From an uncultured virus (IMG/VR IMGVR_UViG_3300022198_000015) (Duplodnaviria > Heunggongvirae > Uroviricota > Caudoviricetes): a stretch of 64,000 nt of DNA. A program made the position numbers and the translations under genes. The notes under the pieces were generated by a model, which saw only the letters and a program-made list of their open reading frames with translations, had not been told where the DNA came from and ran no database searches. This document shows, in pieces, positions 1-64,000 of this stretch. How positions within the stretch are numbered: position 1 is the stretch's first letter; each line of letters opens with the position of its first letter. The stretch is from IMG/VR virus record IMGVR_UViG_3300022198_000015; one strand, 5' to 3'.

Positions 1-320
1 TCAGTATCTACAGTAGCACCAAAAGTATCGTCTAAAATACCCACAACAGCATTGTATCCATCAGCTCTATCTTCATTCCATGCCCTGAATAAAGAATCTA
101 AAGTTTGTGCATCTGCGTCATTTAATACGCTAGAAATAGCCCATATGCGTTTATCAGGATGTGCTGGGCCTCCATAACTAAGAGTACCTTTAGCTGTTAA
201 ATTATATTGACTAGCCCCTGAATAAGTCCGAGGTAAACTATCATTATCAAATAACTGAAAGGATACATTATAAGTTGTTGAGGTACCTTCCTTAGTATAT
301 GCTATACTGATAGTAGACAT
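1..320 (-). CDS. Putative distal tail/tail-tip protein (partial, runs off window start)
   Basis: Open frame from ATG at 320 (MSTISIAYTKEGTSTTYNVSFQLFDND...) two genes downstream of tape measure; late motif at 340-349. Confidence 0.5.
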   Translation of the reverse strand, partial: MSTISIAYTKEGTSTTYNVSFQLFDNDSLPRTYSGASQYNLTAKGTLSYGGPAHPDKRIWAISSVLNDADAQTLDSLFRAWNEDRADGYNAVVGILDDTFGATVDT

Positions 321-347
321 CGGCTTTAAAATCCTGTCGTAGGATGC

Positions 348-707
348 CTATTCTTTGTCTTCAATTAATGACTGAAAGTGTTGAATAATATGAGGCTCAT
401 TCATAAATAAATACTGATGCCTATTATTTTTAACAGCTGTCCGTAACCGGCTATCAGTATTGACTAAATGTTTAAAAAGACTTTCATAAACTTCAAATAG
501 ATAAGTCATTGCTTCTTCTGATATGTCTTCAGAATTACGTGCGGCATATTGCAAAGCCATACGTAAATACACAAAATAAACTTCTTGTTTATCTAAAGGT
601 AAATTCTGCCAGTTTTCTATAGGGCATTTTTGTCCTGTGGTCTGTCTAGCAGATAGCATATCTAATAACATATTTGCTTCATCTTTTGGGTCGCCGAAAG
701 AAAGCAT
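348..707 (-). CDS. Hypothetical protein
   Basis: 119 aa ORF co-oriented after tape measure. Confidence 0.6.
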   Translation of the reverse strand: MLSFGDPKDEANMLLDMLSARQTTGQKCPIENWQNLPLDKQEVYFVYLRMALQYAARNSEDISEEAMTYLFEVYESLFKHLVNTDSRLRTAVKNNRHQYLFMNEPHIIQHFQSLIEDKE

Positions 708-739
708 AACTTTAGTGATTTTGTGGATTATACTTCCTA

Positions 740-3586
740 TTATTGACGACGCATACGACGTTGACGTACCAGATTAACTAGTATGTCACTTGCAGCTTGC
801 GTGGGATTATCTGATTGAATAGTAACATTATTAATAATGTTATCCCCAACAGTCTTGCTACGTGAGTAGGTAGAACTAATGCTGCCCATAGAAACACCCG
901 CTTTAGGTGTCCTAATGGCATTTAAGTTAATACCTCCCTTAGGGATATCTAACTGGGCAGCTAAGTGGGCAGGAATAATGGTACCAGTAGCCGGGGCTTT
1001 CCATTGACCCCATGCAGGTGCATTAATCATGCTGAGACGACCAGAGGCACTAAGGAAAGCTTCTTGACCTAATTCATTAACAGTATAGGTAGTACCACCA
1101 GTAACAGGGCCACCAGCAAATTCATTTTTTCCTATATTAGGAATCTGAAGTTTATACGTACTAGCTTTACGTAAGGCACTTTCGATCCTTTCGGCAGCAT
1201 TCGCTACATTCCCTATCTTTGGTTGAGTGTCATCCAACGCTTTGTTTAAATCCCCAGTAGCTTTAGCTGATTGTTTTGCTGCTTCTAATCTACTCTGTTC
1301 TAATTTTAAGACAGCATCTGCTTTTTGAAATTGATTATCTTTTTGCTTTATTTGTTCATTTAAAGCTTTAATTTGCTCATCATAGTTTTTTTTGGTCTGA
1401 TCTAATTTTTTATTTAAATCCTCTATTGCAGCTTTATGACGATTCTCTTCTTCTGTTTTCTCTTTTTGTTTATCTGCAATTTTTTTCTCTAGTGCCTCTT
1501 CTTCTTGTTTTTGCTTCAATCGAATTTCTGCTATTTTTTCACTTCTAACTAATTGATCATAACTAGCTTGTGCCTCTAGACGTTCTTTTTCTGTAAGTTT
1601 TGCGTTATTAGCCTTAGCTAGTAACTCTTGTTTACGTAATTGTAGAAGACGTTCTTCAGCAGGCGTCTTAGCCTCTAACGCAGCAATCTCCGCAGCATAA
1701 CGATCTTTTATCTCGTCTTTCTGCTTTTTAAGTGCTTCTAATTGCTCATTTAATTGAGCCATCCGACCACTATGATATGTATCTTCGGCACTCTTAGCAT
1801 CCTCTAAACCTTGGATACGGACATCTTTTTCTCCTTTTAATTTTTCAATACGCTCTTCTAAATTAGCTTTTTCAATACCCCAAAGTATCTTTGCTTCGTT
1901 TAATTCTGCTTTACGTGCATCTAAAGCTCGTTGAGTAGCAGCAATTTGTTGATCTAAAGTTTGAACTACTTTTTTATTCTCATTATTGTATTCTTTTACG
2001 TACTGTTGTAAAGCAGGAAATTTACCAAAGTTATCAGCAAACCAATTTCTAGTAGCGTTAAATAAGTCATTGATAGTTGTTTTACCTTCAATAAAAGGTT
2101 TCACCCAAGGCGCCTGAGCAAATATTTCTCCTAATCCTATTATTTCACCAAATTTAGCAGCAAGAAACACAAGAATTCGGGCAGCTCCTTTTAAAAGAAA
2201 TACTATAATTTCTATAGTAGTAACAAAAATTTTTATAGCCTGAGCGATTATTAAAACAGCTCCATAGATAGCACCGCCTAAAAGGTTGCCGATTAGTGCT
2301 AAGGCTTCTTTAAAACCGTCACTTTTAATAAGTAGATCAGCAAAAAATTGCGAGATGTAAAGACCAATCGACTGGAATAATTGTCCAGTTTCACTAAAAG
2401 CTTCGTTAAGTTGATCAATACTGATTGTATTTATAGTACCTTTAATATTTTCAATTTGCGCTGGATTTAAATCATCAAGACGTGATTGTAAATCCCCAAT
2501 GCTACCCTCTAATTCTTTAATAGCCTCTTGCGATATAGCAATAAAAGCCTCTCGGAACAATTCAGCAGTAATCGCTCCAGAACTCATAGCACCTTCAAAA
2601 TCTGTAATGCCATATTTAGCGGCAGCATAATTAGCAATTTGTGCCCTTAAAGCACCATCAATTTCAGCAAATTGTTGATTTAATTCCTCACCTTGAAGTT
2701 TGCCTTTACCCATAACCTGAGCAAATGCTTCAATATATCGATTAGATTGATCTGTATTTAAACCAAGAGCCGTCATCCTTGCAGATAACGCTTGGATAGT
2801 ACCACTAACATCCGAAATAGTACCACCATTAGCAGTAATAGTAGGTGTTAGACGTTTATAGGCTTTTTCAACAGATTCTAGGGAAACACCAAAAGATAAC
2901 GAAATAGCCTTAGCATCATTTAATGCTTGAGCAGCATCATCTACACTAAGACCAAAAGTTTTAAAAGCTAGTTGAATTTGAGAAACTTGAGTAGCTCGTT
3001 GTACAAAAATCTGAATAGATTGATTAATTTGTCCTATAAGTTGTATAACAGTAGCTACAGCCGCTCCAATAGCATTAAATTTACCAATACCTTTAAGAAG
3101 ACCATCAAAACTTGGTAAAGTGACACCAGCAAAAGTAATGCGGCTAGCCTCACGTAATTTTCTTGAGGCCTCGTCTACCTTAGCGTTTGCTTCACTCCAT
3201 TTATTTGTTATAACACGTATAGAACGACCAGAAGCATCTACACCATCTTTATATTTAGCAATAGCATTTCTTGCCTGCACTAAATTAGATAAAGTTTGCT
3301 TAAGATTAGTTAAAGAGCCCTCTTCTGTCTTAAGAATTTGCTTCCTTTGTTTGTCAATTTTATCCCACTCACTTCGTAAAACTTTGGTAGTTTTTTCTAA
3401 CTCCCCAGTACGCGCATTAAGCTTAAGTTCAACAACAGTTTCTTTAGTACCACCCAATATTTTGTTAATCTGATCTTTAGCTTTTTCAGAACCATCTATA
3501 GCTTCCGTAAATAAAGTCTGAAAGTCTCTATTAGCCGTAGAAACATCAGCCTTAACCCTGACTAAAATATCTTCGGACTTAGCCAT
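740..3586 (-). CDS. Tail tape measure protein
   Basis: 948 aa, helical/coiled-coil; tape-measure motif AFAQVMGKGKLQGEELNQQ; C-terminal AGGPV...VNELGQEAF; follows major tail gene. Confidence 0.93.
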   Translation of the reverse strand: MAKSEDILVRVKADVSTANRDFQTLFTEAIDGSEKAKDQINKILGGTKETVVELKLNARTGELEKTTKVLRSEWDKIDKQRKQILKTEEGSLTNLKQTLSNLVQARNAIAKYKDGVDASGRSIRVITNKWSEANAKVDEASRKLREASRITFAGVTLPSFDGLLKGIGKFNAIGAAVATVIQLIGQINQSIQIFVQRATQVSQIQLAFKTFGLSVDDAAQALNDAKAISLSFGVSLESVEKAYKRLTPTITANGGTISDVSGTIQALSARMTALGLNTDQSNRYIEAFAQVMGKGKLQGEELNQQFAEIDGALRAQIANYAAAKYGITDFEGAMSSGAITAELFREAFIAISQEAIKELEGSIGDLQSRLDDLNPAQIENIKGTINTISIDQLNEAFSETGQLFQSIGLYISQFFADLLIKSDGFKEALALIGNLLGGAIYGAVLIIAQAIKIFVTTIEIIVFLLKGAARILVFLAAKFGEIIGLGEIFAQAPWVKPFIEGKTTINDLFNATRNWFADNFGKFPALQQYVKEYNNENKKVVQTLDQQIAATQRALDARKAELNEAKILWGIEKANLEERIEKLKGEKDVRIQGLEDAKSAEDTYHSGRMAQLNEQLEALKKQKDEIKDRYAAEIAALEAKTPAEERLLQLRKQELLAKANNAKLTEKERLEAQASYDQLVRSEKIAEIRLKQKQEEEALEKKIADKQKEKTEEENRHKAAIEDLNKKLDQTKKNYDEQIKALNEQIKQKDNQFQKADAVLKLEQSRLEAAKQSAKATGDLNKALDDTQPKIGNVANAAERIESALRKASTYKLQIPNIGKNEFAGGPVTGGTTYTVNELGQEAFLSASGRLSMINAPAWGQWKAPATGTIIPAHLAAQLDIPKGGINLNAIRTPKAGVSMGSISSTYSRSKTVGDNIINNVTIQSDNPTQAASDILVNLVRQRRMRRQ

Positions 3587-3619
3587 TTAAAGCGTAACAT
3601 GCTTATTTAGGATACCACT

Positions 3620-3643
3620 AAAAAGCCCCCAATTACGGGGGCC
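3620..3643 (-). terminator. Intrinsic terminator after major tail gene
   Basis: GCCCCC/GGGGGC stem with T-tract on minus strand. Confidence 0.7.
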
Positions 3644-3667
3644 TAGTTATTCAATTGTTAGTTATTA

Positions 3668-4282
3668 TCAGGTACCAGTGTTCTCGTCCAGCTCAACGCG
3701 ATACGGACCATAACCCACCAGTTCCATCTCCCAGGACACGATAGAGCCGGCCTCGATGCTTTCCGAGTAGCCGCTGAGGGTACCATAGCCGTACACCGTT
3801 TCAACGGTGCCCGTAGGGCCCACACGGGCGAACTTAACCCGCAGGCTATCGGCCACAGTGTTCTGCTCCACCAGACGGATGATCTGATAACCAGCGTCTT
3901 TGAAGTCAGCCACACCGGCTAAACCAACAGTCCAGCTCTTACCAGTAGCAATCGACTGGGCGAAACCTAAGCTGGTGTCGTCATAAGTCACCACGTCCTC
4001 GGAGTCGGTATCCGTCTCCAGAGAAGCATTGGTCAGACCAAGCAGCTTCACCGGCTTCATAGTGCCATCAGTAGGCTCTGCAGCAGGCGTAGCACCTAAG
4101 GAGAACACACCACTAGCGTAGGTGATCTTCTCGTTAGCAGGAACCAGTGAAGTGGTGTTGATAAAATAGGTAGCACCAGCACCCACGCCACCAGTTACAC
4201 CAGTGAAGGTAGTATCAACAGAAGAAGAGGCTAACGGCACAATATAGGTGGTATAGCCAAAAGCAGAACTAAAATTTGCCAT
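3668..4282 (-). CDS. Major tail (tube) protein
   Basis: 204 aa beta-rich, G/T-rich, directly upstream of tape measure, host-like GC-rich codons, followed by a terminator. Confidence 0.8.
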   Translation of the reverse strand: MANFSSAFGYTTYIVPLASSSVDTTFTGVTGGVGAGATYFINTTSLVPANEKITYASGVFSLGATPAAEPTDGTMKPVKLLGLTNASLETDTDSEDVVTYDDTSLGFAQSIATGKSWTVGLAGVADFKDAGYQIIRLVEQNTVADSLRVKFARVGPTGTVETVYGYGTLSGYSESIEAGSIVSWEMELVGYGPYRVELDENTGT

Positions 4283-4390
4283 CGGATTGATTAGCTAGGT
4301 AGAAGCCCTAGTACGAAACGACAAGGAATTCGGCAGGGTAGGCCCCTACCTACTATCCTAGTTTGCCAATTAAATTTGGTATCCTACAAA

Positions 4391-4822
4391 TTACCCCAAA
4401 ATTGGGCAGTCACTAGGTATACGCACCTGCGTCTGAAAAGCCACGCCTAAATTAGTACCAGTAGCAAAAACATCCACAGAAGTAGCTAATGGGAATAATT
4501 CACCGATCCTAGTGAGAGCTGCCGTAACATCAGCCCCAGTAGCCGGCTCCCATACAATTAAAAATATCTTCCATAAATAAGTAACATCCACAGCATCAGT
4601 AAGGTACTTTTTAGTGCTCATATCCCCAACATCATGGATAACTACCTCTACTCCAGTCTGTTTAGAAACTGCTGGTAGATCAGAACCAGGAGTAACAATA
4701 CTAATACTGGGAGCAGTACCACCTGATTTAAAAGTATAAGTACCAACTTCAGCCATAAAAGTAGCATCATTAGTTAATGTAGTATAAATTACTTCAGGAC
4801 TAGAGGCTAAAGTTTGAGCCAT
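4391..4822 (-). CDS. Putative tail terminator/completion protein
   Basis: 143 aa, position upstream of major tail gene. Confidence 0.55.
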   Translation of the reverse strand: MAQTLASSPEVIYTTLTNDATFMAEVGTYTFKSGGTAPSISIVTPGSDLPAVSKQTGVEVVIHDVGDMSTKKYLTDAVDVTYLWKIFLIVWEPATGADVTAALTRIGELFPLATSVDVFATGTNLGVAFQTQVRIPSDCPILG

Positions 4823-4960
4823 TTTTCAGCTATTTTATACCTAACTAGGGTGCCTATCAGGTATACTATAACTAGAAAACCTTGGAGGTTTTATGCACTT
4901 ACGTTCGCTTAATTTGTGTAAACACAAAATGAGCAACGGAGGTGTAACAGTCGTAAATCA

Positions 4961-5380
4961 ATGAGTTCCTTCCTGAAGCCGATCCCTGAGACGGCTGATC
5001 AATTACTCTTTGATTTACAAGCCATGACTTCCTCAGAAGCTAAAAGGCAATGGCGAGCTGCCATAAAAGCTGCCTGGAAAAATTGTTGCGCTTACTGCGG
5101 TAAGCCACCAATTGATAATAAATCCTTAACAATTGATCACGTTAAACCTCGTATGCGTGGTGGAGAAGACCGCACCAGTAACTGCATCCCTGCTTGTCGA
5201 GATTGTAACCACCACAAAGGCTCCCACCACTGGTTAGCCTGGTACCGCATGCAACCTTTCTACTCCTTCTCCAAGGAGCTAAAAATTAAGCATTGGTTGC
5301 GTACAGGCGAAGTCCTGGAGGCTGAAACTTTAGACGATACCCTTTGGTTAGATTACATCTCTAACTATTTAACTAGCTGA
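4961..5380 (+). CDS. HNH endonuclease
   Basis: CAYC...TIDHVKP...GG...NCIPACRDCNHHKG; opposite strand within tail module. Confidence 0.92.
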   Translation: MSSFLKPIPETADQLLFDLQAMTSSEAKRQWRAAIKAAWKNCCAYCGKPPIDNKSLTIDHVKPRMRGGEDRTSNCIPACRDCNHHKGSHHWLAWYRMQPFYSFSKELKIKHWLRTGEVLEAETLDDTLWLDYISNYLTS

Positions 5381-5991
5381 AGAATTACATCTTCCTTAGC
5401 TATGACTTTAGTGTGTATATAAGGCACATTTAAATTAACTTTGCGGCCGCAAGGAGATTCCATCTGTAAAGTTTGGTTACTGGCTTCTTCTAGGGCAATT
5501 AACAGTCCTTTGTAGCCGTTGGTGACCTCAGTGGGAGCAATCAAAATAGCTGTGTCACACTTAAAACACAATAACTCAGGAGGCCTAGTGCTAGCTCTAT
5601 AAACCAGATCTTTATAGCAGAATAACCCCCAAGCAGGAAATAGATTTCTGCTGATCAATTCCTTAACAGCAGCACCATATTGCGCCTCAGGTAAGTTCTT
5701 AGTTTCAATTGGTTGATAAAGATAAAACTGCTCAATAGTAGGTCGTTTATGTTTTTTCTTATCCATATTCATACTAGCTGTTAGTTGAGCAAGCATTGAA
5801 ATAGGACGCTCATAAGCATGAAGCTCAAAAAGCCTTATCCTAGAAAAATTAGCATAGGCTTCTATTACATAATCAAATGGTAAATTCCAATACTTTTCTA
5901 AACTAAATTCCGGGTCCCCAGGGTAAAAACGCTTTAGCTCCCAATAATAACTCTGGAAATCAAAGCCGTCATCACCCTCCGTTACTTTTTT
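5365..5991 (-). CDS. Tail assembly chaperone, frameshift extension (gpT-like)
   Basis: -1 frame is open from the slippery heptamer at 5985-5991 into the 5365..5796 ORF. Confidence 0.75.
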   Translation of the reverse strand, partial: KKVTEGDDGFDFQSYYWELKRFYPGDPEFSLEKYWNLPFDYVIEAYANFSRIRLFELHAYERPISMLAQLTASMNMDKKKHKRPTIEQFYLYQPIETKNLPEAQYGAAVKELISRNLFPAWGLFCYKDLVYRASTRPPELLCFKCDTAILIAPTEVTNGYKGLLIALEEASNQTLQMESPCGRKVNLNVPYIHTKVIAKEDVILQLVK

Positions 5992-6545
5992 TCTAAGGCA
6001 CTAACTTCTGTTTCTTTACTAGAAAACTCAGAATTAGCTTTAGAACTAATCAAACGCTCAGTGCTCTTGTTTTCCTCCTCTTCACATAACTTAGAAAGAC
6101 CAGTAATAATAGTAGGGTGAATTTCTGATACATTATCAAGATCAAAATCAGAATTGATACGATGGATAATCATGCAAATAGCCCTTAAATATTCTTTCTT
6201 ACTTTCATGCTGTACGGCTATTTGAGTAACTACATCTAAATCAGCGCTATAATTTTCTACAACTTTAGGGTAATTCTTATCCTTATTAGTATTACCACTT
6301 AAGGCATCCATAACAAGGACATGCGCTTTGTCTGCTGGAATGCGCAGATCACTAGATACCTTACGGATAACTTTCAACAAATGACTAGCAACTTCATCGT
6401 TGCCGGCCCCTTGTTGTAAAAATGTTTTTTCGGCTACACTAAGAAAACCACGACGTTCTATTTCAATAATACCGCTATCTTCATCGCCAATACGTTCTAC
6501 AATAGGTTGTAACCTCGGTTGCACAACAAAAGGTAACCCAGCCAT
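5982..6545 (-). CDS. Tail assembly chaperone (gpG-like)
   Basis: Ends GAA AAA AAG TAA (A-AAA-AAG slippery site) within the tail module. Confidence 0.75.
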   Translation of the reverse strand: MAGLPFVVQPRLQPIVERIGDEDSGIIEIERRGFLSVAEKTFLQQGAGNDEVASHLLKVIRKVSSDLRIPADKAHVLVMDALSGNTNKDKNYPKVVENYSADLDVVTQIAVQHESKKEYLRAICMIIHRINSDFDLDNVSEIHPTIITGLSKLCEEEENKSTERLISSKANSEFSSKETEVSALEKK

Positions 6546-6574
6546 ATAAATCAAGAAGTGGTGTTTTATAATAC

Positions 6575-7063
6575 CTAAAGAAGCTCATTTAGATTTTTAT
6601 TAAATAAAGAGGCAAAATCATAGGTTGCTAAGACAACATCTATCCAGGGCCTAGGAGAGATATACACAGGCTCAGCATCAGGGTTGCCGTAAGGGATAAT
6701 ATAGCCACCATACTGCATCAAAGCAGCATAAGGCACATTATATGAAATCTCCAAAGTACTGGCATTAATATTAATAGCTAAAGAATTTTTTAATCTTCCG
6801 GTTTTAACCAAATTAAAAGCAACAATACTGGCATCTAATTTACCCCGTAAATCAATAGCAGCTTCTCTTAACGTAGCATCCTTAGCTTGTTCTATTTTTG
6901 CGCTTAGCTCCTGTAAACCATCAGCATCAATTTCTAAATCTAGATTAAAAGGCCTAATAAGAACAGATGATTTGAAAGAGGTCTGCTCAAGTTGTTTGGT
7001 ATCTTTTATTACTTGTTTAATTACACCATCTAATGCATCAGCAACATTACTATAATTAGCCAT
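6575..7063 (-). CDS. HK97 gp10-like neck/tail completion protein
   Basis: VKTGRLKNS...YAALMQYG...PRPW motifs. Confidence 0.8.
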   Translation of the reverse strand: MANYSNVADALDGVIKQVIKDTKQLEQTSFKSSVLIRPFNLDLEIDADGLQELSAKIEQAKDATLREAAIDLRGKLDASIVAFNLVKTGRLKNSLAININASTLEISYNVPYAALMQYGGYIIPYGNPDAEPVYISPRPWIDVVLATYDFASLFNKNLNELL

Positions 7064-7566
7064 TAATTCAACACCTCAGCCCCCGTTAATTGTAACTCAA
7101 CACCACCAATCTCAGCATACAGGATACTATCAATACCAGTACCCCCATAAACGCCCGTATTACGCTCTACAGTAGCCGTCATGGTGTCCTGGGTCCCGAT
7201 GGCAAATTCAACCCGCGTGCCGGCCCTCAGGGCGTCATCTGCAGCGGTAATATTCGTCCAGGTCACCCCACTAAGATCCCCCCTCCAGTCAAACCCACTG
7301 GAAACCGTAGCCTTCTGTAGGTAAAAACCCCTGTAATAAAACTGGTCACCGCTTGCACCAGTCATCAGCTCGCCCCCAAGCTGGCTAGGCAGCGGCTGTT
7401 TGACACTACCCGAAGATACACCCTTATACTGTTGGCGTTTCATAAAACACCTAAACAAATATACCGGCCCTGCAGCTTCTACTAAATAACCATTTACTGT
7501 ACTAACACCTCCCTTAGAGGTAACTCGTACCAGGGCATTTGCATACGGTAATAAAGGAGAGGCCAT
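7063..7566 (-). CDS. Putative head-closure/adaptor protein
   Basis: 167 aa, translationally coupled to the neck gene; late motif upstream. Confidence 0.5.
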   Translation of the reverse strand: MASPLLPYANALVRVTSKGGVSTVNGYLVEAAGPVYLFRCFMKRQQYKGVSSGSVKQPLPSQLGGELMTGASGDQFYYRGFYLQKATVSSGFDWRGDLSGVTWTNITAADDALRAGTRVEFAIGTQDTMTATVERNTGVYGGTGIDSILYAEIGGVELQLTGAEVLN

Positions 7567-7608
7567 TACCCCAAAACCCTAGTAAATAAGCTATAATAGG
7601 GTACCATC

Positions 7609-7797
7609 CTAATTGTTCCAATGCCGAATAACACCGGCTACAATAAACATATTAGTTGTCATGTATGATAAAAATATAATAATTCTGATAAGACCTATAG
7701 TATCTGCATGAATTTCATTCGTATCTGCCTTTTCTCCTAAAGCCTTGGCTAAAACAACTAACTTAGGATGTAGCAGACGTTTCTGTTTTAATCTCAT
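7609..7797 (-). CDS. Small membrane protein, hypothetical
   Basis: 62 aa with hydrophobic C-terminus, KALGEKA...VAGVIRHWN. Confidence 0.55.
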   Translation of the reverse strand: MRLKQKRLLHPKLVVLAKALGEKADTNEIHADTIGLIRIIIFLSYMTTNMFIVAGVIRHWNN

Positions 7798-7882
7798 ATT
7801 ACTCTGGTGTATTGGCTAAAGCGCCATCGGGCTTTAGGCATAAAATTTTGGTGTCTATATCTAGTATACCACTTTATGTTAT

Positions 7883-8158
7883 CTACCACTTGGTCTTACT
7901 AGCCCACCAAGCAGCCGATAGCTTACCTCTGGCTATATTCTTCGCGTGTCGCGCTTTAAACGACTGTCGCCGCGCAGCATATGACTTGGATTCACCTTTC
8001 TTCTTAGGGCTACCCTTAACACCCTGCTGCCCAAAACGAATAAGACGTACAGTATCACCTTCTTTCGCTAGAACAGCGTGCGACTTCTTAGCATGGCCAG
8101 GGGTCCTCTTGGGTTTATTATAACCCGCAAATTTTTCACCCCGATATTCAACAGCCAT
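7883..8158 (-). CDS. Small basic phage protein
   Basis: K/R-rich, GYNKPKRTP...IRFGQQG...SFKARH...SAAWW pattern typical of tailed phages. Confidence 0.8.
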   Translation of the reverse strand: MAVEYRGEKFAGYNKPKRTPGHAKKSHAVLAKEGDTVRLIRFGQQGVKGSPKKKGESKSYAARRQSFKARHAKNIARGKLSAAWWASKTKW

Positions 8159-8216
8159 AAAATGAAAAAGTGCTATTCTAGGTTACCTGGAACCCTAGCG
8201 CAGTTGTTACCCTAAG

Positions 8217-9113
8217 ATGTCCGATTCTATTATTAAAGTTAAAAAATCAGGCTTCTACCAAAATAAAACCAAACTAAACCTAGCAGGTAGTCATACATGG
8301 AATACCGTACAGTCCATTGCAGGTAAAAAAGTCTCCCTAGATGCCATAACAGGTAATTTTACGCGCCTTTGGACCATAGAAACAAAAGGTTTTGTCCTAG
8401 GAAACAAATTTTATGGTAGTAATCTAAGTGGCCTGGCAAAAGTTAATGTCGTGCCCTGGAAAAAAGATGGCCGTCTTAATAAACAATTTTATTCCCAGTT
8501 TGAAACCATAGTAAAACGCGCAGAAAAACGAGATATAGTCGTAGGTGTCTGCTTATTTGATAATGCCTGGACATCCTATATGGATAGAGGCTGGGAATTC
8601 CACCCTTTCAATGGCCTGGGACCTTCAGATCCCTCTGAAGTACACTCCAAAGGCCCTTGGAATACCTTCCAACGCGCCCATGTTAAAGAAATGGTTAAAA
8701 CCCTAGAGCCCTATAATAACGTCATATTTGAAGTTGGTAATGAATTACATCGCAATTCTGTATCGTCATTCCAGAAAAACGTGGTTAAATGGGTTAAAAA
8801 GTTCACCGATAAACCCGTAGGGGTATCCTACGCTAGTCGCGTGAAACCATCAGCCGGCCGCACCCAGTCCTGGATAGCAAAAACCAACGCCGATTGGGCA
8901 GCCCCAGCAGGCGGTGAACGCATCCCCGGCTTCAAAGGCCATTACGTATTCGATACCGATCATGCAAGTGCATTACGCACCAACGTAGCCGGCTTGCAGG
9001 CTGCAAACCGTCGCGGCGACTCCCTCTGGTTAATGGATGGCCTAGGAGGTGATATCCTAAGAAATGCCTCTAATCTAGCCCCAGATAGAGCCTATATTAA
9101 CTCCATCCTGTGA
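8217..9113 (+). CDS. Glycoside hydrolase-like TIM-barrel protein (clan GH-A-like)
   Basis: NVIFEVGNE acid/base motif; IVKRAEKRDIVVGVCLF segment typical of GH5/DUF4038-like barrels. Confidence 0.65.
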   Translation: MSDSIIKVKKSGFYQNKTKLNLAGSHTWNTVQSIAGKKVSLDAITGNFTRLWTIETKGFVLGNKFYGSNLSGLAKVNVVPWKKDGRLNKQFYSQFETIVKRAEKRDIVVGVCLFDNAWTSYMDRGWEFHPFNGLGPSDPSEVHSKGPWNTFQRAHVKEMVKTLEPYNNVIFEVGNELHRNSVSSFQKNVVKWVKKFTDKPVGVSYASRVKPSAGRTQSWIAKTNADWAAPAGGERIPGFKGHYVFDTDHASALRTNVAGLQAANRRGDSLWLMDGLGGDILRNASNLAPDRAYINSIL

Positions 9114-9114
9114 A

Positions 9115-9315
9115 CTACTTGGCCCGTTTCTTACGGGCTTTCTTCTTTGCACTAGCAGCCTTAAAATCAGCCTTACTAGGAGCACCCTTAGCCCCAACAG
9201 GCCTCATCCTTTCCTTAGAACCCGCCGCAATGCGACGACGCTTCGCACGAATGTTCTCCCATAATCCCGGCCTCTTTTTAGCCATTTTTTTACCCGTGAC
9301 AACATTTAAAGGCAT
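9115..9315 (-). CDS. Small basic protein
   Basis: KRPGLWENIRAKRRRI...GAPSKADF, very basic. Confidence 0.75.
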   Translation of the reverse strand: MPLNVVTGKKMAKKRPGLWENIRAKRRRIAAGSKERMRPVGAKGAPSKADFKAASAKKKARKKRAK

Positions 9316-9374
9316 CTCATAGTACCTATCTATCTAGACTACCTAGTAAAACTACCTACCGAGGCTACCTAGTA

Positions 9375-9695
9375 TTAATCCCGTTGCCTCCAATCATCAG
9401 GCCGCTCCTGATGAAACCATTCAGCAATATCATCCACACTATTAAATCCACGTATACCTTTAGCATCATTCCCAATACCTCCAATATCAAGTTGGTTTAA
9501 AAAATCATCCATACTACCAGGCTCCATATCAGGATTCTCTGCCTTACGCCTGGCCTGCCTTAACATCGTAGCCGCATGCCTATTTACCTTAGCCAACTTC
9601 TCCGCCCATATCATATCACCTAATTGTACATCAGCCCCCACAATAATACACTTACATATATACTCTAGCTTTAATCGATAACTAGTGGATAACAT
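9375..9695 (-). CDS. Conserved cyanophage-type hypothetical protein
   Basis: MLSTSYRLKLEYICKCI...DWRQRD, 106 aa. Confidence 0.75.
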   Translation of the reverse strand: MLSTSYRLKLEYICKCIIVGADVQLGDMIWAEKLAKVNRHAATMLRQARRKAENPDMEPGSMDDFLNQLDIGGIGNDAKGIRGFNSVDDIAEWFHQERPDDWRQRD

Positions 9696-9731
9696 AGCAT
9701 CCTATACAACTCACCTATAATTCCAACACCC

Positions 9732-9878
9732 CTACGACTTACGCCCCTTAGATGCACTGGAACCCTTGGCCTTACCTTTCTTATACTTCTTTTTCTTCTC
9801 CTCCATAGCAAACTTACGAGCTACCTCAGGCTCCTGTGAATACAAATACCGACGTTGCTTACCAGATTTAAATGGCAT
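9732..9878 (-). CDS. Small basic protein (not in ORF track)
   Basis: MPFKSGKQRRYLYSQEPEVARKFAMEEKKKK..., 48 aa, abuts upstream gene. Confidence 0.7.
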   Translation of the reverse strand: MPFKSGKQRRYLYSQEPEVARKFAMEEKKKKYKKGKAKGSSASKGRKS

Positions 9879-9879
9879 C

Positions 9880-10275
9880 TTATGACCTAATTAACATAGT
9901 AGCACCCGTCTCACCTACCTTAGGCGTATACGGACAAAACTCAAAATACTTAATAACCTGTAGCCGTGCATCCATTATCTCATCATCAATACCACTGGAA
10001 CCCTTAGTAACCTCCCAACTTAATACATCCGCCTTAACTAACACCTTCCCATCAACATCAGCTAAATCACTAGTCGTCTTAGCCGCCTTACCAGCCTCAT
10101 ATCGATCAACCGCCTCCAATACCTTCAATACAGCCCCACTAGATATCCCCTCTAATTGATTCATACACGTCCGTAATCCATTTATACCATACTCACTAAA
10201 AGCCATCCCCATGGCTTCTAATACCCTGAGATCATCACCCGCTGACCAGTTCCCACTAGTGTCTAAAACAGCCAT
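9880..10275 (-). CDS. Putative head-tail connector protein
   Basis: 131 aa, late motif at 10303-10312, LVKADVLSW motif. Confidence 0.5.
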   Translation of the reverse strand: MAVLDTSGNWSAGDDLRVLEAMGMAFSEYGINGLRTCMNQLEGISSGAVLKVLEAVDRYEAGKAAKTTSDLADVDGKVLVKADVLSWEVTKGSSGIDDEIMDARLQVIKYFEFCPYTPKVGETGATMLIRS

Positions 10276-10317
10276 CAGGTATAATGTAATATAAACCTAA
10301 ATTAGTGTACCATAACC

Positions 10318-10524
10318 ATGTTATTTGACCCACAACAACAAACAACCCTCGCAATAGCCCTAATAATTGCCATTAATTGTCGCTCCCAATTAGGTACTCA
10401 CCAATTACTAAAACAAATCACAGCAATGGAGCCGAAAGTGGCGGCAAAATTTATTACTCGCATCTATGCACTATTGGGCAGTGACGCCAGAGGGTGGTTG
10501 GAGCAGGAATACCAGAAATTTTGA
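10318..10524 (+). CDS. Hypothetical protein
   Basis: 68 aa, TATAAT upstream at about 10280. Confidence 0.5.
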   Translation: MLFDPQQQTTLAIALIIAINCRSQLGTHQLLKQITAMEPKVAAKFITRIYALLGSDARGWLEQEYQKF

Positions 10525-10711
10525 CGCAAATTTAGAGGTTCCTGTCTGTGGCGCAGGCGCCCCCCACTTGACGGGTGGGGGTGCGTACCTTTTCGCAATT
10601 CAATAGGGGCTACCTTTCTATAGATGTACCAGCAAGGATCTACTGTTCGTATCATGATCGCGAACGGCCCGCTGGTCTTCACGAGCACGCTGCTCCTAGC
10701 ACCTGCATCAC

Positions 10712-10740
10712 TTGACATCCCCAGCTCTGTGCTGTAGACT
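10712..10740 (+). promoter_or_regulatory. Host sigma70-type promoter in cassette 1
   Basis: TTGACA-17 nt-TAGACT. Confidence 0.75.
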
Positions 10741-10774
10741 AAAGAAAATTACGGGGCCCACCCCACCACCTCTC

Positions 10775-10966
10775 ATGAACACCACCCTCCTCGGTATGCT
10801 GGCTCTGGCCACTACCCCTTTGCTAACCATAGCCCCTAGTGAGATGCAGACAGGAGCCTGTCTGCGTGGTGACAGACAGCAGTGCATCAGCTACCATCAA
10901 CACCGCTGTGATAAAGGTAACCTCTTTAGCTGCAACCGCCTGGCTTTAATAAAAGAAAATTACTGA
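10775..10966 (+). CDS. Cassette gene: small secreted/membrane Cys-containing protein
   Basis: MNTTLLGMLALATTPLL signal-like N-terminus, four Cys; between repeats 1 and 2. Confidence 0.6.
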   Translation: MNTTLLGMLALATTPLLTIAPSEMQTGACLRGDRQQCISYHQHRCDKGNLFSCNRLALIKENY

Positions 10967-11027
10967 GCAGCAGCGTGAGCGCGAACGGCCCGCGGGTCTT
11001 CACGCTCATCCCGTTAACCTCCACCGG

Positions 11028-11309
11028 ATGCTCCCCATGTCCCTCACCAAGAACTGGCTCCACGACTACAGCACTGCCCTGGATGATGCCTGGATGGCCC
11101 TTGAGGACGCCCTCGCTAAGGTCGAAGCCCTGGCGGATCTGGTCTGGATTGACGATGATACCATCCGCTATCCCGTCCCTGCTGCTGATGTCAATCTGTT
11201 ACAGCGGCGCGTTCGGGCATTGAAGGACAGTGTGGCTGTGGTAGCATCGGCTCAAGAGCCAAGCAGGCTCGCCCCAGAGCTGCCCAAGATCAGCCTGAAA
11301 AAATCGTGA
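11028..11309 (+). CDS. Cassette gene, hypothetical
   Basis: 93 aa; TGA stop is the first 3 nt of repeat 3. Confidence 0.75.
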   Translation: MLPMSLTKNWLHDYSTALDDAWMALEDALAKVEALADLVWIDDDTIRYPVPAADVNLLQRRVRALKDSVAVVASAQEPSRLAPELPKISLKKS

Positions 11310-11483
11310 GCGCGAACGGCCCGCTGGTCTTCACGCTCACCACTCATTAGTAATACTTATCGGTCCCGCCCCATTGATCAGCATTGCTAATGTTAAGTAG
11401 TGTTACAATCTCGTTGACGGGGTGGGCAGATGCCCTATAATAAAGGCACGAGGGGAAGAGAACCCCTCACCACGGAGAACACC

Positions 11484-11633
11484 ATGACCAACGCCATCTG
11501 GACCATCCTCACCGCCGACGTGCGGGACCTGCCCACCGCCTGGTACGGCGCCGGTTACCTGGTTGCCCAGGGCCGCCACGCCACTAACCGCCTGGACGGC
11601 ATGGCCCACCTGCTGCGCCGCTGGTACGCTTGA
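11484..11633 (+). CDS. Cassette gene, hypothetical
   Basis: GGAG RBS, TTGACG-16-TATAAT promoter (11414-11441), hairpin 11641-11662 downstream. Confidence 0.65.
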   Translation: MTNAIWTILTADVRDLPTAWYGAGYLVAQGRHATNRLDGMAHLLRRWYA

Positions 11634-11851
11634 ACCATCAGGGGTCCTGATATCAGGGCCCCTTATCTATTCTCTTATGGGCTTATGCGTCTAGGCGCAT
11701 AACCACTGTATGCTTCTACAATCATATGCGCATATGCGCATAACACTCTATCGTTATATCGGCAAACGTGACAGTGATAAGGGAACGCAGTCTATTTCTA
11801 AAGTGAGCGCGAACGGCCCGCTGGTCGATCACGCTCTCGCGGCGCTTCTAC

Positions 11852-12067
11852 CTAGTCTGTCCCTGAGTCTAGGGTTGCCGCCAGGCAGCGTTCTAGGTGC
11901 TCCTGTAGCCGCTGGGCACGCTTCAGACTATCCCTTCCCATTGCCACCATACTCTCGCCGGCAAGCCGTTCCAAGTGATCAGGGCTCTGCTGCATCAGCC
12001 GGCCACGCCTGATCAGCCAGGCTGCAAACCACACCCATGCCAAGCGCTCCTCAGTCTGCTGCTTCAT
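11852..12067 (-). CDS. Cassette gene, hypothetical
   Basis: 71 aa between repeats 4 and 5, GGAGG upstream on minus strand. Confidence 0.6.
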   Translation of the reverse strand: MKQQTEERLAWVWFAAWLIRRGRLMQQSPDHLERLAGESMVAMGRDSLKRAQRLQEHLERCLAATLDSGTD

Positions 12068-12175
12068 TGCTGGTTAGCATCCTCCAAAGGCTTCCAGATC
12101 CTAGCACAAAAAATCTGATCGCGAACGGCCCGCGGGTCTATCACGGTCACACCTACATTCTTCCCCTACTGAGCC

Positions 12176-12409
12176 ATGACCATCACCGCAAAGAGCACCA
12201 AGCCTGAGATCCTGGCAGCCTACCGCGAGCTGGTTGCCCGCCCTGTCACCACTGCCATGGTCGGCCAGTGGGCCGTCAGCACCGCCCAAACCGTAGTCGA
12301 GGAGTCGGTTCTGCTGGTTAAGGACTGTTACAACCTGGCCAAATGGGCCCGCCGGATGTATGATGGGGTTGTGGCGGAACTGAGCCGCCCGCTGCTAAAA
12401 AAAATCTGA
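12176..12409 (+). CDS. Cassette gene, paralog A
   Basis: 77 aa; paralog of 13145..13378; stop in repeat 6. Confidence 0.85.
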   Translation: MTITAKSTKPEILAAYRELVARPVTTAMVGQWAVSTAQTVVEESVLLVKDCYNLAKWARRMYDGVVAELSRPLLKKI

Positions 12410-12431
12410 TCGCGAACGGCCCGCTGGTCAA

Positions 12432-12671
12432 TCACGATCTAAATCGATCCACCGCAGTCTCCAGCTCGTCCAGGGCCGCCAGCAGCTCCTGGGCCTGATC
12501 CCGCATACCCTCTAGCCACCAGCGATCTGGGGCCCACATCGGCTCCCCAGGCCCGTTGGCCCAGGCCATATTGGCCAGGACCATCACCTCCAGGGCGGCA
12601 GCGTCAAGCTTCTCCTCAGCGGTGTCGCGTTGCTCCAGGTACTCCAGGAGCAGTTCCTTCATGGCAGACAT
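12432..12671 (-). CDS. Cassette gene, hypothetical acidic helical protein
   Basis: 79 aa; stop lies in the right arm of repeat 6. Confidence 0.7.
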   Translation of the reverse strand: MSAMKELLLEYLEQRDTAEEKLDAAALEVMVLANMAWANGPGEPMWAPDRWWLEGMRDQAQELLAALDELETAVDRFRS

Positions 12672-12819
12672 GGCTTGAAATCCCTTGGTACAACTACAGT
12701 TTGGAGCCTACAGGAAAAAAAGTCAAGGGCCTGTTACACAATGAAATGATCGCGAACGGCCCGCGGGTCAATCACGCTCATCCCTGTATACTGATCAAGT
12801 CCCCCATCGGAGTCCTCCC

Positions 12820-13074
12820 ATGACCCACGTCACCACCTACGCGGAGTTGCTGAATGCTCTGGCTGTCGTGCGCGATCGCGCCAATGCTGATGGTCTGCCT
12901 AGCCATATGCGGGCTGTTCGGATGTGGAGGGCCACGGACGCCCTCTGGAATGATGAGTACGCTACCTGGGAGGCCCTCACCAAACTAGGCCACCACAGGG
13001 CTGCTGACTGCGCATGGAAGCGCCGCACGGTCTACAGCGACCTGGCCATACTGCTCCTCAAAGGCGCAGTGTAA
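12820..13074 (+). CDS. Cassette gene, hypothetical
   Basis: 84 aa; GGAG RBS, TATACT at 12787-12792. Confidence 0.7.
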   Translation: MTHVTTYAELLNALAVVRDRANADGLPSHMRAVRMWRATDALWNDEYATWEALTKLGHHRAADCAWKRRTVYSDLAILLLKGAV

Positions 13075-13144
13075 AGAAAAATTTCGTGAGCGCGAACGGC
13101 CCGCTGGTCAATCACGCTCTCGCGTCCTTTACCCCACTCCATCG

Positions 13145-13378
13145 ATGTCCCTCACTGCACGCAGCACCAAAGCTGAAATCTGGCAAGCCTATCAGGGCCT
13201 GGTGGCCCGCCCGGTGACCGCAGCCATGGTTGGTCAATGGATCAGCCAAACCGCTCAGACCGTGGCCGCAGAGAGCGTCCTGCTTGTAAAGGATTGCTAC
13301 AAAGCCGGCCAGGTGGCCCGTAGCTGGTATGATTCGGTAGTGGCGGAACTGAGCCGCCCCATCCTGAGAAAATCCTGA
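13145..13378 (+). CDS. Cassette gene, paralog B
   Basis: 77 aa; paralog of 12176..12409; stop in repeat 9. Confidence 0.85.
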   Translation: MSLTARSTKAEIWQAYQGLVARPVTAAMVGQWISQTAQTVAAESVLLVKDCYKAGQVARSWYDSVVAELSRPILRKS

Positions 13379-13469
13379 GCGTGAACGGCCCGCTGGTCAA
13401 TCACGCTCTCGCGCTATACTGCAATCAGGAGGGGCAGCCCCTCCCACGGTCCTTCACCCCCTGAGACTC

Positions 13470-13682
13470 ATGTCCAGCACTCTCGTTATCGGCACCACCG
13501 CCCGCCCGCTGACTGACGCCTGGCGCCTTGATTGCATCGCCCACTGGGCCCAGTCCACCGAATTCTGGGCACGTTACCTTGACGACTGCACCATGGCCCG
13601 TAACGGCCTCAACCAGTCCTATGCTCGCCTGGGAGAGCACCTGCATTACCTGATGCGAGCTGACTCTCGCCCGGAATATTAA
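13470..13682 (+). CDS. Cassette gene, hypothetical
   Basis: 70 aa; TATACT at 13415-13420. Confidence 0.65.
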   Translation: MSSTLVIGTTARPLTDAWRLDCIAHWAQSTEFWARYLDDCTMARNGLNQSYARLGEHLHYLMRADSRPEY

Positions 13683-13724
13683 AAAATATTTCCTGAGCGT
13701 GAACGGCCCGCTGGTCAATCACGC

Positions 13725-13913
13725 TCATGATTCGTTACATTGCAGCCAGGCATCCTCCACATCCAAGGCGTGGGCTAGGATCTCACCGATGGGCCCGTCC
13801 ATGTGGGCCTCAAACTCTTCGTCGCTCAGCTCTTTGCGGGCCACCTCCAGCTCGTTGTGGAGGTACTCGCACCACTCCAGCAGATTCTGGAGCTTGTCAA
13901 TCGCAGTGGCCAT
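13725..13913 (-). CDS. Cassette gene, acidic hypothetical
   Basis: 62 aa; GGAG RBS; stop is the last 3 nt of repeat 10; TATACT on minus at 13937-13942. Confidence 0.75.
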   Translation of the reverse strand: MATAIDKLQNLLEWCEYLHNELEVARKELSDEEFEAHMDGPIGEILAHALDVEDAWLQCNES

Positions 13914-13982
13914 GAGGGTTCTCCCTGTTTGATTTCAGTATACTCGGAATTTGAGCGTGAACGGCCCGCTGGTCGATCACGG

Positions 13983-14450
13983 TCACGCCGTATATGGGTC
14001 AGCAGGCCAGGCTAGGACTAGTTTCTGGCGTGGGAACTGGCCCGTGGTGACCGTCACAGCAGCCTGCAGCACAATCTCAGACCATAGGATCCATCGGATC
14101 TGGAAGGGCGCCGTGGAAGCTGCCGACCGATAGGCTCCCAGCTCGCCTTCAAAGTCGTAAGCGTGGCCGTAGGTCAGATGATCCCAGTCATGCACAGCCC
14201 GGAACATAGCATTCTCCACCGGCAGCCAGAACGGGTGACGGTTGTGCGCTGTGCTAATCAGCAGCTTGCCGGTGCGCTCCCAGTAACGCTGCAGTCGCTC
14301 AGGCTTGACAGGGTTGGGCGTATACTGTACCAACGGCCGGATCCGTTCATAGCGCAGATACAGCCACTGCCGAAAGGTGTACAGCTGCTCTGGTGATGGC
14401 CGGCAGCCCTTTGAGGCTAGGTACAGTTTGGCGAGTCGTGAGGCTTGCAT
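13983..14450 (-). CDS. Cassette gene with FRAVHD..H motif (possible metal-binding/hydrolase domain)
   Basis: 155 aa from ATG 14450 (MQASRL...); ENAMFRAVHDWDH...FEGE; stop is the last 3 nt of repeat 11. Confidence 0.75.
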   Translation of the reverse strand: MQASRLAKLYLASKGCRPSPEQLYTFRQWLYLRYERIRPLVQYTPNPVKPERLQRYWERTGKLLISTAHNRHPFWLPVENAMFRAVHDWDHLTYGHAYDFEGELGAYRSAASTAPFQIRWILWSEIVLQAAVTVTTGQFPRQKLVLAWPADPYTA

Positions 14451-14606
14451 GGTTCCCCCGTTGCATCTGGTGTCAGTGTAGCACGTTTGAGCGTGAACGG
14501 CCGCTGGCCGCTCACGGTCACGCGCTCTCGGTCGCCCTATCTCTCTATCGTTGTTGCACGCCAGAAAAAAAGTTCCTATACTGCAGGGGTACACGGGAGT
14601 CACCCC

Positions 14607-14756
14607 ATGCGCCACACCCGCCCGCTCACCAGCAAGCAACTGCAGGCTTTCTATAAAGCCCTGCTTGACGCCGATCGCACGGCGGCCTATACTGATGCCC
14701 ATCTGGCGTTCCTTGAGATGCGCCGTGATGCTTTCCTCGCTTCCCTCAAAAAGTGA
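14607..14756 (+). CDS. Cassette gene, hypothetical
   Basis: GGGAG RBS; TTGCAC-17-TATACT promoter 14554-14582. Confidence 0.65.
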   Translation: MRHTRPLTSKQLQAFYKALLDADRTAAYTDAHLAFLEMRRDAFLASLKK

Positions 14757-15088
14757 TGACCCTCGCTATTGCCCCCAACGCCTATGTCATCCGCATCTAT
14801 TGCGGTATGTCAGTTCAAGGCGAATCTAGTGCCAGCATCTATAACAACAGCTACGACATTATCATGGAGCTGGCGGATTACTGGTTTGGCCAGGGTTGCA
14901 CCGTTTACAATGCTACTGGCATTTGGATGAACGGCGAGGAAGAGATGATGATCATTGAATATGTAGCCGACAAGGAGGTAGAAGCTGCTTGCGAGGCTGC
15001 TAACCAGTTAGCCATTGAATATAAGAACCTGAATATGCAGGATGCTGTTCTGGTTACTGTAGATCAAACTTACAAAAAAATTCTTTAA
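14753..15088 (+). CDS. Hypothetical protein (DUF3574-like pattern)
   Basis: GCTVYNATGIW...EE...YK...QDAVLV; overlaps upstream stop. Confidence 0.65.
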   Translation: MMTLAIAPNAYVIRIYCGMSVQGESSASIYNNSYDIIMELADYWFGQGCTVYNATGIWMNGEEEMMIIEYVADKEVEAACEAANQLAIEYKNLNMQDAVLVTVDQTYKKIL

Positions 15089-15286
15089 AAATTTTTTAAA
15101 GAAAAAATAAACCGCTGGGGAGAAAAAAATCTCCCCTTTTTTTTGAGCGTGAACGTCGCAAGCGTCGTTCACGATCGATCCCGCTGTCAAGCCCGCCCCT
15201 CTTTGTCATATTTCGTAATATTAAGCTGGCCCTGGCGCCGGGGCCGGCCAGGCTGTATACTTTAGGGGTCCCTCAAGGGTTAACCC

Positions 15287-15883
15287 ATGAGCAAGTTTAC
15301 AATCCTCGGAGTGCTGAATTTAGCAACCCAGGCTGACAGAATCGAGGGCCTTGATTGGTATGACCGCGCTAAGCGTGTCGCCGAATCTATTGCTAATCGG
15401 GTGGGCTTGCCCGGTGAGCTTCCCGCTATCGGGTGGCAGACAATCGCCGGGGTGCTCGCTGCCCTTAGCCCTAACAATCGGTGGGAGCGCAATTGTGCCG
15501 ATGCTGAGCTAGTTGTTAAGCTGTTTAAAGCTGGCGGTGCTGATGCTGCCCTAGGTGCAAAGGTGTGTACCTATAAATCAAACCTGCGTAAAGCGGTTGC
15601 GATTCTAGAGGGTGCGCCCATTGTAGCTACCCTTAACGGGCCAAAGGTTATAGAGTTCTACAATTGCATCACCGGCAGCGTTGCTGATGTATGCATAGAT
15701 GGGCATGCCTATGCCATATGGTGCGGCCAGCGACTCACAATAAAAGAAATTCCTCCCATTGGAAAGAAGTTGCGGGCACAAATTAAAGCGGACTATATTG
15801 CAGCCGCTAGGTGTGTTGATCTTCGGCCCTGTGAGGTGCAGGCTATTACCTGGGTTACATGGCGCCGTTTGCATAACGTCTAA
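15287..15883 (+). CDS. Phage protein with HhH-glycosylase-like motifs (DUF7178-like)
   Basis: WYD...LAALSPNNRWERN...GPKVIEFY...VCIDGHA...VQAITW. Confidence 0.7.
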   Translation: MSKFTILGVLNLATQADRIEGLDWYDRAKRVAESIANRVGLPGELPAIGWQTIAGVLAALSPNNRWERNCADAELVVKLFKAGGADAALGAKVCTYKSNLRKAVAILEGAPIVATLNGPKVIEFYNCITGSVADVCIDGHAYAIWCGQRLTIKEIPPIGKKLRAQIKADYIAAARCVDLRPCEVQAITWVTWRRLHNV

Positions 15884-15914
15884 AAATTAATTTTCACCCC
15901 ATCCCATCGCTTTT

Positions 15915-16130
15915 TTGATCATGCTTGCTACTGTCCGTTTCTATCTTGACGCTGAGGTTGATGCTGAGCTGCTTGACGAGCTTGACCTTGAATATAATTA
16001 TGAAGAGGACTATTGCGTTCTGACCTTAGAGGTTGACGAGACCCTGTTAGAGTCACTCAATGGTGAGGAACTGGTAGAGTTTATCGGTATCGACGGCGAG
16101 AATCTGGTTTATATCGAGGTGGTGGAATGA
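15915..16130 (+). CDS. Highly acidic small protein
   Basis: About one third D/E residues. Confidence 0.7.
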   Translation: MIMLATVRFYLDAEVDAELLDELDLEYNYEEDYCVLTLEVDETLLESLNGEELVEFIGIDGENLVYIEVVE

Positions 16131-16318
16131 GTAAAGAGGTCATTCGCCCTATCTATAATGTACTGTTACCACCTGCAGGTGTACCCTCACCAGTTTTTTA
16201 CTTTATATTGTTAGGTATTTTCCCCTTTTTATGGTTACTGAAAGCCACAAATGTTCTAGAGCCTGCCTACTACGAACACCCTGACGGCTCCATTAAAAAA
16301 TATCCCCCGAAATATTAA
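16127..16318 (+). CDS. Small membrane protein
   Basis: One hydrophobic segment, ATGA overlap with upstream gene. Confidence 0.55.
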   Translation: MSKEVIRPIYNVLLPPAGVPSPVFYFILLGIFPFLWLLKATNVLEPAYYEHPDGSIKKYPPKY

Positions 16319-16324
16319 TTTACA

Positions 16325-16349
16325 GGGCCCAATTCGGGCCTTTTTTTTT
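16325..16349 (+). terminator. Intrinsic terminator
   Basis: GGCCC-AATTC-GGGCC followed by T9. Confidence 0.8.
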
Positions 16350-17288
16350 AGTTAAAACAGCGAATCGATCGTGAACGGTGCGCAGCACCATTCACGGTCA
16401 CGCGAGGGGCGCGACCGGGGAGTTGCAATTATTCACATGGGCGCGAAGCGCCGCCGGCAAGGCAGCATAAACCAAAAACTATTGGTATACTATTATATAC
16501 AGACAGCGGCCACTTCGGCTACTGGCACCTTGACAACAGAATAAGGCTATGGTATAGGGAGGGGCCCGGTTTCCAGCATTAGTATTTTCCCCAAGGTTTT
16601 CACCTCTCTCTCCTCATTCTACCAACACGACACCAGTGTATTGGTCTTTAGAATTCGTAAAAACGCTGTGAGGCACTAGGTTTCTAGTAGCCGTGGTCAA
16701 ATAATATCTGTGGGATTATAATCGCCACCTAAGGGAAACCCATGCACACCAACCTATGCAATGCCTTAAAATACCAATTGCGAAACAACTCGTATATATG
16801 TAGCCGACGAAACAATACTAGCAAGCAGGCGGCAACCCATTGCATAATCCCCCGCCAGACAACACCCCTCTACAAGCCTCTAGAACAGGCCTAAAGGGCA
16901 CCACCTATAGGGAGACACCACAGACGATGTTAAAGGTCCTTCTAGAGCCTTCCAGGGGCCTCTAAATAAATAAAAAAATATCCCCCGGTGCCGGTTGGCC
17001 ACCAAGAAAAAAAATTACCCCGGATGGCGTATCTGGTGGGCCTCAAAGCATAGCTCAGTACATTCTTGTTTTAACCTAGTTATATATTCTGGATCATTAC
17101 ACTCGGTAGTTGCCTTAGTTATCTGTTGCTCTAGATTAAATAACTTTTCTAAGATTAAGACTAATTTGGGATTGTTCATTGTACCCTGTAACTAAGTAAA
17201 AAAAAATTCTTACCTAGTAAGTGGACCCTCTAGGCTGCCCATACAAGGGCTAAACTGTCACACACTATTGATTTTGTATCAGATGATA

Positions 17289-17700
17289 CAAGGTCCAAGT
17301 TTTATGGGTCAATGTCCCAACTCGGTCTGCGAAATGTCCACACCAAAACCCTTGCAAATACTACATGGTCCGCAAGGTCCAAGTTTTGAATTTACATGAG
17401 CTGTCGAAAAGTGCCGCCTAGTCATTTTTGTATCCGCATGAACCTTTTGATTTGTTGCCGTGATGCATCTGTAAAATCTGAGAGGGGGGTACCTCAAAAC
17501 TTGGACATCGCGGACCATCCAGTCATACCAAGGGGTTTGGCGCGGACCTTCGGCAGACATTTGGGGGACATTGACCTAAAAATGCGGACCGGGCCTTGTG
17601 CCAGTTGTTTTTGCTATTTCCAGTCTCAGATGGACCACCACCACGTTCGCGGACCTTCGCGGACCATCCAGTCATACCAAGGAGTCTCATGTTGAGACTC
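17289..17700. repeat. About 100 bp imperfect inverted repeat plus 26 bp direct repeat; candidate replication origin
   Basis: Arms 17289-17389 and 17494-17598; TCGCGGACCATCCAGTCATACCAAGG at 17508 and 17657; hairpin GAGTCTCA/TGAGACTC 17682-17700. Confidence 0.8.
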
Positions 17701-17752
17701 AAATGAGACATGGACCTTCTGGTATACTGAAGATGCCCCACGACATGACCCC

Positions 17753-17989
17753 ATGCAAATCGACACTGAAAGCGTGCTCAAAGCTGCCGACAAACTTATT
17801 GCCGAGCACCCACGAGAGAAGGAGATTCTTAAAAACAACATTTTTGCTGTTCGTAGTCTCCGAGATAAAGGGTTAACTTATGGCGAAATCCGAGAGCTGA
17901 CTAATTTGTCATTGACCACCATTAAGCGTTATCTGGGTAAAGCAGAAAAAAATCTGGTTGCTCATTACCAGAAAATCCTGGAGGACTGA
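17753..17989 (+). CDS. Helix-turn-helix DNA-binding protein
   Basis: LRDKGLTYGEIRELTNLSLTTIKRYL; TGGTATACT extended -10 upstream. Confidence 0.8.
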   Translation: MQIDTESVLKAADKLIAEHPREKEILKNNIFAVRSLRDKGLTYGEIRELTNLSLTTIKRYLGKAEKNLVAHYQKILED

Positions 17990-18051
17990 CACCCAAGGGG
18001 CCACCTCGGCCCCCTCCTTTGGTATACTGAGAATGCCCTATCCACGAATCT

Positions 18052-18258
18052 ATGGATCGCCGCGAATACGTCCCCACCTTCACCTCCTTTGCCCACCCGC
18101 TGTTTGCCCGTCGCCCGCAGGCCGGTGGTGCCCCTGTTGAGCGTTATGTAGTGGGTTTCCGCGTCAAGGCCCGTGAGGTCGTCTTCATCACCACCGAGAT
18201 GGAAGAGATCTCGGCTGATGGTGTGGTTCTGTATCGCCTGCCCTCCGTCGAATACTGA
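18052..18258 (+). CDS. Hypothetical protein
   Basis: 68 aa; TGGTATACT promoter at about 18020. Confidence 0.6.
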   Translation: MDRREYVPTFTSFAHPLFARRPQAGGAPVERYVVGFRVKAREVVFITTEMEEISADGVVLYRLPSVEY

Positions 18259-18336
18259 AGTATTGCTTGTATTGGTAAAACACCCAATACATGCCAATAT
18301 TAAGTATTTCTACCTACATCAAAGATTCATTCAGTC

Positions 18337-20955
18337 ATGCTTATGGCCTCAATCAACCTACAAGAAGCCGTCTCCTTCTTTAGGTTAATCGGTAGGGATC
18401 CCAAGAACATCATCTACCAAGCTTTCAAAGATAAGCACTTCGATTACGCATCTGTCGGGCAGGATATTCCCAAGCCGCGCACAATGCGTAACTCGGATGA
18501 GCTGAAGGCTGCTGCATCTGAGAACTGCGGGATCTATTGGACTCTTGCGAAGTTTGACCAGCTTCCTATTGGGCGCATCAGCCGTTCCAAGGACAGCATC
18601 CGTCAGCACGGCGGGAAGATGGATTGTTTTGTCATTGAATGGGATGACATCTCCAAGGAAGAACAACTGGAACGTATCGACCAGTCGGGCTTCCCTACCC
18701 CCAGTATCCGCATCGATTCTGGTGGTAAATCCATTCACCAGTACTGGTTCATTGATCAGGACATTGATCCTGATGAATGGGAGAAGATCCAGAGCCGATT
18801 TGTGTCGGTTTTTCAGGCTGATCTCAGCATCAAATCCCTTGATCAGGTGATGCGTCTGCCTGGTGCAGAACACGTCTCTGGTGGTACTTCCACGAAAGTT
18901 CTAGCGGCCGAAAAAGATATCGACAGCGACTTCAATGTCATTGTCAAACGGTATACGCTAGATCAGTTCCTGGAAGCGTTGGGTGACTACGAAGAAAAAA
19001 ATAAGCCCGCCACCTCCCCGGCTACATTGCAGCAACTTGCTGTACAGCCCCAGGAGATTCCTGTAGGAGATAAGACTGGTGCTAGTCGCTGGTTTGATCT
19101 GTTGGCTGCTCAGGAGCAAGAAGCCTGTGTTGTAGAGATGCTGAAGAAGATCTCTGATGTGCATGGGATTGCATCTGAAGGTGGTTATGTGCCTAACCAG
19201 CTCCAGGAAAAGTTCTTGTTTGGTGTGTTTAGCCACTTCAAGAACAAGAGCGATGCCGATATGGTGGCTCTGATTGAAAAGGCCTATACATGGGCCTCTG
19301 ATAGCCACAAACTAGAGGATGGGACCTTTGGTGCATGGCGCATTAGCCTGTTGCGTGCTGCGCTACAGAAGCGTCAGAATATTGGCTCTACAATCCGGTT
19401 TGCACGTAGTTGTGGTTGGGATCCTAAACCCTGGAAAGAAGTAGCCGGTAAGGATGATCAGTCCCTGGCTGCTATTGTCATTGACGATCTATTTGATCTG
19501 AATGACGATAATTCCCGTGATGTGCTTACCATCATGGGGCGCACCTATTGGCGTCGCAATGGTAATTTCCATTACGATGAGTTGCCTAAGCATGAGTTGA
19601 CTAATATGGTTAGCCAATTCATCTATGACAACTATCCCAAGAAGTTTGGTGCTGTTGACCAGATTATTAAATCGCTGCAACAGTTTACTGCACGTCCTGC
19701 GCGTGTAGCACCTGATGGTTATATCAATTTCACCAACGGTGTGCTGCATGTGAAGGGTGGTAAGCGCATTCTATACCCTCATTTCTCACCTGAGACACTA
19801 GATATGGTGTTTCTGGATGCGCCTGCATGTAAGTATGATCCTAATGCGGATCGTACCTATGCCCGCCAGGTGCTAGAGGGCCTGGAGAATGAAGAAGCTC
19901 GTGAGATCTGGCTAAGAGTTGTTGCCCAGGGTATTAACAACGCAGAAGCCCAACAGCATCTGATGCCTGTTGCTTTGATCAACTTTGGTAAGGGTGGTAA
20001 TGGTAAGGATGTTTGCATCAATCTGGTGCAGTATATCTTTGGTAAGTCACTTGTTAGTCGTATCGACCTGGCAGATCTAGCCAAAGCAAGTGATCCTAAC
20101 CAGAACAATGGTACGCTGGCGTTACTGCCACTACAGCACTCTAGGTTTAACCTGCCATCTGAAACACCTACCACGAAGAAGCTGAATCATCTCAGTGACT
20201 TCAAGGCATGTGTGACTAACGATGAGATGAAAGCGCGGGGTCACAATGATGACTTTGTGTACTTCCATCCCAGAGCAGTACACATGCTTAGTGTCAATGA
20301 AGGTCTGTTGATTGACCAGACTGATGCTATGGCTAGACGCTTCAGGGCTGTGCATTGGCCCTATGTCTATAAGTCCGAATCTGATTATGATAAGCATAAT
20401 CAATTCCATCGCAAAGCGGTACTGTGGTTTAAACCTAATGCCCGTGATGTTGAGGGCGTACAGCGTGTCAAGGATGAAATCTGCCCTGGTTTCATCTTAG
20501 AGATCCTGGATGCATATGATCGTCTATGTGGTTTCATGGAGTCGGACTATGGCAAAGGTGTACCCAGAAAGTACTCTGATTCGGTATTTAGAAACCTGAG
20601 GGGTGAAACCGATCACGTCCTCAGGTTCCTAGAAGAGTCTGGTTACTATAAATCTGAAGAAGAATGGTCTTCGACTACGATTTCAGTAACTGGCTTGTAC
20701 GAAGAATACCTGAGGTGGGGTGTACCCGAAGGCTATACACAGTATGCGGTGCCGGAGGCTGCACTGTTGTCTAATGAGCTGCCTAAGATCGTCAGAAATT
20801 CTGGGGCTATTGAATCTGCCAATAAACTGGAGCGTAGGGTGCTAGCTGCAATGAATGGTGTGGAATCTGTTAGAATGAATCAGGTCACTGCTAATAAGCA
20901 TGGCATTGCTAGAACTAAATCGTATAAGTATTTAGCACGTAGGATTGATGGCTAG
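18337..20955 (+). CDS. Primase-helicase (RepB-like AEP primase + D5/SF3 helicase)
   Basis: IEWDD, DSGGKSIHQYW, MRLPG primase motifs; GKGGNGK Walker A; AMARR arginine finger. Confidence 0.9.
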   Translation: MLMASINLQEAVSFFRLIGRDPKNIIYQAFKDKHFDYASVGQDIPKPRTMRNSDELKAAASENCGIYWTLAKFDQLPIGRISRSKDSIRQHGGKMDCFVIEWDDISKEEQLERIDQSGFPTPSIRIDSGGKSIHQYWFIDQDIDPDEWEKIQSRFVSVFQADLSIKSLDQVMRLPGAEHVSGGTSTKVLAAEKDIDSDFNVIVKRYTLDQFLEALGDYEEKNKPATSPATLQQLAVQPQEIPVGDKTGASRWFDLLAAQEQEACVVEMLKKISDVHGIASEGGYVPNQLQEKFLFGVFSHFKNKSDADMVALIEKAYTWASDSHKLEDGTFGAWRISLLRAALQKRQNIGSTIRFARSCGWDPKPWKEVAGKDDQSLAAIVIDDLFDLNDDNSRDVLTIMGRTYWRRNGNFHYDELPKHELTNMVSQFIYDNYPKKFGAVDQIIKSLQQFTARPARVAPDGYINFTNGVLHVKGGKRILYPHFSPETLDMVFLDAPACKYDPNADRTYARQVLEGLENEEAREIWLRVVAQGINNAEAQQHLMPVALINFGKGGNGKDVCINLVQYIFGKSLVSRIDLADLAKASDPNQNNGTLALLPLQHSRFNLPSETPTTKKLNHLSDFKACVTNDEMKARGHNDDFVYFHPRAVHMLSVNEGLLIDQTDAMARRFRAVHWPYVYKSESDYDKHNQFHRKAVLWFKPNARDVEGVQRVKDEICPGFILEILDAYDRLCGFMESDYGKGVPRKYSDSVFRNLRGETDHVLRFLEESGYYKSEEEWSSTTISVTGLYEEYLRWGVPEGYTQYAVPEAALLSNELPKIVRNSGAIESANKLERRVLAAMNGVESVRMNQVTANKHGIARTKSYKYLARRIDG

Positions 20956-21437
20956 GCACCCTATTTCCGATAAGACCTATGCAGACTGGGTAGATATTGT
21001 ATCTACCCTTTACTTCAAGCATAAACTAAGTAAGAATTACATTCTGAAAATGTTTGATGGGCACTTAACTGAATGGACCCTGATGTCAGTAGCCGCGAGG
21101 TACAAAAAAGAAAACCCAGAATTGTTCGGTCAATAAGAAAAAAATTTTCCGGTTTACCGATCTGGTGGATACTGGAAGATTTGTATACTGAAATTGTAGT
21201 TCGGTTATTCCTATGTCTAGTCTCGTTGATTTTTTCGGTCCTCGGGTTTACGTTATTTCTGACACGCTTTTCAAGGAATATGAGGACCAAGTTAAAAAAG
21301 AAAAAGTAGCTAACTATGACAAAGAAATTCAGTATTACGAAGATGTCGTTGAAAAGCTAAAGAAAAAGCGAGCAGAATTGGTATAATGATAATGCCCCCT
21401 AAGCCTATCCATGGAAGCTCAAACCTGGGGGCCGTTC

Positions 21438-21509
21438 TGCGGGATAGTGTAGTGGTTGCACAGGAGTCTCATACGCTCCAGGTGGTGGGTTCGATTCCCA
21501 CTCCCGCTT
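21438..21509 (+). tRNA. tRNA with CAT anticodon (Met, or Ile2)
   Basis: GCGGGA/TCCCGC acceptor, GGAGT-CTCATAC-GCTCC anticodon arm, GGTTCGATTCC T-arm. Confidence 0.88.
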
Positions 21510-21546
21510 TTTGATAAACTGAGGATACGTCTAATCCATTAAATTA

Positions 21547-21855
21547 GTGAATGCCAACAAGGCCAAGGCTATTCAAACATGCATCGAAAATTTCGATTTT
21601 CAAAAGATGCATACTATGATGGAAGCTGTTGATTGGGAATGGTGGTCAGCTGATTTTAAAGTGCCTACAGTACAAGAGCTTAGGAATGCTGCTATTTCGT
21701 TATTAAGTCGATCCTGGGATATGGAAACAACCATCTACACTGGGGGTTTCTACGTGCGATATCATCCTGAAGAAACCATAGGTAAAGAAACCTATGAGCC
21801 TGCTCTAGAGTTACTTTTTATTGCGGTGGAAGCCCGTTCAGATGAAGCCTGGTAA
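21547..21855 (+). CDS. Hypothetical phage protein
   Basis: NFDFQKMHTMMEAVDWEW...VPTVQELR...TGGF. Confidence 0.75.
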   Translation: MNANKAKAIQTCIENFDFQKMHTMMEAVDWEWWSADFKVPTVQELRNAAISLLSRSWDMETTIYTGGFYVRYHPEETIGKETYEPALELLFIAVEARSDEAW

Positions 21856-21895
21856 GGCTGTCGTATGCTGAAGGGGTCCTCAGCAGAAGTTCGCT

Positions 21896-22390
21896 ATGAA
21901 CATTTTCTATGTTGACAAGGATCCCGTCCTAGCTGCCCGTGCCCTGCCGGATACCCACATCGTCAAGATGCCTACTGAGACGGTGCAGATGTTGGTGTCT
22001 GCCTGCATCAGGAACCACCTCTGCCATGGGGTGCTGACGGTAGCCGGTAGTCTCCATAGGGGCGGCTATGCCAACCATCCATGCACCCGCTGGGCCGGTG
22101 ACAACAGGGCTAATTTCCAGTGGCTCTGGCGCCATGGCGTGGCCCTCTGTCATGAATACGAGAAGCGGTATGGCCGCGAGCATGCTGCTGCCGCTCAGCT
22201 GCGCCAACTGATGGGTTGTATGGACTGGATGCCCAGTGGCCTGTTTACCACGCCTCCCCTGGCGATGCCTGATGAATGCAAGACGGCTGATGCGGTCGAG
22301 GCCTATCGGAACTGCATCCGTTTCAAGATTGTTAAGAAACCTGAACGGTTTGTCTGGAACAAGGGCCAGGCTGCTCCTGAGTGGCTATGA
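21896..22390 (+). CDS. Pyrimidine-dimer DNA glycosylase/endonuclease V-like family protein
   Basis: MNIFYVDKDP...HIVKMPTETVQML...NHPCTRW...EYEKRYGREH...AMPDE. Confidence 0.8.
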   Translation: MNIFYVDKDPVLAARALPDTHIVKMPTETVQMLVSACIRNHLCHGVLTVAGSLHRGGYANHPCTRWAGDNRANFQWLWRHGVALCHEYEKRYGREHAAAAQLRQLMGCMDWMPSGLFTTPPLAMPDECKTADAVEAYRNCIRFKIVKKPERFVWNKGQAAPEWL

Positions 22391-22417
22391 TATGGGGGTA
22401 CCAAAGGGAGAAACCCC

Positions 22418-22648
22418 ATGGCCCGCACCTACTGGAACGTATTTGCTCATGAGTATGGCACGACCGAATTCGTGAACAGCTACGACAGCAAGCGCGAAGC
22501 TCAAGCTGCTATCAAGCACATGCTGCAGGAGTTCAAGGACCACCCCCAGTGGTATGATTATAGCGAGGCCTGGTTCAGCATTGAGCATGGCCCCACTGCG
22601 GAAGAAACCTCAGTCCTGTCCGATCAACTTGACGCCGCTGGCCTTTGA
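22418..22648 (+). CDS. Hypothetical protein
   Basis: 76 aa with GGAG RBS. Confidence 0.65.
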   Translation: MARTYWNVFAHEYGTTEFVNSYDSKREAQAAIKHMLQEFKDHPQWYDYSEAWFSIEHGPTAEETSVLSDQLDAAGL

Positions 22649-22847
22649 AAATCATGACATTTCAACCACTCCCCACCATCGGTGGTATCCGCTTCGCTAC
22701 CAAAGAGCACATCGCCATCCATCTGCGCGAGATCTGTGCTAAGGTAGTCCGAGAAGACCCAGCCAACCGCGAGGTCATCACCCAGGCTTTTGAAGCCTAC
22801 ATTCAATGCTTTTGAAGCCTACATTCAATCTATCTAAGGAGTTCAAC

Positions 22848-23111
22848 ATGGCTTTTCACGAAGATGTTCGTCAGGTGCTGGAAGCTGCAGGCTCCAGCCT
22901 GGTGTCGGTGTATTTCATCAAGAAGGATGGCACTGAGCGCCAATTGACGGGTAACCTGATGGATCACAACGACATCAAGGGTACGGGTAATCCGACCCAG
23001 GATCCCAACATCGTTCGCATCCGCGATATCAAGCTGGGCCAGTGGCGATCCTTTGATTGTCGCCGTGTTATCAAAATTAAATCCAAAGGAGAAGTCCACA
23101 ACTTCGCTTGA
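22848..23111 (+). CDS. WYL-like/SH3-fold protein
   Basis: VSVYFIKKDGTER...QWRSF; AGGAG RBS. Confidence 0.7.
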   Translation: MAFHEDVRQVLEAAGSSLVSVYFIKKDGTERQLTGNLMDHNDIKGTGNPTQDPNIVRIRDIKLGQWRSFDCRRVIKIKSKGEVHNFA

Positions 23112-23161
23112 TAAACTGAGATAGTCGAAGGGAGGGCGACTTTAAAAATCCTTCCCCATAA

Positions 23162-23243
23162 GCCATCGTGGTGGAACGGTCTACACATCGCGCTTAAAAC
23201 GCGACGGGCACAGCCCTTGCAGGTTCGAATCCTGTCGGTGGCA
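23162..23243 (+). tRNA. tRNA-Leu(UAA)
   Basis: GCCATCG/CGGTGGC acceptor, TCGCG-CTTAAAA-CGCGA anticodon arm, long variable arm, GGTTCGAATCC. Confidence 0.93.
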
Positions 23244-23285
23244 TCAATAGGTAAACTAAAACACAAAAACACACAGCCTCTACCT

Positions 23286-23726
23286 ATGTCTCCAAAATAC
23301 AAAAACTATACTGATCTAGATATACAACAAGCCGTTGAATCTAGCACAAGTATTGCTCAAGTCCTGAAAAAACTTGATCTAGTAGTAGCAGGAGGGAATT
23401 ACAATAATATAAAAAAACACATAGCAAGATTAGGTTTAAATACAGAACATTTTAAAGGAAAAGCATGGACTCCTATTGGGTATGAGTTTAAACCTTTTGA
23501 AGGGCTACGAGGCAAAGAAGCTATTAAAAAACGCATAGCAAAAGAGCGTGGATGGAACTGCGAAAAGTGTTTATTAACCACATGGTTAGACCAGCCTATC
23601 AGCCTTGAATTAGAACACATTAATGGTAATTCTAATGACAATTCTAAAGAAAATCTATTGCTACTTTGCCCTAACTGCCATGCTCAAACCAACACATGGC
23701 GTCGCCGCAAGACCTCCTTGATGTGA
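23286..23726 (+). CDS. HNH homing endonuclease
   Basis: CEKC...LELEHING...N...NLLLLCPNCH; AT-rich gene between two tRNAs. Confidence 0.9.
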   Translation: MSPKYKNYTDLDIQQAVESSTSIAQVLKKLDLVVAGGNYNNIKKHIARLGLNTEHFKGKAWTPIGYEFKPFEGLRGKEAIKKRIAKERGWNCEKCLLTTWLDQPISLELEHINGNSNDNSKENLLLLCPNCHAQTNTWRRRKTSLM

Positions 23727-23754
23727 TATAATGAGTATGCTGCAAACCCCTTAT

Positions 23755-23826
23755 GGGACTGTCGCCTATTGGTTAAGGCCCACTGCTTATAACGGTGTGA
23801 ACGGGGTTCAATTCCCTGCAGTCCTA
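23755..23826 (+). tRNA. tRNA-Ile(UAU)
   Basis: GGGACTG/CAGTCCT acceptor, CACTG-CTTATAA-CGGTG anticodon arm, GGTTCAATTCC. Confidence 0.9.
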
Positions 23827-23869
23827 TTCGCTATTCGCAAATAGCGAACGTCCACCTAGCAAAGATCGA

Positions 23870-24106
23870 ATGACCATCAGTTCAGAACCACAAACATACG
23901 TGGAACAACGACGAGAGCGTCTGCTTGAGTCCGTTATGGAGTACCTTGAGGATCCAAGCCCAAATTGTCCCACTGGAGCAGATGCTTTCTATGAAGATCT
24001 GACTAGTGTTCTTGAGGAACTAAAACAGCATCCGATGGCTACACTGGGACGTATCAAACTGATTCAGTCGCGATTCCAGTGTCAGAAGCAGTGCTCCAAG
24101 GTCTAA
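23870..24106 (+). CDS. Hypothetical protein
   Basis: 78 aa ORF. Confidence 0.65.
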   Translation: MTISSEPQTYVEQRRERLLESVMEYLEDPSPNCPTGADAFYEDLTSVLEELKQHPMATLGRIKLIQSRFQCQKQCSKV

Positions 24107-24134
24107 AATGGTCTGCCCAGTAACGAGTAACGCT

Positions 24135-24461
24135 ATGACTGACAAGCACCCCATCACCCCACCGCCGGAGCTACTGGATAAGTGGGACAACTTACCGCTA
24201 AGTCCCCGGGAGATCTTCGTACTTGCCGCCCAATGGGGCGCCGACCAGGAGCTAGATGCGTGTTGTGGTCAGGTGAGTTGGTGGCTGACGAGTGGCGCCA
24301 GCCTCTCTGAGATTGGTCTTCGCGCCGCTCGCCGCCCGGAGCCACCGAGCTTGAAGGAGCAAAGCCTTGCACTGATTGATCTGATCCAAGGCAATGAGAA
24401 AGTCTGGAACATCAGAGATTTGGATGTCGTCCGCCGCGCACTGGAGAAACTTAATGACTGA
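24135..24461 (+). CDS. Cyanophage PITPPPEL-module protein
   Basis: MTDKHPITPPPELL...WGADQELDAC...PPSLKEQSL. Confidence 0.75.
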   Translation: MTDKHPITPPPELLDKWDNLPLSPREIFVLAAQWGADQELDACCGQVSWWLTSGASLSEIGLRAARRPEPPSLKEQSLALIDLIQGNEKVWNIRDLDVVRRALEKLND

Positions 24462-24957
24462 CCAACACCCAATCACCCCGCCGCCCGAGCTGGTGCAGCC
24501 CGAGCCGCAGGGGCCAACCGATGAGAGGACTTTGATGCCCGACTTTCGTGCGCTGTGCGCTGAGCTTCACGCCGCTTTTAACACATACGCTGTTGATGAG
24601 GCGCACCACGACCTGCTTGTACGCGCCAAGGCCGCCCTGGCCCAGCCTGAGCCGCCGAACTTGAAGGAGCAGGCGCTGGAACACCTAGAGCAGATTCATG
24701 CCAATGCTTATTCAATTGGCATGGGATTCGATCCTTCCATCATCCGCCGCGCCCTGGAGCAGCTGCCCGAGCCGCATGGGCTGACGGATGATGAAATCGA
24801 GGAGCGTTTTCAGCGCTGGTGGTTCAACGAAGGCAGCGGAATGCGACCGCTCAATGGCGAGGATCAGGAGGAACACGCTCACCGCGTAAGCCAGATTGCA
24901 TGGAGCAATGGTGCCTGTGTCGCCCGCTGGAGGGTGGCCATGACTGAACCATCTTGA
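24454..24957 (+). CDS. Mosaic PITPPPEL-module protein
   Basis: MTDQHPITPPPELV...DFRALCAEL...PPNLKEQAL...RRALEQL. Confidence 0.7.
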   Translation: MTDQHPITPPPELVQPEPQGPTDERTLMPDFRALCAELHAAFNTYAVDEAHHDLLVRAKAALAQPEPPNLKEQALEHLEQIHANAYSIGMGFDPSIIRRALEQLPEPHGLTDDEIEERFQRWWFNEGSGMRPLNGEDQEEHAHRVSQIAWSNGACVARWRVAMTEPS

Positions 24958-25005
24958 CACTGAGCGGTTCCCCTGCTAGAATGACCAACGTACACCAAAC
25001 AACCA

Positions 25006-25634
25006 TGACTGAACTTCCAAACCTGGCTGGCGTTGCCACCAAAGATCTGGTCGAACAGATCGGCACTGGCAGCTTCAAAGCCAGTTACATCAACTGGTCT
25101 CGGACGATGAACCTGCTGCGGGTCAATGCCCCCAGCTGGATGGCTGAATGCGTCTATAGCCCAGAAGGGACCATCCTGCACCGTGCCCCAGTGGGTGCCT
25201 ATCTGCTGATCCGGTTCCGTCATCTGGACGGTACGGTCACCCCAGAGGTGCCCCAGGCCGTCATGGATCACCGCAACAATGCGATCCCCTATGACAAGGT
25301 GACTGCTCGGGACATCACCGACACCCAGCGCCGTGGTACCTGCATGGCTGCTGCGTTTATCTTTGGCCTGGCTTATGAGCTGTGGGCGAAGATGCCACTG
25401 GAGTCTGGTTACACCCAGCCAAGCAATGGCCCTGAACTGACTGCAGAAACCAGTGCCCGTAGCAGTGGTGCTACCGAAGCCAAGTTCGTTGCAGCCGCAA
25501 AGAAACGTGGTCTGAGTGAGCTTGCTATTGATCTGGTCAAAGGTAAACTAAATGGGGATTGGGCTGGGGGTCTGAAGACTCTTGACGCTAAGAGTGACGA
25601 TGAAATTGCGGCGTTGAATGCTGCTGCCGGCTGA
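25006..25634 (+). CDS. Single-strand annealing protein (Sak/DUF1071, Rad52-like)
   Basis: ASYINWS...AVMDHRNNAI...DITDTQRRGTCMAAA..FGLAYELW. Confidence 0.75.
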
Positions 25635-25840
25635 TCCACTGCTGTTTGTTTTCTTTCATTTTTCATGACTCAATCTCAGCTTGATATGTTCATCAGTGCC
25701 TTGATCGATCTGGCACATCATCATGATGTTGGTGTGCGTAAACTGGGTAAGCAACTGGCTTATGCTCTTGATATGCAGGACATGGTGACTGCAGAAGAGA
25801 CTATGGCTAGTTTGGATCAAATGCGAGCTGTAGCCTAGTT

Positions 25841-26227
25841 ATGGCTAACCTAAGGACGCAATATCAAAACAACAGAGAGTATGAGCGGGCTGCTATTAAT
25901 TCTCATCCTTTTCCTGTTAACGCTATTGTAAACCTTAAAGGTACGAACTACGTCGGTCATCTATGGGATCTCAGTCCTAAAGGCTGTGCGTTTCTACTGA
26001 AGCGTTCTCAAGTGGCCGACATTAGCCGAATCTCTGAGAGTATCCTAGGTAGGATTGTTGTACTGGTTATTCTAAATGATGCCTTTGGGCATCAATCAAA
26101 ACTTAATGGTTTCCTAAAACGAGTTGATTATTTCAGTGAATCTACTTATTTAGTAGCTATTGAGTTCACAGAAATCCTAGATGAATCTTTTCTAGAGCCG
26201 TACCTAAAACGTGATAACAATGTCTAA
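25841..26227 (+). CDS. PilZ domain protein
   Basis: REYER (RxxxR) and DLSPKG (DxSxxG) motifs, C-terminal VAIEF strand. Confidence 0.75.
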   Translation: MANLRTQYQNNREYERAAINSHPFPVNAIVNLKGTNYVGHLWDLSPKGCAFLLKRSQVADISRISESILGRIVVLVILNDAFGHQSKLNGFLKRVDYFSESTYLVAIEFTEILDESFLEPYLKRDNNV

Positions 26228-26489
26228 ATTGCATGTTAGTCCTGAACGTCTGGACGAATGGCGCCTTAGGGCTAGTTTGACTGATGACTTTTTCCATAGC
26301 CTGATTGAGCAGGCAATTGACTGGGCCACTGAAACGCAACGTCTGAAACACCTTACTATTCTGGATGATATGTACCATCAAGAATATTGGTGGAAAGATG
26401 ACCGTAAGCATTTCATAGAAAAATCTATGGAGTACATTGACTATAAAGCCAGCCACCACCGGCAACTTTCGCGCCCAGTCCAATTATGA
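26220..26489 (+). CDS. Hypothetical protein
   Basis: ORF overlapping the PilZ stop. Confidence 0.6.
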   Translation: MSKLHVSPERLDEWRLRASLTDDFFHSLIEQAIDWATETQRLKHLTILDDMYHQEYWWKDDRKHFIEKSMEYIDYKASHHRQLSRPVQL

Positions 26490-26586
26490 AAGATGCTCCG
26501 CCTATTGTTTACTTAGTAGTCAGTTGGTTAACTGGCATAGCCATAATGACAGTATGGCTTACTAAATTCTCAAATTTGTAAGTATT

Positions 26587-26775
26587 ATGAGGATCGAAAT
26601 TTCATTCGACCACTCAGACCATTTTTATAATTGGAAAATGTGGGATGGGCCTGATGGCATTGATGAGTACAAAGGTAAGAATCTTAGCCTTGGTGGGGTT
26701 TTTGAACAGATACAGACCCATCGAGTACTGGGAGCTTTAAAGTATCAAATTGCTGAGAAAAAGAAAAATAACTGA
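26587..26775 (+). CDS. Hypothetical protein
   Basis: WKMWDGPDGIDEY, 62 aa. Confidence 0.65.
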   Translation: MRIEISFDHSDHFYNWKMWDGPDGIDEYKGKNLSLGGVFEQIQTHRVLGALKYQIAEKKKNN

Positions 26776-27262
26776 ACAGAACTACATGAAATACCCGGCA
26801 TTTACCGATAGCGTTGTCATCGGTCTGAGCCTCAGCTTTCTACTGGTTGGCGGGGTCTGGATCTATGTCCAGCTCCACTCATAGAGTCCTCGACCTTTAT
26901 GCCTGACCCAATCCTCATCTGCGCAGACTGCGGCTGCCCGCTGACCATCGACAGCCACCCGCCCTACGGCTGGGAGCTAGAAGACGGTCGCAGCGTCTGT
27001 AACGAGTGTTGTGCCATTGATACACAGCGTTTTGCTTCAGCTTTTGTTACGTACCTCGCTCCTTTAGATTAATGACCAAAGAACAATACGCAATGCGTAA
27101 AGCCCACAAAGCTTTTAATGGTCAATCAACTGAGATTAATTACTGGGATGTGTGGGATATGAACACCCGCATTAGACACAAGCGTCTCACTCATAAACAA
27201 GCCGTGCAGTTGCAGGCTGAACTGGGAGATGCTATCATTATCCACGACCAGCACTGATCCCT

Positions 27263-27808
27263 ATGAGCCGCGATGTAGTCAAAGAATGGTTGAACGTCAC
27301 TGGTCAACATTCTGTACTAGATCCTGAAGAAGTAATTAAACTCACTAGCATTATTCAAAATAATGCAATGGAGTCCAAGGCTAAGAAAAAAGCCCTGGAG
27401 AAGATGGTTAAGTGCAACACTAAAATGGTGGTCCATCTGACTTTGGGATTCTTTCGTAGACGCCAAGGCCTGAGGCTCAATGATGATCGTTTAAACGATT
27501 ACCTACAACAAGGGATGCTAGGTTTGATCCGAGCCATAGAAAAATTTGATCCTGATAAAGGGTACAAATTCTCTACCTATGCGTACCGATGGATTAACAG
27601 CTATTTGGGTCGTTATCATTACGACAACCAAACCCTGGTGCATATCCCTGAACCCATAATGTGTTCCCTGTTCAGTGGTAATAATGTCAAAAAACAAAAA
27701 GACCGCATTGAAGATGCTGTGCGTTTTCTGAACATGGATAGTCTTGATCGCATTGTTACTGGCCCAACAGGCGATCGTATCCGACTTGGGGATGCCCTAG
27801 CACTCTAG
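27263..27808 (+). CDS. Sigma70-family factor (regions 1.2-2.4, no region 4)
   Basis: DYLQQGMLGLIRAIEKFDPDKGYKFSTYAYRWI. Confidence 0.9.
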   Translation: MSRDVVKEWLNVTGQHSVLDPEEVIKLTSIIQNNAMESKAKKKALEKMVKCNTKMVVHLTLGFFRRRQGLRLNDDRLNDYLQQGMLGLIRAIEKFDPDKGYKFSTYAYRWINSYLGRYHYDNQTLVHIPEPIMCSLFSGNNVKKQKDRIEDAVRFLNMDSLDRIVTGPTGDRIRLGDALAL

Positions 27809-27877
27809 GGTTTCCTTTGGTATACTGATCTAGGGCCCATCGCCCTTCTTTAATTTCAATCACTTTTCGCGCAAATT

Positions 27878-28234
27878 ATGGCTCAAATTACTCTGTCTGG
27901 TACCGTCTGCGGTTCGCGTAACGGTTCGGCAGTTTCCACCCGCAAAACCGATGGTGGTCTGACTTTTGCTAATTTCTCAGTTGCCGATCTGGAATACGTT
28001 CCTACTCGTCAAGGTGAAGAGAAGCGAGGTCAATTTTACCAAGTTGAAGTCGTTGGTAAAGCTGCTGAGATTGCAGCTGATCGTCTGAATCAAGGTTCTT
28101 TCATCTCTGTGTCTGGTCAACTGGTGCAACGTGAGTACAAGGATAAACTGTACTACGAGGTGAAGAATGCACGGCTGACCTATCCGCCGAAAGGCAAGGG
28201 AGCCGCAGGCGATGATGAAGAAGTTCCCTTCTGA
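27878..28234 (+). CDS. ssb: Single-stranded DNA-binding protein
   Basis: OB-fold pattern, acidic tail DDEEVPF. Confidence 0.88.
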   Translation: MAQITLSGTVCGSRNGSAVSTRKTDGGLTFANFSVADLEYVPTRQGEEKRGQFYQVEVVGKAAEIAADRLNQGSFISVSGQLVQREYKDKLYYEVKNARLTYPPKGKGAAGDDEEVPF

Positions 28235-28288
28235 TTTTATAAAATGTAAGTAAACCAAAGCCTCTTTATGGGGCTTTTTTATTCCCCT

Positions 28289-28720
28289 ATGGATCTACAA
28301 CAGTCTGAGCTTGCGCCTGGTACCATCGGCCCCCTGCTCGATGAGCTACCCCTGCTTACTCATGCCCACGTCCGTCCCTATGTAGTGGCTATAGCCCTCC
28401 ATAGAGGCGCTGTACGCCGCCCTGAGCTGCTTGCTGCCCTAGTACCCCATTGCCCCATAGCAGACCTCAAGGAAGGCGCCTGGAGCGCCCTAGCTGGTGA
28501 TTACCTGGACTCTACTAGAGTAGAGCTTATCGTAGATGAAGTCCTAGGAGAATTTGTAGCTAATAAATTACTGCGTTATAATGAAGAAAAAGATATGTGG
28601 GTTGCTAATGAGAACCAAGGCCTAGGTTTTTGGATCACAAAGGTAGCCGAACTTAATGCTCAAGCTCCTTTGCACCTTCTTAAAGCCGCTGGAGTTCATT
28701 CCTTTATCTCACCTTTCTGA
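28289..28720 (+). CDS. Hypothetical protein
   Basis: ORF in replication operon. Confidence 0.65.
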   Translation: MDLQQSELAPGTIGPLLDELPLLTHAHVRPYVVAIALHRGAVRRPELLAALVPHCPIADLKEGAWSALAGDYLDSTRVELIVDEVLGEFVANKLLRYNEEKDMWVANENQGLGFWITKVAELNAQAPLHLLKAAGVHSFISPF

Positions 28721-28913
28721 TTATGCCTTCATCTAATCCCCAAGAAGCAGCACAAGAACTTTACCATACCATTGGAGTAGTTCTAGGCAATCTGGCTATA
28801 CTAGCTTTCCAGGGGTGGGTTCTCCTAGTAGTCATCGGATGGCTTGGTCTTCCTATTACTATTAGCCTGTTTCAATCAATCGTTATCTGCGCCCTCATCT
28901 CCAGCCTCGTAAA

Positions 28914-29315
28914 ATGAGCAACACCCAAATTGAAATCGCAAACGCTTGCGACGCTATCAAAAAGCTCCTGCTTGACAAAAACAAAAAATATGGGGATTCC
29001 GCTCTTTCTCCTACCAGAATTTTTAGTAAGGCATCTGCAGTAGATCAAATCCTGGTACGAATTGACGACAAATTAAGCCGTATCAGTAAAGGAGCAGGCC
29101 TGCTGGCTTCTGATGAGGATGTGATTAATGATCTTATCGGCTACTTGATTCTGTTGAAGATTGCAACCAATCGCAACTCAGCGCCCATCCTAGACCCTTA
29201 CAGCGAGGGTTCTTCTACCTTAGATCAATTAGTGTACGGCTTTAATGTTGTATGCCCTGTACAAGAACCTGATACTATTGACTTTATCGGTCAAGCTGAG
29301 TGGGATTCAAAGTGA
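28914..29315 (+). CDS. Nucleotide-modification-associated domain protein (DUF1599-like)
   Basis: KNKKYGDS...RIDDKLSRI...DLIGYLIL. Confidence 0.78.
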   Translation: MSNTQIEIANACDAIKKLLLDKNKKYGDSALSPTRIFSKASAVDQILVRIDDKLSRISKGAGLLASDEDVINDLIGYLILLKIATNRNSAPILDPYSEGSSTLDQLVYGFNVVCPVQEPDTIDFIGQAEWDSK

Positions 29316-29779
29316 CTAAACAAATTGCTATTTTTGGCTCCTCTAAAGTTAACTCTAGAGATACCCTATACACCAGAACTGTAAAGGCAGCAGCGTCTCT
29401 GGTAGAACAAGATTACACTCTAGCCACCCCAGGAGGTGAAATAGGTATCAGTAGAGCCATTATTGAAGGAGCAGACTCTGTGAAACCAGGGTCTGAGATT
29501 GTTGTCCCTTTGAGCATCCCAGGCCAAAATCATGGTTATATTGCCTTACCAGGAGGGTGTGGCACGCTGCAGAAAATTCTTACCGTTATTCACCTAAAAC
29601 AAACTTATAAGTTACATCGACCTATTATTGTAGTCGGACCAATATGGAGAGATGTATTATCTAGTGTATCTAGGACTTTAGCACGAAACTCTCTTATTAC
29701 TATGCGAGACATGGAACTCTGGGCATATGCTCAAACACCTGAAGCCGCTGCTGTTAAAATGATAGAAATGATTAGTTAA
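29300..29779 (+). CDS. LOG/SLOG-family Rossmann-fold protein (degenerate)
   Basis: IAIFGSS...TPGG..G...IALPGGCGTLQK...PIIVVG..W. Confidence 0.75.
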   Translation: MGFKVTKQIAIFGSSKVNSRDTLYTRTVKAAASLVEQDYTLATPGGEIGISRAIIEGADSVKPGSEIVVPLSIPGQNHGYIALPGGCGTLQKILTVIHLKQTYKLHRPIIVVGPIWRDVLSSVSRTLARNSLITMRDMELWAYAQTPEAAAVKMIEMIS

Positions 29780-29782
29780 ATC

Positions 29783-30145
29783 TTGAGCTACTGTTTAGAG
29801 ATACACATGCCTTTATTTTCTAAAGCAAGACCTCGTATGGGCCCCAGAGGAGCATTTATGCCCCCTGCTTATAAAGAAAAACAAAGAAAAATGCGTATCC
29901 TAATCAGAGAACAATGGGACCACCCTCCCCTAGAAGGACCTATGCGCTTAGAAATCGAGTGCTGGGGCGAAGGTAGGGTAGATGCTGATAATATGATCGG
30001 AGCCTTGATGGATGCTGCTAATGGCATTCTTTGGACCGATGATAGGGTTAGCATCATCCCAGAAATCAGTGTCGTTTGGCACAAAGCAAAAAAAGATCAG
30101 TCCAAATGGCTGATTAAAATTACGGAGCTTACTAATGACATTTGA
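29783..30145 (+). CDS. rusA: RusA-like Holliday junction resolvase
   Basis: SKARPR...DADNMIGALMDAANGILWTDD. Confidence 0.85.
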   Translation: MSYCLEIHMPLFSKARPRMGPRGAFMPPAYKEKQRKMRILIREQWDHPPLEGPMRLEIECWGEGRVDADNMIGALMDAANGILWTDDRVSIIPEISVVWHKAKKDQSKWLIKITELTNDI

Positions 30146-30335
30146 ATCTGAACTTTTTGACCTCTCACTTAATCAGCAGTTTGAGGTCGCTAAGTACACT
30201 CAAATTATTGACAAATGCGAGGATCTTAATCAGGTAAAACAAATAGCCAAATTACTTCTAGAGGCCTACCAACGGCAACGCTCCGCCACTAAATGGGTAA
30301 TTAATGAACATCTAAAATCAGGTCTAGGCAGTTGA
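30135..30335 (+). CDS. nblA: NblA-like phycobilisome degradation protein
   Basis: 66 aa helix-loop-helix, LSLNQQF motif. Confidence 0.7.
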   Translation: MTFESELFDLSLNQQFEVAKYTQIIDKCEDLNQVKQIAKLLLEAYQRQRSATKWVINEHLKSGLGS

Positions 30336-30363
30336 TATATTGAGTCATACCAAGAGCACAACA

Positions 30364-31218
30364 ATGCGCAAATCATACAGTATCGCCTGGAGCCAACCAG
30401 ACAATGCCTATAGGAAAGATCCAGGCATTGCGCAATCCCATCTCAAGTCGATACTGATTAGCCCTGCGCATTATAAAGCAGCGCAACAGCGTCGCTTTGC
30501 TGTGACTCCTAATATGACTCTGGGCAGTGCTCTACATTGCGCTGTTTTAGAAGGTCAGGATGTATTTGAGGCAAATTATGTCATGCGTCCTGATGGCCTT
30601 AACCTGAACACCAAAGCGGGTAAAGAATGGGCAGCCGAACAAAAAAGCAAGGGCCTGACTGTGCTCAACGGTGAGCAAGTTCTACAGTTAAATGGCATGG
30701 TAAAAGCCTTGCAACAACTGGAGTGGTTTGCCCCAGAGCGTCAAGCAGAGCTAAAGCGTTTCTCTGAAATTTCCATTTACTGGGAATGGTGCGAGATGGA
30801 TTGTAAGGCTCGACTTGATCGAGTTATTGAGTTGCCGGATAAGGTACTTGTGTTGGATCTGAAGACTACTGATTCAGTTAATCCTCGTAAGTTTCTGGAT
30901 AAAGTAATTTATCTGAATTACCTGTTTCAAGCAGCTTATTACTCCAAAGCAGCCTCCATAGCTTTTGGAAAACCTGCAGAGTTTATCTTTGTAGGGGTTG
31001 AACGAGATGCCCCTAATTGCATTGACTATTTCACTCCAACACCTGATATGGCTGCCGAAGGGGAACGGCAGTGTGAGTTTGCCTTGAGGACCTTGAAACA
31101 GTGTATACTGACGGATGAATGGCCGGGACCTCCCCCGACCATGAACCAGATGAATCTGCCGGAGTGGTACCGTTCACCAGTACCTGCAGCAGAACAGCCT
31201 GAACCACCTCTTTTCTGA
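30364..31218 (+). CDS. RecE/exonuclease VIII-like PD-(D/E)xK nuclease
   Basis: SPAHY...GSALH...CKARLD...LDLKTT...YLFQAAYY. Confidence 0.88.
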   Translation: MRKSYSIAWSQPDNAYRKDPGIAQSHLKSILISPAHYKAAQQRRFAVTPNMTLGSALHCAVLEGQDVFEANYVMRPDGLNLNTKAGKEWAAEQKSKGLTVLNGEQVLQLNGMVKALQQLEWFAPERQAELKRFSEISIYWEWCEMDCKARLDRVIELPDKVLVLDLKTTDSVNPRKFLDKVIYLNYLFQAAYYSKAASIAFGKPAEFIFVGVERDAPNCIDYFTPTPDMAAEGERQCEFALRTLKQCILTDEWPGPPPTMNQMNLPEWYRSPVPAAEQPEPPLF

Positions 31219-31221
31219 TTT

Positions 31222-31866
31222 ATGATCCAAGAACAGCACTCCGCTAAACTGGTCTGTATCACACCTGATGCAGAAAATATGATTGTCTACATGGCGCGAG
31301 TCAGTAATCCATCTAATCAAAAGAATAAAGAGACAGCCCCCAGGCTGCTTCAATATCTGATCAAACACAAGCATTGGTCGCCATTTGAAATGGCGCATAT
31401 GGTGCTGGAGATCAATACCACTAGGGCTATTGCTGCCCAGATCCTGCGGCATCGTTCTTTTAGCTTCCAAGAGTTCAGCCAGCGTTACAGCATTGTATCT
31501 GAGCTTGAGCCGATCCGCATGCCACATCTGCGGCGCCAGGACCCTAAAAACAAGCAAGCTAGCCATGACGATCTGCCTGAAGAACAGGTTACTTATCTGG
31601 AGGATCGAATTGATTGGTTGTACAGCCAAGCAGAGATGGTCTATAAAGACTGCATCGCTCTCGGTGTAGCTAAAGAGTGTGCTCGTAGTGTATTGCCCCT
31701 GGGTACCCCGACCCGTTTGTATATGGCCGGCTCCATCCGTAGCTGGATCCATTACATTCAAATTCGCGCTGGTGTCGAGACTCAATTGGAGCATCGTCTG
31801 ATTGCAGAATCAGCTAAAGAGATCTTCTCAGAACAGCTACCTAGCATAGCTGAAGCTTGTTTCTGA
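31222..31866 (+). CDS. thyX: FAD-dependent thymidylate synthase
   Basis: HWSPFE...QILRHRSFSFQEFSQRY. Confidence 0.96.
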   Translation: MIQEQHSAKLVCITPDAENMIVYMARVSNPSNQKNKETAPRLLQYLIKHKHWSPFEMAHMVLEINTTRAIAAQILRHRSFSFQEFSQRYSIVSELEPIRMPHLRRQDPKNKQASHDDLPEEQVTYLEDRIDWLYSQAEMVYKDCIALGVAKECARSVLPLGTPTRLYMAGSIRSWIHYIQIRAGVETQLEHRLIAESAKEIFSEQLPSIAEACF

Positions 31867-31918
31867 TCACGTCCTGACCTCTCTGGAAACCTAGAGAGGT
31901 TTTTTACTACCTACTATC

Positions 31919-32095
31919 ATGTCATTTGAGATTCCAAAGGAAGTAGAAGACCAAAAGAAAAAATTAGTCAAAGAGTTTAAAGATGACGTTGTAGATGTAG
32001 TGTGTAATAACTGTGGAGCAAAAACTGTAATGAATAAAATGTATGCCAAGGTCATTGGCTATACTATAGAAAAATGCGGCAAATGCCGTAGTTAA
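31919..32095 (+). CDS. Small Zn-ribbon protein
   Basis: CNNC...CGKC, 58 aa, late motif at 31884. Confidence 0.6.
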   Translation: MSFEIPKEVEDQKKKLVKEFKDDVVDVVCNNCGAKTVMNKMYAKVIGYTIEKCGKCRS

Positions 32096-32127
32096 TCTGG
32101 TACACTAGACCACTGAAATAAGGAACA

Positions 32128-32748
32128 TTGGCAAGATCTGAAAAGCGCATCTACGATTTCAAACAAGGTTATCGTATGAAAGATAAATGGTCACGGCATG
32201 AAAGCAGTGACCAGTATGCTGCTTTTCAGCAATATTTGCGCATGCCCAAACCAAGGAATGCCACCAAATTAGCTGAACTGCTGGATATGGTACCTTCGAC
32301 GGTGTTTCGGTGGTCTAAACTTTATAATTGGGAAGAACGTGCGGCTGCTTGGGACAAAACGCAGATTCAACTAGCCCATAAAGACTCCACAAGTATTCAA
32401 CGAAAACGGCATCGAGAGGCCATTCAAGAGTATCGAGACGCAGCCGAACGTCAAGCAAAAGACATGATGTCGGTGTCTCAAGATCTTACAGCTATTTTAG
32501 CACAGCGCATTAAACGTGCTGAAGATATGGGAGAGGAAATTCCCATGAACTTAGTAGCCGGCTTGCTGCGAGCTACTGCTAATATCTCTGAACAAGGTCG
32601 TCAAGCATGGGCAAGCGCTATTGGAGTTGACCAGCTGATGGAAGTGGTTGAAATTGAACTGCAAAATGCAGAAAGACAAAAAGAACAAGATGCTCTAGAC
32701 CCACATATAGATGAAGATGGTGTCTTTGAATTTGAGCTTGACGAATAA
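32128..32748 (+). CDS. Terminase small subunit
   Basis: ESSDQYAAF...HTH...W.ERAAAWD; immediately upstream of TerL. Confidence 0.75.
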   Translation: MARSEKRIYDFKQGYRMKDKWSRHESSDQYAAFQQYLRMPKPRNATKLAELLDMVPSTVFRWSKLYNWEERAAAWDKTQIQLAHKDSTSIQRKRHREAIQEYRDAAERQAKDMMSVSQDLTAILAQRIKRAEDMGEEIPMNLVAGLLRATANISEQGRQAWASAIGVDQLMEVVEIELQNAERQKEQDALDPHIDEDGVFEFELDE

Positions 32749-34271
32749 TGGCATATAAAAAGTCTAGTGAAGTCCTGGTTAGGGCTGGTGGAGAACTTGA
32801 ATTAGCCCGGCAACTAAAAAAGGTTAAAGCCAGTGGGGAAGGTAAAACCCTGCGGTTGCATGAAGTAATCAAAAAAGTCTACCCTAATTATAAATTTTTT
32901 AGGTTACATGCTACCTTAATCAAAGAACTACAGAAAGTTATTGATGGTAAAAATAATCGCCTAATTATTCAGCTTCCACCTCGGCACGGCAAGAGTTTAT
33001 TAAGTTCTAAATTATTCCCTGCAGCATACCTATTAGCTCATCCAGAGCGCAACATTGGTATCACCTCATACTCTGCGGAACTGGCTCAAAGTTTTAACCG
33101 AGAAGCCCGAGAGATGTTTCGATCAGCTGGGGGTCAGCTGGATCCTTATGCTCAGGCTGTTACGCTATGGAAAACAGAGCAAGGTGGTAGTTGCTGGGCA
33201 ACAGGTACAGGTGGTACAGTTACTGGCCGTTCAGGTCATTTACTTATTCTGGATGACACCACCAAAGACCGTACAGAAGCTGAAAGCCCTCTAATCAATC
33301 AGCGACTATGGGATTGGTACACCTCTGCGCTGTACACCCGTCTAGAGCCTGAAATTGGAGCAATTGTGATGCTGCAAACTAGGTGGGCAGAAAACGACCT
33401 AATTGGGCGCTCTCTGGAGCAGGAGATGAATGTTTCTGAAGAAGCCCGTGAGAACTGGACGATCATCGATCTGCCTGCCATCTATGAAGATCCTGGGGAC
33501 CGACCACCACTACCACAGCATTGCTATGTGGTACCTGACTGGCGCGAAGAGATAGGCCAAGCCCTATGCCCTCAGCGGTACGATGAAAAGGCCCTGGTGC
33601 GCATCAGAGAAGCCGTAGGTAGTCGGGACTTTGCATCGCTGTACCAGCAGCGCCCAGCACCTGAAGGTGGTAACTTATTTGATCCCTCCTGGTGGCAGTA
33701 TTACGGAGTGGATGATGATCTACCTGATTTTGAACGCCTAATTGTAAGTGTTGACTGTACTTTCACTGAATCCAAACATAGCGACTATGTTGTGGGGGCA
33801 GTTGTGGGCCAGGCCGGCAACAGCTTCTATGTATTGGAAATTGTCCGAGAAAAACTAGATATCGTAGGGACTATGACTATGATTTCTCGTTTATACAAAC
33901 GATATAAACCTAGCGGGTGCTTAATTGAATTAGCTGCTAGTGGTTTTGCCGTATTCCAGATGATGCGTAAAAAGATACCTGGCATCATAGGTTACAATCC
34001 TCACGGTAAAAGCAAAGTCGCAAGGGCTTCTGGCATTATCCCTACAGTGGAGGCAGGGAATGTATATCTACCACAATCGGCTCTTTGGTTAGAATCATTT
34101 ATTAATGAATTCAGTTTATTCCCTGCCAGTAAAAATGATGACATGGTAGACGCTCTATCGATGGCTATTAATTACTGTAGCCAGAAACGAGCGCCTCAAT
34201 TAACTACAGTTGAATGGGGCCGTCAAGCTCGGCCTATATTAAGCAAAAAAGCTCAGTATTTGGTAGAATGA
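32748..34271 (+). CDS. Terminase large subunit
   Basis: LPPRHGKS Walker A, LLILDD Walker B, QTRWAENDL, YQQRP, NDDMVDA nuclease motif. Confidence 0.96.
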   Translation: MAYKKSSEVLVRAGGELELARQLKKVKASGEGKTLRLHEVIKKVYPNYKFFRLHATLIKELQKVIDGKNNRLIIQLPPRHGKSLLSSKLFPAAYLLAHPERNIGITSYSAELAQSFNREAREMFRSAGGQLDPYAQAVTLWKTEQGGSCWATGTGGTVTGRSGHLLILDDTTKDRTEAESPLINQRLWDWYTSALYTRLEPEIGAIVMLQTRWAENDLIGRSLEQEMNVSEEARENWTIIDLPAIYEDPGDRPPLPQHCYVVPDWREEIGQALCPQRYDEKALVRIREAVGSRDFASLYQQRPAPEGGNLFDPSWWQYYGVDDDLPDFERLIVSVDCTFTESKHSDYVVGAVVGQAGNSFYVLEIVREKLDIVGTMTMISRLYKRYKPSGCLIELAASGFAVFQMMRKKIPGIIGYNPHGKSKVARASGIIPTVEAGNVYLPQSALWLESFINEFSLFPASKNDDMVDALSMAINYCSQKRAPQLTTVEWGRQARPILSKKAQYLVE

Positions 34272-34298
34272 TTACTATGGGATCTTTATTACTGTTTA

Positions 34299-34982
34299 AT
34301 GGCAAGATCAGCAGCCAAATTTAAACTTAATGCTGAGCAACAACAACTCGTAGTTGATAATTTAAACCTAGCACGGCGGGAAGCTTGGCGTTACCAGCGA
34401 CGTACAGAAATAGATTACAGAACCCTAGAGTCTGTGGCCTTTGAAGGCTTGTGTCAAGCAGCGTACAAATACGATCCAGAGCTAATTAATGAACATACGG
34501 GACAATCTATGAAATTCAGCTCTATTGCAGTACCTTACACCAGAGGTGCTATATTACATTACATCAGAGATAGGACATATCTATTGCGCCTTAGCCATAA
34601 AATGCGCGAGAATTGGTTAAAAGGTCGCAAGTTAATTTACAAAGGACATTCTGACTATGCTATTGCAGAAGCTTTAGGTATAGACCTTAGTGAATGGTTA
34701 GAAACTAGAGTAACTTGCAGCGGTCCCCCTTTAGAGCTAAAAGAGCAAGGGGCTCCAACTATTGATATTGAAATTCCAGACATCGATATGACGCAGCAAT
34801 ATATCAAACAAGCGGAAGGTGTTTTAAAAGAATTAACAGAAACACAGCAAGAAAAACTGCAAGGCTTCTTACTATCTGAGACTAATAAATACCCAGTAGA
34901 TGCCGTAAAAACTTTGGATAGAATATTAAAAATTACCGACTGTCCTGAGCCAGACTTTAGCACATGGGAACTAGAGGATTGA
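34299..34982 (+). CDS. Sigma70-family factor (SigF/FliA-like)
   Basis: VVDNLNLA...AFEGLCQAAYKYDP...KFSSIAVPYTRGAILHYIRD; HTH IAEALGI. Confidence 0.85.
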   Translation: MARSAAKFKLNAEQQQLVVDNLNLARREAWRYQRRTEIDYRTLESVAFEGLCQAAYKYDPELINEHTGQSMKFSSIAVPYTRGAILHYIRDRTYLLRLSHKMRENWLKGRKLIYKGHSDYAIAEALGIDLSEWLETRVTCSGPPLELKEQGAPTIDIEIPDIDMTQQYIKQAEGVLKELTETQQEKLQGFLLSETNKYPVDAVKTLDRILKITDCPEPDFSTWELED

Positions 34983-35009
34983 TAGAATGATAGGGTTACT
35001 GACCTTTCA

Positions 35010-36284
35010 ATGAATTTCACCGCGATAAGCCATCTCAAAAGTCAGTGCCAAGAGCTGTACGAACTTACCAATAGCTATACAGCCGTAGCCGAGGCGCTGC
35101 GTGAGGAGCACCCACACCTCCCTAAAACAGAATGGCTGCGTAAATTAGTAAAGATAGAAATTGAACACATTAATAATGACACCGGGTATATTGACGAAGA
35201 AGAGTTAGTTAGCAGCAATGTTACCCTAGCCCGCAAACACCAGCAACAGGCAGATACAAATCGAATTGAGCGCAAAGCATGGCGTAATCATGCTAGGGCG
35301 TGTACTGCAATTGAAACCCTTCAGCTTGAAATATTAGCAACGCTTGAGGAGTACAAAACAGAATTAACTCTTGATTATTCTAGCTGGGAACAGTGGGACA
35401 CAGAAGCCCCAGTTGCTGTCCTGCATCTTAGCGATCTGCATTTCAATGAGTTAATTGATCTGCCGTCTAATAAATATGACTTTAAAGTAGCCGCTAAGCG
35501 TCTGCAATTGCTTGCCCAAAAAACTAAATTGTACGCCAGGGCACACAATTGTGAGCGCATTGTAGTGGTCTTTGGGGGCGACCTAATCAATAGCGATCGT
35601 CGCATTGATGAAGTCCTTAGTATGGCTACTAACCGCGCTAGGGCAGTAGTTTTAGCCGTTCACCTCCTGCGGCAACTTATCCAAGACCTCCAGGCCGATT
35701 TTGATGTAGATACCTTTGGTATTACTGGTAATGAAGGCCGTGCTAAACAGGAGTTGTCCTGGGGGGACCCTGCAGTAACGGATAGTTACGATGCTAGTAT
35801 CTATTGGATGCTGTCCTCCTTGGTGCATAATCCTGAAGAAGGGATTCGCTGCCATGCCCTACAGGGCAATGAGGCTTTATTCCAGATACACTCCGAGGTA
35901 TTCCTGGTGCTCCACGGGCATCAAATTGCTGCCCACGACCAGAAGACCATCCAGGCTGTAATCGGTAAGCACAGCGCCATAGCTGGCCAGCAGGTAACAC
36001 ATATTCTCTGCGGTCACATCCACAGCACCCTCATTGGTGATTTTGTTAGCCGTAATGCTTCACTTGCAGGCTCTAATGCCTATAGTAGTGAAGGTCTTAA
36101 CTTTGCCTCTAAAGCTGCTCAAAATTTACATATTGTAACCACCCAGGGCCTGGACGGCATCAAGCTGGACCTGCAGGACACCACCAACGTGCCTGGCTAT
36201 GCTATTATTGACGAGTTGCAGGCCCACGATGCCCGCAGCACTACCAAACCCCAGACCCCTGCCACTGTTGTCAAACTGGTATGA
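35010..36284 (+). CDS. Calcineurin-like metallophosphoesterase
   Basis: SDLH, GGD, GNEGR, HGH, GHIH motifs. Confidence 0.85.
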   Translation: MNFTAISHLKSQCQELYELTNSYTAVAEALREEHPHLPKTEWLRKLVKIEIEHINNDTGYIDEEELVSSNVTLARKHQQQADTNRIERKAWRNHARACTAIETLQLEILATLEEYKTELTLDYSSWEQWDTEAPVAVLHLSDLHFNELIDLPSNKYDFKVAAKRLQLLAQKTKLYARAHNCERIVVVFGGDLINSDRRIDEVLSMATNRARAVVLAVHLLRQLIQDLQADFDVDTFGITGNEGRAKQELSWGDPAVTDSYDASIYWMLSSLVHNPEEGIRCHALQGNEALFQIHSEVFLVLHGHQIAAHDQKTIQAVIGKHSAIAGQQVTHILCGHIHSTLIGDFVSRNASLAGSNAYSSEGLNFASKAAQNLHIVTTQGLDGIKLDLQDTTNVPGYAIIDELQAHDARSTTKPQTPATVVKLV

Positions 36285-36511
36285 GCTACCCTGCTAGCGT
36301 CTGCGTTTACACCATCCCAAATTGTGTATTCTGTTCTAGGGTTAAACAATTATTTAACCGCCTTAGGATTACGTACACTGAGGTTTTCTGTGTAGACGCT
36401 CAAGATCTGCCAGGAGACTTGCACACTTTCCCTCAAGTTTACTTTGGACCCAAGTATATTGGGGGGTGTAAGGAAGTGTACGATCTTTACAGAGAAGGTA
36501 AACTTGGCTAA
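36281..36511 (+). CDS. Glutaredoxin
   Basis: CVFC, TFPQV, YIGG. Confidence 0.88.
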   Translation: MSYPASVCVYTIPNCVFCSRVKQLFNRLRITYTEVFCVDAQDLPGDLHTFPQVYFGPKYIGGCKEVYDLYREGKLG

Positions 36512-36737
36512 TTAGAAATATGACCACCTCTATAATAGCTGCCTATTTCGTCTGCTTTTGTCTTGGGTGGATCATTGTAGATGTTGAATCTTTCTTTAGA
36601 GCCATTGGTTACCTGGATGACATTATTACATTTTGTCTCAGGTATTTAAAATTATTACCAGCTCTAGTTAGAATGTACCTAGTCAAAGCTTACACAGCTT
36701 ACCGACTCAAGCGCAATCCCTTTAAACCATTCGACTG

Positions 36738-36884
36738 ATGTTCTCTTCCAAAACCAACAAAAAGAATCTGCATCGGGACGGTCACATCTTCGGTCGTCGT
36801 CGTAAGCAACAATCTCAAGGCAATAGCAACCGCAAAAAAGGTTCTTTTAAAAGCAGCAAACCCTATCGTGGTCAGGGCCGCTGA
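36738..36884 (+). CDS. Small basic protein
   Basis: 48 aa K/R-rich ending KPYRGQGR. Confidence 0.6.
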   Translation: MFSSKTNKKNLHRDGHIFGRRRKQQSQGNSNRKKGSFKSSKPYRGQGR

Positions 36885-36984
36885 AGGCATATGGGTACTA
36901 CTATTTTAATCCTGTTAATCCTGGCTATGATAGTACTCCCAAAAGACAATTAATCGGCACACTATTTTTACCCGAAAAATTTTT

Positions 36985-39294
36985 ATGAGTTCTGAGTTTA
37001 AGGCTACTGCCCCTTCTGCAAACCCTGTTTTTTATCGTACCTACAGTCGCCGAAAGTCCAATGGTCAGCGCGAATCGTTCAAAGAAGCTATGCTTCGGAC
37101 GGTCAACGATATCACGAAGGTAGGTAAGCTGAATAAAAAAGACAGCAAGCTCATTAAAGAGCAAGCACTGGCCCAGCATACATTCCCTAGTGGACGTTCT
37201 TTCTGGGTTGCAGGAAGTGCGTGGAGTCAAGAACAAAAGAACTTCTCCGGCTACTATAACTGCACCTCTACGGATATCTCTGATATTCAAGCCTTTGGTC
37301 TGCTGATGGATCTGGCTATGGTGGGCTCTGGTACTGGCGCCGTTCTGGAGGACTATAGCCTGGCTAAACTGCCTGTGCTTCGGAATAAGATTGAGTTCAT
37401 TGAGATCATTCCTGTCGGTGAAAAAGAAGGTAATCCTTACACCAATGTCATTGACAAGGGAGATTATGCCATCCTGCAAGTTGGTGATAGTCGAAAAGGC
37501 TGGGTAGACGCATATCAAGGTATTATTAATGCAGCCTTCAGTGAGCAAGAGTTCCCTGAAGATACTGTGCGCCTAGTGCTGGATCTCTCTAACGTCCGCC
37601 CTAGTGGTTCTAAACTCAAAGGTTTTGGGGGTACTGCAAATCCTATCAAACTCCAGGAGATGTTTGTTAAGGTCGCAAACATCCTGACTAAAGCAAATGG
37701 GCGTAAACTTACTAGTGTCGAAGCATGCCTGCTGATTGATGAAGCAGCCGCTTGTGTTGTAGCAGGTAATATTCGCCGTAGCGCAGGGATGCGCCAATTC
37801 TCTCAGACCGATGTAGAGGCAATCCATGCTAAAGAAGGCCTTTATAGTCAAGATGAAAACGGTAACTGGCGTGTAGACCCTGAGAAAGAAGCCCTTCGTA
37901 TGGCAAACCATACGATCTGCTACCACAAAAAACCTCCTCTTGAAGAGGTTATTGAATCTGTGCGCAAACAGTTTTATAGTGGTGAAGGGGCTGTTCAGTA
38001 TGTACCTGAAGCAGTAGCCCGTGCCAACGTAGATCTGTTGGATAACCAGCCGACCCGCGATCGTTTCCTTAGTATTTATGAGGAGAGCGGCCGACAGAAG
38101 GCGCTGTTGTATCTGAAAGATGTGGCCAAGTCTAAGGGTATTACTTTAGACAACCGCGAACTTGAACATCGTATGACCCGCTATGGTCTTAATCCTTGCG
38201 GGGAAATTGTGGGTCGGGATTTCCACTGCAACCTGGCAGAAGTCCATCTGAACACTATTGATCCCAAAGACACTGAAGCCCAAATTAAAGCCTTCCGAGC
38301 TGCGGGTATTCAAGTGGCTGCTCTGTTGCAGCACGAGTTTATCTACGAGCGTTACCAATATTCTCGTAGCATTGACCCTATTGTGGGCGTCAGCTTCACG
38401 GGCCTCTTTGACTTCTTTGTTCATGCCTTTGGAGCCGAGTGGCTACAGTGGATGATGGAAGATCGGCCAAAATCCGATCAAGGGGTGTATTTTGAGGCAC
38501 AAGAAGCTCGTTTTCTGAATATCTGGCGAGTGGCTGCTCATGAAGCCGTAGAGGCCTATTGCACCGAGCACGGTATCCGACTGCCCAACCGCATCACTAC
38601 GGTGCAACCAGCGGGCACCAAGAGCCTTCTGACGGGGGCCTCCAGTGGCTGGCATCCCCCGAAAGCCCAGCGCTTTATCCGACGCATCACCTTTGGTCGT
38701 CAAGATCCTCTGGTTTCTGCCCTGCGGGATTGGGGTTACAATATTATTCCTGCTCAGAGCGCCCGTGATGAACAGGGTAATCTGCTCGATGATATCGATG
38801 ATCCCCGCGTGCATGAAGTGCTGGCAGAGATTCCTACTGAGGTGTCTTGGGCTAATCTTCCGGGGTGTGATACCTTTGATCTAAGTCAACTCTCCGCAGC
38901 TGCCCAGTTTGGCTTGTATCATCAAGTCCAGACGTTCTACACAGATCACAACACCTCGGCAACCATTGAATTCCGAGAGAATGAAATTGAAACCCTGGGC
39001 ACATTGATCCATGAACATATGGGCAAAGGTTATATCTCTGCGGCACTTCTTGCTCGCTTTGATGCTAATGCTACGTTCCCGCGTCTTCCTTTTGAACCCA
39101 TCTCTAAAGAGAAGTACGAAGAACTGCAAGCTGCCGTAGAAGCCTGGCGTCTGCCTGAAGATGAGGAACTTGGCTTCCTGGGTGTGCTGGCTAAGTACGA
39201 CCGGGCTGACTATGAACTGACTACTGAAGCAGCCTGTACCTCTGCTGCCTGCTTGGCTAAGGCCGAACAGGATCAGCAAGAAGGCAAGGCCTGA
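36985..39294 (+). CDS. nrdJ: Class II (B12-dependent) ribonucleotide reductase
   Basis: VFYRTYSR, YYNCT, VVAGNIRRSA, NPCGEI, TTVQPAGTKS, C-terminal C...C; no small subunit nearby. Confidence 0.93.
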   Translation: MSSEFKATAPSANPVFYRTYSRRKSNGQRESFKEAMLRTVNDITKVGKLNKKDSKLIKEQALAQHTFPSGRSFWVAGSAWSQEQKNFSGYYNCTSTDISDIQAFGLLMDLAMVGSGTGAVLEDYSLAKLPVLRNKIEFIEIIPVGEKEGNPYTNVIDKGDYAILQVGDSRKGWVDAYQGIINAAFSEQEFPEDTVRLVLDLSNVRPSGSKLKGFGGTANPIKLQEMFVKVANILTKANGRKLTSVEACLLIDEAAACVVAGNIRRSAGMRQFSQTDVEAIHAKEGLYSQDENGNWRVDPEKEALRMANHTICYHKKPPLEEVIESVRKQFYSGEGAVQYVPEAVARANVDLLDNQPTRDRFLSIYEESGRQKALLYLKDVAKSKGITLDNRELEHRMTRYGLNPCGEIVGRDFHCNLAEVHLNTIDPKDTEAQIKAFRAAGIQVAALLQHEFIYERYQYSRSIDPIVGVSFTGLFDFFVHAFGAEWLQWMMEDRPKSDQGVYFEAQEARFLNIWRVAAHEAVEAYCTEHGIRLPNRITTVQPAGTKSLLTGASSGWHPPKAQRFIRRITFGRQDPLVSALRDWGYNIIPAQSARDEQGNLLDDIDDPRVHEVLAEIPTEVSWANLPGCDTFDLSQLSAAAQFGLYHQVQTFYTDHNTSATIEFRENEIETLGTLIHEHMGKGYISAALLARFDANATFPRLPFEPISKEKYEELQAAVEAWRLPEDEELGFLGVLAKYDRADYELTTEAACTSAACLAKAEQDQQEGKA

Positions 39295-39338
39295 TACAAT
39301 AGGGGGATCCCTCCCCCTTCTTTCATACATTTTTTATT

Positions 39339-39887
39339 ATGAGCACTCTTGTTGACCACCAAATCCGACATCTGGCACGCTCTGCGGGTTTGATTGAGCC
39401 CTATGAATCAGAGCAACAGAACCCTGCTTCCTATGATGTAACTCTGGGATCTTGCCTTCTTGTTGAAAAACCTAGGTATTACTCCTCCGATTTTCGATTT
39501 GAAGGAGCTGTAGGTCTTAGGGGAGATCGTTGGATTGAATTTGACATCAGCAAAACAACCTATGAATTGCTGCCTGGTCAGTTTGTTCTGGCTTGTACGG
39601 AAGAATTAATTCGCGTCCCTACTTATTTAGAGGCTATTCTTTATCTTAAAAGTAGCCGGGCAAGAGAAGGTTGGGAGCACGCACTTGCAGGGTACATTGA
39701 TCCTGGATTTAGCGGTCGAGTGACGCTGGAGCTGCGTAACAACAACCAATTCAATTCCTTGCAAATGAAAGCCGGTATGAAGATGGCTCAATTACGTTTT
39801 TGTCATCTTGATGATGTGCCTCTTCGTCCTTACTCGGTCACAGGACGGTACAACAACGACGATACTACAACCCCATCAAAAGGGTAA
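39339..39887 (+). CDS. dcd: dCTP deaminase
   Basis: NPASYDVTLG, KSSRAREG, AGYIDPGFSG.VTLE. Confidence 0.92.
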   Translation: MSTLVDHQIRHLARSAGLIEPYESEQQNPASYDVTLGSCLLVEKPRYYSSDFRFEGAVGLRGDRWIEFDISKTTYELLPGQFVLACTEELIRVPTYLEAILYLKSSRAREGWEHALAGYIDPGFSGRVTLELRNNNQFNSLQMKAGMKMAQLRFCHLDDVPLRPYSVTGRYNNDDTTTPSKG

Positions 39888-39907
39888 TTAGATAGTATAC
39901 CTTAAAT

Positions 39908-39928
39908 GGGCCGAAAGGCCCTTTTCTT
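39908..39928 (+). terminator. Intrinsic terminator
   Basis: GGGCC-GAAA-GGCCC-TTTTCTT. Confidence 0.8.
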
Positions 39929-39984
39929 GTGGTATCCTAAATAGACTCTAGATGCTAGAGTTTCAAGTTATTTTTTGTCATAAA

Positions 39985-41508
39985 ATGCTCCCTATCAGCC
40001 ATCCTATAAACGATCCTTCTTTAGTCTCGTACCATAGGCCTGAGTTGGTGCGGATTCTCCCTGATCTGGAGATTGCCTATGACTGTTGGGCCGGCTTGAA
40101 TGGCTTAGGGGCTGAAGATATAACTCTTAAAGAAAAATATCTACACAAAGAACCTGGCGAACCATCAATGGCGTACAAAGAACGCTTACATAGAGCTACA
40201 TATGTTCCTATTTTTAGGGACGCGATTCGTGGGTATGCCGGTCTGTTAGGGCGCTTTGAACTTATAGATGTCCCGCCCAGCATGGAATCAAGTCAAGATA
40301 ACGTAGACCTCCACGGCTCCAGCATCCAATCCTTCTTAGGTCGTTGCGATGAAAAGGTTCTTCGGGATGGCGGCGTATATATCATGGTGGATATGCTACC
40401 GTCCGATGGCAGTGAGAGTTTTCTTGACCAACAACGAGATGGCCGTACTCCTTATGTGTTACAAATTGATCGTGCGGATGTCATCAATTGGCAAGTAGAG
40501 TACATCAAAGGTCGTCAACGAGTAACTCAAGCCACTGTACGTCAGTATAAGCCAGTTCGTATTCCTAACAGCTTTGGCTCTAAAATTGAGCCGGTGTACC
40601 ATGTTCTTGAACCTGGCCTAGTAACCACCTACACCGTTGAGAAAACTGAAAAAGGGTGGCGTAATAAAAAAGTAGAGCAAGTGCGTACCAGCGTTCAATA
40701 TGTGCCCCTGGTGTGGTATGGCGCAAACAACACCAACTTTGCTGTCTCAGATCTCCCGATGCAGGGTCTGGCATCGATGACCTTACAGCACTTCCAGATG
40801 CGCTCAGACCTCACTGAGCTGCTCCACAAGTGTGCGATGCCAGTGCCGGTGCGGAAGGGGGCTGTAGCCGGCTCTGATGGTCAGATGCCACCCCTGGTGC
40901 TTGGTCCGAACACTGCTGTTGATCTAGATACGGATGGCGACTTTAAGTTCGCTGAACCTACGGGCCAGTCTCTCCTGCAGCATCAGAAAGAAATCGAGCA
41001 CATTGAAGCCCTAATGGACCGCTCCAGCTTGAACTTCCTGTATGGTTCTAGTATCAAAACTGCCACAGAGGCTTCCCTGCGGGCTTCTCAAGTAGCCGCA
41101 CAGGTGTCTGGCATGATTCGTACTAAAGTCAGTGCTTTTAATACTATTATGCGTCTCTGGGCTTTATTTGCAGGCGAGCAGTCTAGTATTAATCCTGAAA
41201 GTGGCTTAGCTATGAACGACAGCTTAATCAATAAGCCTATTGATCCTTCTGGTATGGCTCAACTGGTTAATCTTTATCGAGAAGGTCTGCTTAGTCGCCA
41301 GACTATTCTTGAGGAACTGCGTCGAGGGGGTGTTCTGGATCCTGATGTGCGGATCGAAGCAGAACTGGAACGCATCAAGGAAGACGAAGCCGAAAAGCAA
41401 CCTATTGAACCCCCTGCGGCACCCAAGGATCCTATTGCTGCTGAGCAATTAGCCGCTCAAAATCAACAGAAAGATACCCAAGGAACTACGGCTGATATTA
41501 ATCGGTAA
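39985..41508 (+). CDS. Portal protein (DUF4055-like)
   Basis: KYL.KEPGE...YKERL.RA, NVDLHG, KTATEA; about 507 aa. Confidence 0.88.
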   Translation: MLPISHPINDPSLVSYHRPELVRILPDLEIAYDCWAGLNGLGAEDITLKEKYLHKEPGEPSMAYKERLHRATYVPIFRDAIRGYAGLLGRFELIDVPPSMESSQDNVDLHGSSIQSFLGRCDEKVLRDGGVYIMVDMLPSDGSESFLDQQRDGRTPYVLQIDRADVINWQVEYIKGRQRVTQATVRQYKPVRIPNSFGSKIEPVYHVLEPGLVTTYTVEKTEKGWRNKKVEQVRTSVQYVPLVWYGANNTNFAVSDLPMQGLASMTLQHFQMRSDLTELLHKCAMPVPVRKGAVAGSDGQMPPLVLGPNTAVDLDTDGDFKFAEPTGQSLLQHQKEIEHIEALMDRSSLNFLYGSSIKTATEASLRASQVAAQVSGMIRTKVSAFNTIMRLWALFAGEQSSINPESGLAMNDSLINKPIDPSGMAQLVNLYREGLLSRQTILEELRRGGVLDPDVRIEAELERIKEDEAEKQPIEPPAAPKDPIAAEQLAAQNQQKDTQGTTADINR

Positions 41509-41761
41509 CATTAAATATTTACTCTAGTAAATGGACTGCAATGAAGTTTGCAGCATGCTTGCTGCTGGTAAATTGAATGTACCAACGGCCGCTGTAAAAT
41601 GTCGAGTTTCATGGGATGAAATGAAAAAGTTATTCCGATCTTATGCCGAGACTCATCCGGCTGATCCTGAAGCGTACCTTACGGATGTGGAGCCCTGTTG
41701 GCCCTATGTGACTTGACTGGCCAGGTTACCTGCTATACTGAAGAAGCCTACGCAATCTCCC

Positions 41762-42007
41762 ATGCCCGCCAAAACCCGCATGACCTCAGGGTTCTTAGCC
41801 AGGGTCACCTTTGATCAAGACGCTTCTGAATATTTCTCAGAAGATGCTAATCAAGTTATGGAGATGCTATATCCCGAGGATGAGGATGTGTATGAATTCA
41901 TTGAATTCATGCAAGAGCACGAAGATTATGTTATTGAGGCAACGGTCCTTTTCCCTGATGGGCGTATTATTGATGCCCGTAGTCTGAGCACTAATGCTGA
42001 AGATTGA
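41762..42007 (+). CDS. Acidic hypothetical protein
   Basis: TTGACT...TGCTATACT promoter upstream. Confidence 0.6.
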   Translation: MPAKTRMTSGFLARVTFDQDASEYFSEDANQVMEMLYPEDEDVYEFIEFMQEHEDYVIEATVLFPDGRIIDARSLSTNAED

Positions 42008-42394
42008 ATGAGCCATCCTCTACATTCCGGTAAATTCATTCGTTCCTTTGGAGGTTCTTTTGTTTATGAAGTCCTAGGGCCTTGTTGCCGGTTGTACGAT
42101 AAAGAAGAATTACCCTGGCCCAGCTGTTCGCTTACGTGGAAAGGCAAGCAGCCCTCTTGGAATCGTGTGGGGCCCAGATTTGTAGCAGATATGGCAGCAA
42201 GTCGTTGTCCATCTTACGCAGTCAAAGGTTACGACCATTTTGGTAATAGTTGGGTACAGATCCTCAGTCTGTACGACACCAAGCTAATTAGCTCTGAGAA
42301 AAAGTGGTGGATCTGGAAAGGACCATCTCACCTGAAACCCCCGGCTACTATTGACGAGATGGAGTCCCGCTTATCTAAAGGAGAACGCTGGTAA
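42008..42394 (+). CDS. Hypothetical protein
   Basis: 128 aa, coupled to polA. Confidence 0.65.
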   Translation: MSHPLHSGKFIRSFGGSFVYEVLGPCCRLYDKEELPWPSCSLTWKGKQPSWNRVGPRFVADMAASRCPSYAVKGYDHFGNSWVQILSLYDTKLISSEKKWWIWKGPSHLKPPATIDEMESRLSKGERW

Positions 42395-44385
42395 TGCCTA
42401 AAAAAGAAGCCCCCATTGACCCCTTCAAAGATTACGCACCCTACCCAGAACCAGACATTTTACTGCTGGTAGATACCCAAGATAAAGTTAAAGGTGCTCG
42501 GCAACTGCTTAAAACTGTTTCTCCAAAAAAACTGGGTTTTGATATAGAAACCTATAATGAACGTCAAGATATCTGGCGCCACGTAGCTTCGTTGTACCCC
42601 TATATTGGAGGCAAAGTTCGTACTGTACAGATCGGTTTTATTACTGACACCTATGAACGCTACGTTATAATTATAGATATGAAAGCTGTGCCCACTGAAG
42701 GCCTAGCTTTTCTTAAAACTTTATTAGAATGCCCCAGGGATAAACGTACCATTGTTGGCCATAATCTGGCTTTTGAGTTTCTATATATGGAACACTTAGG
42801 AATACGTGCTACTGCTGATGTCTTCGATACTCAAGTAGCCGCTAGGGTTCTTAGTGCTAATCTATTACCCTTAGAACCCAATAGAGGCAGTGGTTATGGA
42901 CTAGACCTGGGTAGTTGCGTAGGTAGAGATTTAAAAGCCTTCCTAGATAAAGATGAACAGACTTCTAATTGGGGTGCTGATCTGACACAATCTCAATTAG
43001 TTTATGCTTCTAAAGATGCTCTATGTGTCCTAGATTTAGAAAAACTGTATCAAGAACGTCTACAACAGACCAAACAGCTTGCTGCTGCACGCGCAGATTT
43101 CCGCGTACTGCCCATGATGGCAGCTTGTAATGCTAATGGTATTACCTTAGACGTAGAAAAAGTACAAGAAACCAAGATAAAATTAGAGGCAGAAAAAGAA
43201 CGACTTTATGCTAAATGCTGTGAAGTCTTTGGCGTAAATAACCCCAATAGCCCTGCACAATTACTACCAGTACTGCAACAATTAGACCCTGACGTTACTA
43301 GTACCAACAAGCAGACCATTGAATTCCTAGCTAGAAAGCATCCTCAAGTTTCTGTTCTGCTTGAATTAAAAGAAGTTGTTAAAACTATCGGGACTTACAT
43401 TCTACCTTGGCTTAATATGGCTGAGCTTACTGGAGGAACTGTACATCCAAACCTCAGGGTGATTGGAGCCGATACAGGGCGTATGTCTTGTCCTACAGCC
43501 TTCAAGGGCTCTGTGCCATCTGGTGAATTCACTAAAACGGGCAAAGAAAAAACAACTACTATTATTCTGGGAGCAACTTTACACGGAGCCCCTAAGACAA
43601 CCCGTGAGTTCTTTGTGGCTAGACCTGGGTATATAATGCTAGACGCTGACTTCAGTGCCATCGAGGTGCGCCTGGCAGCTCATACCTATAAAGACCCAGC
43701 TATGCAAGAGCTTGCTCTGGATCCTAATATTGATGCTCACCGCCGAATGGCATCTAAAATCTTCGGTGTTCCTGAGGATGAAGTGACTTCTGAGCAACGT
43801 GCCGTGGGCAAAACCGCGAACTTTGCCTTACAGTACGGCTGCGGTGTCAATAAACTACACGCCCAACTAGAAAGTGTGCTCAAACGTAAAGTAGATAAAG
43901 CTGAAGCAGAAAAAGCCTATACAGCCTGGCATGAAACGCATTACATGATCTCTGCACAAATGTCAGTATTTAGAGACAAAAATAATCCAAAATATTTCCT
44001 TAGGAGCACTCTTGGTCGTATCATGGGCACCCCCAGCCCCCTCGGAGGCAAGAAAACCAATAAATGGGGCCATATCAGGCCTGAGGAAGGCCCCCTGATC
44101 CATACCAACGGGGTGAACTGGCCCATCCAGGCTGCTGGGCGTGATTTGCTCGCAGAGGCTGCTATACTGGTCTGGGAGCGCCTAGTCGTTCCTAATCCTG
44201 ACGTTATCCCCCTGCATCTTGTCCATGACGAAATTCTGTTGGAAGTCCCTGAAGCCAAAGCAGAATATGCCGCAAAAATCGTTAAAGAATGTATGAGTGA
44301 CGCTGATCTTCAGAAAAAATACCTAGGTACTATTCCCCTAGAATGCGAAACTCTGATGGGTCATCGTTGGAGTGAAGCACACTAA
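42394..44385 (+). CDS. polA: Family A DNA polymerase with 3'-5' exonuclease
   Basis: FDIET, GHNLAFE, YASKD; DADFSAIEVR, RAVGKTANFALQYG, VHDEI. Confidence 0.96.
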   Translation: MPKKEAPIDPFKDYAPYPEPDILLLVDTQDKVKGARQLLKTVSPKKLGFDIETYNERQDIWRHVASLYPYIGGKVRTVQIGFITDTYERYVIIIDMKAVPTEGLAFLKTLLECPRDKRTIVGHNLAFEFLYMEHLGIRATADVFDTQVAARVLSANLLPLEPNRGSGYGLDLGSCVGRDLKAFLDKDEQTSNWGADLTQSQLVYASKDALCVLDLEKLYQERLQQTKQLAAARADFRVLPMMAACNANGITLDVEKVQETKIKLEAEKERLYAKCCEVFGVNNPNSPAQLLPVLQQLDPDVTSTNKQTIEFLARKHPQVSVLLELKEVVKTIGTYILPWLNMAELTGGTVHPNLRVIGADTGRMSCPTAFKGSVPSGEFTKTGKEKTTTIILGATLHGAPKTTREFFVARPGYIMLDADFSAIEVRLAAHTYKDPAMQELALDPNIDAHRRMASKIFGVPEDEVTSEQRAVGKTANFALQYGCGVNKLHAQLESVLKRKVDKAEAEKAYTAWHETHYMISAQMSVFRDKNNPKYFLRSTLGRIMGTPSPLGGKKTNKWGHIRPEEGPLIHTNGVNWPIQAAGRDLLAEAAILVWERLVVPNPDVIPLHLVHDEILLEVPEAKAEYAAKIVKECMSDADLQKKYLGTIPLECETLMGHRWSEAH

Positions 44386-44450
44386 CGGGATTATCTGGTA
44401 AAATATCTAAGTGTTGAGTCGGAGATAATCATGTCCTTTGTTTCAATCCA

Positions 44451-45092
44451 ATGTTTTTTCTTCTTCAATCTGTTCTAACCCTAACTCCTTTCTTCGATCC
44501 TTCAAAAATCCACTACTCAGAAAGCGCTAAGCTTCTTGAGAGTACTCCAAAAGAACTCCCATTCAACCCTAAGGAATCCACCAATGTTGCCGAATTGGCG
44601 GATCTCATAGGAGAAGTAGAGTCTGATTCTGTCGGTGGCTACAATGCAGCTAATGCTGGCCGCGCTATGGACTTAGGCTCTAATGGCCTGATTAAACTGA
44701 CGGGCCGCTCCTGTGAAGAGATTACCATCCGCGAAATCAAAGCCCTTCAACGTCGCGGTCTATTGCATGCTGTTGGTCGCTACCAGATCATCCCAAGTAC
44801 CCTGCGTGCAGCCGTGAAGTGGGCTAAACTCTCAGAAGAAGAGTACTTCTCTCCTGAGAATCAAGACAAACTGTTGCTTGCTTTACTGCAACACAAGCGC
44901 CCAAAAGTATGGCAGTACATCAAGACAGGTCATCATCTGCCAACAGCTATTAATGAATTGGCTAAGGAATGGGCAGGTATTCCAACCACCTCCGGCCACA
45001 GTTACTACGGTTATGGCAATCGAGCCCATACCACAGTGGCTAAAGTCCGAGCAGTGCTCCAACAACTTCGACTGAACTTCTCCTTCGCTTGA
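44451..45092 (+). CDS. Lysozyme-like muramidase
   Basis: ES..GGYNA.N...AVGRYQIIPSTL...FSPENQD...LAKEWA. Confidence 0.8.
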   Translation: MFFLLQSVLTLTPFFDPSKIHYSESAKLLESTPKELPFNPKESTNVAELADLIGEVESDSVGGYNAANAGRAMDLGSNGLIKLTGRSCEEITIREIKALQRRGLLHAVGRYQIIPSTLRAAVKWAKLSEEEYFSPENQDKLLLALLQHKRPKVWQYIKTGHHLPTAINELAKEWAGIPTTSGHSYYGYGNRAHTTVAKVRAVLQQLRLNFSFA

Positions 45093-45094
45093 TG

Positions 45095-45418
45095 ACCATG
45101 CTAAAATTTCTCTCTGCTGCTGCAGTGTTGCTTTCTGCTGTGCCCGTACAAGCACGTACAGTAACAGCCACGGTCTACCATCCTTGGTATAATGGCCGGA
45201 CTACATATTGTGGTCAGACCTATAGACATTGGGGTGTATCAGCAGCGCATCCCTGGTTGCCGTGTGGTACAAAAGTACGAGTAACGCGAAAAGGCCGCAG
45301 TCTAGTTGTGCCCATCACTGATCGCTGTAATTGTAATAGTATTGATCTGTCGGCTGGAGCAGCTAGTTATTTGGGCGTACCCATCGATGGTATCGCACCA
45401 GTCAACATTAATTACTAA
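45095..45418 (+). CDS. RlpA-like (DPBB) lytic transglycosylase
   Basis: Signal peptide; SAAHPWLPCGTKVRVT...ITDR...IDLS. Confidence 0.85.
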   Translation, partial: TMLKFLSAAAVLLSAVPVQARTVTATVYHPWYNGRTTYCGQTYRHWGVSAAHPWLPCGTKVRVTRKGRSLVVPITDRCNCNSIDLSAGAASYLGVPIDGIAPVNINY

Positions 45419-45711
45419 TTGGTAAACTGAGGGTGCAGTTCTATAAGATCATGTCCCGCACTTATCGTAAAAATCCAGAAGACAAATACTATCGTACTCC
45501 AAAAACTAAACAAGAAAAAACACAAAACATTGCTATTGAAACTGATGAACGATTTGAGTACGATTACCATGTAGCCAAACAGAACCGTCGCCATCGGTTC
45601 ATCCCAACGGCCTGGGACGACGTTCCCCTGTCCAGTTGAGTCCTGGCCCCCTTGACGGGGGCTTTTCTTCTGCCTATAATACGGAAGCCACCAAGCAAGG
45701 GAGCAACCCTC

Positions 45712-46158
45712 ATGCCCATCCTACAAACCAGAAAACCTGCTGGTAGCCGGTCAAACCGGATGCTCACGCAGCGTGTTATTAACAACCTCGGAGATTTCTT
45801 TAGCCTAGAGCCCTCCTCTAAAGTACATAAAAAAATCTATGGCCCTATCCGAGTAAATTACAGTTATCACACCTTTGAAGTTCATATTAAAGGTAATGTA
45901 GTCCTAGTTATTGATAAACAAAATAAAGACGTTCTAGTAACCAGCGGAGGACATTTTGATAAGTATGGTCATCCTACAGCCTCCACTAGAGAGTTGATCA
46001 ATGGTATTTTTGATACCCTTGAAGCTCATAACATCACAGATCATGTGCGTGTCTATGTAGACAATGAAGGATGCAAAATCTGTGTAATTACAGAAGAAGA
46101 CTCCTACGAGCATCCTCTGGATGCAAAACACTGTAATTATCGCGTGTATTTCAAATGA
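45712..46158 (+). CDS. Hypothetical protein
   Basis: TTGACG-17-TATAAT promoter, GGAG RBS. Confidence 0.65.
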   Translation: MPILQTRKPAGSRSNRMLTQRVINNLGDFFSLEPSSKVHKKIYGPIRVNYSYHTFEVHIKGNVVLVIDKQNKDVLVTSGGHFDKYGHPTASTRELINGIFDTLEAHNITDHVRVYVDNEGCKICVITEEDSYEHPLDAKHCNYRVYFK

Positions 46159-46388
46159 AACCTTTTGAGCAACTGACCATTAGAGGTCAAATCAGACGCT
46201 TGAATAACGCAGCCACCACTTGTCATGACTGTGGCCAAAAGTATGGAGTCTATAGCGTAGGCTGTAGTTCTACATGGTCTGGCAAATGTAATGTCTGTGG
46301 TAAAAACAAAAGAGTCACAGAAACACGAGATTATGGCTATTTTTATAAAACTATTAGGGACCTAAAAAGTCAGCTAAATTCCAAATAG
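46155..46388 (+). CDS. Zn-finger protein
   Basis: CHDC...CNVC. Confidence 0.65.
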   Translation: MKPFEQLTIRGQIRRLNNAATTCHDCGQKYGVYSVGCSSTWSGKCNVCGKNKRVTETRDYGYFYKTIRDLKSQLNSK

Positions 46389-46415
46389 GAAGCCTCTATT
46401 AGTAGCTCCTCCAGC

Positions 46416-46730
46416 ATGAACATTCTTTTAAAAGCTCTTGGTTCCGCTGCTGGAGGGGCCTCTCAAGCGATGGCTACAGGAGCCAGTATGGCCGCCATTA
46501 TGGGGGCCGTTTATATTGTGGATTGCCGTATCACCGCCGGCAACAACCATGAACAAGCAACCAACTGCTACTTTGTAGGCCTGCCTATTATGGGCATTGG
46601 CGTAGCCGGACGTAGCGGCTATAAAGTGGGCTTTGACACCTATAACCCAGCACTGAAGCGTCCTGAAGAAGAGATTCTAGCCGCTCCTCCTACAACCCGT
46701 CGCACTCGTAGTTCTACTAAAAAGGCTTGA
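46416..46730 (+). CDS. Membrane protein (holin-like?)
   Basis: Two hydrophobic segments, basic tail. Confidence 0.55.
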   Translation: MNILLKALGSAAGGASQAMATGASMAAIMGAVYIVDCRITAGNNHEQATNCYFVGLPIMGIGVAGRSGYKVGFDTYNPALKRPEEEILAAPPTTRRTRSSTKKA

Positions 46731-46731
46731 T

Positions 46732-47034
46732 ATGAAAATCTCTTTATTCCTAGAGCTGACTTATGCTTTTGCTATTCTTGGTCTAACTGAAGCAGTAATT
46801 AAACCAATAGCCAAAAAGTTTATTCAAGCAAAGATCCTTAAATATGCCCCCATGGTATTTGATGCCTTAGACCCTGTAATGCCTGGATTAATTGCAAAAT
46901 ACGATAGCAAAGAATTAGAAGTTATTATCCGCGAAGAGTTTGAAGAATTGACAGGAGAAGATTGGTCTAATGTGAATTTAAATACTTTCTGGCAATTGTA
47001 TGATCCTCGTAAAAATGCCGACAAGTGCAAATGA
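46732..47034 (+). CDS. Membrane-anchored hypothetical protein
   Basis: N-terminal hydrophobic helix. Confidence 0.6.
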   Translation: MKISLFLELTYAFAILGLTEAVIKPIAKKFIQAKILKYAPMVFDALDPVMPGLIAKYDSKELEVIIREEFEELTGEDWSNVNLNTFWQLYDPRKNADKCK

Positions 47035-47305
47035 TCATCCCAAACTATTGACGTAATCAATTAAACCTTGTTTGCGTATATATGCTCCGCAACACCACCC
47101 CAAAGGTTTAACATAATAGCAAGGTTCCCCTGTATTAGGATTTACATGCTGAGTCGGGGGCAGAGCTATTCCAGTAGACTGAAGCCGCTCCCCAGTCCAC
47201 ATATACCCAGGCAAAAAATCTAGTATAACTTGAGACACATTTTTGGATCGTCTGCTTTATAATATGCCTAAATTTGGTAAACTGTATTAGGTACATGGTG
47301 TAACG

Positions 47306-47692
47306 ATGCGACAGGTACTGTACCATCTAGTTATGATATTTGGTGCAAAAATTCTTAAGCTTATAAGCGCAATAAATGTCCTAGTAGCCCAAGCCACTCA
47401 AAATCTTGCTAAATTTTTATCCAAAGAACAAGCAGAGTATTACGAAGTCTTACTACCCCAATTACAAACCTTAAATGAGTTTCAGATAATTCAAGCTAGT
47501 CTGCAAACTAGAGATGCTGCTCTAGATCAAGAAGAATGGACTGAAGAACAGTATGAATATCTTAGCCATCTAATGAGCAGCTTACATGACATTCATGGTT
47601 GGACAAAAGAAGACGTGGATACCCACATGGAAATGTTAGTAACTTCCGGACCCGAAGGCTATGAATATGAACCCTCTGAGGATGACGAATGA
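47306..47692 (+). CDS. Hypothetical protein
   Basis: 128 aa; TGGTAAACT upstream. Confidence 0.6.
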   Translation: MRQVLYHLVMIFGAKILKLISAINVLVAQATQNLAKFLSKEQAEYYEVLLPQLQTLNEFQIIQASLQTRDAALDQEEWTEEQYEYLSHLMSSLHDIHGWTKEDVDTHMEMLVTSGPEGYEYEPSEDDE

Positions 47693-47852
47693 CTAAAAAG
47701 AAAACTCAGACTATCCAAATCTATAGCCAAGGTGTTACTACCAGTCATGTATTACCCTTGGATATAGTGGATCAAGCCATTCGTAAGTTTTATAAACAAG
47801 GGTATATTTGTTGGAAAGTGCCTAATTAAGTTTTTCCAAAAAATCGTTAAAA

Positions 47853-48965
47853 CTAGATTACAGATACGTACCAGCCGTCAGAGCTAGAATGTATTAACCA
47901 GCGTTTTAATAAGTTTTGTCGAGTATACCTTACAGCCTTACCATCAGTGCTACCACGCTTAGGATAACCACCGTTAATAAGATCTAATTCACCATAAGGG
48001 TCATGAACCCAGAAGTGTGTCTGGTCGTATCCAATTAAAGTAACCCAGTGACCACCTCCAGTAGGAGAGCTGATCGGGCCTTTATGCAGAATACCGATGG
48101 GCACCGGAACCTGACGATCTAATAATGTGATCAAATCTTTTTCGCAGCCGTCCGTATGGAACTCTGCACTAGTGAATCCTAAGGCATGCGCCGTAGAAAT
48201 TTGTGCAACAGACGATACAGTATCACCACGTTTAAATACTTCATTCAAGTACCAGTCATCATCACCTGCAATAGCCTCAGGATCTAGGTAGTCCAAAGCC
48301 ATCGCCATTGCTGAGCTAAAACACATACGCTCGCCATGTCCTTCCTTGCTATCTCGTTGATAGAAGTAAGGCACATCCAATGGGAATTTAAAAACACCGA
48401 CTTTAGGGGGGCTAAACAATTCTTTGAATTTAGCGAACACTTTAGGATCGCTATTAGCCTCTAGGTAATCAAAAGCAGCATCTTGGTGAGGATAAAATTT
48501 GTAATGTTCAGCAGCCCGACGTAAAAAGCCAGGAGATGTAGCCGGGTTACTAATGGGCATTGTGTGGTACCTGTTCATCAAATCAACTAACTTCTTAGAA
48601 TACCCAGGATCAGTAGCATAACCTTCCTGCTTCAAAAGAAAAGCGCACTCTTCCCGAGTTTTAGCACGGTTAACTCCTTCGTAACCTTTGTAATTTTTAT
48701 ACCATTTATTGACTAAATCTATGACACAATCCTCTGCATTATAGTAATCTTTAAAAGTATCTTGAATAGTAATAAATTTACCATTTACCCATTCTTGTGT
48801 GCTAACTGTAGTACCTGGAGTTCCTTTAATACCAAAAAAATTATTTTTACCACTAGTATATGCACCGAAACCTGATTCGCATGCCCATTGCGCGGCTACA
48901 CATTCAGGAAACTTAGCTCCCGCTTTTTTAGCATAGCCGTAGATCTTTTCCCAAGAAGTTTTCAT
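47853..48965 (-). CDS. Endolysin: GH73 glucosaminidase + C39-like peptidase
   Basis: AQWACESGFG, NNFFGIK, GYATDPGY; VPYFYQRD...CFSS...GGHW...VHDPYG. Confidence 0.9.
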   Translation of the reverse strand: MKTSWEKIYGYAKKAGAKFPECVAAQWACESGFGAYTSGKNNFFGIKGTPGTTVSTQEWVNGKFITIQDTFKDYYNAEDCVIDLVNKWYKNYKGYEGVNRAKTREECAFLLKQEGYATDPGYSKKLVDLMNRYHTMPISNPATSPGFLRRAAEHYKFYPHQDAAFDYLEANSDPKVFAKFKELFSPPKVGVFKFPLDVPYFYQRDSKEGHGERMCFSSAMAMALDYLDPEAIAGDDDWYLNEVFKRGDTVSSVAQISTAHALGFTSAEFHTDGCEKDLITLLDRQVPVPIGILHKGPISSPTGGGHWVTLIGYDQTHFWVHDPYGELDLINGGYPKRGSTDGKAVRYTRQNLLKRWLIHSSSDGWYVSVI

Positions 48966-48967
48966 AA

Positions 48968-50362
48968 TTACCATGTGGATAAAGGAGCGCGTTTCCAAAC
49001 ATTATCACTAATGCATGTATAAATATAATTTGTATCATACCGAATCTCTCCAGCAGCTCCAGGGGAGGTTGCAGTAGCCGGAGGATTATTAGTAGCTACA
49101 GAAGTGTGCTCCCAGCGATTTGTGATACTAGACCATTTAATAACATCAGCATTATGCGGGCTACTAGTTTGCACATCATGCAAATCTGCTAAGCGCGAAC
49201 CAGTACTCCAACGAACCATTAAAGTGCCATTATTTTTACTAGAAATAACAGCAGCCACCGGCAACTTTAAATTAGGAGCATTTGGTTCTGTAATAGTAAA
49301 ACCACCTGGCACACTTGGATTACACCATAAAATAGAACCCTGAGGATAAATACTAGTGTCAATTTTTTTAAGCTTACCATAGCTAATAGCAAATCCATCT
49401 TCAGAGGGATTAATTGCCTCAGCTGTCACACCAAAAAACACGTAACCAGGGTATGTACCGTCAGCTACCATAGGAGCCACTTTAATTCGACCACTTGCCC
49501 CTAAAGTACCCGTAAACATTACGGCTGTGCCTTTTGGAATAACTGAAACAGTGTCATTACGCACAAGACTAAAAGTATCCTGACCCAGGTGCATATGAAC
49601 AGCCTCATCAAGGCCTAGAACCAGAGTACTCTCATCTATCTCCCAATGTATATTCCCTTGGGCAGGATCATACTGCTCTACTTCAGTATTAAAAGTAATA
49701 CTATCAAGATTGATATCACTAGGAACACCAGAACGATTATGCAAAACTTGAGGGATATAACGATTTGTCCATCCAGTACCATCAAACGTAAGTACTTGAC
49801 CTTTAGTTAATTCTAGCTCATCAAAATTAACATCCTGCAAATCTTCTAACTTGGCCTCAGTAGCCACCATATCCAGACCATCACGACCGTCACGGCCATC
49901 CCTACCATCCTTTCCAGCAGGCCCTGGAAGCCCCATAGGCCCAGGTGCTCCAGCAGGCCCCCTAGCCCCGTCAGAGCCGCTCTTAAGGCTAGTCGCGTAC
50001 TTGATGGCGCTGCCGATCTCTTCCCGTTGTCGGTACAGCTGCTGGCGCTCCTCTACGGCATCAATTAACTCAGGCGTGGCAAATTGTATTATTTTTAACG
50101 TAGACTCAAACCATGTACCACCAATCTTATCTTTTATAGCGGCTTTTAATACTTCTAAATCAGTATCCAAAACACCATACACCCTGATTGTCCAAACAGC
50201 CTCTACACCATCCAAATACGGAATCTCAGATATAAATATCGAAGACCCTAGTAAAAATTTAATATCAGCATCGCGAGTAATTTCAATATTATCAACTAAT
50301 TCGCTAATTAAAATGTCTGCTTGCAGAGCTTTTTTGATCTCTTTAGCACTAGAAAAGTACAT
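48968..50362 (-). CDS. Virion fibre protein with collagen-like repeats
   Basis: GARGPAGAPGPMGLPGPAGKDGRDGRDG; C-terminal GEIRYD...WKR..LSTW. Confidence 0.75.
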   Translation of the reverse strand: MYFSSAKEIKKALQADILISELVDNIEITRDADIKFLLGSSIFISEIPYLDGVEAVWTIRVYGVLDTDLEVLKAAIKDKIGGTWFESTLKIIQFATPELIDAVEERQQLYRQREEIGSAIKYATSLKSGSDGARGPAGAPGPMGLPGPAGKDGRDGRDGRDGLDMVATEAKLEDLQDVNFDELELTKGQVLTFDGTGWTNRYIPQVLHNRSGVPSDINLDSITFNTEVEQYDPAQGNIHWEIDESTLVLGLDEAVHMHLGQDTFSLVRNDTVSVIPKGTAVMFTGTLGASGRIKVAPMVADGTYPGYVFFGVTAEAINPSEDGFAISYGKLKKIDTSIYPQGSILWCNPSVPGGFTITEPNAPNLKLPVAAVISSKNNGTLMVRWSTGSRLADLHDVQTSSPHNADVIKWSSITNRWEHTSVATNNPPATATSPGAAGEIRYDTNYIYTCISDNVWKRAPLSTW

Positions 50363-50398
50363 TACTAATAAGCAGACTAGGCCCTAGGATACCAGCAA

Positions 50399-50686
50399 TC
50401 AGGCCTTAGTATCCCGACGAATATGCTTTGGTCGGCCTTTTTTTGTGCCATTACGAGCCCTGTTTTTTCTAGGATCTTCCAGTTTAAAGCCACCATTTTT
50501 AGTATGGCTCACATCAGGACCACCCTTGCCCATGATCCCACGACGACGACGCTCGCGTGCTAATTCAGCACGGTATTTTTTCTGATCCTTACGAGCATTA
50601 CGCTTTTTATCATAAGCAAGCTTCTTACGATATGCCTCTGGATTCTTCTTGTAAAAGTCAGCGGTAGAGCGTTTCTTAGGAGCCAT
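50399..50686 (-). CDS. Basic protein (HNH-like remnant DVSH...NRARN)
   Basis: K/R-rich; GGPDVSH...KNRARNG. Confidence 0.7.
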   Translation of the reverse strand: MAPKKRSTADFYKKNPEAYRKKLAYDKKRNARKDQKKYRAELARERRRRGIMGKGGPDVSHTKNGGFKLEDPRKNRARNGTKKGRPKHIRRDTKA

Positions 50687-50898
50687 GGTTCTTATTGACC
50701 TACCTTTAGGTTACCACAATTACAGTTCTGAACCATTACGGTTCTTCTGTCCTGGCTGATAACCCAAACCACTGATACCAGTTACAGGAGCATCAATACT
50801 GAGTTCGATATCTTTTTCAGGAAAAGTTGCCACTACGTCCAAATCTAGGTTGGTACCATCTTCTAAAATACGAGGCCCACTAGTGTACGTAATGTCCA

Positions 50899-51255
50899 TC
50901 ATTGGAACACATCCTGAGTACCATTTTCAATGTGCTTACACATTGCTAAGATCTCAGCTTTCGGCAAAGAATTTTTAAGATCGTAACCCTGATCTTCAGC
51001 CCACTCCAAAAGCTCTGCTTTAGTCATAGAATCAAGCTCAGTCTTAATCTCAGCATCCATTAAATCTTCAAAAGCGTCACCACCGGCAACAACAGGCTGT
51101 TCGGGAACCTTAGGAGCCGGAGGAGCGGCAACGGCCTTAGGACCTTCTTCCACGTACCCCGCATCCAAAAGCTCGCGGGCAGTTACAGTATAATAAGCAG
51201 CACGGCGATCATCGCCTTTTACAAAATAAGTAGGAAGCTTGCTAAGATGAGCCAT
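50899..51255 (-). CDS. Protein with C-terminal HeH/Rho-N-like domain
   Basis: LDSMTKAELLEWAEDQG.....KAEIL. Confidence 0.65.
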   Translation of the reverse strand: MAHLSKLPTYFVKGDDRRAAYYTVTARELLDAGYVEEGPKAVAAPPAPKVPEQPVVAGGDAFEDLMDAEIKTELDSMTKAELLEWAEDQGYDLKNSLPKAEILAMCKHIENGTQDVFQ

Positions 51256-51273
51256 TGTTACTAGACACTAATG

Positions 51274-51585
51274 TTATAGTATACCATCATCATCAGATTT
51301 TTCATACTGTCTTAACCTAGCCCTAAGTTTATTAATATCTTGGGTCTGAGCATACACATGAAAATATAATTTTTGTTCAAAACGATTTAAGGTATTAAAT
51401 AAACGCTCCATTTGAATTTCAAATTCTTGCTTACTGAGATATTTCTCTGCTAATTTAATTTCTAATTGATCTGAACGATCACATGCTTTTCCTGCTAAAT
51501 CAACAGCGTGCTCAGATCGACGCCATGTAAAACCGCCCCAACCTAACATAGCAGTAATAACAAGAACAAACAAATGATCCGGCAT
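51274..51585 (-). CDS. Membrane-anchored coiled-coil protein (holin-like?)
   Basis: N-terminal TM, KYLSKQEF...LNRFEQKL. Confidence 0.55.
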   Translation of the reverse strand: MPDHLFVLVITAMLGWGGFTWRRSEHAVDLAGKACDRSDQLEIKLAEKYLSKQEFEIQMERLFNTLNRFEQKLYFHVYAQTQDINKLRARLRQYEKSDDDGIL

Positions 51586-51663
51586 TAGAACTGCCCTATT
51601 CCATTTAGTTTTCCATAAAAAAAAAAGGGGCCGAAGCCCCCTTCTTTATATCTGGCGTTAAAC

Positions 51664-52026
51664 TCAGAAAACGCCTTCCACCAGATCCAGGAACACACCG
51701 CCAGCGATGGCAGCAGTGCCACCCAGGGTGTAGTAAGCATCATTGTCATCAGCGTCGCACAGAGCGCCGCGCACATGAGCGATACCCACACCGTTGCCGT
51801 CCAGATCAGCAGCGTTGAATACCACAGCCTGACCACCCAGGGTAACGGTAATCTTGTTGGTGCCGGCATTGTCGATACCAGAAGCGCCCACAACCACCAC
51901 ACGGATGGTCTTAGCAGCCGTCAGGGTGAAGGGGGCATCGGTACCAGTAGCGGTAGCCGTGATCTTGTTCGCGTCATCCAGGTCAAAACCTTCGCGAGGG
52001 AAAATACCAGTAGAACGTGCAGCCAT
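51664..52026 (-). CDS. Putative capsid decoration protein
   Basis: 120 aa A/G/T-rich, host-like codons as in MCP, GGAG RBS, strong terminator 51617-51642. Confidence 0.6.
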   Translation of the reverse strand: MAARSTGIFPREGFDLDDANKITATATGTDAPFTLTAAKTIRVVVVGASGIDNAGTNKITVTLGGQAVVFNAADLDGNGVGIAHVRGALCDADDNDAYYTLGGTAAIAGGVFLDLVEGVF

Positions 52027-52101
52027 GATTAAAACTCCAGAGAGATGTGAAAGTAACCCGCCCCGTAGAGAAATGGCGCGGTTATATTATATATTACCTA
52101 T

Positions 52102-52236
52102 TCAGAAAACACCAGGAAAAATTTGACCAGTTACAAAATACGCCCCAACGGCTGCAATAAAACCAACCATAGCAAGGCGTCCATTTAAACGCTCAGCTCG
52201 CTCATAATGAGTCTCGTGAACATTACGATCCGACAT
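52102..52236 (-). CDS. hli: High-light inducible protein
   Basis: AERLNGRLAMVGF...TGQIFPGVF. Confidence 0.95.
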   Translation of the reverse strand: MSDRNVHETHYERAERLNGRLAMVGFIAAVGAYFVTGQIFPGVF

Positions 52237-52317
52237 AATAACACATAAAAGGTGTCTTAGTGTTCCAATAAAAAACCACCCCATATAGGGGTGGTAGCAC
52301 TCAAATTGTGAGTATAT

Positions 52318-53397
52318 TCAACCAATAACCGGAGCTTTTAAAGCCACGGGAGTAAATTCCGTAGCTGCAAGGTCCAGAGGGAAATTATGAGCATTGCGCT
52401 CGTGCATCACCTCAAAACCTAAATTAGCCCGATTCAGCACATCTGCCCAGGTATTAATTACATTATTTTGAGTATCCAGCAGAGACTGATTAAAATTAAA
52501 TCCATTTAAATTAAACGCCATAGTAGATACGCCAAGAGCAGCGAACCAAATACCCACAACAGGCCATGCTGCAAGGAAAAAGTGGAGACTACGAGAATTG
52601 TTAAAGCTAGCGTATTGAAAAATAAGACGACCAAAGTAACCATGAGCAGCTACAATATTATAGGTTTCCTCTTCTTGGCCGAATTTATATCCATAATTTT
52701 GGCTAATAATTTCAGTAGTTTCACGCACCAGGCTGGAGGTCACCAGCGAACCGTGCATGGCGGAGAACAGGCTGCCGCCGAACACACCGGCCACACCCAG
52801 CATGTGGAAGGGGTGCATCAGAATGTTGTGCTCAGCCTGGAACACCAGCATGTAGTTGAAGGTGCCGCTGATACCCAGAGGCATACCATCAGAAAAAGAA
52901 CCTTGACCAAAAGGATAAACAAGGAATACTGCAGTTGCCGCAGCCACAGGAGCCGAATACGCGACGCAGATCCAAGGCCGCATCCCTAATCGATAGCTAA
53001 GTTCCCATTCGCGTCCCATGTAAGAGAAGACGCCAATAAGGAAGTGGAAGACGACCAATTGGTACGGGCCCCCGTTATAGAGCCATTCGTCAAGGCTATT
53101 AGCTTCCCAAATTGGATAGAAATGTAGTCCGATTGCGTTACTGGAGGGGACAACTGCTCCAGAGATGAGATTGTTTCCATAAAGCAATGCACCGGCAACA
53201 GGTTCACGGATACCGTCAATATCGACGGGAGGAGCAGCCACAAAGGCGACAATGAAGCAAATGGTGGCAGCCAGCAGGGTGGGGATCATCAGCACACCGA
53301 ACCATCCCACATACAGGCGGTTGTTGGTGGAAGTCACCCATTGACAAAACTGTTCCCAAATAGAAAAACTAGGACGTGTTGCAATAGTAGCAGTCAT
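52318..53397 (-). CDS. psbA: Photosystem II D1 protein
   Basis: 359 aa, [14 protein letters not shown]...[13 protein letters not shown]; uninterrupted; terminator 52268-52295. Confidence 0.99.
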
Positions 53398-53404
53398 ATA
53401 ACAA

Positions 53405-53520
53405 ATGAAGGTAATTAAACCAGTAGGGAGCTGGTAGTTTAATATTCCCGCACTACCCTCAAGCGCGATATAAGGGGCGTATTTTACTTCCTAAAAGCCC
53501 CGGTTAAGGAAGATAATACA
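53405..53520 (-). ncRNA. PhotoRC-II-like structured psbA leader
   Basis: Minus strand CTTCCT...AGGAAG stem crossed by GGGGC...GCCCC; further stems around GAGGGT and ACCAG-CTCCCTA-CTGGT. Confidence 0.6.
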
Positions 53521-53542
53521 GTTTACCAATTAATAAAGTAAC

Positions 53543-54982
53543 TTATAAAGCTGCTATGCGTGATTGAAAATCAGCGAAGTCTGTAGAAGCTGCTGTTACT
53601 GTTTTAAGACTAGTTGTAGTAATAATATTAGTAGGTACCCATTTACTGCCATTCCAGGTTAAACCTTGATCAGTAGTGGGTACCGTAGTACTAGTATCAA
53701 CATCATCAAAGGTATTTATAGAAGATGCTGTATAGCCATCTCCTTTAACGTAAGCAGTACTTGGAGGTGTAAAAGTAGTTCCATTATAACGAGCAACACC
53801 GTATGTTTGCCTATATAAGTCTATAACAGTACCATAGCCACCTATTTCTAAGCTGGTTTGACAATACATAGAATAGCTAGTAGTTTCTACGGCACTTGCA
53901 ACTCCATTAACGTGTAAACGCCATGCAGCAGATCCTGATTGTCTTGTTAAAGCAATATGATTCCAAGAACCTTTAGTAATAGTATTCTGATGTGTCATAA
54001 CTACAGAATTATATTTAAACCAAGACACAGCACCACTAGTCCCATTAATCCTTATACCACCCGAAAGGGAAGAAACAGTACTAGTAAAGTATACTGCATA
54101 AAAATTAGAAGTCGAGGCCCAATCACGCATCCAGAATTCTAAAGTAAGAGCAGTACCATCAGCAGGCATATTTAAGGAGCTTGGCGGTGAATTAATTTTA
54201 ATTTTTTCGTACAAACAGCCCGAACCCGCCTTAGGATTAGTATCTATAATTGAGCCAATAGGGCTATAACCTGTACCAGCAATAGTATTATTTAAAGGGG
54301 AATCATCGATTATATTTGCAGGAGTAGTGCCTGCAGGATGATCAAAGTTTAATTGTAAAACGGTAGAGTTATAATCTGCATCAATCCCATCTAAATTACT
54401 AGAAGCCAGCTTAGTGGTACTCGGCACCCATGCCACCCCATTCCAAACCAAAGGATACCCTACTTGTAAAGTAGCACTAGTATCTACGTCGCTTAAATCA
54501 TTAAGTGCTGCCGCTCCAGCGGCAATATCACCCGGCTCCCATGTACCAGCAGTATCATCCCAAGTTAAAACTTGACCATCGGTAGGTGCCGTAGTGGCTG
54601 TATCAACATCACTTAAGTCATTAAGTTCTGTAGCTCCAGATGTAATAGTCCCAGGCTTCCAGTGAAGCGTAGAACTATCCCAAATTAAAGATTGACCATC
54701 AGCAGGAGCTACCGTGCTAGTATCAACATCCGCTAAGTCATCAATATTGTTTACTGTGCCACCGATAGCAATATAGGCCGAACCACTCCAGCGATAAGTA
54801 GTACCAGCATCAATAGCTACATAGATCTTGCCAGTCTCGCCGGTGACTGGGAAGCTTGCAAAATCAGCGTACTCCAGAACGTCGTCAACGTAACTAGGCA
54901 ATAAATCACTAGAAATCTGACCATTCTCTAAAGGAACAGTATCGTCAAAAGTGCCAGTAAAAGGGTTAAAAGTGTAAGGCAT
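53543..54982 (-). CDS. Fibre/receptor-binding protein with LamG domain
   Basis: LPSYVDDVLE..., repeated LNDLSDVDT..P.DGQ.L.WD, LamG TLEFW...WNHIALTR, C-terminal AASTDFADFQSRIAAL. Confidence 0.8.
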   Translation of the reverse strand: MPYTFNPFTGTFDDTVPLENGQISSDLLPSYVDDVLEYADFASFPVTGETGKIYVAIDAGTTYRWSGSAYIAIGGTVNNIDDLADVDTSTVAPADGQSLIWDSSTLHWKPGTITSGATELNDLSDVDTATTAPTDGQVLTWDDTAGTWEPGDIAAGAAALNDLSDVDTSATLQVGYPLVWNGVAWVPSTTKLASSNLDGIDADYNSTVLQLNFDHPAGTTPANIIDDSPLNNTIAGTGYSPIGSIIDTNPKAGSGCLYEKIKINSPPSSLNMPADGTALTLEFWMRDWASTSNFYAVYFTSTVSSLSGGIRINGTSGAVSWFKYNSVVMTHQNTITKGSWNHIALTRQSGSAAWRLHVNGVASAVETTSYSMYCQTSLEIGGYGTVIDLYRQTYGVARYNGTTFTPPSTAYVKGDGYTASSINTFDDVDTSTTVPTTDQGLTWNGSKWVPTNIITTTSLKTVTAASTDFADFQSRIAAL

Positions 54983-54995
54983 TTATTTGCTCCTA

Positions 54996-55187
54996 TTAGT
55001 AGTTAGTCTTGGTGACAGTTTCAACATTACCACTACCGTCATAGGTAATAGCCTGAGTAGCTACAGTGGTACCACTAGCCCCTCCAATTTTGTACGTAAC
55101 TAAGGTTAATTTACCTGCAGTATAAGTATTATGAATGTAATCATGAGCCGGGATATTCATCCCGCGAGTGGCTAAAGTAGTTGCCAT
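54996..55187 (-). CDS. Small virion protein
   Basis: GMNIPAHDYI...YKIGGASGTTVA; late motif upstream. Confidence 0.65.
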   Translation of the reverse strand: MATTLATRGMNIPAHDYIHNTYTAGKLTLVTYKIGGASGTTVATQAITYDGSGNVETVTKTNY

Positions 55188-55273
55188 AATGCCCTCCTAC
55201 GGCATTTTGTTATCCTAGGTTACCCATAAAAAAAAGCCCCCCGAAGGAGGCCTTTATCTAGTTAATGCTTAGA

Positions 55274-56164
55274 TCAGACGCTAGCAGTAGCATCAATACC
55301 AGCCAGGCGAGCAGCAGCACGACCATTGATCAGAGCCAGACCGCAGTACCATTCAACGCGGGTGATTAGTTGAGGCTGGGTGTGCGATTCGCCAAGCTCA
55401 CGCACGTTCACGCCACCGTTCTGAATACCAGTCAGATGATCGTTGCCGAAGGACACGACATACAGATCTTGGGCGCTGGGGGTACCATCGAGGATCGCCA
55501 CGTTCTTGTGGTCACGATCAAGCTCCAGCACAGGAATGCCGGAGTAGCTGAGCTGCTGGTAGCCGAACTCGGTACGCTCGATATCGATCTGACCATTAGC
55601 ACGGGCGTGCTTGCTCAGATGACGACGCAGGGACTTGGAACAGACAATGTACTTGCTACCGCCCTGGGCATCCACGTTGTCAATAGCCTCATCCAGCTTG
55701 TTCAGATCCAGAGCACCGCCACCGTTGGCGAAGTACTGGGAAGAACCAGACTTGATGCGAGCAGCCAGACCATCAAACTCAGCCGGCGACTGGTTGGAGT
55801 CACCATTGATGAACAGAGCTTCCCAAGCCAGACGCATGGCACGCACACGGGCCTGGATCTGATAAGCCTTGGCCTCGGGACCTTCCAGCTCAACGATAGC
55901 GCGATCAACTTTGATGTCGCCACCGAACAGCTTCAGGCTCTCGGACTGCTGGCTCACTTCAGCATAGCTCTCAGCCAGAGAACCATTATAGTTACGGAAG
56001 CCCACATCCGGCAGCGACTCTTCACGCTTCCAGAACAGACCGTTGCCTTCGATAGAACGGAAGGGCAGAGCCGACAGCAGCTGACCAGCAGCTAATTCGG
56101 TAATAACAGCAAGCTCTTGAACATTACGAGCATGCTTCTTAGCTTGAAGCAGGGTTAAAGCCAT
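55274..56164 (-). CDS. Major capsid protein
   Basis: 296 aa, FINGD...EFDGL, LDEAID; follows scaffold; strong RBS, host-like codons, terminator 55227-55252. Confidence 0.9.
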   Translation of the reverse strand: MALTLLQAKKHARNVQELAVITELAAGQLLSALPFRSIEGNGLFWKREESLPDVGFRNYNGSLAESYAEVSQQSESLKLFGGDIKVDRAIVELEGPEAKAYQIQARVRAMRLAWEALFINGDSNQSPAEFDGLAARIKSGSSQYFANGGGALDLNKLDEAIDNVDAQGGSKYIVCSKSLRRHLSKHARANGQIDIERTEFGYQQLSYSGIPVLELDRDHKNVAILDGTPSAQDLYVVSFGNDHLTGIQNGGVNVRELGESHTQPQLITRVEWYCGLALINGRAAARLAGIDATASV

Positions 56165-56363
56165 AGTAAAAAACTCCTTTTAGATGAAATGAACAAAGAT
56201 CAGGGTGATTCGTTTAAACAGCATCGCACTGTATCAAACGCGACACCCTTTCCTGTCCACCTCGTCACGATTAGGAGGGTTAGGGTATCTCTATAAATAG
56301 AATACCAATTAATAATAAAAAACCCCTAAAATTAGGGGCATTTTGGTAAACTAGGGGTTACTA

Positions 56364-57086
56364 TTAACTAAAAGCTCGCTGGAATAATTGATCAGGATCC
56401 AGACTATCCAGGTCTTCAGTAGGCATACCATTAGCATCAGTTCCACCGTAGCCGAGGCCAGCACCAGAACCCTTGGTTCCTTTAAAGAAAGCACCGTAGA
56501 TAGGATGATGCTTAAAACTGGAGACAAACTCTTCTGGCGAAATGCGCTTACCAGATTCTTTATCCAACACTGGATCGCCCTGCAGATCCACTACAGTAAG
56601 AGAGCCATCAGATTCTTGACGGAAACGACCACCCAACTGATCAGCCAGCATATCAAAGAACGATACGCCATCAGCCGCATCAGTCCGACCACCAGCTGCA
56701 AAGAAAACTTTCTCTAGAGCATACCGCTTCTGAAATTCCTGCATCCGACGCTCAGCAGCCTCAGCACGAGTAGCAGCCTCTTCCGCTTGCTTAGAGTACT
56801 TCAATTCAATAGCTTCTTTCGCTTCACCATACTGGGCTTGTAATTGAGCAGCCCGTGCCACTTCCTCCTGCAATTTAGCATATTCATCAGGATTAATATT
56901 TGCAAAACGCTCAAGTTGAGCGGCGCGTTCTTTAGCTTCTTTTTCATAATTTTTACGAGTCTCACGTTCGGCCTTCAGGGCTTTCATGAGATTTTCAACT
57001 TCACCTTCAGTAAAGACTTTGCCCTTCTCGGGCGTAACAGTAGTCTCAACTTCGGCCACAGGAGTTTGAATAGATTCCTCAGACAT
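56364..57086 (-). CDS. Capsid scaffolding protein
   Basis: LMKALKAERE coiled coil, C-terminal GSGAG; upstream of MCP. Confidence 0.8.
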   Translation of the reverse strand: MSEESIQTPVAEVETTVTPEKGKVFTEGEVENLMKALKAERETRKNYEKEAKERAAQLERFANINPDEYAKLQEEVARAAQLQAQYGEAKEAIELKYSKQAEEAATRAEAAERRMQEFQKRYALEKVFFAAGGRTDAADGVSFFDMLADQLGGRFRQESDGSLTVVDLQGDPVLDKESGKRISPEEFVSSFKHHPIYGAFFKGTKGSGAGLGYGGTDANGMPTEDLDSLDPDQLFQRAFS

Positions 57087-57125
57087 CACGACTAGAGATA
57101 AAGTGTCCTATAGTATACCTAATAG

Positions 57126-57515
57126 TTACCTAGGCCATTTATTTTTAGGACATAATAAACTAGGCTCAGCCGCTATCCATGTTTTTGCTTCCATGAAACA
57201 CCCACATTCAGAGCACCGTTTAGAATCTTCAATAAAATGAGGACATTCTAAGCAAATATCATACCGCTCTTGCCTAATCTCAGAATTAACTTTACCATTT
57301 GATGCTAAGTATCCAACATTTTTTAATAAACCAGAGGCCATTTTTGCTGCACTAGCTTTGACCACAGTATCATGTTTAATGGCTTTAAACTGAGGTACCT
57401 GTTTTTTTGTATTTTCCACTGGCCAAGTTTCTGGTTTAGGCCAAGGGCATACTGGGCCTATAGGAGCTATTCCATTACAAGATAAATCCTCAGCGGTTAA
57501 TCTTAAAGAGGCCAT
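57126..57515 (-). CDS. Cys-rich small protein (DUF6171-like)
   Basis: RYDICLEC...CSECGCFMEAK...CPKNKW. Confidence 0.7.
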   Translation of the reverse strand: MASLRLTAEDLSCNGIAPIGPVCPWPKPETWPVENTKKQVPQFKAIKHDTVVKASAAKMASGLLKNVGYLASNGKVNSEIRQERYDICLECPHFIEDSKRCSECGCFMEAKTWIAAEPSLLCPKNKWPR

Positions 57516-57538
57516 ATTAAAGACTAAACTGCTCTAGT

Positions 57539-58108
57539 CTACCAAGTACTTAAAGCAGCTCTTTTCCAGGTATTTATAGCTATACAAATATACAAATAAC
57601 CCGCTCCAAATCTTATTTCACCTTCTTCGCCTGTATCTGTGCTTAAATTAGGAGGTGCCACAGTTGTTATTTTTTCTAAAACTACTTCTTTATTTATAAA
57701 TTGTGTATTCACTACATCCCAACTTAAGATATCACCAGAAACTAAAGAAGTAGTACTAATATCTACATCATTAAAAACATCAATACTATAATTGTAAGCA
57801 CTTGTAACAGGATCAATGTATACAATAGGTGGACCACTACGCCATTGCCATACAGGTCCCATATAGACAATAGGTACCCACGCAGTAACTACAGGATTTT
57901 GAAAATCAACATCTTGGTATCTTTCTAAAGAATGAGGCTTTATATTTAAAGGTGTTAAATTACTCCAAGTCTGATTACCATCACCAACTCTTGCATAATT
58001 AGTATCAGAACTAATCGCAAATTCACCAGGCTCAAGAACTAATGTACTATTTTGCCATACACTATAAGTATCTATTTTTTGTTTAAATCTAGCGGAAGTA
58101 GTAGTCAT
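57539..58108 (-). CDS. Fibre-like virion protein
   Basis: VLEPGE...DT...VGDG..TWSNL N-domain; GEIRF...WKRAALSTW C-domain. Confidence 0.7.
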   Translation of the reverse strand: MTTTSARFKQKIDTYSVWQNSTLVLEPGEFAISSDTNYARVGDGNQTWSNLTPLNIKPHSLERYQDVDFQNPVVTAWVPIVYMGPVWQWRSGPPIVYIDPVTSAYNYSIDVFNDVDISTTSLVSGDILSWDVVNTQFINKEVVLEKITTVAPPNLSTDTGEEGEIRFGAGYLYICIAINTWKRAALSTW

Positions 58109-58114
58109 ATTATC

Positions 58115-59395
58115 TCACCAAGTATTTAAAGGGCTACGTACCCACGTATTAGTGGCCGTGCATACGTACACATAAGAACTATCATACCTGATCTCTCCTG
58201 TTGAACCTGTATCAGTAGCACTAGTTGGGGCCGCTGTATTAGTTATCTTTTTACCTGTAATATCACCAAGAATAAATTGTGAGGTGGCTCCATCCCAAAC
58301 TAAAGTTTGCCCATTTGAAGGAATTCCAGTTATATTTACGTCTGAATGTTCTTTTATGCTATAAATTAATGTAGGACTAGTAACTGAACTACTAGGAACT
58401 TCTACTAAAGGAGGGGTAAAATCTGTAGTATATCTAGCTACTGCTTTTGTTATTCTAAAGTCATCTATATATCCTTTAAATCCTACAGAAGTGACAGTAT
58501 TAGTTGTCGTACTAGTACCCAGATACATAATAGGCGGACTAGATGAATATATAGGTAAGCTACCATTTGCAGTATCTTCAGCTATTTTAACGCCATTAAT
58601 ATAAACGCGCACAGAAGTACTATCTTTACATGCCGATAAATAAACCCAAGTATTAACTGGAATGCTGTTTCTAAAAGCCGTAGGAGGGGATAAACTTGCT
58701 GAAGGAGCTGAGCCTGAATAACTCCAAGTAACTACTGGATAATATGTAGTAGAGGTACTCTTAACAAAATATATTGAAAAAGGAATAGAGTAGAAAAACT
58801 GCATATTAGTGGAACTAGTAGCTTCTACATATACCCATGTGTCTATAGTTAAACCAGCAGACCCGAAAGGAAATCCTTGATTATTAGCAGCAAGTACTCG
58901 TAAACCTTGAGCCGTAGCTATAGTATTGTTAAAAAATCCTGAAGTATAACCGTATTTAACTTGTGTTGTAGAATGTATAGGAGTTCCTTGTATAGTTAAA
59001 GGCGTATTAAAACTACTAGAGTCATTAAAATTACTAGTCCCAGCTACTCCATTAAACTTCAAAAGTAATGTAACATCGTCATAATAAGTATCTGTACTAG
59101 GGTCTAAATAACCAATAACAGGACCAGGAACCCATTCATTTGTGTTACTATTATATATTAATGTGGTGCCTTCGCTAGGAGTACTGGAAATATTAACATC
59201 AGCTATATCATTAATACTAATAGGTTCTACTTCTACATATAAAAGACTGTTCCAAAGTGAGTTACCATCACCTATTTTAACTTTATTAGTATCGCTTTCT
59301 ACCCCAAGTTCTCCAGCTAGTAATAAAGGATTTACAGTAGCCCAATTCGCTGCTGTATCATATCTTTGTTGCTGCCGAGCATCTATAACAGTCAT
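58115..59395 (-). CDS. Fibre-like virion protein with LamG domain
   Basis: RYDTAANW...NPLLLAGELGVESDT.KVKIGDG; GYIDDFRITK.VARY; GEIRYD...WVRSPLNTW. Confidence 0.8.
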   Translation of the reverse strand: MTVIDARQQQRYDTAANWATVNPLLLAGELGVESDTNKVKIGDGNSLWNSLLYVEVEPISINDIADVNISSTPSEGTTLIYNSNTNEWVPGPVIGYLDPSTDTYYDDVTLLLKFNGVAGTSNFNDSSSFNTPLTIQGTPIHSTTQVKYGYTSGFFNNTIATAQGLRVLAANNQGFPFGSAGLTIDTWVYVEATSSTNMQFFYSIPFSIYFVKSTSTTYYPVVTWSYSGSAPSASLSPPTAFRNSIPVNTWVYLSACKDSTSVRVYINGVKIAEDTANGSLPIYSSSPPIMYLGTSTTTNTVTSVGFKGYIDDFRITKAVARYTTDFTPPLVEVPSSSVTSPTLIYSIKEHSDVNITGIPSNGQTLVWDGATSQFILGDITGKKITNTAAPTSATDTGSTGEIRYDSSYVYVCTATNTWVRSPLNTW

Positions 59396-59648
59396 TATGA
59401 AGGTAACGCTAGTGTAGTATACCTACTAAGTCAAGGCCCCAGCTGCTCTAAGAATATCTGTAGCCGGGTTGCTAGCACTCCCAGCTTGAATAAAATCTAA
59501 GATTAAAGTACTAGAATCTTTAGCTGTATACACAATATGATTTCTAGCATATAGAAGGTTACTACCTAAAAAAATCACATCAGCTTCTCTAGAGCCAAAA
59601 AAAATTTTGTAAGCTGAATTGGTACCTAACTGTATAGCAGTTGTCATA

Positions 59649-59957
59649 TCACAACACAATATACAAAGTAGCCGCATCTTTAACAGTTAAAGCTGTGTAC
59701 TCAGCTGCAGTTAAAGAGACAATATTTTTAATACGAGTTTCTCCGGTTATATTATTAGTTCTAGAAGCTATCGAAGGGATAACTACAGCATCTCCATTAT
59801 TATTTACAGTATAAATAGCTTCAGATCCTGCATCAATACCTACAACTAATTCTCCAGGTAAAATAGTATCAGGGCCAGTACTAGAAATATCACTTAATAA
59901 AGTACTTTCTGGGTCCTCACTGTATTTTAATCTAATTCGGCGTAATTCAGCAGCCAT
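59649..59957 (-). CDS. Virion protein
   Basis: C-terminal LTAAEYTALTVKDAATLYIV motif. Confidence 0.65.
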   Translation of the reverse strand: MAAELRRIRLKYSEDPESTLLSDISSTGPDTILPGELVVGIDAGSEAIYTVNNNGDAVVIPSIASRTNNITGETRIKNIVSLTAAEYTALTVKDAATLYIVL

Positions 59958-59996
59958 ACGTACTCTTAAGCTAGTTTAGTTTACCATTAACATCAC

Positions 59997-61508
59997 TTAA
60001 GCTTGAGGTAAATTAGAAGGAAAGTTAGGATCCGCATTACCAGAATTAGAATAAAAAACATCCTGCTGGTTGTAACTAAATTCAAATTTTACATTCCCCC
60101 AAGCTACTATTTCAGGAGGATCGTTTAAATTTGTATATTTTTGATAGCCTACTTTACCCGAATATGGATTGAGATAGTTCCCATTTGCATCATACACAAC
60201 AAACATATTACAATTGTTACACTCAATACTACATCCAAAATCTCCGGGATGCGTGATTACTCTAGTACTTACCCAAGGGCCTCCTTCAGAATACTCAACA
60301 CAATAATTAGGATAACTAGGAAGTAAATTTGGTGCCCGAACGGCTCCTATAGATTCCCCATTACTGACATTTACCCAATACCCTGTAAAATTATATTGTT
60401 CTGGAGGACCATACCACCCATTACCATAAACAGTACCTACAGCCCTAGCATAAACTGGAGGAGGTACATATTTTCCTGGGCAATTACTATATTTTACGCA
60501 AAGTCCTCTATCGCAATATTGACACTCACCACAATTCTGATCTTCATCACATTGAACACACCCAGGTTTTTCATTTAAAACTTCACAGCACTCATAAATA
60601 TAAATAGTTTCTCCTGTTAAATCACTTGTAATAAATCCTTTAGATGTGCAACCATCAGGTACTGATGGTCCACTCCCCGTGGTACATCCTCTACAAGCAC
60701 TGCCTCCAGGTAGGCATTCGACATCTGGGTCATAACAACGAGGGTACCATGTTCTATATGTAGGGTGACAATAAAGACCTTCTATACGACCTTTGCAAGT
60801 ATCTCTAAAATTACAACAAGTTATGTCTTCTCTTTCACCACATTCATTATTGCAATGGCAGGGTCTTTCAGCATCTGATTTTTCTTCACAAGTCCCGTCA
60901 TTACAACTAGAGCATTCTGTACAAGTATTTCTAGAGTCACACCCTTCGCCATAAGAGCCGTAACTTTCCTTTTCATTTGTACAATACTCAGAGCAGGTAC
61001 CTTCAGGTGGACAGCTGCCTGATGTGCATCGTACATTCCCAGAAGAATCTTCTCGGCAACAAGTGGCACAGGGGTTACCCTTAGACCCACTAGAAGCCGC
61101 ATCATTTACACGGGATCCTTGACCGCATCCAGCAGAATAACAACCATTCCCTGTACCAGAAGAGGACCCACATCTAGAACCACCTCCCCCATATGTTCCC
61201 GAATCTACTCCATTAGGTCCAACAGAGCAGCCTATCCCAGATGTTATAGAATAAGTATTACCTCCACCCGAAGAAACACAAGTCCCATTATTACAATAAA
61301 AACCAGCGCCACATTCTTGCGAACTTGAACACTTAGTATTAGTAGTAGCTAAATATGTTGTAGCCGTATTATCTTTTGCTCTAGAGGATAGCCCTGCAAA
61401 TATAGGACTAACCATAGAACCTATAGGGACAAAAGGCGCCCTATAAATTTCTTGTTGAACCTTATTAAACAGCTTAGGAACTATATTTTGGCTATTTCCT
61501 AGAACCAT
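59997..61508 (-). CDS. Large Cys/Gly-rich protein
   Basis: 503 aa with dozens of Cys in repeated CxxC/CxxxxxC patterns. Confidence 0.8.
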   Translation of the reverse strand: MVLGNSQNIVPKLFNKVQQEIYRAPFVPIGSMVSPIFAGLSSRAKDNTATTYLATTNTKCSSSQECGAGFYCNNGTCVSSGGGNTYSITSGIGCSVGPNGVDSGTYGGGGSRCGSSSGTGNGCYSAGCGQGSRVNDAASSGSKGNPCATCCREDSSGNVRCTSGSCPPEGTCSEYCTNEKESYGSYGEGCDSRNTCTECSSCNDGTCEEKSDAERPCHCNNECGEREDITCCNFRDTCKGRIEGLYCHPTYRTWYPRCYDPDVECLPGGSACRGCTTGSGPSVPDGCTSKGFITSDLTGETIYIYECCEVLNEKPGCVQCDEDQNCGECQYCDRGLCVKYSNCPGKYVPPPVYARAVGTVYGNGWYGPPEQYNFTGYWVNVSNGESIGAVRAPNLLPSYPNYCVEYSEGGPWVSTRVITHPGDFGCSIECNNCNMFVVYDANGNYLNPYSGKVGYQKYTNLNDPPEIVAWGNVKFEFSYNQQDVFYSNSGNADPNFPSNLPQA

Positions 61509-61512
61509 GATA

Positions 61513-61932
61513 TTAAATTGCAGCTACTATACGATACGGATTTTCTAAAGCAAAAGATGAAAATACTGGTACCCATTTTAAGAAAATAATTCTTCCAGTT
61601 TCAGGATCCGTTTCATCAATACCAGCTGGTACAGCTAAAAATAAACGAGCAGTGTAAGGTGTGACGCCAGTTACCGTAGCTTCTGGTGTCATAACATTAG
61701 TCCACATTAATTGTCCAGCATACTCAGGGTAAACTTTTAATTCATAAGTATACGTAGCTCCTCCCGAAGCACCTGTTACTTTCTCAAAAGTACTGTAAGT
61801 AACCGTAGGAGTACTTCCGATTATATTAGTTGGATAATAAGGACCCCCTTTTATAGTACTAAGTACTTTAATATTAGAGGCAACTGTATAAGGCCCTGTA
61901 GTGCCTGAAAATGTAGGAGAAATTACAGCCAT
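61513..61932 (-). CDS. Putative virion protein
   Basis: Tightly packed in late operon. Confidence 0.6.
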   Translation of the reverse strand: MAVISPTFSGTTGPYTVASNIKVLSTIKGGPYYPTNIIGSTPTVTYSTFEKVTGASGGATYTYELKVYPEYAGQLMWTNVMTPEATVTGVTPYTARLFLAVPAGIDETDPETGRIIFLKWVPVFSSFALENPYRIVAAI

Positions 61933-61933
61933 T

Positions 61934-62227
61934 TTAGTGTAAAATAAGAACTCTTTGCCCGCTAGGATCTATTACGTATAGACGAATTACATCATAACCT
62001 ACATAACCGGGTAGTTTATATATTGTTCCATACAAACTTCCAGGTTTTTTAGTATCATTTAAGACTTCATGCCCTCTTAAGCCATTACCAAAATCTGTAA
62101 TAAAAAAATTTCCAGGACCTACAGTTTGGAAAGACACATCTGTTTTTACCAAAGGAGTTACCCTATATTTAATAGTACCCGGAGGTATGGGGTTATGCTC
62201 TAATTCAGGAAGATTATAAATAGCCAT
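61934..62227 (-). CDS. Putative virion protein
   Basis: Tightly packed in late operon. Confidence 0.6.
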   Translation of the reverse strand: MAIYNLPELEHNPIPPGTIKYRVTPLVKTDVSFQTVGPGNFFITDFGNGLRGHEVLNDTKKPGSLYGTIYKLPGYVGYDVIRLYVIDPSGQRVLILH

Positions 62228-62228
62228 T

Positions 62229-62492
62229 TTATTCTATAGGAGTAAATTTGTAGCCACTTGAGTCAACAACATAAAGTAAAGCATACGTAAGGTCAGGGTT
62301 TGGATTACAAAAACTTGTAGTATTAGGATAATTTATACAAGGTATTACGACATAGGCGCACAAAGTTCCAGGTTGTCGATATTCTGAATAAGTGACTTTT
62401 GGGCTAGGTTTAAAAGTTAAAAACTCTACAGCACCGTCAACATTATCTAAAGTATCTGAAGTATCTATAATGCCGTATTTAAACTGTGCCAT
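62229..62492 (-). CDS. Putative virion protein
   Basis: Tightly packed; similar PGxL...LYVxDxSG pattern to neighbour. Confidence 0.55.
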   Translation of the reverse strand: MAQFKYGIIDTSDTLDNVDGAVEFLTFKPSPKVTYSEYRQPGTLCAYVVIPCINYPNTTSFCNPNPDLTYALLYVVDSSGYKFTPIE

Positions 62493-62494
62493 AA

Positions 62495-62755
62495 CTACCA
62501 ATCAGCGAAGTAAATACCATTTGCAAAAGTTAAAGCCACTGGCGTATTTTTAGGTATAGATTTTTTACCTAAAGGGCGCACAAAGTATGTTTTATTTTTA
62601 TATACTACTTCCCCGATACCATCGGAATTTAAACGTGCCCAAGAAGCTTTAACAGTGCCTTCAAAATCACCCATATCTGTAATGTTTTTAGGTTGTTGTA
62701 GAAAAATTTCTCTTTCTGCATAGTATAAAGCTAAACTGTCTTGAAGGGCTGTCAT
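62495..62755 (-). CDS. Putative tail-tip protein
   Basis: 86 aa OB-like pattern, late operon. Confidence 0.55.
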   Translation of the reverse strand: MTALQDSLALYYAEREIFLQQPKNITDMGDFEGTVKASWARLNSDGIGEVVYKNKTYFVRPLGKKSIPKNTPVALTFANGIYFADW

Positions 62756-62760
62756 AGTTT

Positions 62761-63477
62761 TTAATTATAGAAGCCAAAGTGTTTAATATCAAAATAAATA
62801 ACAGCTTGATTACCTCCTGATAAAGTTACTCTAGAGCTTGTTTTACTTACAGAATAGATTGTATTACTTCCTGCAGTAACGCTAGATACAAAAACATTTA
62901 AATTACCATCTCCTTGGCTACAAACTCCTGCGGTAATTAAATCCGCTTCCAAAACGGTTAATTGATCAGATACTACATAATCATAACCGGGGTATGCCAC
63001 AGAAACTGTAAATGCGGTACCACTATTGGATACAACTAAATCTACTAAAGCTTGCTTACCATTACCAAAAGTAGCAGTAGGTAAATCATTATATACACCA
63101 TCCACAGCGTTAGTAGGAGTAGCCCCAGTTGAGCCCAAAGTTAAAATATTTCCAGATCCTCTAAGTAGCACAACATGCGTAAAATATATAGGTGTAGCAC
63201 TATTATCGTGGTCAAAAATAGCTGCTTTTCTTGTTAAACTAACTCCTAAATCCGTGTAATTACTAAGGTCTGAACTTGAATACCCTATAATTTGACGATA
63301 ATAACCTCCAGAGCCTTCTGTAACCTCGGCAGTTAAAAACGTAGAATCTACAGTTGTTCCTGGGGTATAAGTAGTACCAGAACTATCAATTAAAGCTACC
63401 TCAAAATACTTATCAACATAAGCACTAGTCATTTGCGTCGTAATCTCTGTAGAGCTAATTTTAGCTGCAATAGACAT
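62761..63477 (-). CDS. Tail/baseplate structural protein
   Basis: 238 aa S/T-rich beta protein, late motif at 63504. Confidence 0.65.
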   Translation of the reverse strand: MSIAAKISSTEITTQMTSAYVDKYFEVALIDSSGTTYTPGTTVDSTFLTAEVTEGSGGYYRQIIGYSSSDLSNYTDLGVSLTRKAAIFDHDNSATPIYFTHVVLLRGSGNILTLGSTGATPTNAVDGVYNDLPTATFGNGKQALVDLVVSNSGTAFTVSVAYPGYDYVVSDQLTVLEADLITAGVCSQGDGNLNVFVSSVTAGSNTIYSVSKTSSRVTLSGGNQAVIYFDIKHFGFYN

Positions 63478-63520
63478 TTAAATTCACGGCTATAAGACTG
63501 TTCTAGTATTCCAAGAAAAA

Positions 63521-64000
63521 TTAACCAAATAAAGACGTTTGCAATACATTCGCACCTACAGTTAAAAGTATGTTGTCTGCTGATATAGGTATTCCTCCTG
63601 CACCCTCAACTGCTATCAAACCTCCAGGTTGTACAATTTGCCCTGATGTTAAACAATAAATGGTATGCTCAGCATTCGGATTTAAATCAATAATTTGTAT
63701 TCGGGCAATAATAGAAATTTCAGCTTCATCTATTGAGGCTAATTCTGCTTGTAGCCCTATTTCAATTTTAATTTCTAATACTATGCTGCCACTTTCTAGA
63801 ATATTCGCACCCAATATACTAGGTGGAGTGCTTATACCAGGAACTCCTGGTGTTCCTGCAGGATCCTCAGGATGTACTGGGCGTACATGACTACCTGTAG
63901 TATTATCACCAGGAAAATATGTGAACGAAGAAGCAACATTACCTAAAAATACTGCCTTAAAAGTTACAACTGAAGAATCTTTATCTATAGCCCAGCTACC
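63521..64000 (-). CDS. C-terminal part of a large tail protein (partial)
   Basis: Frame open to the window end. Confidence 0.55.
   Translation of the reverse strand, partial: GSWAIDKDSSVVTFKAVFLGNVASSFTYFPGDNTTGSHVRPVHPEDPAGTPGVPGISTPPSILGANILESGSIVLEIKIEIGLQAELASIDEAEISIIARIQIIDLNPNAEHTIYCLTSGQIVQPGGLIAVEGAGGIPISADNILLTVGANVLQTSLFG

Follow-up and report, generated by a model that had tools for sequence, protein, structure and literature searches.

Phage T7 carries RNase III processing hairpins between its early genes. REP elements are extragenic imperfect palindromes of a size similar to the repeats described here, located near stop codons and with a defined polarity, and REP/BIME sequences have a possible part in mRNA 3'-end protection. 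In integrons, gene cassettes are bounded by attC sites of roughly 57–141 nt that are recognized structure-specifically in their folded form. The nearest known system to the locus analyzed here is the set of terminator/promoter cassettes of T4-type phages, termed promoter-early stem-loop (PeSL) mobile regulatory cassettes (Comeau et al. 2014, PMC4122927), for which exchange of whole cassettes has been described, with crossovers sometimes falling in the loop (Arbiol et al. 2010, PMC2839356).

Results

A GC-Rich Array of Co-Oriented Repeats in a Synechococcus-Type Siphovirus

The window, a 64,000-nucleotide stretch of an uncultured virus (IMG/VR record IMGVR_UViG_3300022198_000015), derives from a ~66.5-kb Synechococcus-type siphovirus that encodes psbA and two sigma factors but lacks an integrase, a gene content that agrees with the phage setting proposed by the first-pass annotation. 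An island of high GC between the structural and replication modules constitutes the array, in which 14 hairpin repeats, all on the + strand, span positions 10653–16406. Placement by a covariance model yields start-to-start spacings of 321, 331, 497, 312, 291, 340, 340, 289, 318, 258, 536, 656, and 1222 nt, exactly those initially reported for 14 co-oriented copies. All 14 strong model matches lie inside this span; the model finds no further + strand copy in the remaining 58 kb, and its − strand matches are low-scoring mirrors at the same sites. A degenerate pattern matches the window 15 times (nine + strand copies and six weaker mirrors of the same palindromes), against 0.10 matches expected from shuffles.

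Intervals 1–11 each contain one plausible small open reading frame (ORF), seven on the + and four on the − strand, and intervals 12 and 13 contain two and three ORFs, respectively. The earlier counts are therefore reproduced, as is the statement that genes occupy both strands while the repeat never flips. The cassettes, being GC-rich, stand apart in composition from the phage backbone. The array opens the rightward early region and adjoins a small HTH gene (17753–17989). The recombination genes of the window encode a PD-(D/E)XK RecE-like exonuclease, SSB, and RusA. In line with the initial reading, a Pfam scan detected no recombinase family among the 114 window ORFs, and the window and five related records (G001–G005) yielded neither a tyrosine or serine recombinase nor a Y1 transposase; one of these records is rated 100% complete.

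The Repeat Is a Conserved, Covarying Two-Tier Hairpin

All 14 copies fold into one common two-tier hairpin of 33–45 nt, in which an invariant core, GAACGGCCC-N3-6-GGTC, is seated in a covarying outer stem; the invariant columns are GAAC...C at the start of the core and TC.C in the right arm. Across 53 copies from six arrays, eight of the 11 outer-stem pairs are changed on both sides, and pairing is observed in 81.7% of 847 cells compared to 24.5–35.8% for a slid partner, with pairing equally good on the two strands (81.7 versus 81.6%). The core retains a G·T wobble in 50 of 53 copies and has, on just one of its two sides, an unpaired spacer. The identical core common to all copies comprises 16–20 nt, flanked by palindromic arms. 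The distance between left and right arm ranges from 13 to 22 nt, which rules out a two-box promoter. None of the copies, which lack a U-tract, scored as an intrinsic terminator.

The arms open with TGA and close with TCA, so that a gene running into the repeat from either flank is provided with a stop codon. R1 (10653–10693; arms and core GAACGGCCCGCTGGTC; 47.7 bits) and R2 (10974–11014; 47.3 bits) adopt the family fold, as does R3 (11305–11345), whose first TGA terminates the ORF at 11028–11309. R4 (11802–11843; 54.7 bits), R5 (12114–12155), and R8 (13085–13126; 55.3 bits) likewise match the model, and R7 (12745–12786) precedes a −10-like TATACT box at 12787. At R6 (12405–12446), the opening TGA is the stop of the + strand ORF 12176–12409 and the right-arm TCA that of the − strand ORF 12432–12671. 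The opening TGA of R9 (13374–13415) ends the ORF 13145–13378; the closing TCA of R10 (13692–13733) and of R11 (13950–13991) ends the − strand ORFs 13725–13913 and 13983–14450, respectively. The distal variants R12 (14486–14526; 38.8 bits; inner stem CGGCC/GGCCG), R13 (15142–15183), and R14 (16364–16406) are recovered by both model and fold and keep the arms, with different inner hairpins; canonical terminators directly precede R13 (15117–15136) and R14 (16324–16342). The record G001 ends at 10658, inside R1, and an IMG/VR contig of 99.85% identity stops at 12148, at the close of R5. Contigs from public runs were assembled from 31-letter words, and their breaks at repeats are therefore partly technical.

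Cassettes Contain Small, Mostly Unassigned Genes

Folding and interval content bear out the proposal that the hairpins bracket single small ORFan genes. The first cassette gene (10775–10966, +) encodes a cysteine-rich protein of 63 residues with a hydrophobic N-terminus and no family, behind a promoter-like site at 10712–10740. The second (11028–11309, +; 93 residues) belongs to a family also present at other positions in arrays L205, L147, and L460, and the third (11484–11633, +; 49 residues) lies between a near-consensus promoter (11414–11441) and a terminator (11640–11663). No family was assigned to cassettes 4 (11852–12067, −; 71 residues), 6 (− strand; 79 residues), or 9 (13470–13682, +; 70 residues). 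Cassettes 5 and 8 (12176–12409 and 13145–13378, both + and 77 residues) are paralogues (68% amino acid and 72% nucleotide identity) of a family, F1, that comprises 86 database clusters; the predicted structure of the cassette 8 product consists of a short helix and a 44-residue helix. Cassette 7 (12820–13074, +; 84 residues) has a homologue in array L459. The − strand cassette 10 gene encodes 62 residues, and that of cassette 11, read from the ATG at 14450, 155 residues with weak matches to PHROGs that have no assigned function. Interval 12 holds an overlapping + strand pair (14607–15088; ORFs 14607–14756 and 14753–15088), the second member of which is 28% identical to S-CRES1 gp62, annotated by its depositors as a SAM hydrolase; this resemblance is the sole hint of the host-takeover or anti-defence cargo suggested by the first-pass annotation. 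The three + strand ORFs of interval 13 (15287–16318) are 15287–15883 (DUF7178/phrog_3842), 15921–16130, and 16127–16318.

Many cassettes possess promoter-like −10 boxes, located about 6 to 70 nt from the hairpin. The genes of cassettes 2, 5, and 8 start 20–35 nt past a hairpin with no promoter box between. The repeating unit takes in, beside the hairpin, a leader and a ribosome-binding site.

Cassettes Are Shuffled, Duplicated, and Inverted among Related Arrays

The array is confined to one syntenic site in a phage clade. Seven further arrays were found in metagenomic contigs, six of which (G002, G003, G004, G005, L459, and L460) lie beside homologues of the structural genes of the window; the remaining one is on the fragment L147, and the cultured phage S-CRES1 has a two-copy version. 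In every array the repeat copies share one strict orientation, and the backbones of the array-bearing phages are only 66–77% identical.

Cassette families have been shuffled, duplicated, and inverted, and repeats are chimeric. F1 members occur twice in the window, L147, L205, and L251, and also in L459 and L460, at different ranks. The cassette 2 family precedes F1 in L460 and follows it in L147 and L205; in the window it stands three cassettes ahead of the first F1 copy. One F1 member in L251 and cassette 10 of the window, compared with its L147 homologue, are inverted relative to the repeats; the flanking cores are not turned, and the stop codons lie in the mirrored arm. Three copies in L147 combine a type-B left arm with a type-A right arm, and left and right arm variants show no association among 44 type-A copies (Fisher p = 0.27). 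Type-B and type-C copies keep the core and have replaced arms, and the core of L459 differs. Between G003 and G004, nucleotide homology spans one repeat and its leader, breaks for ~470–510 nt, and returns exactly at the next repeat, past a non-homologous cassette. The first-pass annotation held that a shared gene order and content among relatives would speak against its proposal; order, copy number, and orientation all differ.

No recombination event was seen directly among the records compared, and three near-identical records of this phage agree in cassette order throughout the parts that they cover. Homologous cassettes in different arrays share 30–58% protein identity, except for one pair at 83%, which suggests that shuffling may be ancient and slow. 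In a listing of the copies, the arms appear to be array-specific rather than to travel with cassette families, a pattern that fits concerted evolution as well as exchange.

Discussion

The array is best explained as a hyperplastic region of accessory genes in a Synechococcus siphovirus of lytic type, built of standard modules. Each module would consist of a single small ORFan gene and the shared ribosome-binding leader, often together with a promoter-like box of the −10 type, the modules being joined by one conserved hairpin linker of 33–45 nt. On balance, we lean towards the view that the hairpins are standard joints, acting both as a structured intercistronic element and as portable homology for cassette swapping. 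The putative first role would be exerted in nucleic acid, as an insulator, attenuator, or 3'-end stabilizer and not as a strong terminator; the linker must be read through, since several downstream genes leave no room for a promoter. Because all copies share the core and palindromic arms, they would also offer portable homology for the recombination machinery of the phage itself or of the host, which would exchange, duplicate, delete, or replace whole cassettes there. The right arm of each copy and the left arm of its successor are inverted repeats of each other; recombination between them would flip the cassette and not the asymmetric core, and would account for genes on both strands while the repeat never turns. 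We infer the part played in RNA, the exchange by homology, and the enzymes involved. Several points count against this explanation. Besides the lack of a directly observed event, the low identity of homologous cassettes, the array-specific arms, and, for a role in RNA, pairing that is equally good on both strands, conservation of the core far exceeds what a spacer or a patch of homology would require, which, the G·T wobble included, hints at a specific binding partner, and a shared stretch of 16–20 nt is little for homologous recombination of the ordinary kind.

These same observations lend some weight to alternatives. A purely regulatory repeat, in which a binding site or RNA signal coordinates the early genes (read, for example, by either phage sigma factor, the HTH protein, or an RNA-binding protein) and gene order changes by illegitimate recombination without a causal part for the repeats, would account for a core conserved across such divergent backbones, for its physical linkage to the leader and stop codons, and for the position of the array at the start of the early region; the promoter-bearing intergenic repeats described for halovirus HF2 (PMC8707807) offer a precedent. 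Yet chimeric repeats and a homology breakpoint exactly at a repeat are unexpected for bystanders, the mirrored stop codons of inverted cassettes point to exchange through the arms, and the distance to the −10 box varies, making this account unlikely. Less probable again is dedicated site-specific exchange with an integron-like logic, whereby the hairpin, as single-stranded DNA or a cruciform, would be cut and rejoined at a fixed point in the core by a phage or host enzyme that moves cassettes as excised and inserted circles. The asymmetric core, wobble, and one-sided spacer are reminiscent, by analogy, of folded-attC recognition; differing arm types are joined exactly across the core in the chimeras, co-orientation is strict, the shared core is short for homologous exchange, and most phage proteins have no known function. 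Against it stand the negative search of the window and G001–G005 for a recombinase or transposase, the divergent core of L459, and the swapping of the core in distal copies and of the arms in types B and C, which leaves no recognition feature universal; a directional reaction would, moreover, hardly yield inverted cassettes, and no circle or junction read was seen, in data unable to reveal one.

The least probable alternative, which we regard as quite improbable, is a selfish REP- or MITE-like palindrome that spread by insertion into gaps between pre-existing genes. Size, imperfect symmetry, extragenic location at stop codons, and strict polarity would all suit such an element. Its copies, however, are not dispersed: every phage examined has them gathered in one array, at a single syntenic site. 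Moreover, no RAYT/Y1 transposase was found in the window or G001–G005, and the 80 bacterial matches listed include no multi-copy occurrence, all being single and in GC-rich non-cyanobacteria. In addition, leader and ribosome-binding site are part of the repeating unit, and the cassettes are unlike the backbone in composition, so gene and repeat seem to arrive together.

Comparison with Known Systems

Of the initial interpretation, a phage array of hairpins with variable gene order and content stands, but the integron-like label does not. Integron arrays and CALINs, the arrays that have no integrase, similarly place co-oriented structured repeats after single small, unrelated genes whose ORFs end at or in the repeat, with content varying between relatives. 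An integron in the strict sense is nevertheless not supported: the repeats are not attC-sized and lack the attC core-site layout, cassettes occupy both strands, many of them with promoter-like −10 boxes, and a search of the window and the five related records revealed no IntI or other tyrosine recombinase. The element, moreover, belongs to a lytic-type phage. REP/BIME sequences share the palindromic form, size, and extragenic position near stop codons, but are dispersed, whereas the present hairpin is confined to one array and linked to the cassette boundaries and to a leader with a ribosome-binding site. Like the T7 RNase III hairpins, it is conserved, contains an internal loop, and lies between cistrons of an early polycistronic region; unlike them, its stems total only about 14–16 bp, and its cassettes occupy both strands. 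Cyanophage P-SS2 also harbors an F1 gene (gp052; profile E = 2e-13) among small genes split by repeated motifs. These motifs are of canonical type, a GC stem with a T-run and a TTGACA...TAGAAT promoter, and a covariance-model search of P-SS2 returned no copy of the hairpin.

The T4-type comparison, which the first-pass annotation had also drawn, fits much better than the integron. PeSL sites belong to myoviruses, without sequence similarity to this cyanobacterial siphovirus array, and are many and scattered rather than gathered in one dense array. For PeSL, mini-circles and terminator activity have been shown. Here, the asymmetric core is invariant, the hairpin has no U-tract and does not score as a terminator, the promoter is optional and its distance varies, stop codons for either direction lie in the arms, inversion affects cassettes but not the core, and the array forms a GC-rich island. 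Common to both, as far as the published PeSL accounts cited above describe it, are a hyperplastic region in which short conserved stem-loop motifs separate small ORFan genes, exchange points in the motif and sometimes in the loop with no dedicated recombinase known, a promoter often carried within the cassette, and relatives that differ by whole cassettes.

Fold and Sequence of the Repeated Hairpin

The family of 14 co-oriented repeats described in the first-pass annotation was recovered, with its spacings as given, by a repeat search. A covariance model built from 53 copies of the hairpin yielded 14 strong plus-strand matches (R1 to R14) between 10653 and 16406, and no further plus-strand copies in the remaining 58 kb of the window. 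Minus-strand matches are weak and fall at the same places as the plus-strand copies, as a palindromic hairpin would predict. A degenerate hairpin pattern matched the window 15 times, compared to 0.10 matches expected from shuffled sequences. Rfam covariance models searched over 9500–18000 had no match on any repeat and two chance-level matches elsewhere (E = 0.46 and 3.1).

Each of the 14 copies, which are 33–45 nt long, has the same two-tier fold: an outer stem of 9–11 pairs leads through a small asymmetric internal loop to an inner stem (GGCC/GGTC; 4–5 bp) with a G·T wobble and a loop of 4–6 nt. Among the 53 copies, both-side changes occur at 8 of the 11 outer-stem pairs, and 81.7% of the outer-stem cells are paired, compared to at most 35.8% after the partner is slid. 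The invariant columns are GAAC...C of the core, the conserved inner part, and TC.C in the right arm, the latter being one of the two halves of the outer stem. The G·T pair of the core is kept in 50 of 53 copies, and the strong conservation of the core, this wobble included, leaves room for a dedicated binding partner. The strand on which the hairpin acts was sought from the wobble pairs, a comparison that ended in a tie, with 81.7% and 81.6% paired and both strands alike.

The arms fall into three types, A (TGAKCGYGA...TCACGMTCA), B (GGAACYTGCGA...TCGCAGGTGCC), and C (GGCACCTGAGA...TCGCAGGTACC), all of which occur within the single array of the related record G004. In R12–R14, the last three copies of the window array, the arms GAGCGTGAAC...TCACGRTC are kept around inner hairpins that are unrelated but compensated. 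The same combination of type-A arms and unrelated inner hairpins characterizes the distal copies of the related contigs L147, L459, and L460 as well as of the window. This survey indicates that the structure is conserved everywhere, and that the arms and the core are each conserved in subsets only.

Position of the Array in the Phage Genome

The window covers almost all of a siphovirus genome. It encodes virion and lysis proteins (tape measure, tail tube, portal, major capsid, terminase, and endolysin), a replication and nucleotide set (family A DNA polymerase, primase, ribonucleotide reductase, and ThyX), and recombination functions (a RecE-like PD-(D/E)XK exonuclease, SSB, and RusA), together with a full-length psbA (D1; 52318–53397), two sigma-factor-like proteins (27263–27808 and 34299–34982), and three tRNAs. 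Three further endonuclease genes (4961–5380, 23217–23726, and 50899–51255) comprise two of the free-standing HNH type, one of them lying between tRNA genes, and one that is endonuclease VII-like. The large terminase shares 65% identity with those of Synechococcus phages S-CBS2 and S-CRES1-3. G001, an IMG/VR record 100% identical to the window, bridges the window's end to its start over 1,958 nt, which indicates a circular or circularly permuted genome; the longest recorded contig with the window's F1 protein (the 77-residue family of cassettes c5 and c8) measures 66,521 nt.

The array lies between leftward structural genes and rightward early and replication genes, and forms a GC island (0.53–0.59; most other 2-kb bins are at 0.35–0.49, and one is at 0.545). 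GC islands coincide with the arrays of the window (10001–16000), L459 (6000–9000), and L460 (6000–9000), at 0.53–0.64 against a backbone of about 0.38–0.50. A foreign origin may explain this richness, as may GC-biased repair at a hot spot of recombination. AT-rich direct repeats (ATAAAAAAATATCCCC-like) follow the array at 16292, 16970, and 17005.

Cassette Genes and Expression Signals

As had been annotated, each of intervals 1–11 holds one small ORF (cassettes c1–c11; seven on the plus and four on the minus strand), interval 12 has two, and interval 13 has three. Only one array ORF, that of DUF7178 at 15287–15883, could be assigned to a significant Pfam or named PHROG family. In many intervals, the intergenic stretch opens with a stop codon, for which the TGA of the arm often serves, and continues through the hairpin and a common leader/ribosome-binding motif (for example, AAACCAC..CAGGGAAC) to the ATG; other intervals have an extra −10-type box (TATACT or TACACT), separated from the hairpin by about 6 to 70 nt. 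At least 8 of the 16 array gene starts have their own −10-like box. Consensus-like promoters are found only after R1 and R3, and −10-only boxes (TATACT/TACACT) after several other copies. Cassettes c2, c5, and c8 start 20–35 nt past the hairpin with no promoter box in between, and must therefore be read through it. The stop codons of these three plus-strand genes are the opening TGA of the arm, those of the minus-strand genes c10 and c11 are the mirrored closing TCA, and the stop of c6 also lies in the right arm.

An intrinsic-terminator consensus scan called none of the 14 copies a terminator, and detected canonical ones elsewhere in the array (11640–11663, 15117–15136, and 16324–16342, the last two directly before R13 and R14), indicating that the hairpin is not simply a terminator. 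A terminator acting one way, leftward, was considered on the basis of an A-run before several window copies, which reads as a hairpin plus T-run on the minus strand; the copies in L147 and in the array loci L205 and L251 have no such A-run, and it is thus not a property of the family. An ECF-sigma promoter composed of the GAAC box and a right-arm box was set aside on the inter-box distance, which varies from 13 to 22 nt. Selenocysteine-type recoding, which would pair a TGA with a hairpin, was set aside after inspection by eye of c2 and c5, where readthrough meets a stop in about 11–30 codons and gains no domain.

The non-coding stretch after the c3 terminator (11660–11760) carries repeated GCGCATATGCGC-type palindromes. 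Two small deletions, 11694>11736 and 11742>11800, occur at this stretch in contigs of the public sequencing run X11.

The F1 family comprises 86 database clusters with no informative name among them. Its predicted model (pLDDT 90) consists of a short helix and then one of 44 residues, fold searches gave no convincing match (the best was an 80-residue viral protein, E = 0.009), and tblastn against cultured phages returned nothing. A profile search matched F1 to gp052 of cyanophage P-SS2 (3018–3260; E = 2e-13). This gene is flanked by repeated canonical motifs, with a GC-stem/T-run terminator and a repeated TTGACA...TAGAAT promoter coming after it, and is an independent example of a terminator/promoter cassette layout around the F1 family.

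The 111-residue product of 14753–15088 aligns with gp62 of the cultured phage S-CRES1 (28% identity over 92 residues, pairwise E = 8e-8), which its depositors labelled an S-adenosyl-L-methionine (SAM) hydrolase. Pfam and PDB sequence searches with the window product gave no match that backs this label, and the anti-defence reading is therefore a lead. The product of 14753–15088 is possible anti-restriction cargo.

Arrays in Related Phages

Motif scans and an F1 protein family search revealed at least seven further arrays. Copies number 15 in L147 (a 6.1-kb metagenome contig); two, plus one cut by the contig end, in G002; four in G003; 12, plus one truncated and two degenerate, in G004 (93 kb, rated complete); seven in G005; eight, with a different core, in L459; and nine, plus variants, in L460, where the array is internal to an 85.8-kb contig. 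Homologues of the window structural genes adjoin the array in six of these seven relatives, the exception, L147, being a fragment without backbone. Three other records represent the same phage (at least 99% identity), and their cassette order is the same as far as they reach.

In the cultured S-CRES1, two arm-type copies bracket gp61 and gp62, and the gp62 stop codon is the TGA that opens the second hairpin copy. Just upstream of both hairpins, at 1972–2165 and 2630–2680, are five 21-nt iterons in tandem and a stretch of A and T only, which together look like a replication origin. The core motif was found neither in the whole genome of S-CBS2 nor in S-CRES1 or S-CRES3, and the covariance model detected no hairpin in positions 1–50000 of S-CBS2, in S-CRES3, or in P-SS2. 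A nucleotide search of the array against cultured phages, a primase-based search for array loci, and a search of the far end of G004 returned nothing. When 185,579 prokaryote genomes were scanned, the 80 matches listed were all single and all in GC-rich non-cyanobacteria.

Signs of Cassette Exchange at the Repeats

Comparison of cassette content and order among relatives, which had been proposed as a check on a modular array, revealed that shared families differ in order, copy number, and orientation. F1 occurs twice each in the window, L147, L205, and L251, and once each in L459 and L460; the c2 family is present in L205, L147, and L460, and the c7 family in L459. In L147 and L205, F1 comes immediately ahead of the c2 family, and in L460 immediately behind it; in the window the c2 family stands three cassettes ahead of the first copy of F1. 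G004 has one F1 member that is inverted relative to its homologues, as is c10 of the window relative to its homologue in L147. Such inverted cassettes have unflipped cores on either side and their stop codons in the mirrored arm.

The repeats themselves bear marks of exchange. Three copies of L147 are chimeras of a type-B left arm and a type-A right arm, left- and right-arm variants are unlinked among 44 type-A copies (Fisher p = 0.27), and the arm-variant stem position is mismatched in 20 of 53 copies. Between G003 and G004, nucleotide similarity extends over one repeat and 40 nt of leader (79%), is lost for the next 470–510 nt, where the cassettes are unrelated, and returns with the opening base of the repeat that follows (71% over 315 nt). 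The unrelated G003 cassette has its homologue in G005 instead. No direct recombinant of the window phage was found, and no circles either, in assembled contigs of a kind that would not reveal them.

A simple model would have the right arm of one copy recombine with the left arm of the next, the two being mutual inverted repeats, so that the cassette flips and the core stays. Such arm–arm recombination would give exactly the inverted cassettes with unflipped cores and mirrored stops. It would also account for the constant polarity of the core, for which selection is then not needed.

Five of 10 array contigs or records have an end no more than about 60 nt from a copy (G001, UViG_3300022200_007299, G002, G004, and L147). 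Three of the 10 span the array whole (the window's own contig, L459, and L460), and most F1 homologues sit on contigs of 1–2 kb. Metagenomic assemblies of these phages break at the array because of the repeated hairpin.

It is important to note that the material from public runs consists of assembled contigs built from 31-letter words, which in any case break where a repeat is shared. Of the 11 loose ends listed, seven lie inside repeats and continue into unlike sequence; in such contigs this tells only that the samples contain other sequences next to the same repeat. Two joints in run X2 (10678>11803 and 13398>13952) were rejected as recombinants, with only 24 letters on one side, and are most simply explained as other cassettes flanked by the same repeat. 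A back-joint in run X8 (13932>12747) was likewise rejected, since its matches, of 22 and 24 letters, are to the leader and repeat that the copies share. No weight is given to bins that lack cover, for example those of the backbone flanks in X11.

The marine run X11 supplied 498 contigs on 10553–14066 at 90–99% likeness, with summed word depths of 10^3–10^4, far above those of the other three runs. This excess may stem from relatives that share these cassettes and form an abundant and very diverse population, or from a special library. G001 ends at exactly 10658, 4 nt into R1, and two X11 contigs also stop matching there, continuing with what we take to be the start of the standard Illumina adapter. 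The ends at 10658 could mark a physical DNA end or cleavage at the base of the first hairpin, or could be coincidence.

A Possible Role in Gene Capture, and Wider Relevance

The far-reaching reading, which we consider improbable, is that the hairpin is the recombination site of a new mode of cyanophage gene capture that is independent of known recombinase families, with an unrecognised structure-specific phage or host enzyme acting on the folded core. Such an enzyme would excise, insert, and, via the mirrored arms, invert single-gene cassettes, providing cyanophages with a library of early or counter-defence genes that is reshuffled rapidly, much as in an integron. The raised GC of the array would then be the footprint of very frequent recombination.

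The acquisition and reshuffling of small accessory genes by phages is well documented only for the promoter-early stem-loop (PeSL) cassettes of T4-type phages. The same modular logic now appears in siphoviruses that infect Synechococcus of fresh and estuarine waters, a group unrelated to the T4-type phages, with one unusually well-defined linker that has an invariant core, covarying stems, stops in both arms, and a simple geometry for cassette inversion. The hairpin marks where new early-gene functions of cyanophages, possibly counter-defence, may be sought. The two-copy version in the cultured S-CRES1 opens circles, crossover positions, and transcript effects to bench tests.

Comparison with Known Systems

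The array fails the defining tests of integrons, REP/RAYT elements, CRISPR, and all Rfam families. The first-pass annotation had called it integron-like, a comparison that falls on recombinase, site layout, and cassette orientation and promoters. Its remark that no tyrosine or serine recombinase is visible holds: neither these nor a Y1 transposase was found in the 114 window ORFs scanned or in G001–G005, and PF00589 (tyrosine recombinase) matched none of the five related records, with the control positive in 14 of 14. No such recombinase stood among the PHROG names either. The attC site is a long imperfect inverted repeat with paired core sites and extrahelical bases; the hairpin, in contrast, measures 33–45 nt, with an outer stem of 9–11 bp and an inner stem of 4–5 bp. 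Integron cassettes are mostly promoterless and lie in a single orientation behind a common promoter, whereas 4 of the first 11 window cassettes are on the minus strand and an individual −10-like box accompanies at least 8 of 16 gene starts.

Unlike dispersed REP/BIME elements, all 14 copies lie in one 5.8-kb array, and the same holds for G002–G005. The cognate Y1 (RAYT) transposase, PF01797, was found in none of five records and in none of the window ORFs. CRISPR repeats are separated by short non-coding spacers of about 30–40 nt, whereas the window spacings are 258–1222 nt and the intervals are filled by ORFs. No description of the hairpin array was found in the full text open to search, a body outside which the original S-CBS2 genome paper lies.

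The closest known system is the PeSL cassette, in keeping with the earlier comparison to T4-type promoter-stem-loop repeats. As described in PMC2839356 and PMC4122927, PeSLs are stem-loops with early promoter motifs that flank ORFans in T4-type hyperplastic regions; the stem-loop acts as a transcription terminator, and recombination between motifs leads to indels and mini-circles, with no dedicated recombinase known. The window array likewise consists of a stem-loop repeated between ORFans of a hyperplastic region. Its relatives also differ by cassettes at the motifs, as in the G003/G004 replacement bounded by repeats, and the motifs are chimeric. The two systems differ in that no sequence is shared, in that the window phage, with S-CBS2 and S-CRES as relatives, is a siphovirus, and in that its array has an invariant core, optional promoters, and stop codons in both arms, and is one dense array. 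Given the different phage type and the lack of shared sequence, the resemblance to PeSL cassettes is one of analogy rather than membership.

Follow-up and report, generated by a model that had tools for sequence, protein, structure and literature searches.

We tentatively explain a repeat array in an S-CBS2-like cyanosiphovirus as a series of gene-cassette boundaries. The arms of the repeat are conserved in sequence, its interior probably folds as a DNA hairpin, and annealing of the Sak/RecE type probably swaps the cassettes and occasionally flips them between facing arms. The window analyzed is a 64,000-nucleotide stretch from IMG/VR record IMGVR_UViG_3300022198_000015. Pattern searching found 14 same-strand copies at 10655-16400 and no match when the genome was dinucleotide-shuffled 100 times; the repeat is therefore real, and its array is wider than the 12407..16400 given in a preliminary description made from sequence. 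The unit is a 33-base imperfect palindrome (33-45 bp over the family) with two 11-base arms around a core, the arm-to-arm spacer varying from 11 to 23 nt. It sits between the single small genes of an array found in a family of cyanobacterial viruses. For comparison, 239 copies from 49 loci were collected, all but one locus from other phages and including the isolate S-CRES2.

All sequences quoted in the preliminary description were found in place: CGGCC-GCT-GGCCG at 14488, GGTGC-GCA-GCACC at 16366, CGTGAACG-T-CGC-AA-GCG-T-CGTTCACG at 15144, and outer stems that are GATCG/CGATC at 12407 and mismatched at 12747. The triloop at 14488 is strain-specific, since an extra C at 14500 in 4 of 8 runs gives the usual 12-nt core length, and the “AA” loop at 15144 becomes a 4-nt loop in the model fold.

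Copies are numbered along the plus strand, on which all of them lie. Copy 1 (10655..10687; arm, core, arm), outside the range first described, is followed by a 63-aa ORF without a family match (10775..10966, +), copy 2 (10976..11008) and a 90-aa ORF (11037..11309, +) that belongs to a family found in 6 arrays and takes its stop from the first TGA in copy 3 (11307..11339). Between copies 3 and 4 (11804..11837) lies a 49-aa ORF (11484..11633, +) with non-coding DNA after it. For the next ORF, of 71 aa (11852..12067, −), an extended −10 motif lies 12 nt away from the left arm of copy 5 (12116..12149). Strains at least 99% identical differ in this copy by a patch that resembles conversion and takes in as much as 9 nt of flank. 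Copy 6 (12407..12440) holds the stop of a 77-aa ORF (12176..12409, +) from the commonest family (17 members, 14 forward and 3 inverted) and, in its right arm, that of a 79-aa ORF (12432..12671, −). Copy 7 (12747..12780) is a divergent site from which both flanking genes point away; past its arm by 7 nt is a TATACT, ahead of an 84-aa ORF (12820..13074, +). After copy 8 (13087..13120) comes a 77-aa paralogue of 12176-12409 (13145..13378, +), for which no promoter motif was found and whose stop lies in copy 9 (13376..13409), the first copy with CGTGA in its left arm. A 70-aa ORF (13470..13682, +) precedes copy 10 (13694..13727). The right arms of copies 10 and 11 (13952..13985) contain the stops of a 62-aa ORF (13725..13913, −; family in both orientations) and a 155-aa ORF (13983..14450, −; family in 8 arrays), respectively. 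Copy 12 (14488..14520), with a fully Watson-Crick inner stem, is followed by ORFs of 49 and 111 aa (14607..15088, +), the latter weakly similar to a SAM hydrolase-annotated family of S-CRES2 (30% over 71 aa, pairwise E 7e-7). The last two copies are of the end type: copy 13 (15144..15177), whose interior is unrelated but paired, and copy 14 (16366..16400), with a GC-GCA-GC mini-hairpin apex. Between them is a DUF7178 gene (15287..15883, +) whose S-CRES3 homologue is annotated as N-glycosylase/DNA lyase. The repeat-rich, mostly non-coding region at 17301..17700, which precedes HTH and primase-helicase genes, is likely a replication origin.

Throughout the collection a cassette is a single gene between repeats (median length 293.5 bp). 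The stop codon is the TGA of an arm in 77 of 138 called cassette ORFs, and such endings occur in both directions (32 forward, 29 reverse, n = 110). Cassette proteins fall into 52 families, 26 of them with two or more members and many different neighbours. Neighbours of cassette genes differ between phages, and 6 of the 26 families occur in both orientations. L063_5 and L102_2 are one cassette in opposite orientations over its full length, and their arms are identical, the rare TGACC variant included. The phage family shares a cassette pool of at least 52 mostly orphan proteins.

Strains that are almost identical differ by patches that lie within one repeat and run into its flank, and no fixed crossover point emerged, 9 left-only and 11 right-only pairs giving no sharp boundary (a comparison of low power); this pattern argues for homology-type exchange. 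Direct observation of an excision, circle or inversion was not made; repeat-associated joints in the assembled contigs have sides of less than 30 nt and carry no information on this. We propose that the region becomes single-stranded by resection or replication, whereupon each site would fold. A phage protein would bind the arm stem, and strand exchange would thereby be concentrated at gene boundaries. Cassettes would be exchanged between repeats through the phage's own Sak/RecE-type annealing and occasionally inverted between facing arms, and mismatches in the arms would make the RNA copy too weak to block read-through. Note that annealing by itself would need no hairpin. Note also that inversion is poorly explained by annealing because 11-base arms are short for an annealase; the accessible part of one study gives an annealing length of 40-50 bp for Red-beta (PMC2896510).

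The candidate shuffling enzyme is a Sak/Rad52-like annealing protein (24954..25634, +) whose S-CRES2 and S-CRES3 homologues are annotated as Rad52 recombinase; its Sak assignment is weak (E 1.6e-4) and no PDB sequence matched it. The candidate arm-binding factor is a conserved 150-aa protein encoded directly 3′ of ssb (28268..28720, +), with a predicted winged-helix-like fold (best E 0.04). RusA-like resolvase and RecE/exonuclease VIII-like genes lie at 29783..31218 (+). Sak-like, SSB, RusA and RecE-like genes were present in all 5 near-complete relatives, and the Sak-like/RecE-type set also occurs in S-CBS2 and S-CRES3, both of which are without this array.

No tyrosine recombinase (IntI included), serine recombinase, HUH or GIY-YIG enzyme was recognized among the 115 ORFs of the window. 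Tyrosine recombinases (PF00589) were found in 0 of 5 records, two of them complete, serine recombinases (PF00239) in 0 of 4, HUH Y1 transposases (PF01797) in 0 of 3 genomes and GIY-YIG nucleases (PF01541) in 0 of 5 records. Genome comparison found no window gene of plausible function exclusive to array-bearing genomes. These absences, the lack of a fixed split point in the low-power comparison above and the reach of conversion patches into flanks weigh against an unrecognized structure-specific recombinase, of phage or host, that cuts folded single-stranded DNA where arm and core meet, in the manner of IntI at attC, and moves arm-gene-arm units either way while cores stay. We consider such an enzyme unlikely, even though inversion is arm-exact with arms travelling with the cassette, core polarity is uniform, a hairpin could tolerate the spacer variation, arm mismatches are commoner than chance and stop codons lie inside the site. 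Two systems that depend on such genes gained no support: shufflon or invertase systems, for which the records searched yielded no invertase gene of the serine or tyrosine kind, and Ssn-type hairpin repeats, for which the 5 records yielded no GIY-YIG nuclease gene.

Evidence for folding comes from the inner core. Among the 239 copies, the 4-bp core is GGCC/GGTC in 155, GGTC/GGCC in 26 (5 arrays), GGCC/GGCC in 2 and GGTC/GGTC in none, the pattern being absent from the other 56. Since cores are almost exclusively of the first two types, one G·T wobble moves yet keeps to one strand. The swap had perhaps only two or three independent origins, so per-copy and per-array Fisher values overstate it. 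Cores are broken in some arrays (two copies in L041; five in L379, where G·T pairs are extended instead), and no locus compared had standard (GGCC/GGTC) cores in both polarities. The 21 loop triplets include all 8 GNA or TNC triplets (Fisher 5e-5, conservative permutation P 0.033). The predicted folds of eight end copies are capped, on the top strand, by C(GNA)G or C(GNNA)G; interiors of end copies are unrelated in sequence but perfectly paired. According to the accessible part of PMC13037366, loops of this type are far more stable as DNA than as RNA. GNA-type loops, confined to a subset of copies, are seen on either strand, so folding is not strictly a property of one of them.

In a 50-sequence ungapped alignment, whose rows were picked for core-like interiors and equal length, the 4-bp inner helix was paired in 100% of cells; the inner segment does vary and stay paired, as first described. 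The whole-structure covariation score was 0.073, below the shuffled value of 0.081, and 441 of 500 shuffles scored at least as much. The preliminary description had named a lack of significant covariation in a larger alignment as refuting selection for a hairpin, and for classical two-sided covariation that is formally the result. Its claim therefore holds for the inner segment (concerted wobble swap, free loop and bulge, mini-hairpin loops, perfect end-copy stems) and fails for the outer arms. The interior has likely been selected to fold as a DNA hairpin, with DNA favoured over RNA.

The element could instead act as RNA, as a 3′-stabilizing stem-loop, attenuator or RNase III site at each stop codon, like PeSLs or T7 early mRNA sites; this is the least probable of the readings considered. 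The stem begins at the stop codon in more than half of the cassettes, and the transcribed strands retain folds of about −12 to −14.5 kcal/mol. Transcripts probably run through the site, since 13 of 14 promoterless short-leader genes lie behind a same-direction gene, a proportion not significant against baseline. As for an RNase III site of the T7 type, read-through is thus likely, but where an arm position tells the strands apart, the mRNA-sense strand has the mismatch in 50 cases and the wobble in 11, a bias that favours DNA over RNA. Against any RNA role, the transcribed strand folds more weakly at reverse sites (−12.2 versus −19.6), rho is −0.64 over 26 related arrays (within-array P 0.018, 3 arrays only), core polarity tracks the genome rather than the gene, and all 8 divergent sites, though untranscribed, are intact with standard cores. 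Rfam gave no match for the repeat. An intrinsic terminator is not supported, T-tracts following the right arm in just 5 of 239 copies.

The outer arms behave differently from the interior. Outer-stem covariation had been proposed; arm position 4 and the base opposite it form a Watson-Crick pair in 50 of 169 copies, fewer than after shuffling (61.3 global, 62.3 within-array; P(≤) 0.018 and 0.001), and in the enlarged set in 69 of 183 core copies versus 77-80 shuffled. The supposedly invariant GAAC is constant in the window only, the 239 copies having GAAC in 91 and GAGC in 123. By these comparisons, the arms act as half-sites that are read by sequence and include free positions, rather than as a stem that covaries. 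S-CRES3 has unpaired direct-repeat half-sites, which leaves room for duplex recognition, and the proposed preference for folded over double-stranded recognition is accordingly supported by the inner segment and opposed by the arms.

Promoter-like motifs within 10-12 nt of an arm were found at the gene 5′ end in 43 of 110 cassettes and at the 3′ end in 6; they lie outside the repeat and face outward from the arms. This asymmetry would suit arms that are double-stranded operators through which a phage regulator tunes outward early promoters, shuffling being a by-product of repetition and the hairpin secondary. The lack of arm covariation and the S-CRES3 half-sites fit as well. So do a fixed-centre 16-bp palindrome that recurs at similar spacing in sister lineages, often with a TTG hexamer immediately downstream, and the block-order change of left arms along 8 arrays, which resembles graded affinity. 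We judge operators quite unlikely as the main explanation, for arm-to-promoter distance and spacer length both vary and the wobble swap, mini-hairpin loops and perfectly paired end copies are left unexplained.

Integron attC sites carry core boxes, RYYYAAC and GTTRRRY, 40-130 nt apart. This consensus had no match on either strand of 10401-16600, and the AAC of the arms is not conserved in relatives, so the suggested attC likeness fails at the level of motif and integrase. Because CALINs are without IntI by definition, its absence alone does not exclude a CALIN. As in attC arrays and CALINs (PMC8618304), single genes from an orphan pool are bounded by same-polarity imperfect hairpins whose interior keeps structure over sequence, with no integrase nearby; here the sites are much shorter, the genomes are without IntI, and cassettes run in either direction, many with promoter motifs. 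Genes thus change neighbours and sometimes direction at a palindrome, in an integron-like manner, yet no integrase gene was found. A phage-borne integron analogue, in which an unrecognized protein would excise, insert and invert arm-gene-arm cassettes drawn from a family-wide cyanosiphovirus pool at folded single-stranded sites of a new type, is possible but doubtful.

HUH targets have a conserved tetranucleotide at the hairpin foot. The commonest flanking 4-mers here occur in 26 and 17 of 239 copies, and with no Y1 gene in the genomes searched the proposed HUH target (REP/RAYT, IS200/IS605) was set aside. Dispersal in the host chromosome was sought in 301 genomes from the family to which a Cyanobium genome belongs, whose members may differ from the phage host; two had one core-less match each. 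Shufflons are segments found in both orientations between short inverted repeats. The cassettes share this, but no Rci- or Hin-type recombinase was found and whole genes are gained, lost and reordered between phages. The N4-type hairpin promoter likewise gained no support, since no virion T7-like RNA polymerase matched among the 115 ORFs, which include two sigma-factor genes, and the GNA triloop on a 5-bp stem is not conserved. The mini-hairpins of N4 promoters, the G4 origin and RSF1010 ssiA, as far as PMC13037366 could be consulted, share the C(GNA)G/C(GNNA)G loops of end copies and some cores; here loops are variable, on either strand and between genes rather than at a single origin or promoter. 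ESAS of cluster K mycobacteriophages likewise precede small phage genes as inverted repeats that are imperfect and differ in spacer length; the accessible part of PMC3203893 gives 17-bp arms, a 4-13-bp spacer, a tie to translation starts and function unknown, and reports neither a paired core nor cassette inversion.

The array resembles the promoter-early stem-loop (PeSL) cassettes of T4-like phages (PMC2839356, PMC4122927). Both are repeated intergenic motifs that start at an upstream stop codon among small orphan genes of a hypervariable region and mediate gene gain and loss, with a stem-loop, a sigma-70-type promoter and shuffling without a dedicated recombinase. In PeSLs about 100 bp are conserved, including the promoter, and the stem-loop terminates transcription. 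The array differs in symmetry, inversion and DNA-type folding: a 33-45-bp two-armed palindrome is conserved, promoters lie outside it at variable distance, genes are served in both directions with inverted cassettes found, and the loops belong to the DNA mini-hairpin class.

Homologous or illegitimate recombination is the usual explanation for phage mosaicism, and most of what is known of defined gene-boundary modules comes from T4-like phages. The present case is sharper, with a symmetric site, genes trimmed to its stop codon, cassettes in both orientations and signs of selection on DNA structure in the family. The array singles out candidates for early genes of anti-defence or host takeover; were an integron analogue involved, the phage would gain a re-orderable library of early anti-host genes. 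S-CRES2 has two sites around its SAM hydrolase-annotated gene, which makes the mechanism testable in culture. The position of the array coincides with the break point of many assemblies of these phages.

The repeat is real: a pattern scan found 14 copies on a single strand between 10655 and 16400 and none in 100 shuffles, and the copies quoted in a preliminary description of this DNA were all correct in sequence and position. In each copy the left arm reads TGANCGYGANC and the right arm terminates in TCACGNTCA, with an interior between them. Relatives were gathered by pattern and protein scans. One locus was kept per contig, and lone chance-like matches, duplicate loci of one contig and near-identical strains (L002, L064 and L114, with L081 in cassette counts) were removed. 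This yielded first 170 contexts and later 239, the latter drawn from 49 loci that include the window. Cassettes (single small genes between two repeats) longer than 520–640 bp or without a scored ORF were left out. Comparison of 10400–18300 with 50,697 phage records by blastn gave no match, though two copies in isolate S-CRES2, flanking a gene annotated as SAM hydrolase, were later found by pattern. A locus search based on the primase returned nothing, and an Rfam scan of 10000–18400 gave just two weak chance matches. Among 301 genomes from the family of a Cyanobium genome, 2 carried one lone match lacking the core, so in this set the element did not turn up as a repeat of the host. No published description of it was found in the literature searched, whose coverage mostly left out subscription papers, the S-CRES and S-CBS2 genome papers likewise.

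The interior looks selected to fold. It reads GGCC-CNNN-GGTC in 149 of 169 copies; the loop is free and the 3' bulge measures 0–8 nt. A swapped core, GGTC...GGCC, was counted in 26 copies from 5 arrays, while GGCC...GGCC occurs twice and GGTC...GGTC never; the array at locus L330 contains both core forms. When both core changes occur together, the G·T wobble shifts by one pair and remains on the top strand. Note that a column-pair test is blind to this swap, since only one side of each pair is altered, and that the swap may have only two or three independent origins. All eight GNA/TNC loop triplets are among the 21 triplets observed (Fisher 5e-5; permutation P 0.033). At the far end of arrays, copies carry unrelated interiors by which the stem is lengthened; in eight of these (two of them homologous) the predicted fold has an apex of the C(GNA)G or C(GNNA)G type on the top strand. 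Mini-hairpins of the GCGNAGC and GCGNNAGC types are far more stable in DNA than in RNA (PMC13037366). Some observations count against selection to fold: the core pattern is absent from 56 of 239 copies, and a core pair is broken in two copies of locus L041. Hairpins with odd interiors likewise did not differ significantly from shuffles (sum 53 against 47.9, maximum 60) when pairing extending from the arms was ignored. Hairpin stability increases along 9 of 12 arrays and does not in the other 3. Strictly one-stranded mini-hairpin loops were rejected, the raw count being 9 on the top strand and 8 on the bottom, where most matches are 2-bp core loops. A stand-alone GGCGC-GAA-GCGCC mini-hairpin lies at 16441–16453, 40 nt past the last repeat.

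The preliminary description had proposed that the repeat is selected as a folded hairpin. It was right that folding matters for the interior, as judged from the core forms, loop triplets and end-copy stems; the covarying outer stem and the invariant GAAC that it also proposed were not borne out. Using pair counting with shuffles, arm position 4 and its partner were Watson-Crick in 50 of 169 copies, below the 61–62 of shuffled data (P 0.018 globally, 0.001 within arrays), and in 69 of 183 core copies of the larger set. Position 10 was Watson-Crick in 17 of 183 core copies versus 32 of 56 non-core copies, and the covariation score of a 50-row ungapped alignment was 0.073 versus 0.081 shuffled. 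Of 239 copies, 91 carry GAAC and 123 carry GAGC. Due to these pairing counts, the covariation score and the GAAC/GAGC counts, we regard the arms as conserved letter by letter at TGA-CG-GA-C, with the positions between them free. Along eight arrays, left arms shift in block order from CGC (GAG in one array) to CGT. Arm half-sites also occur as unpaired direct repeats at L049:30163–30210 (S-CRES3) and L133:6269–6345. By-eye comparison gave no fit of the arms to host CRP/FNR, LexA, NtcA or HIP1 motifs.

Several single copies are unusual. The sites at L091:5282 and L119:900 have the same flanks and exchanged free arm letters (C..C versus G..G), as if the arms had been swapped while the core stayed. 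At L111:6–80 the site is tandemly duplicated with few bases between copies. A special copy on the structural-gene side, common to three phages (L133:13699, L272:6037 and L308:1512), carries between its arms a short hairpin together with a long tract rich in C; more hairpins with TGTAACAT-type arms adjoin the array at L133:13720–13850 and 14760–14810.

The cassettes (median 293.5 bp; called genes 83 forward, 55 reverse) are bounded by the arms: the stop codon lies at the arm's TGA in 77 of 138 genes, six of these in the window. Their 138 proteins form 52 families, of which two representatives passed the Pfam cut-off (DUF3574 and Kyano_Gp96). Families reappear beside other genes from one locus to the next; of the 26 that have several members, 6 are found in both orientations, their leader and end being similar. 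Cassettes L063_5 and L102_2 align in inverted orientation over bases 1–215 of 223, with identical arms at both ends. In 43 of 110 cassettes a promoter-like motif begins no more than 10–12 nt from the arm on the 5' side of the gene, as against 6 of 110 on the 3' side. Near-identical strains show patch differences inside a single repeat, extending at 12116 by 9 nt into the flank. We tentatively favour a reading that may well be right, though we stop short of calling it probable: the site would fold while single-stranded, a phage protein would bind the stem formed by the arms, and cassettes would be exchanged there by the annealing machinery of the phage. All five near-complete relatives compared, array-bearing or not, carry a Sak/Rad52-like gene, ssb, RusA and a RecE-like exonuclease. 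Red-beta-type annealases use 40–50-bp homologies and tolerate divergence (PMC2896510). Inversion between 11-base arms is the step that annealing explains least well. It is doubtful that a dedicated structure-specific recombinase acts instead; no tyrosine recombinase (0 of 5 records), Y1 HUH (0 of 3), serine resolvase (0 of 4) or GIY-YIG protein (0 of 5) was found, nor any among the 115 window ORFs, and 20 informative site pairs, a comparison of low power, gave no fixed crossover point.

For the arm-binding step of the annealing proposal, the conserved protein encoded beside ssb at 28268–28720 is only a candidate; its predicted fold is winged-helix-like (best E 0.04), with no sequence match in the PDB. 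The gene at 28914–29315 is common to the three long-array genomes, and its closest named family is DUF1599. DUF7178 was rejected as the acting enzyme, being widespread (1083 homologues) and absent from the relative genomes G001 and G002 and from S-CRES2. The product of 42008–42394 was dropped as a recombinase lead after a fold search gave small SH3/KOW-like matches (Z ≤6.0) and the atlas proved uninformative.

Assembled contigs of sequencing run X15 (kind guessed as DNA) have depths of 7,000–46,000 on several of the cassettes that lie from 11804 to 13952, and below 300 on the flanks and on the cassettes at 11307–11804, 12407–12747 and 13952–14488; depth in the other seven runs varies mostly within about ten-fold. 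Judged from assembled contigs only, the excess could stem from RNA, from amplification of cassette circles or from cassettes held in common with other phages. A loose end at 12436 in the same run continues into the flank of copy 12116, which may represent a strain variant or the junction of a circle.

That the element acts as an RNA hairpin is distinctly unlikely. Core polarity is uniform at every locus tested irrespective of gene direction, and the standard core is intact at 8 of 8 divergent sites, where flanking genes point away on both sides. Between reverse genes, folding energies are −12.2 kcal/mol for the transcribed strand and −19.6 for its complement; between forward genes they are −14.5 and −13.9. 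At positions informative for G·T versus A·C, the mismatch falls on the mRNA-sense strand 50 times versus 11, to which strand composition bias may contribute; this preference gave a rho of −0.64 across 26 related arrays and P 0.018 within 3 mixed arrays. Among 239 copies, 5 have a T-tract after the right arm and 38 an A-tract ahead of the left arm. Of 14 promoterless genes with a short leader, 13 come after a gene of the same direction, which is consistent with read-through and not significant against baseline. A role of the arms as duplex operators for early promoters is unlikely.

Known systems resemble the element in part. T4 PeSLs are closest in working; here the promoter lies outside the conserved motif, so the element is not a PeSL (PMC2839356, PMC4122927). 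Integrase-free attC arrays are similar (PMC8618304), but boxes matching the attC consensus are absent here. ESAS repeats share a variable spacer with the element (PMC3203893), and the orphan region of cyanomyophage S-PM2 was judged not to be PeSL-driven (PMC4503421). We place the element among repeat-mediated phage cassette arrays.

Other palindromes lie in the same region of sister phages. One family of 16 bp (TRGGTA...TACYYA, fixed 4-nt centre, spaced about 310 bp) occurs at L049:31399–32993 (S-CRES3), in L239, L248, L250 and L251, and once in the window (18301–18316), ahead of the primase gene. It often stands directly ahead of a TTG hexamer, and three S-CRES3 genes terminate inside it. TAGTAC-N4-GTACTA palindromes, which we take to resemble the cyanobacterial LexA box, are repeated near array ends (L049:30225 and 33028–33141; L248, L296, L300).

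The parent virus record has 66,521 bases, the window being its bases 1–64000, and encodes within the window a tape measure, terminase, portal, psbA, hli, two sigma factors, DNA polymerase A and a primase-helicase; the major capsid protein is 81–86% identical to that of Synechococcus phages S-CBS2 and S-CRES1–3. The array lies between the leftward structural genes, which end at 10275, and a region rich in repeats ahead of the primase gene, which we infer to be the replication origin. Iteron-like repeats of unrelated sequence occupy the same location in each phage (window 17301–17700; L048:31471–31664; L049:29691–29782; L239:4412–4499; L258:6705–6839). Between array and structural genes, a conserved C-run followed by A/T tracts (window 10520–10600; L048:32890–32965; L049:33139–33300; L133:14955–15025) may be a packaging site or genome end. 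No two-fold depth step across the array, as a sign of a long terminal repeat, was seen in runs X1 and X2. Contigs of many relatives start just 1–4 kb upstream of the neighbouring structural gene, in line with breaks of assembly at the array. In the S-CBS2 record, the syntenic region (L050:2300–6000) has low-GC, unrelated-looking genes and no array, and may represent another module or a fault of assembly. In the window, tRNA genes for Met, Leu-TAA and Ile-TAT lie at 21438–23827, an HNH gene separating the last two, and the T-run at 16340 is one T longer in runs X1 and X2.
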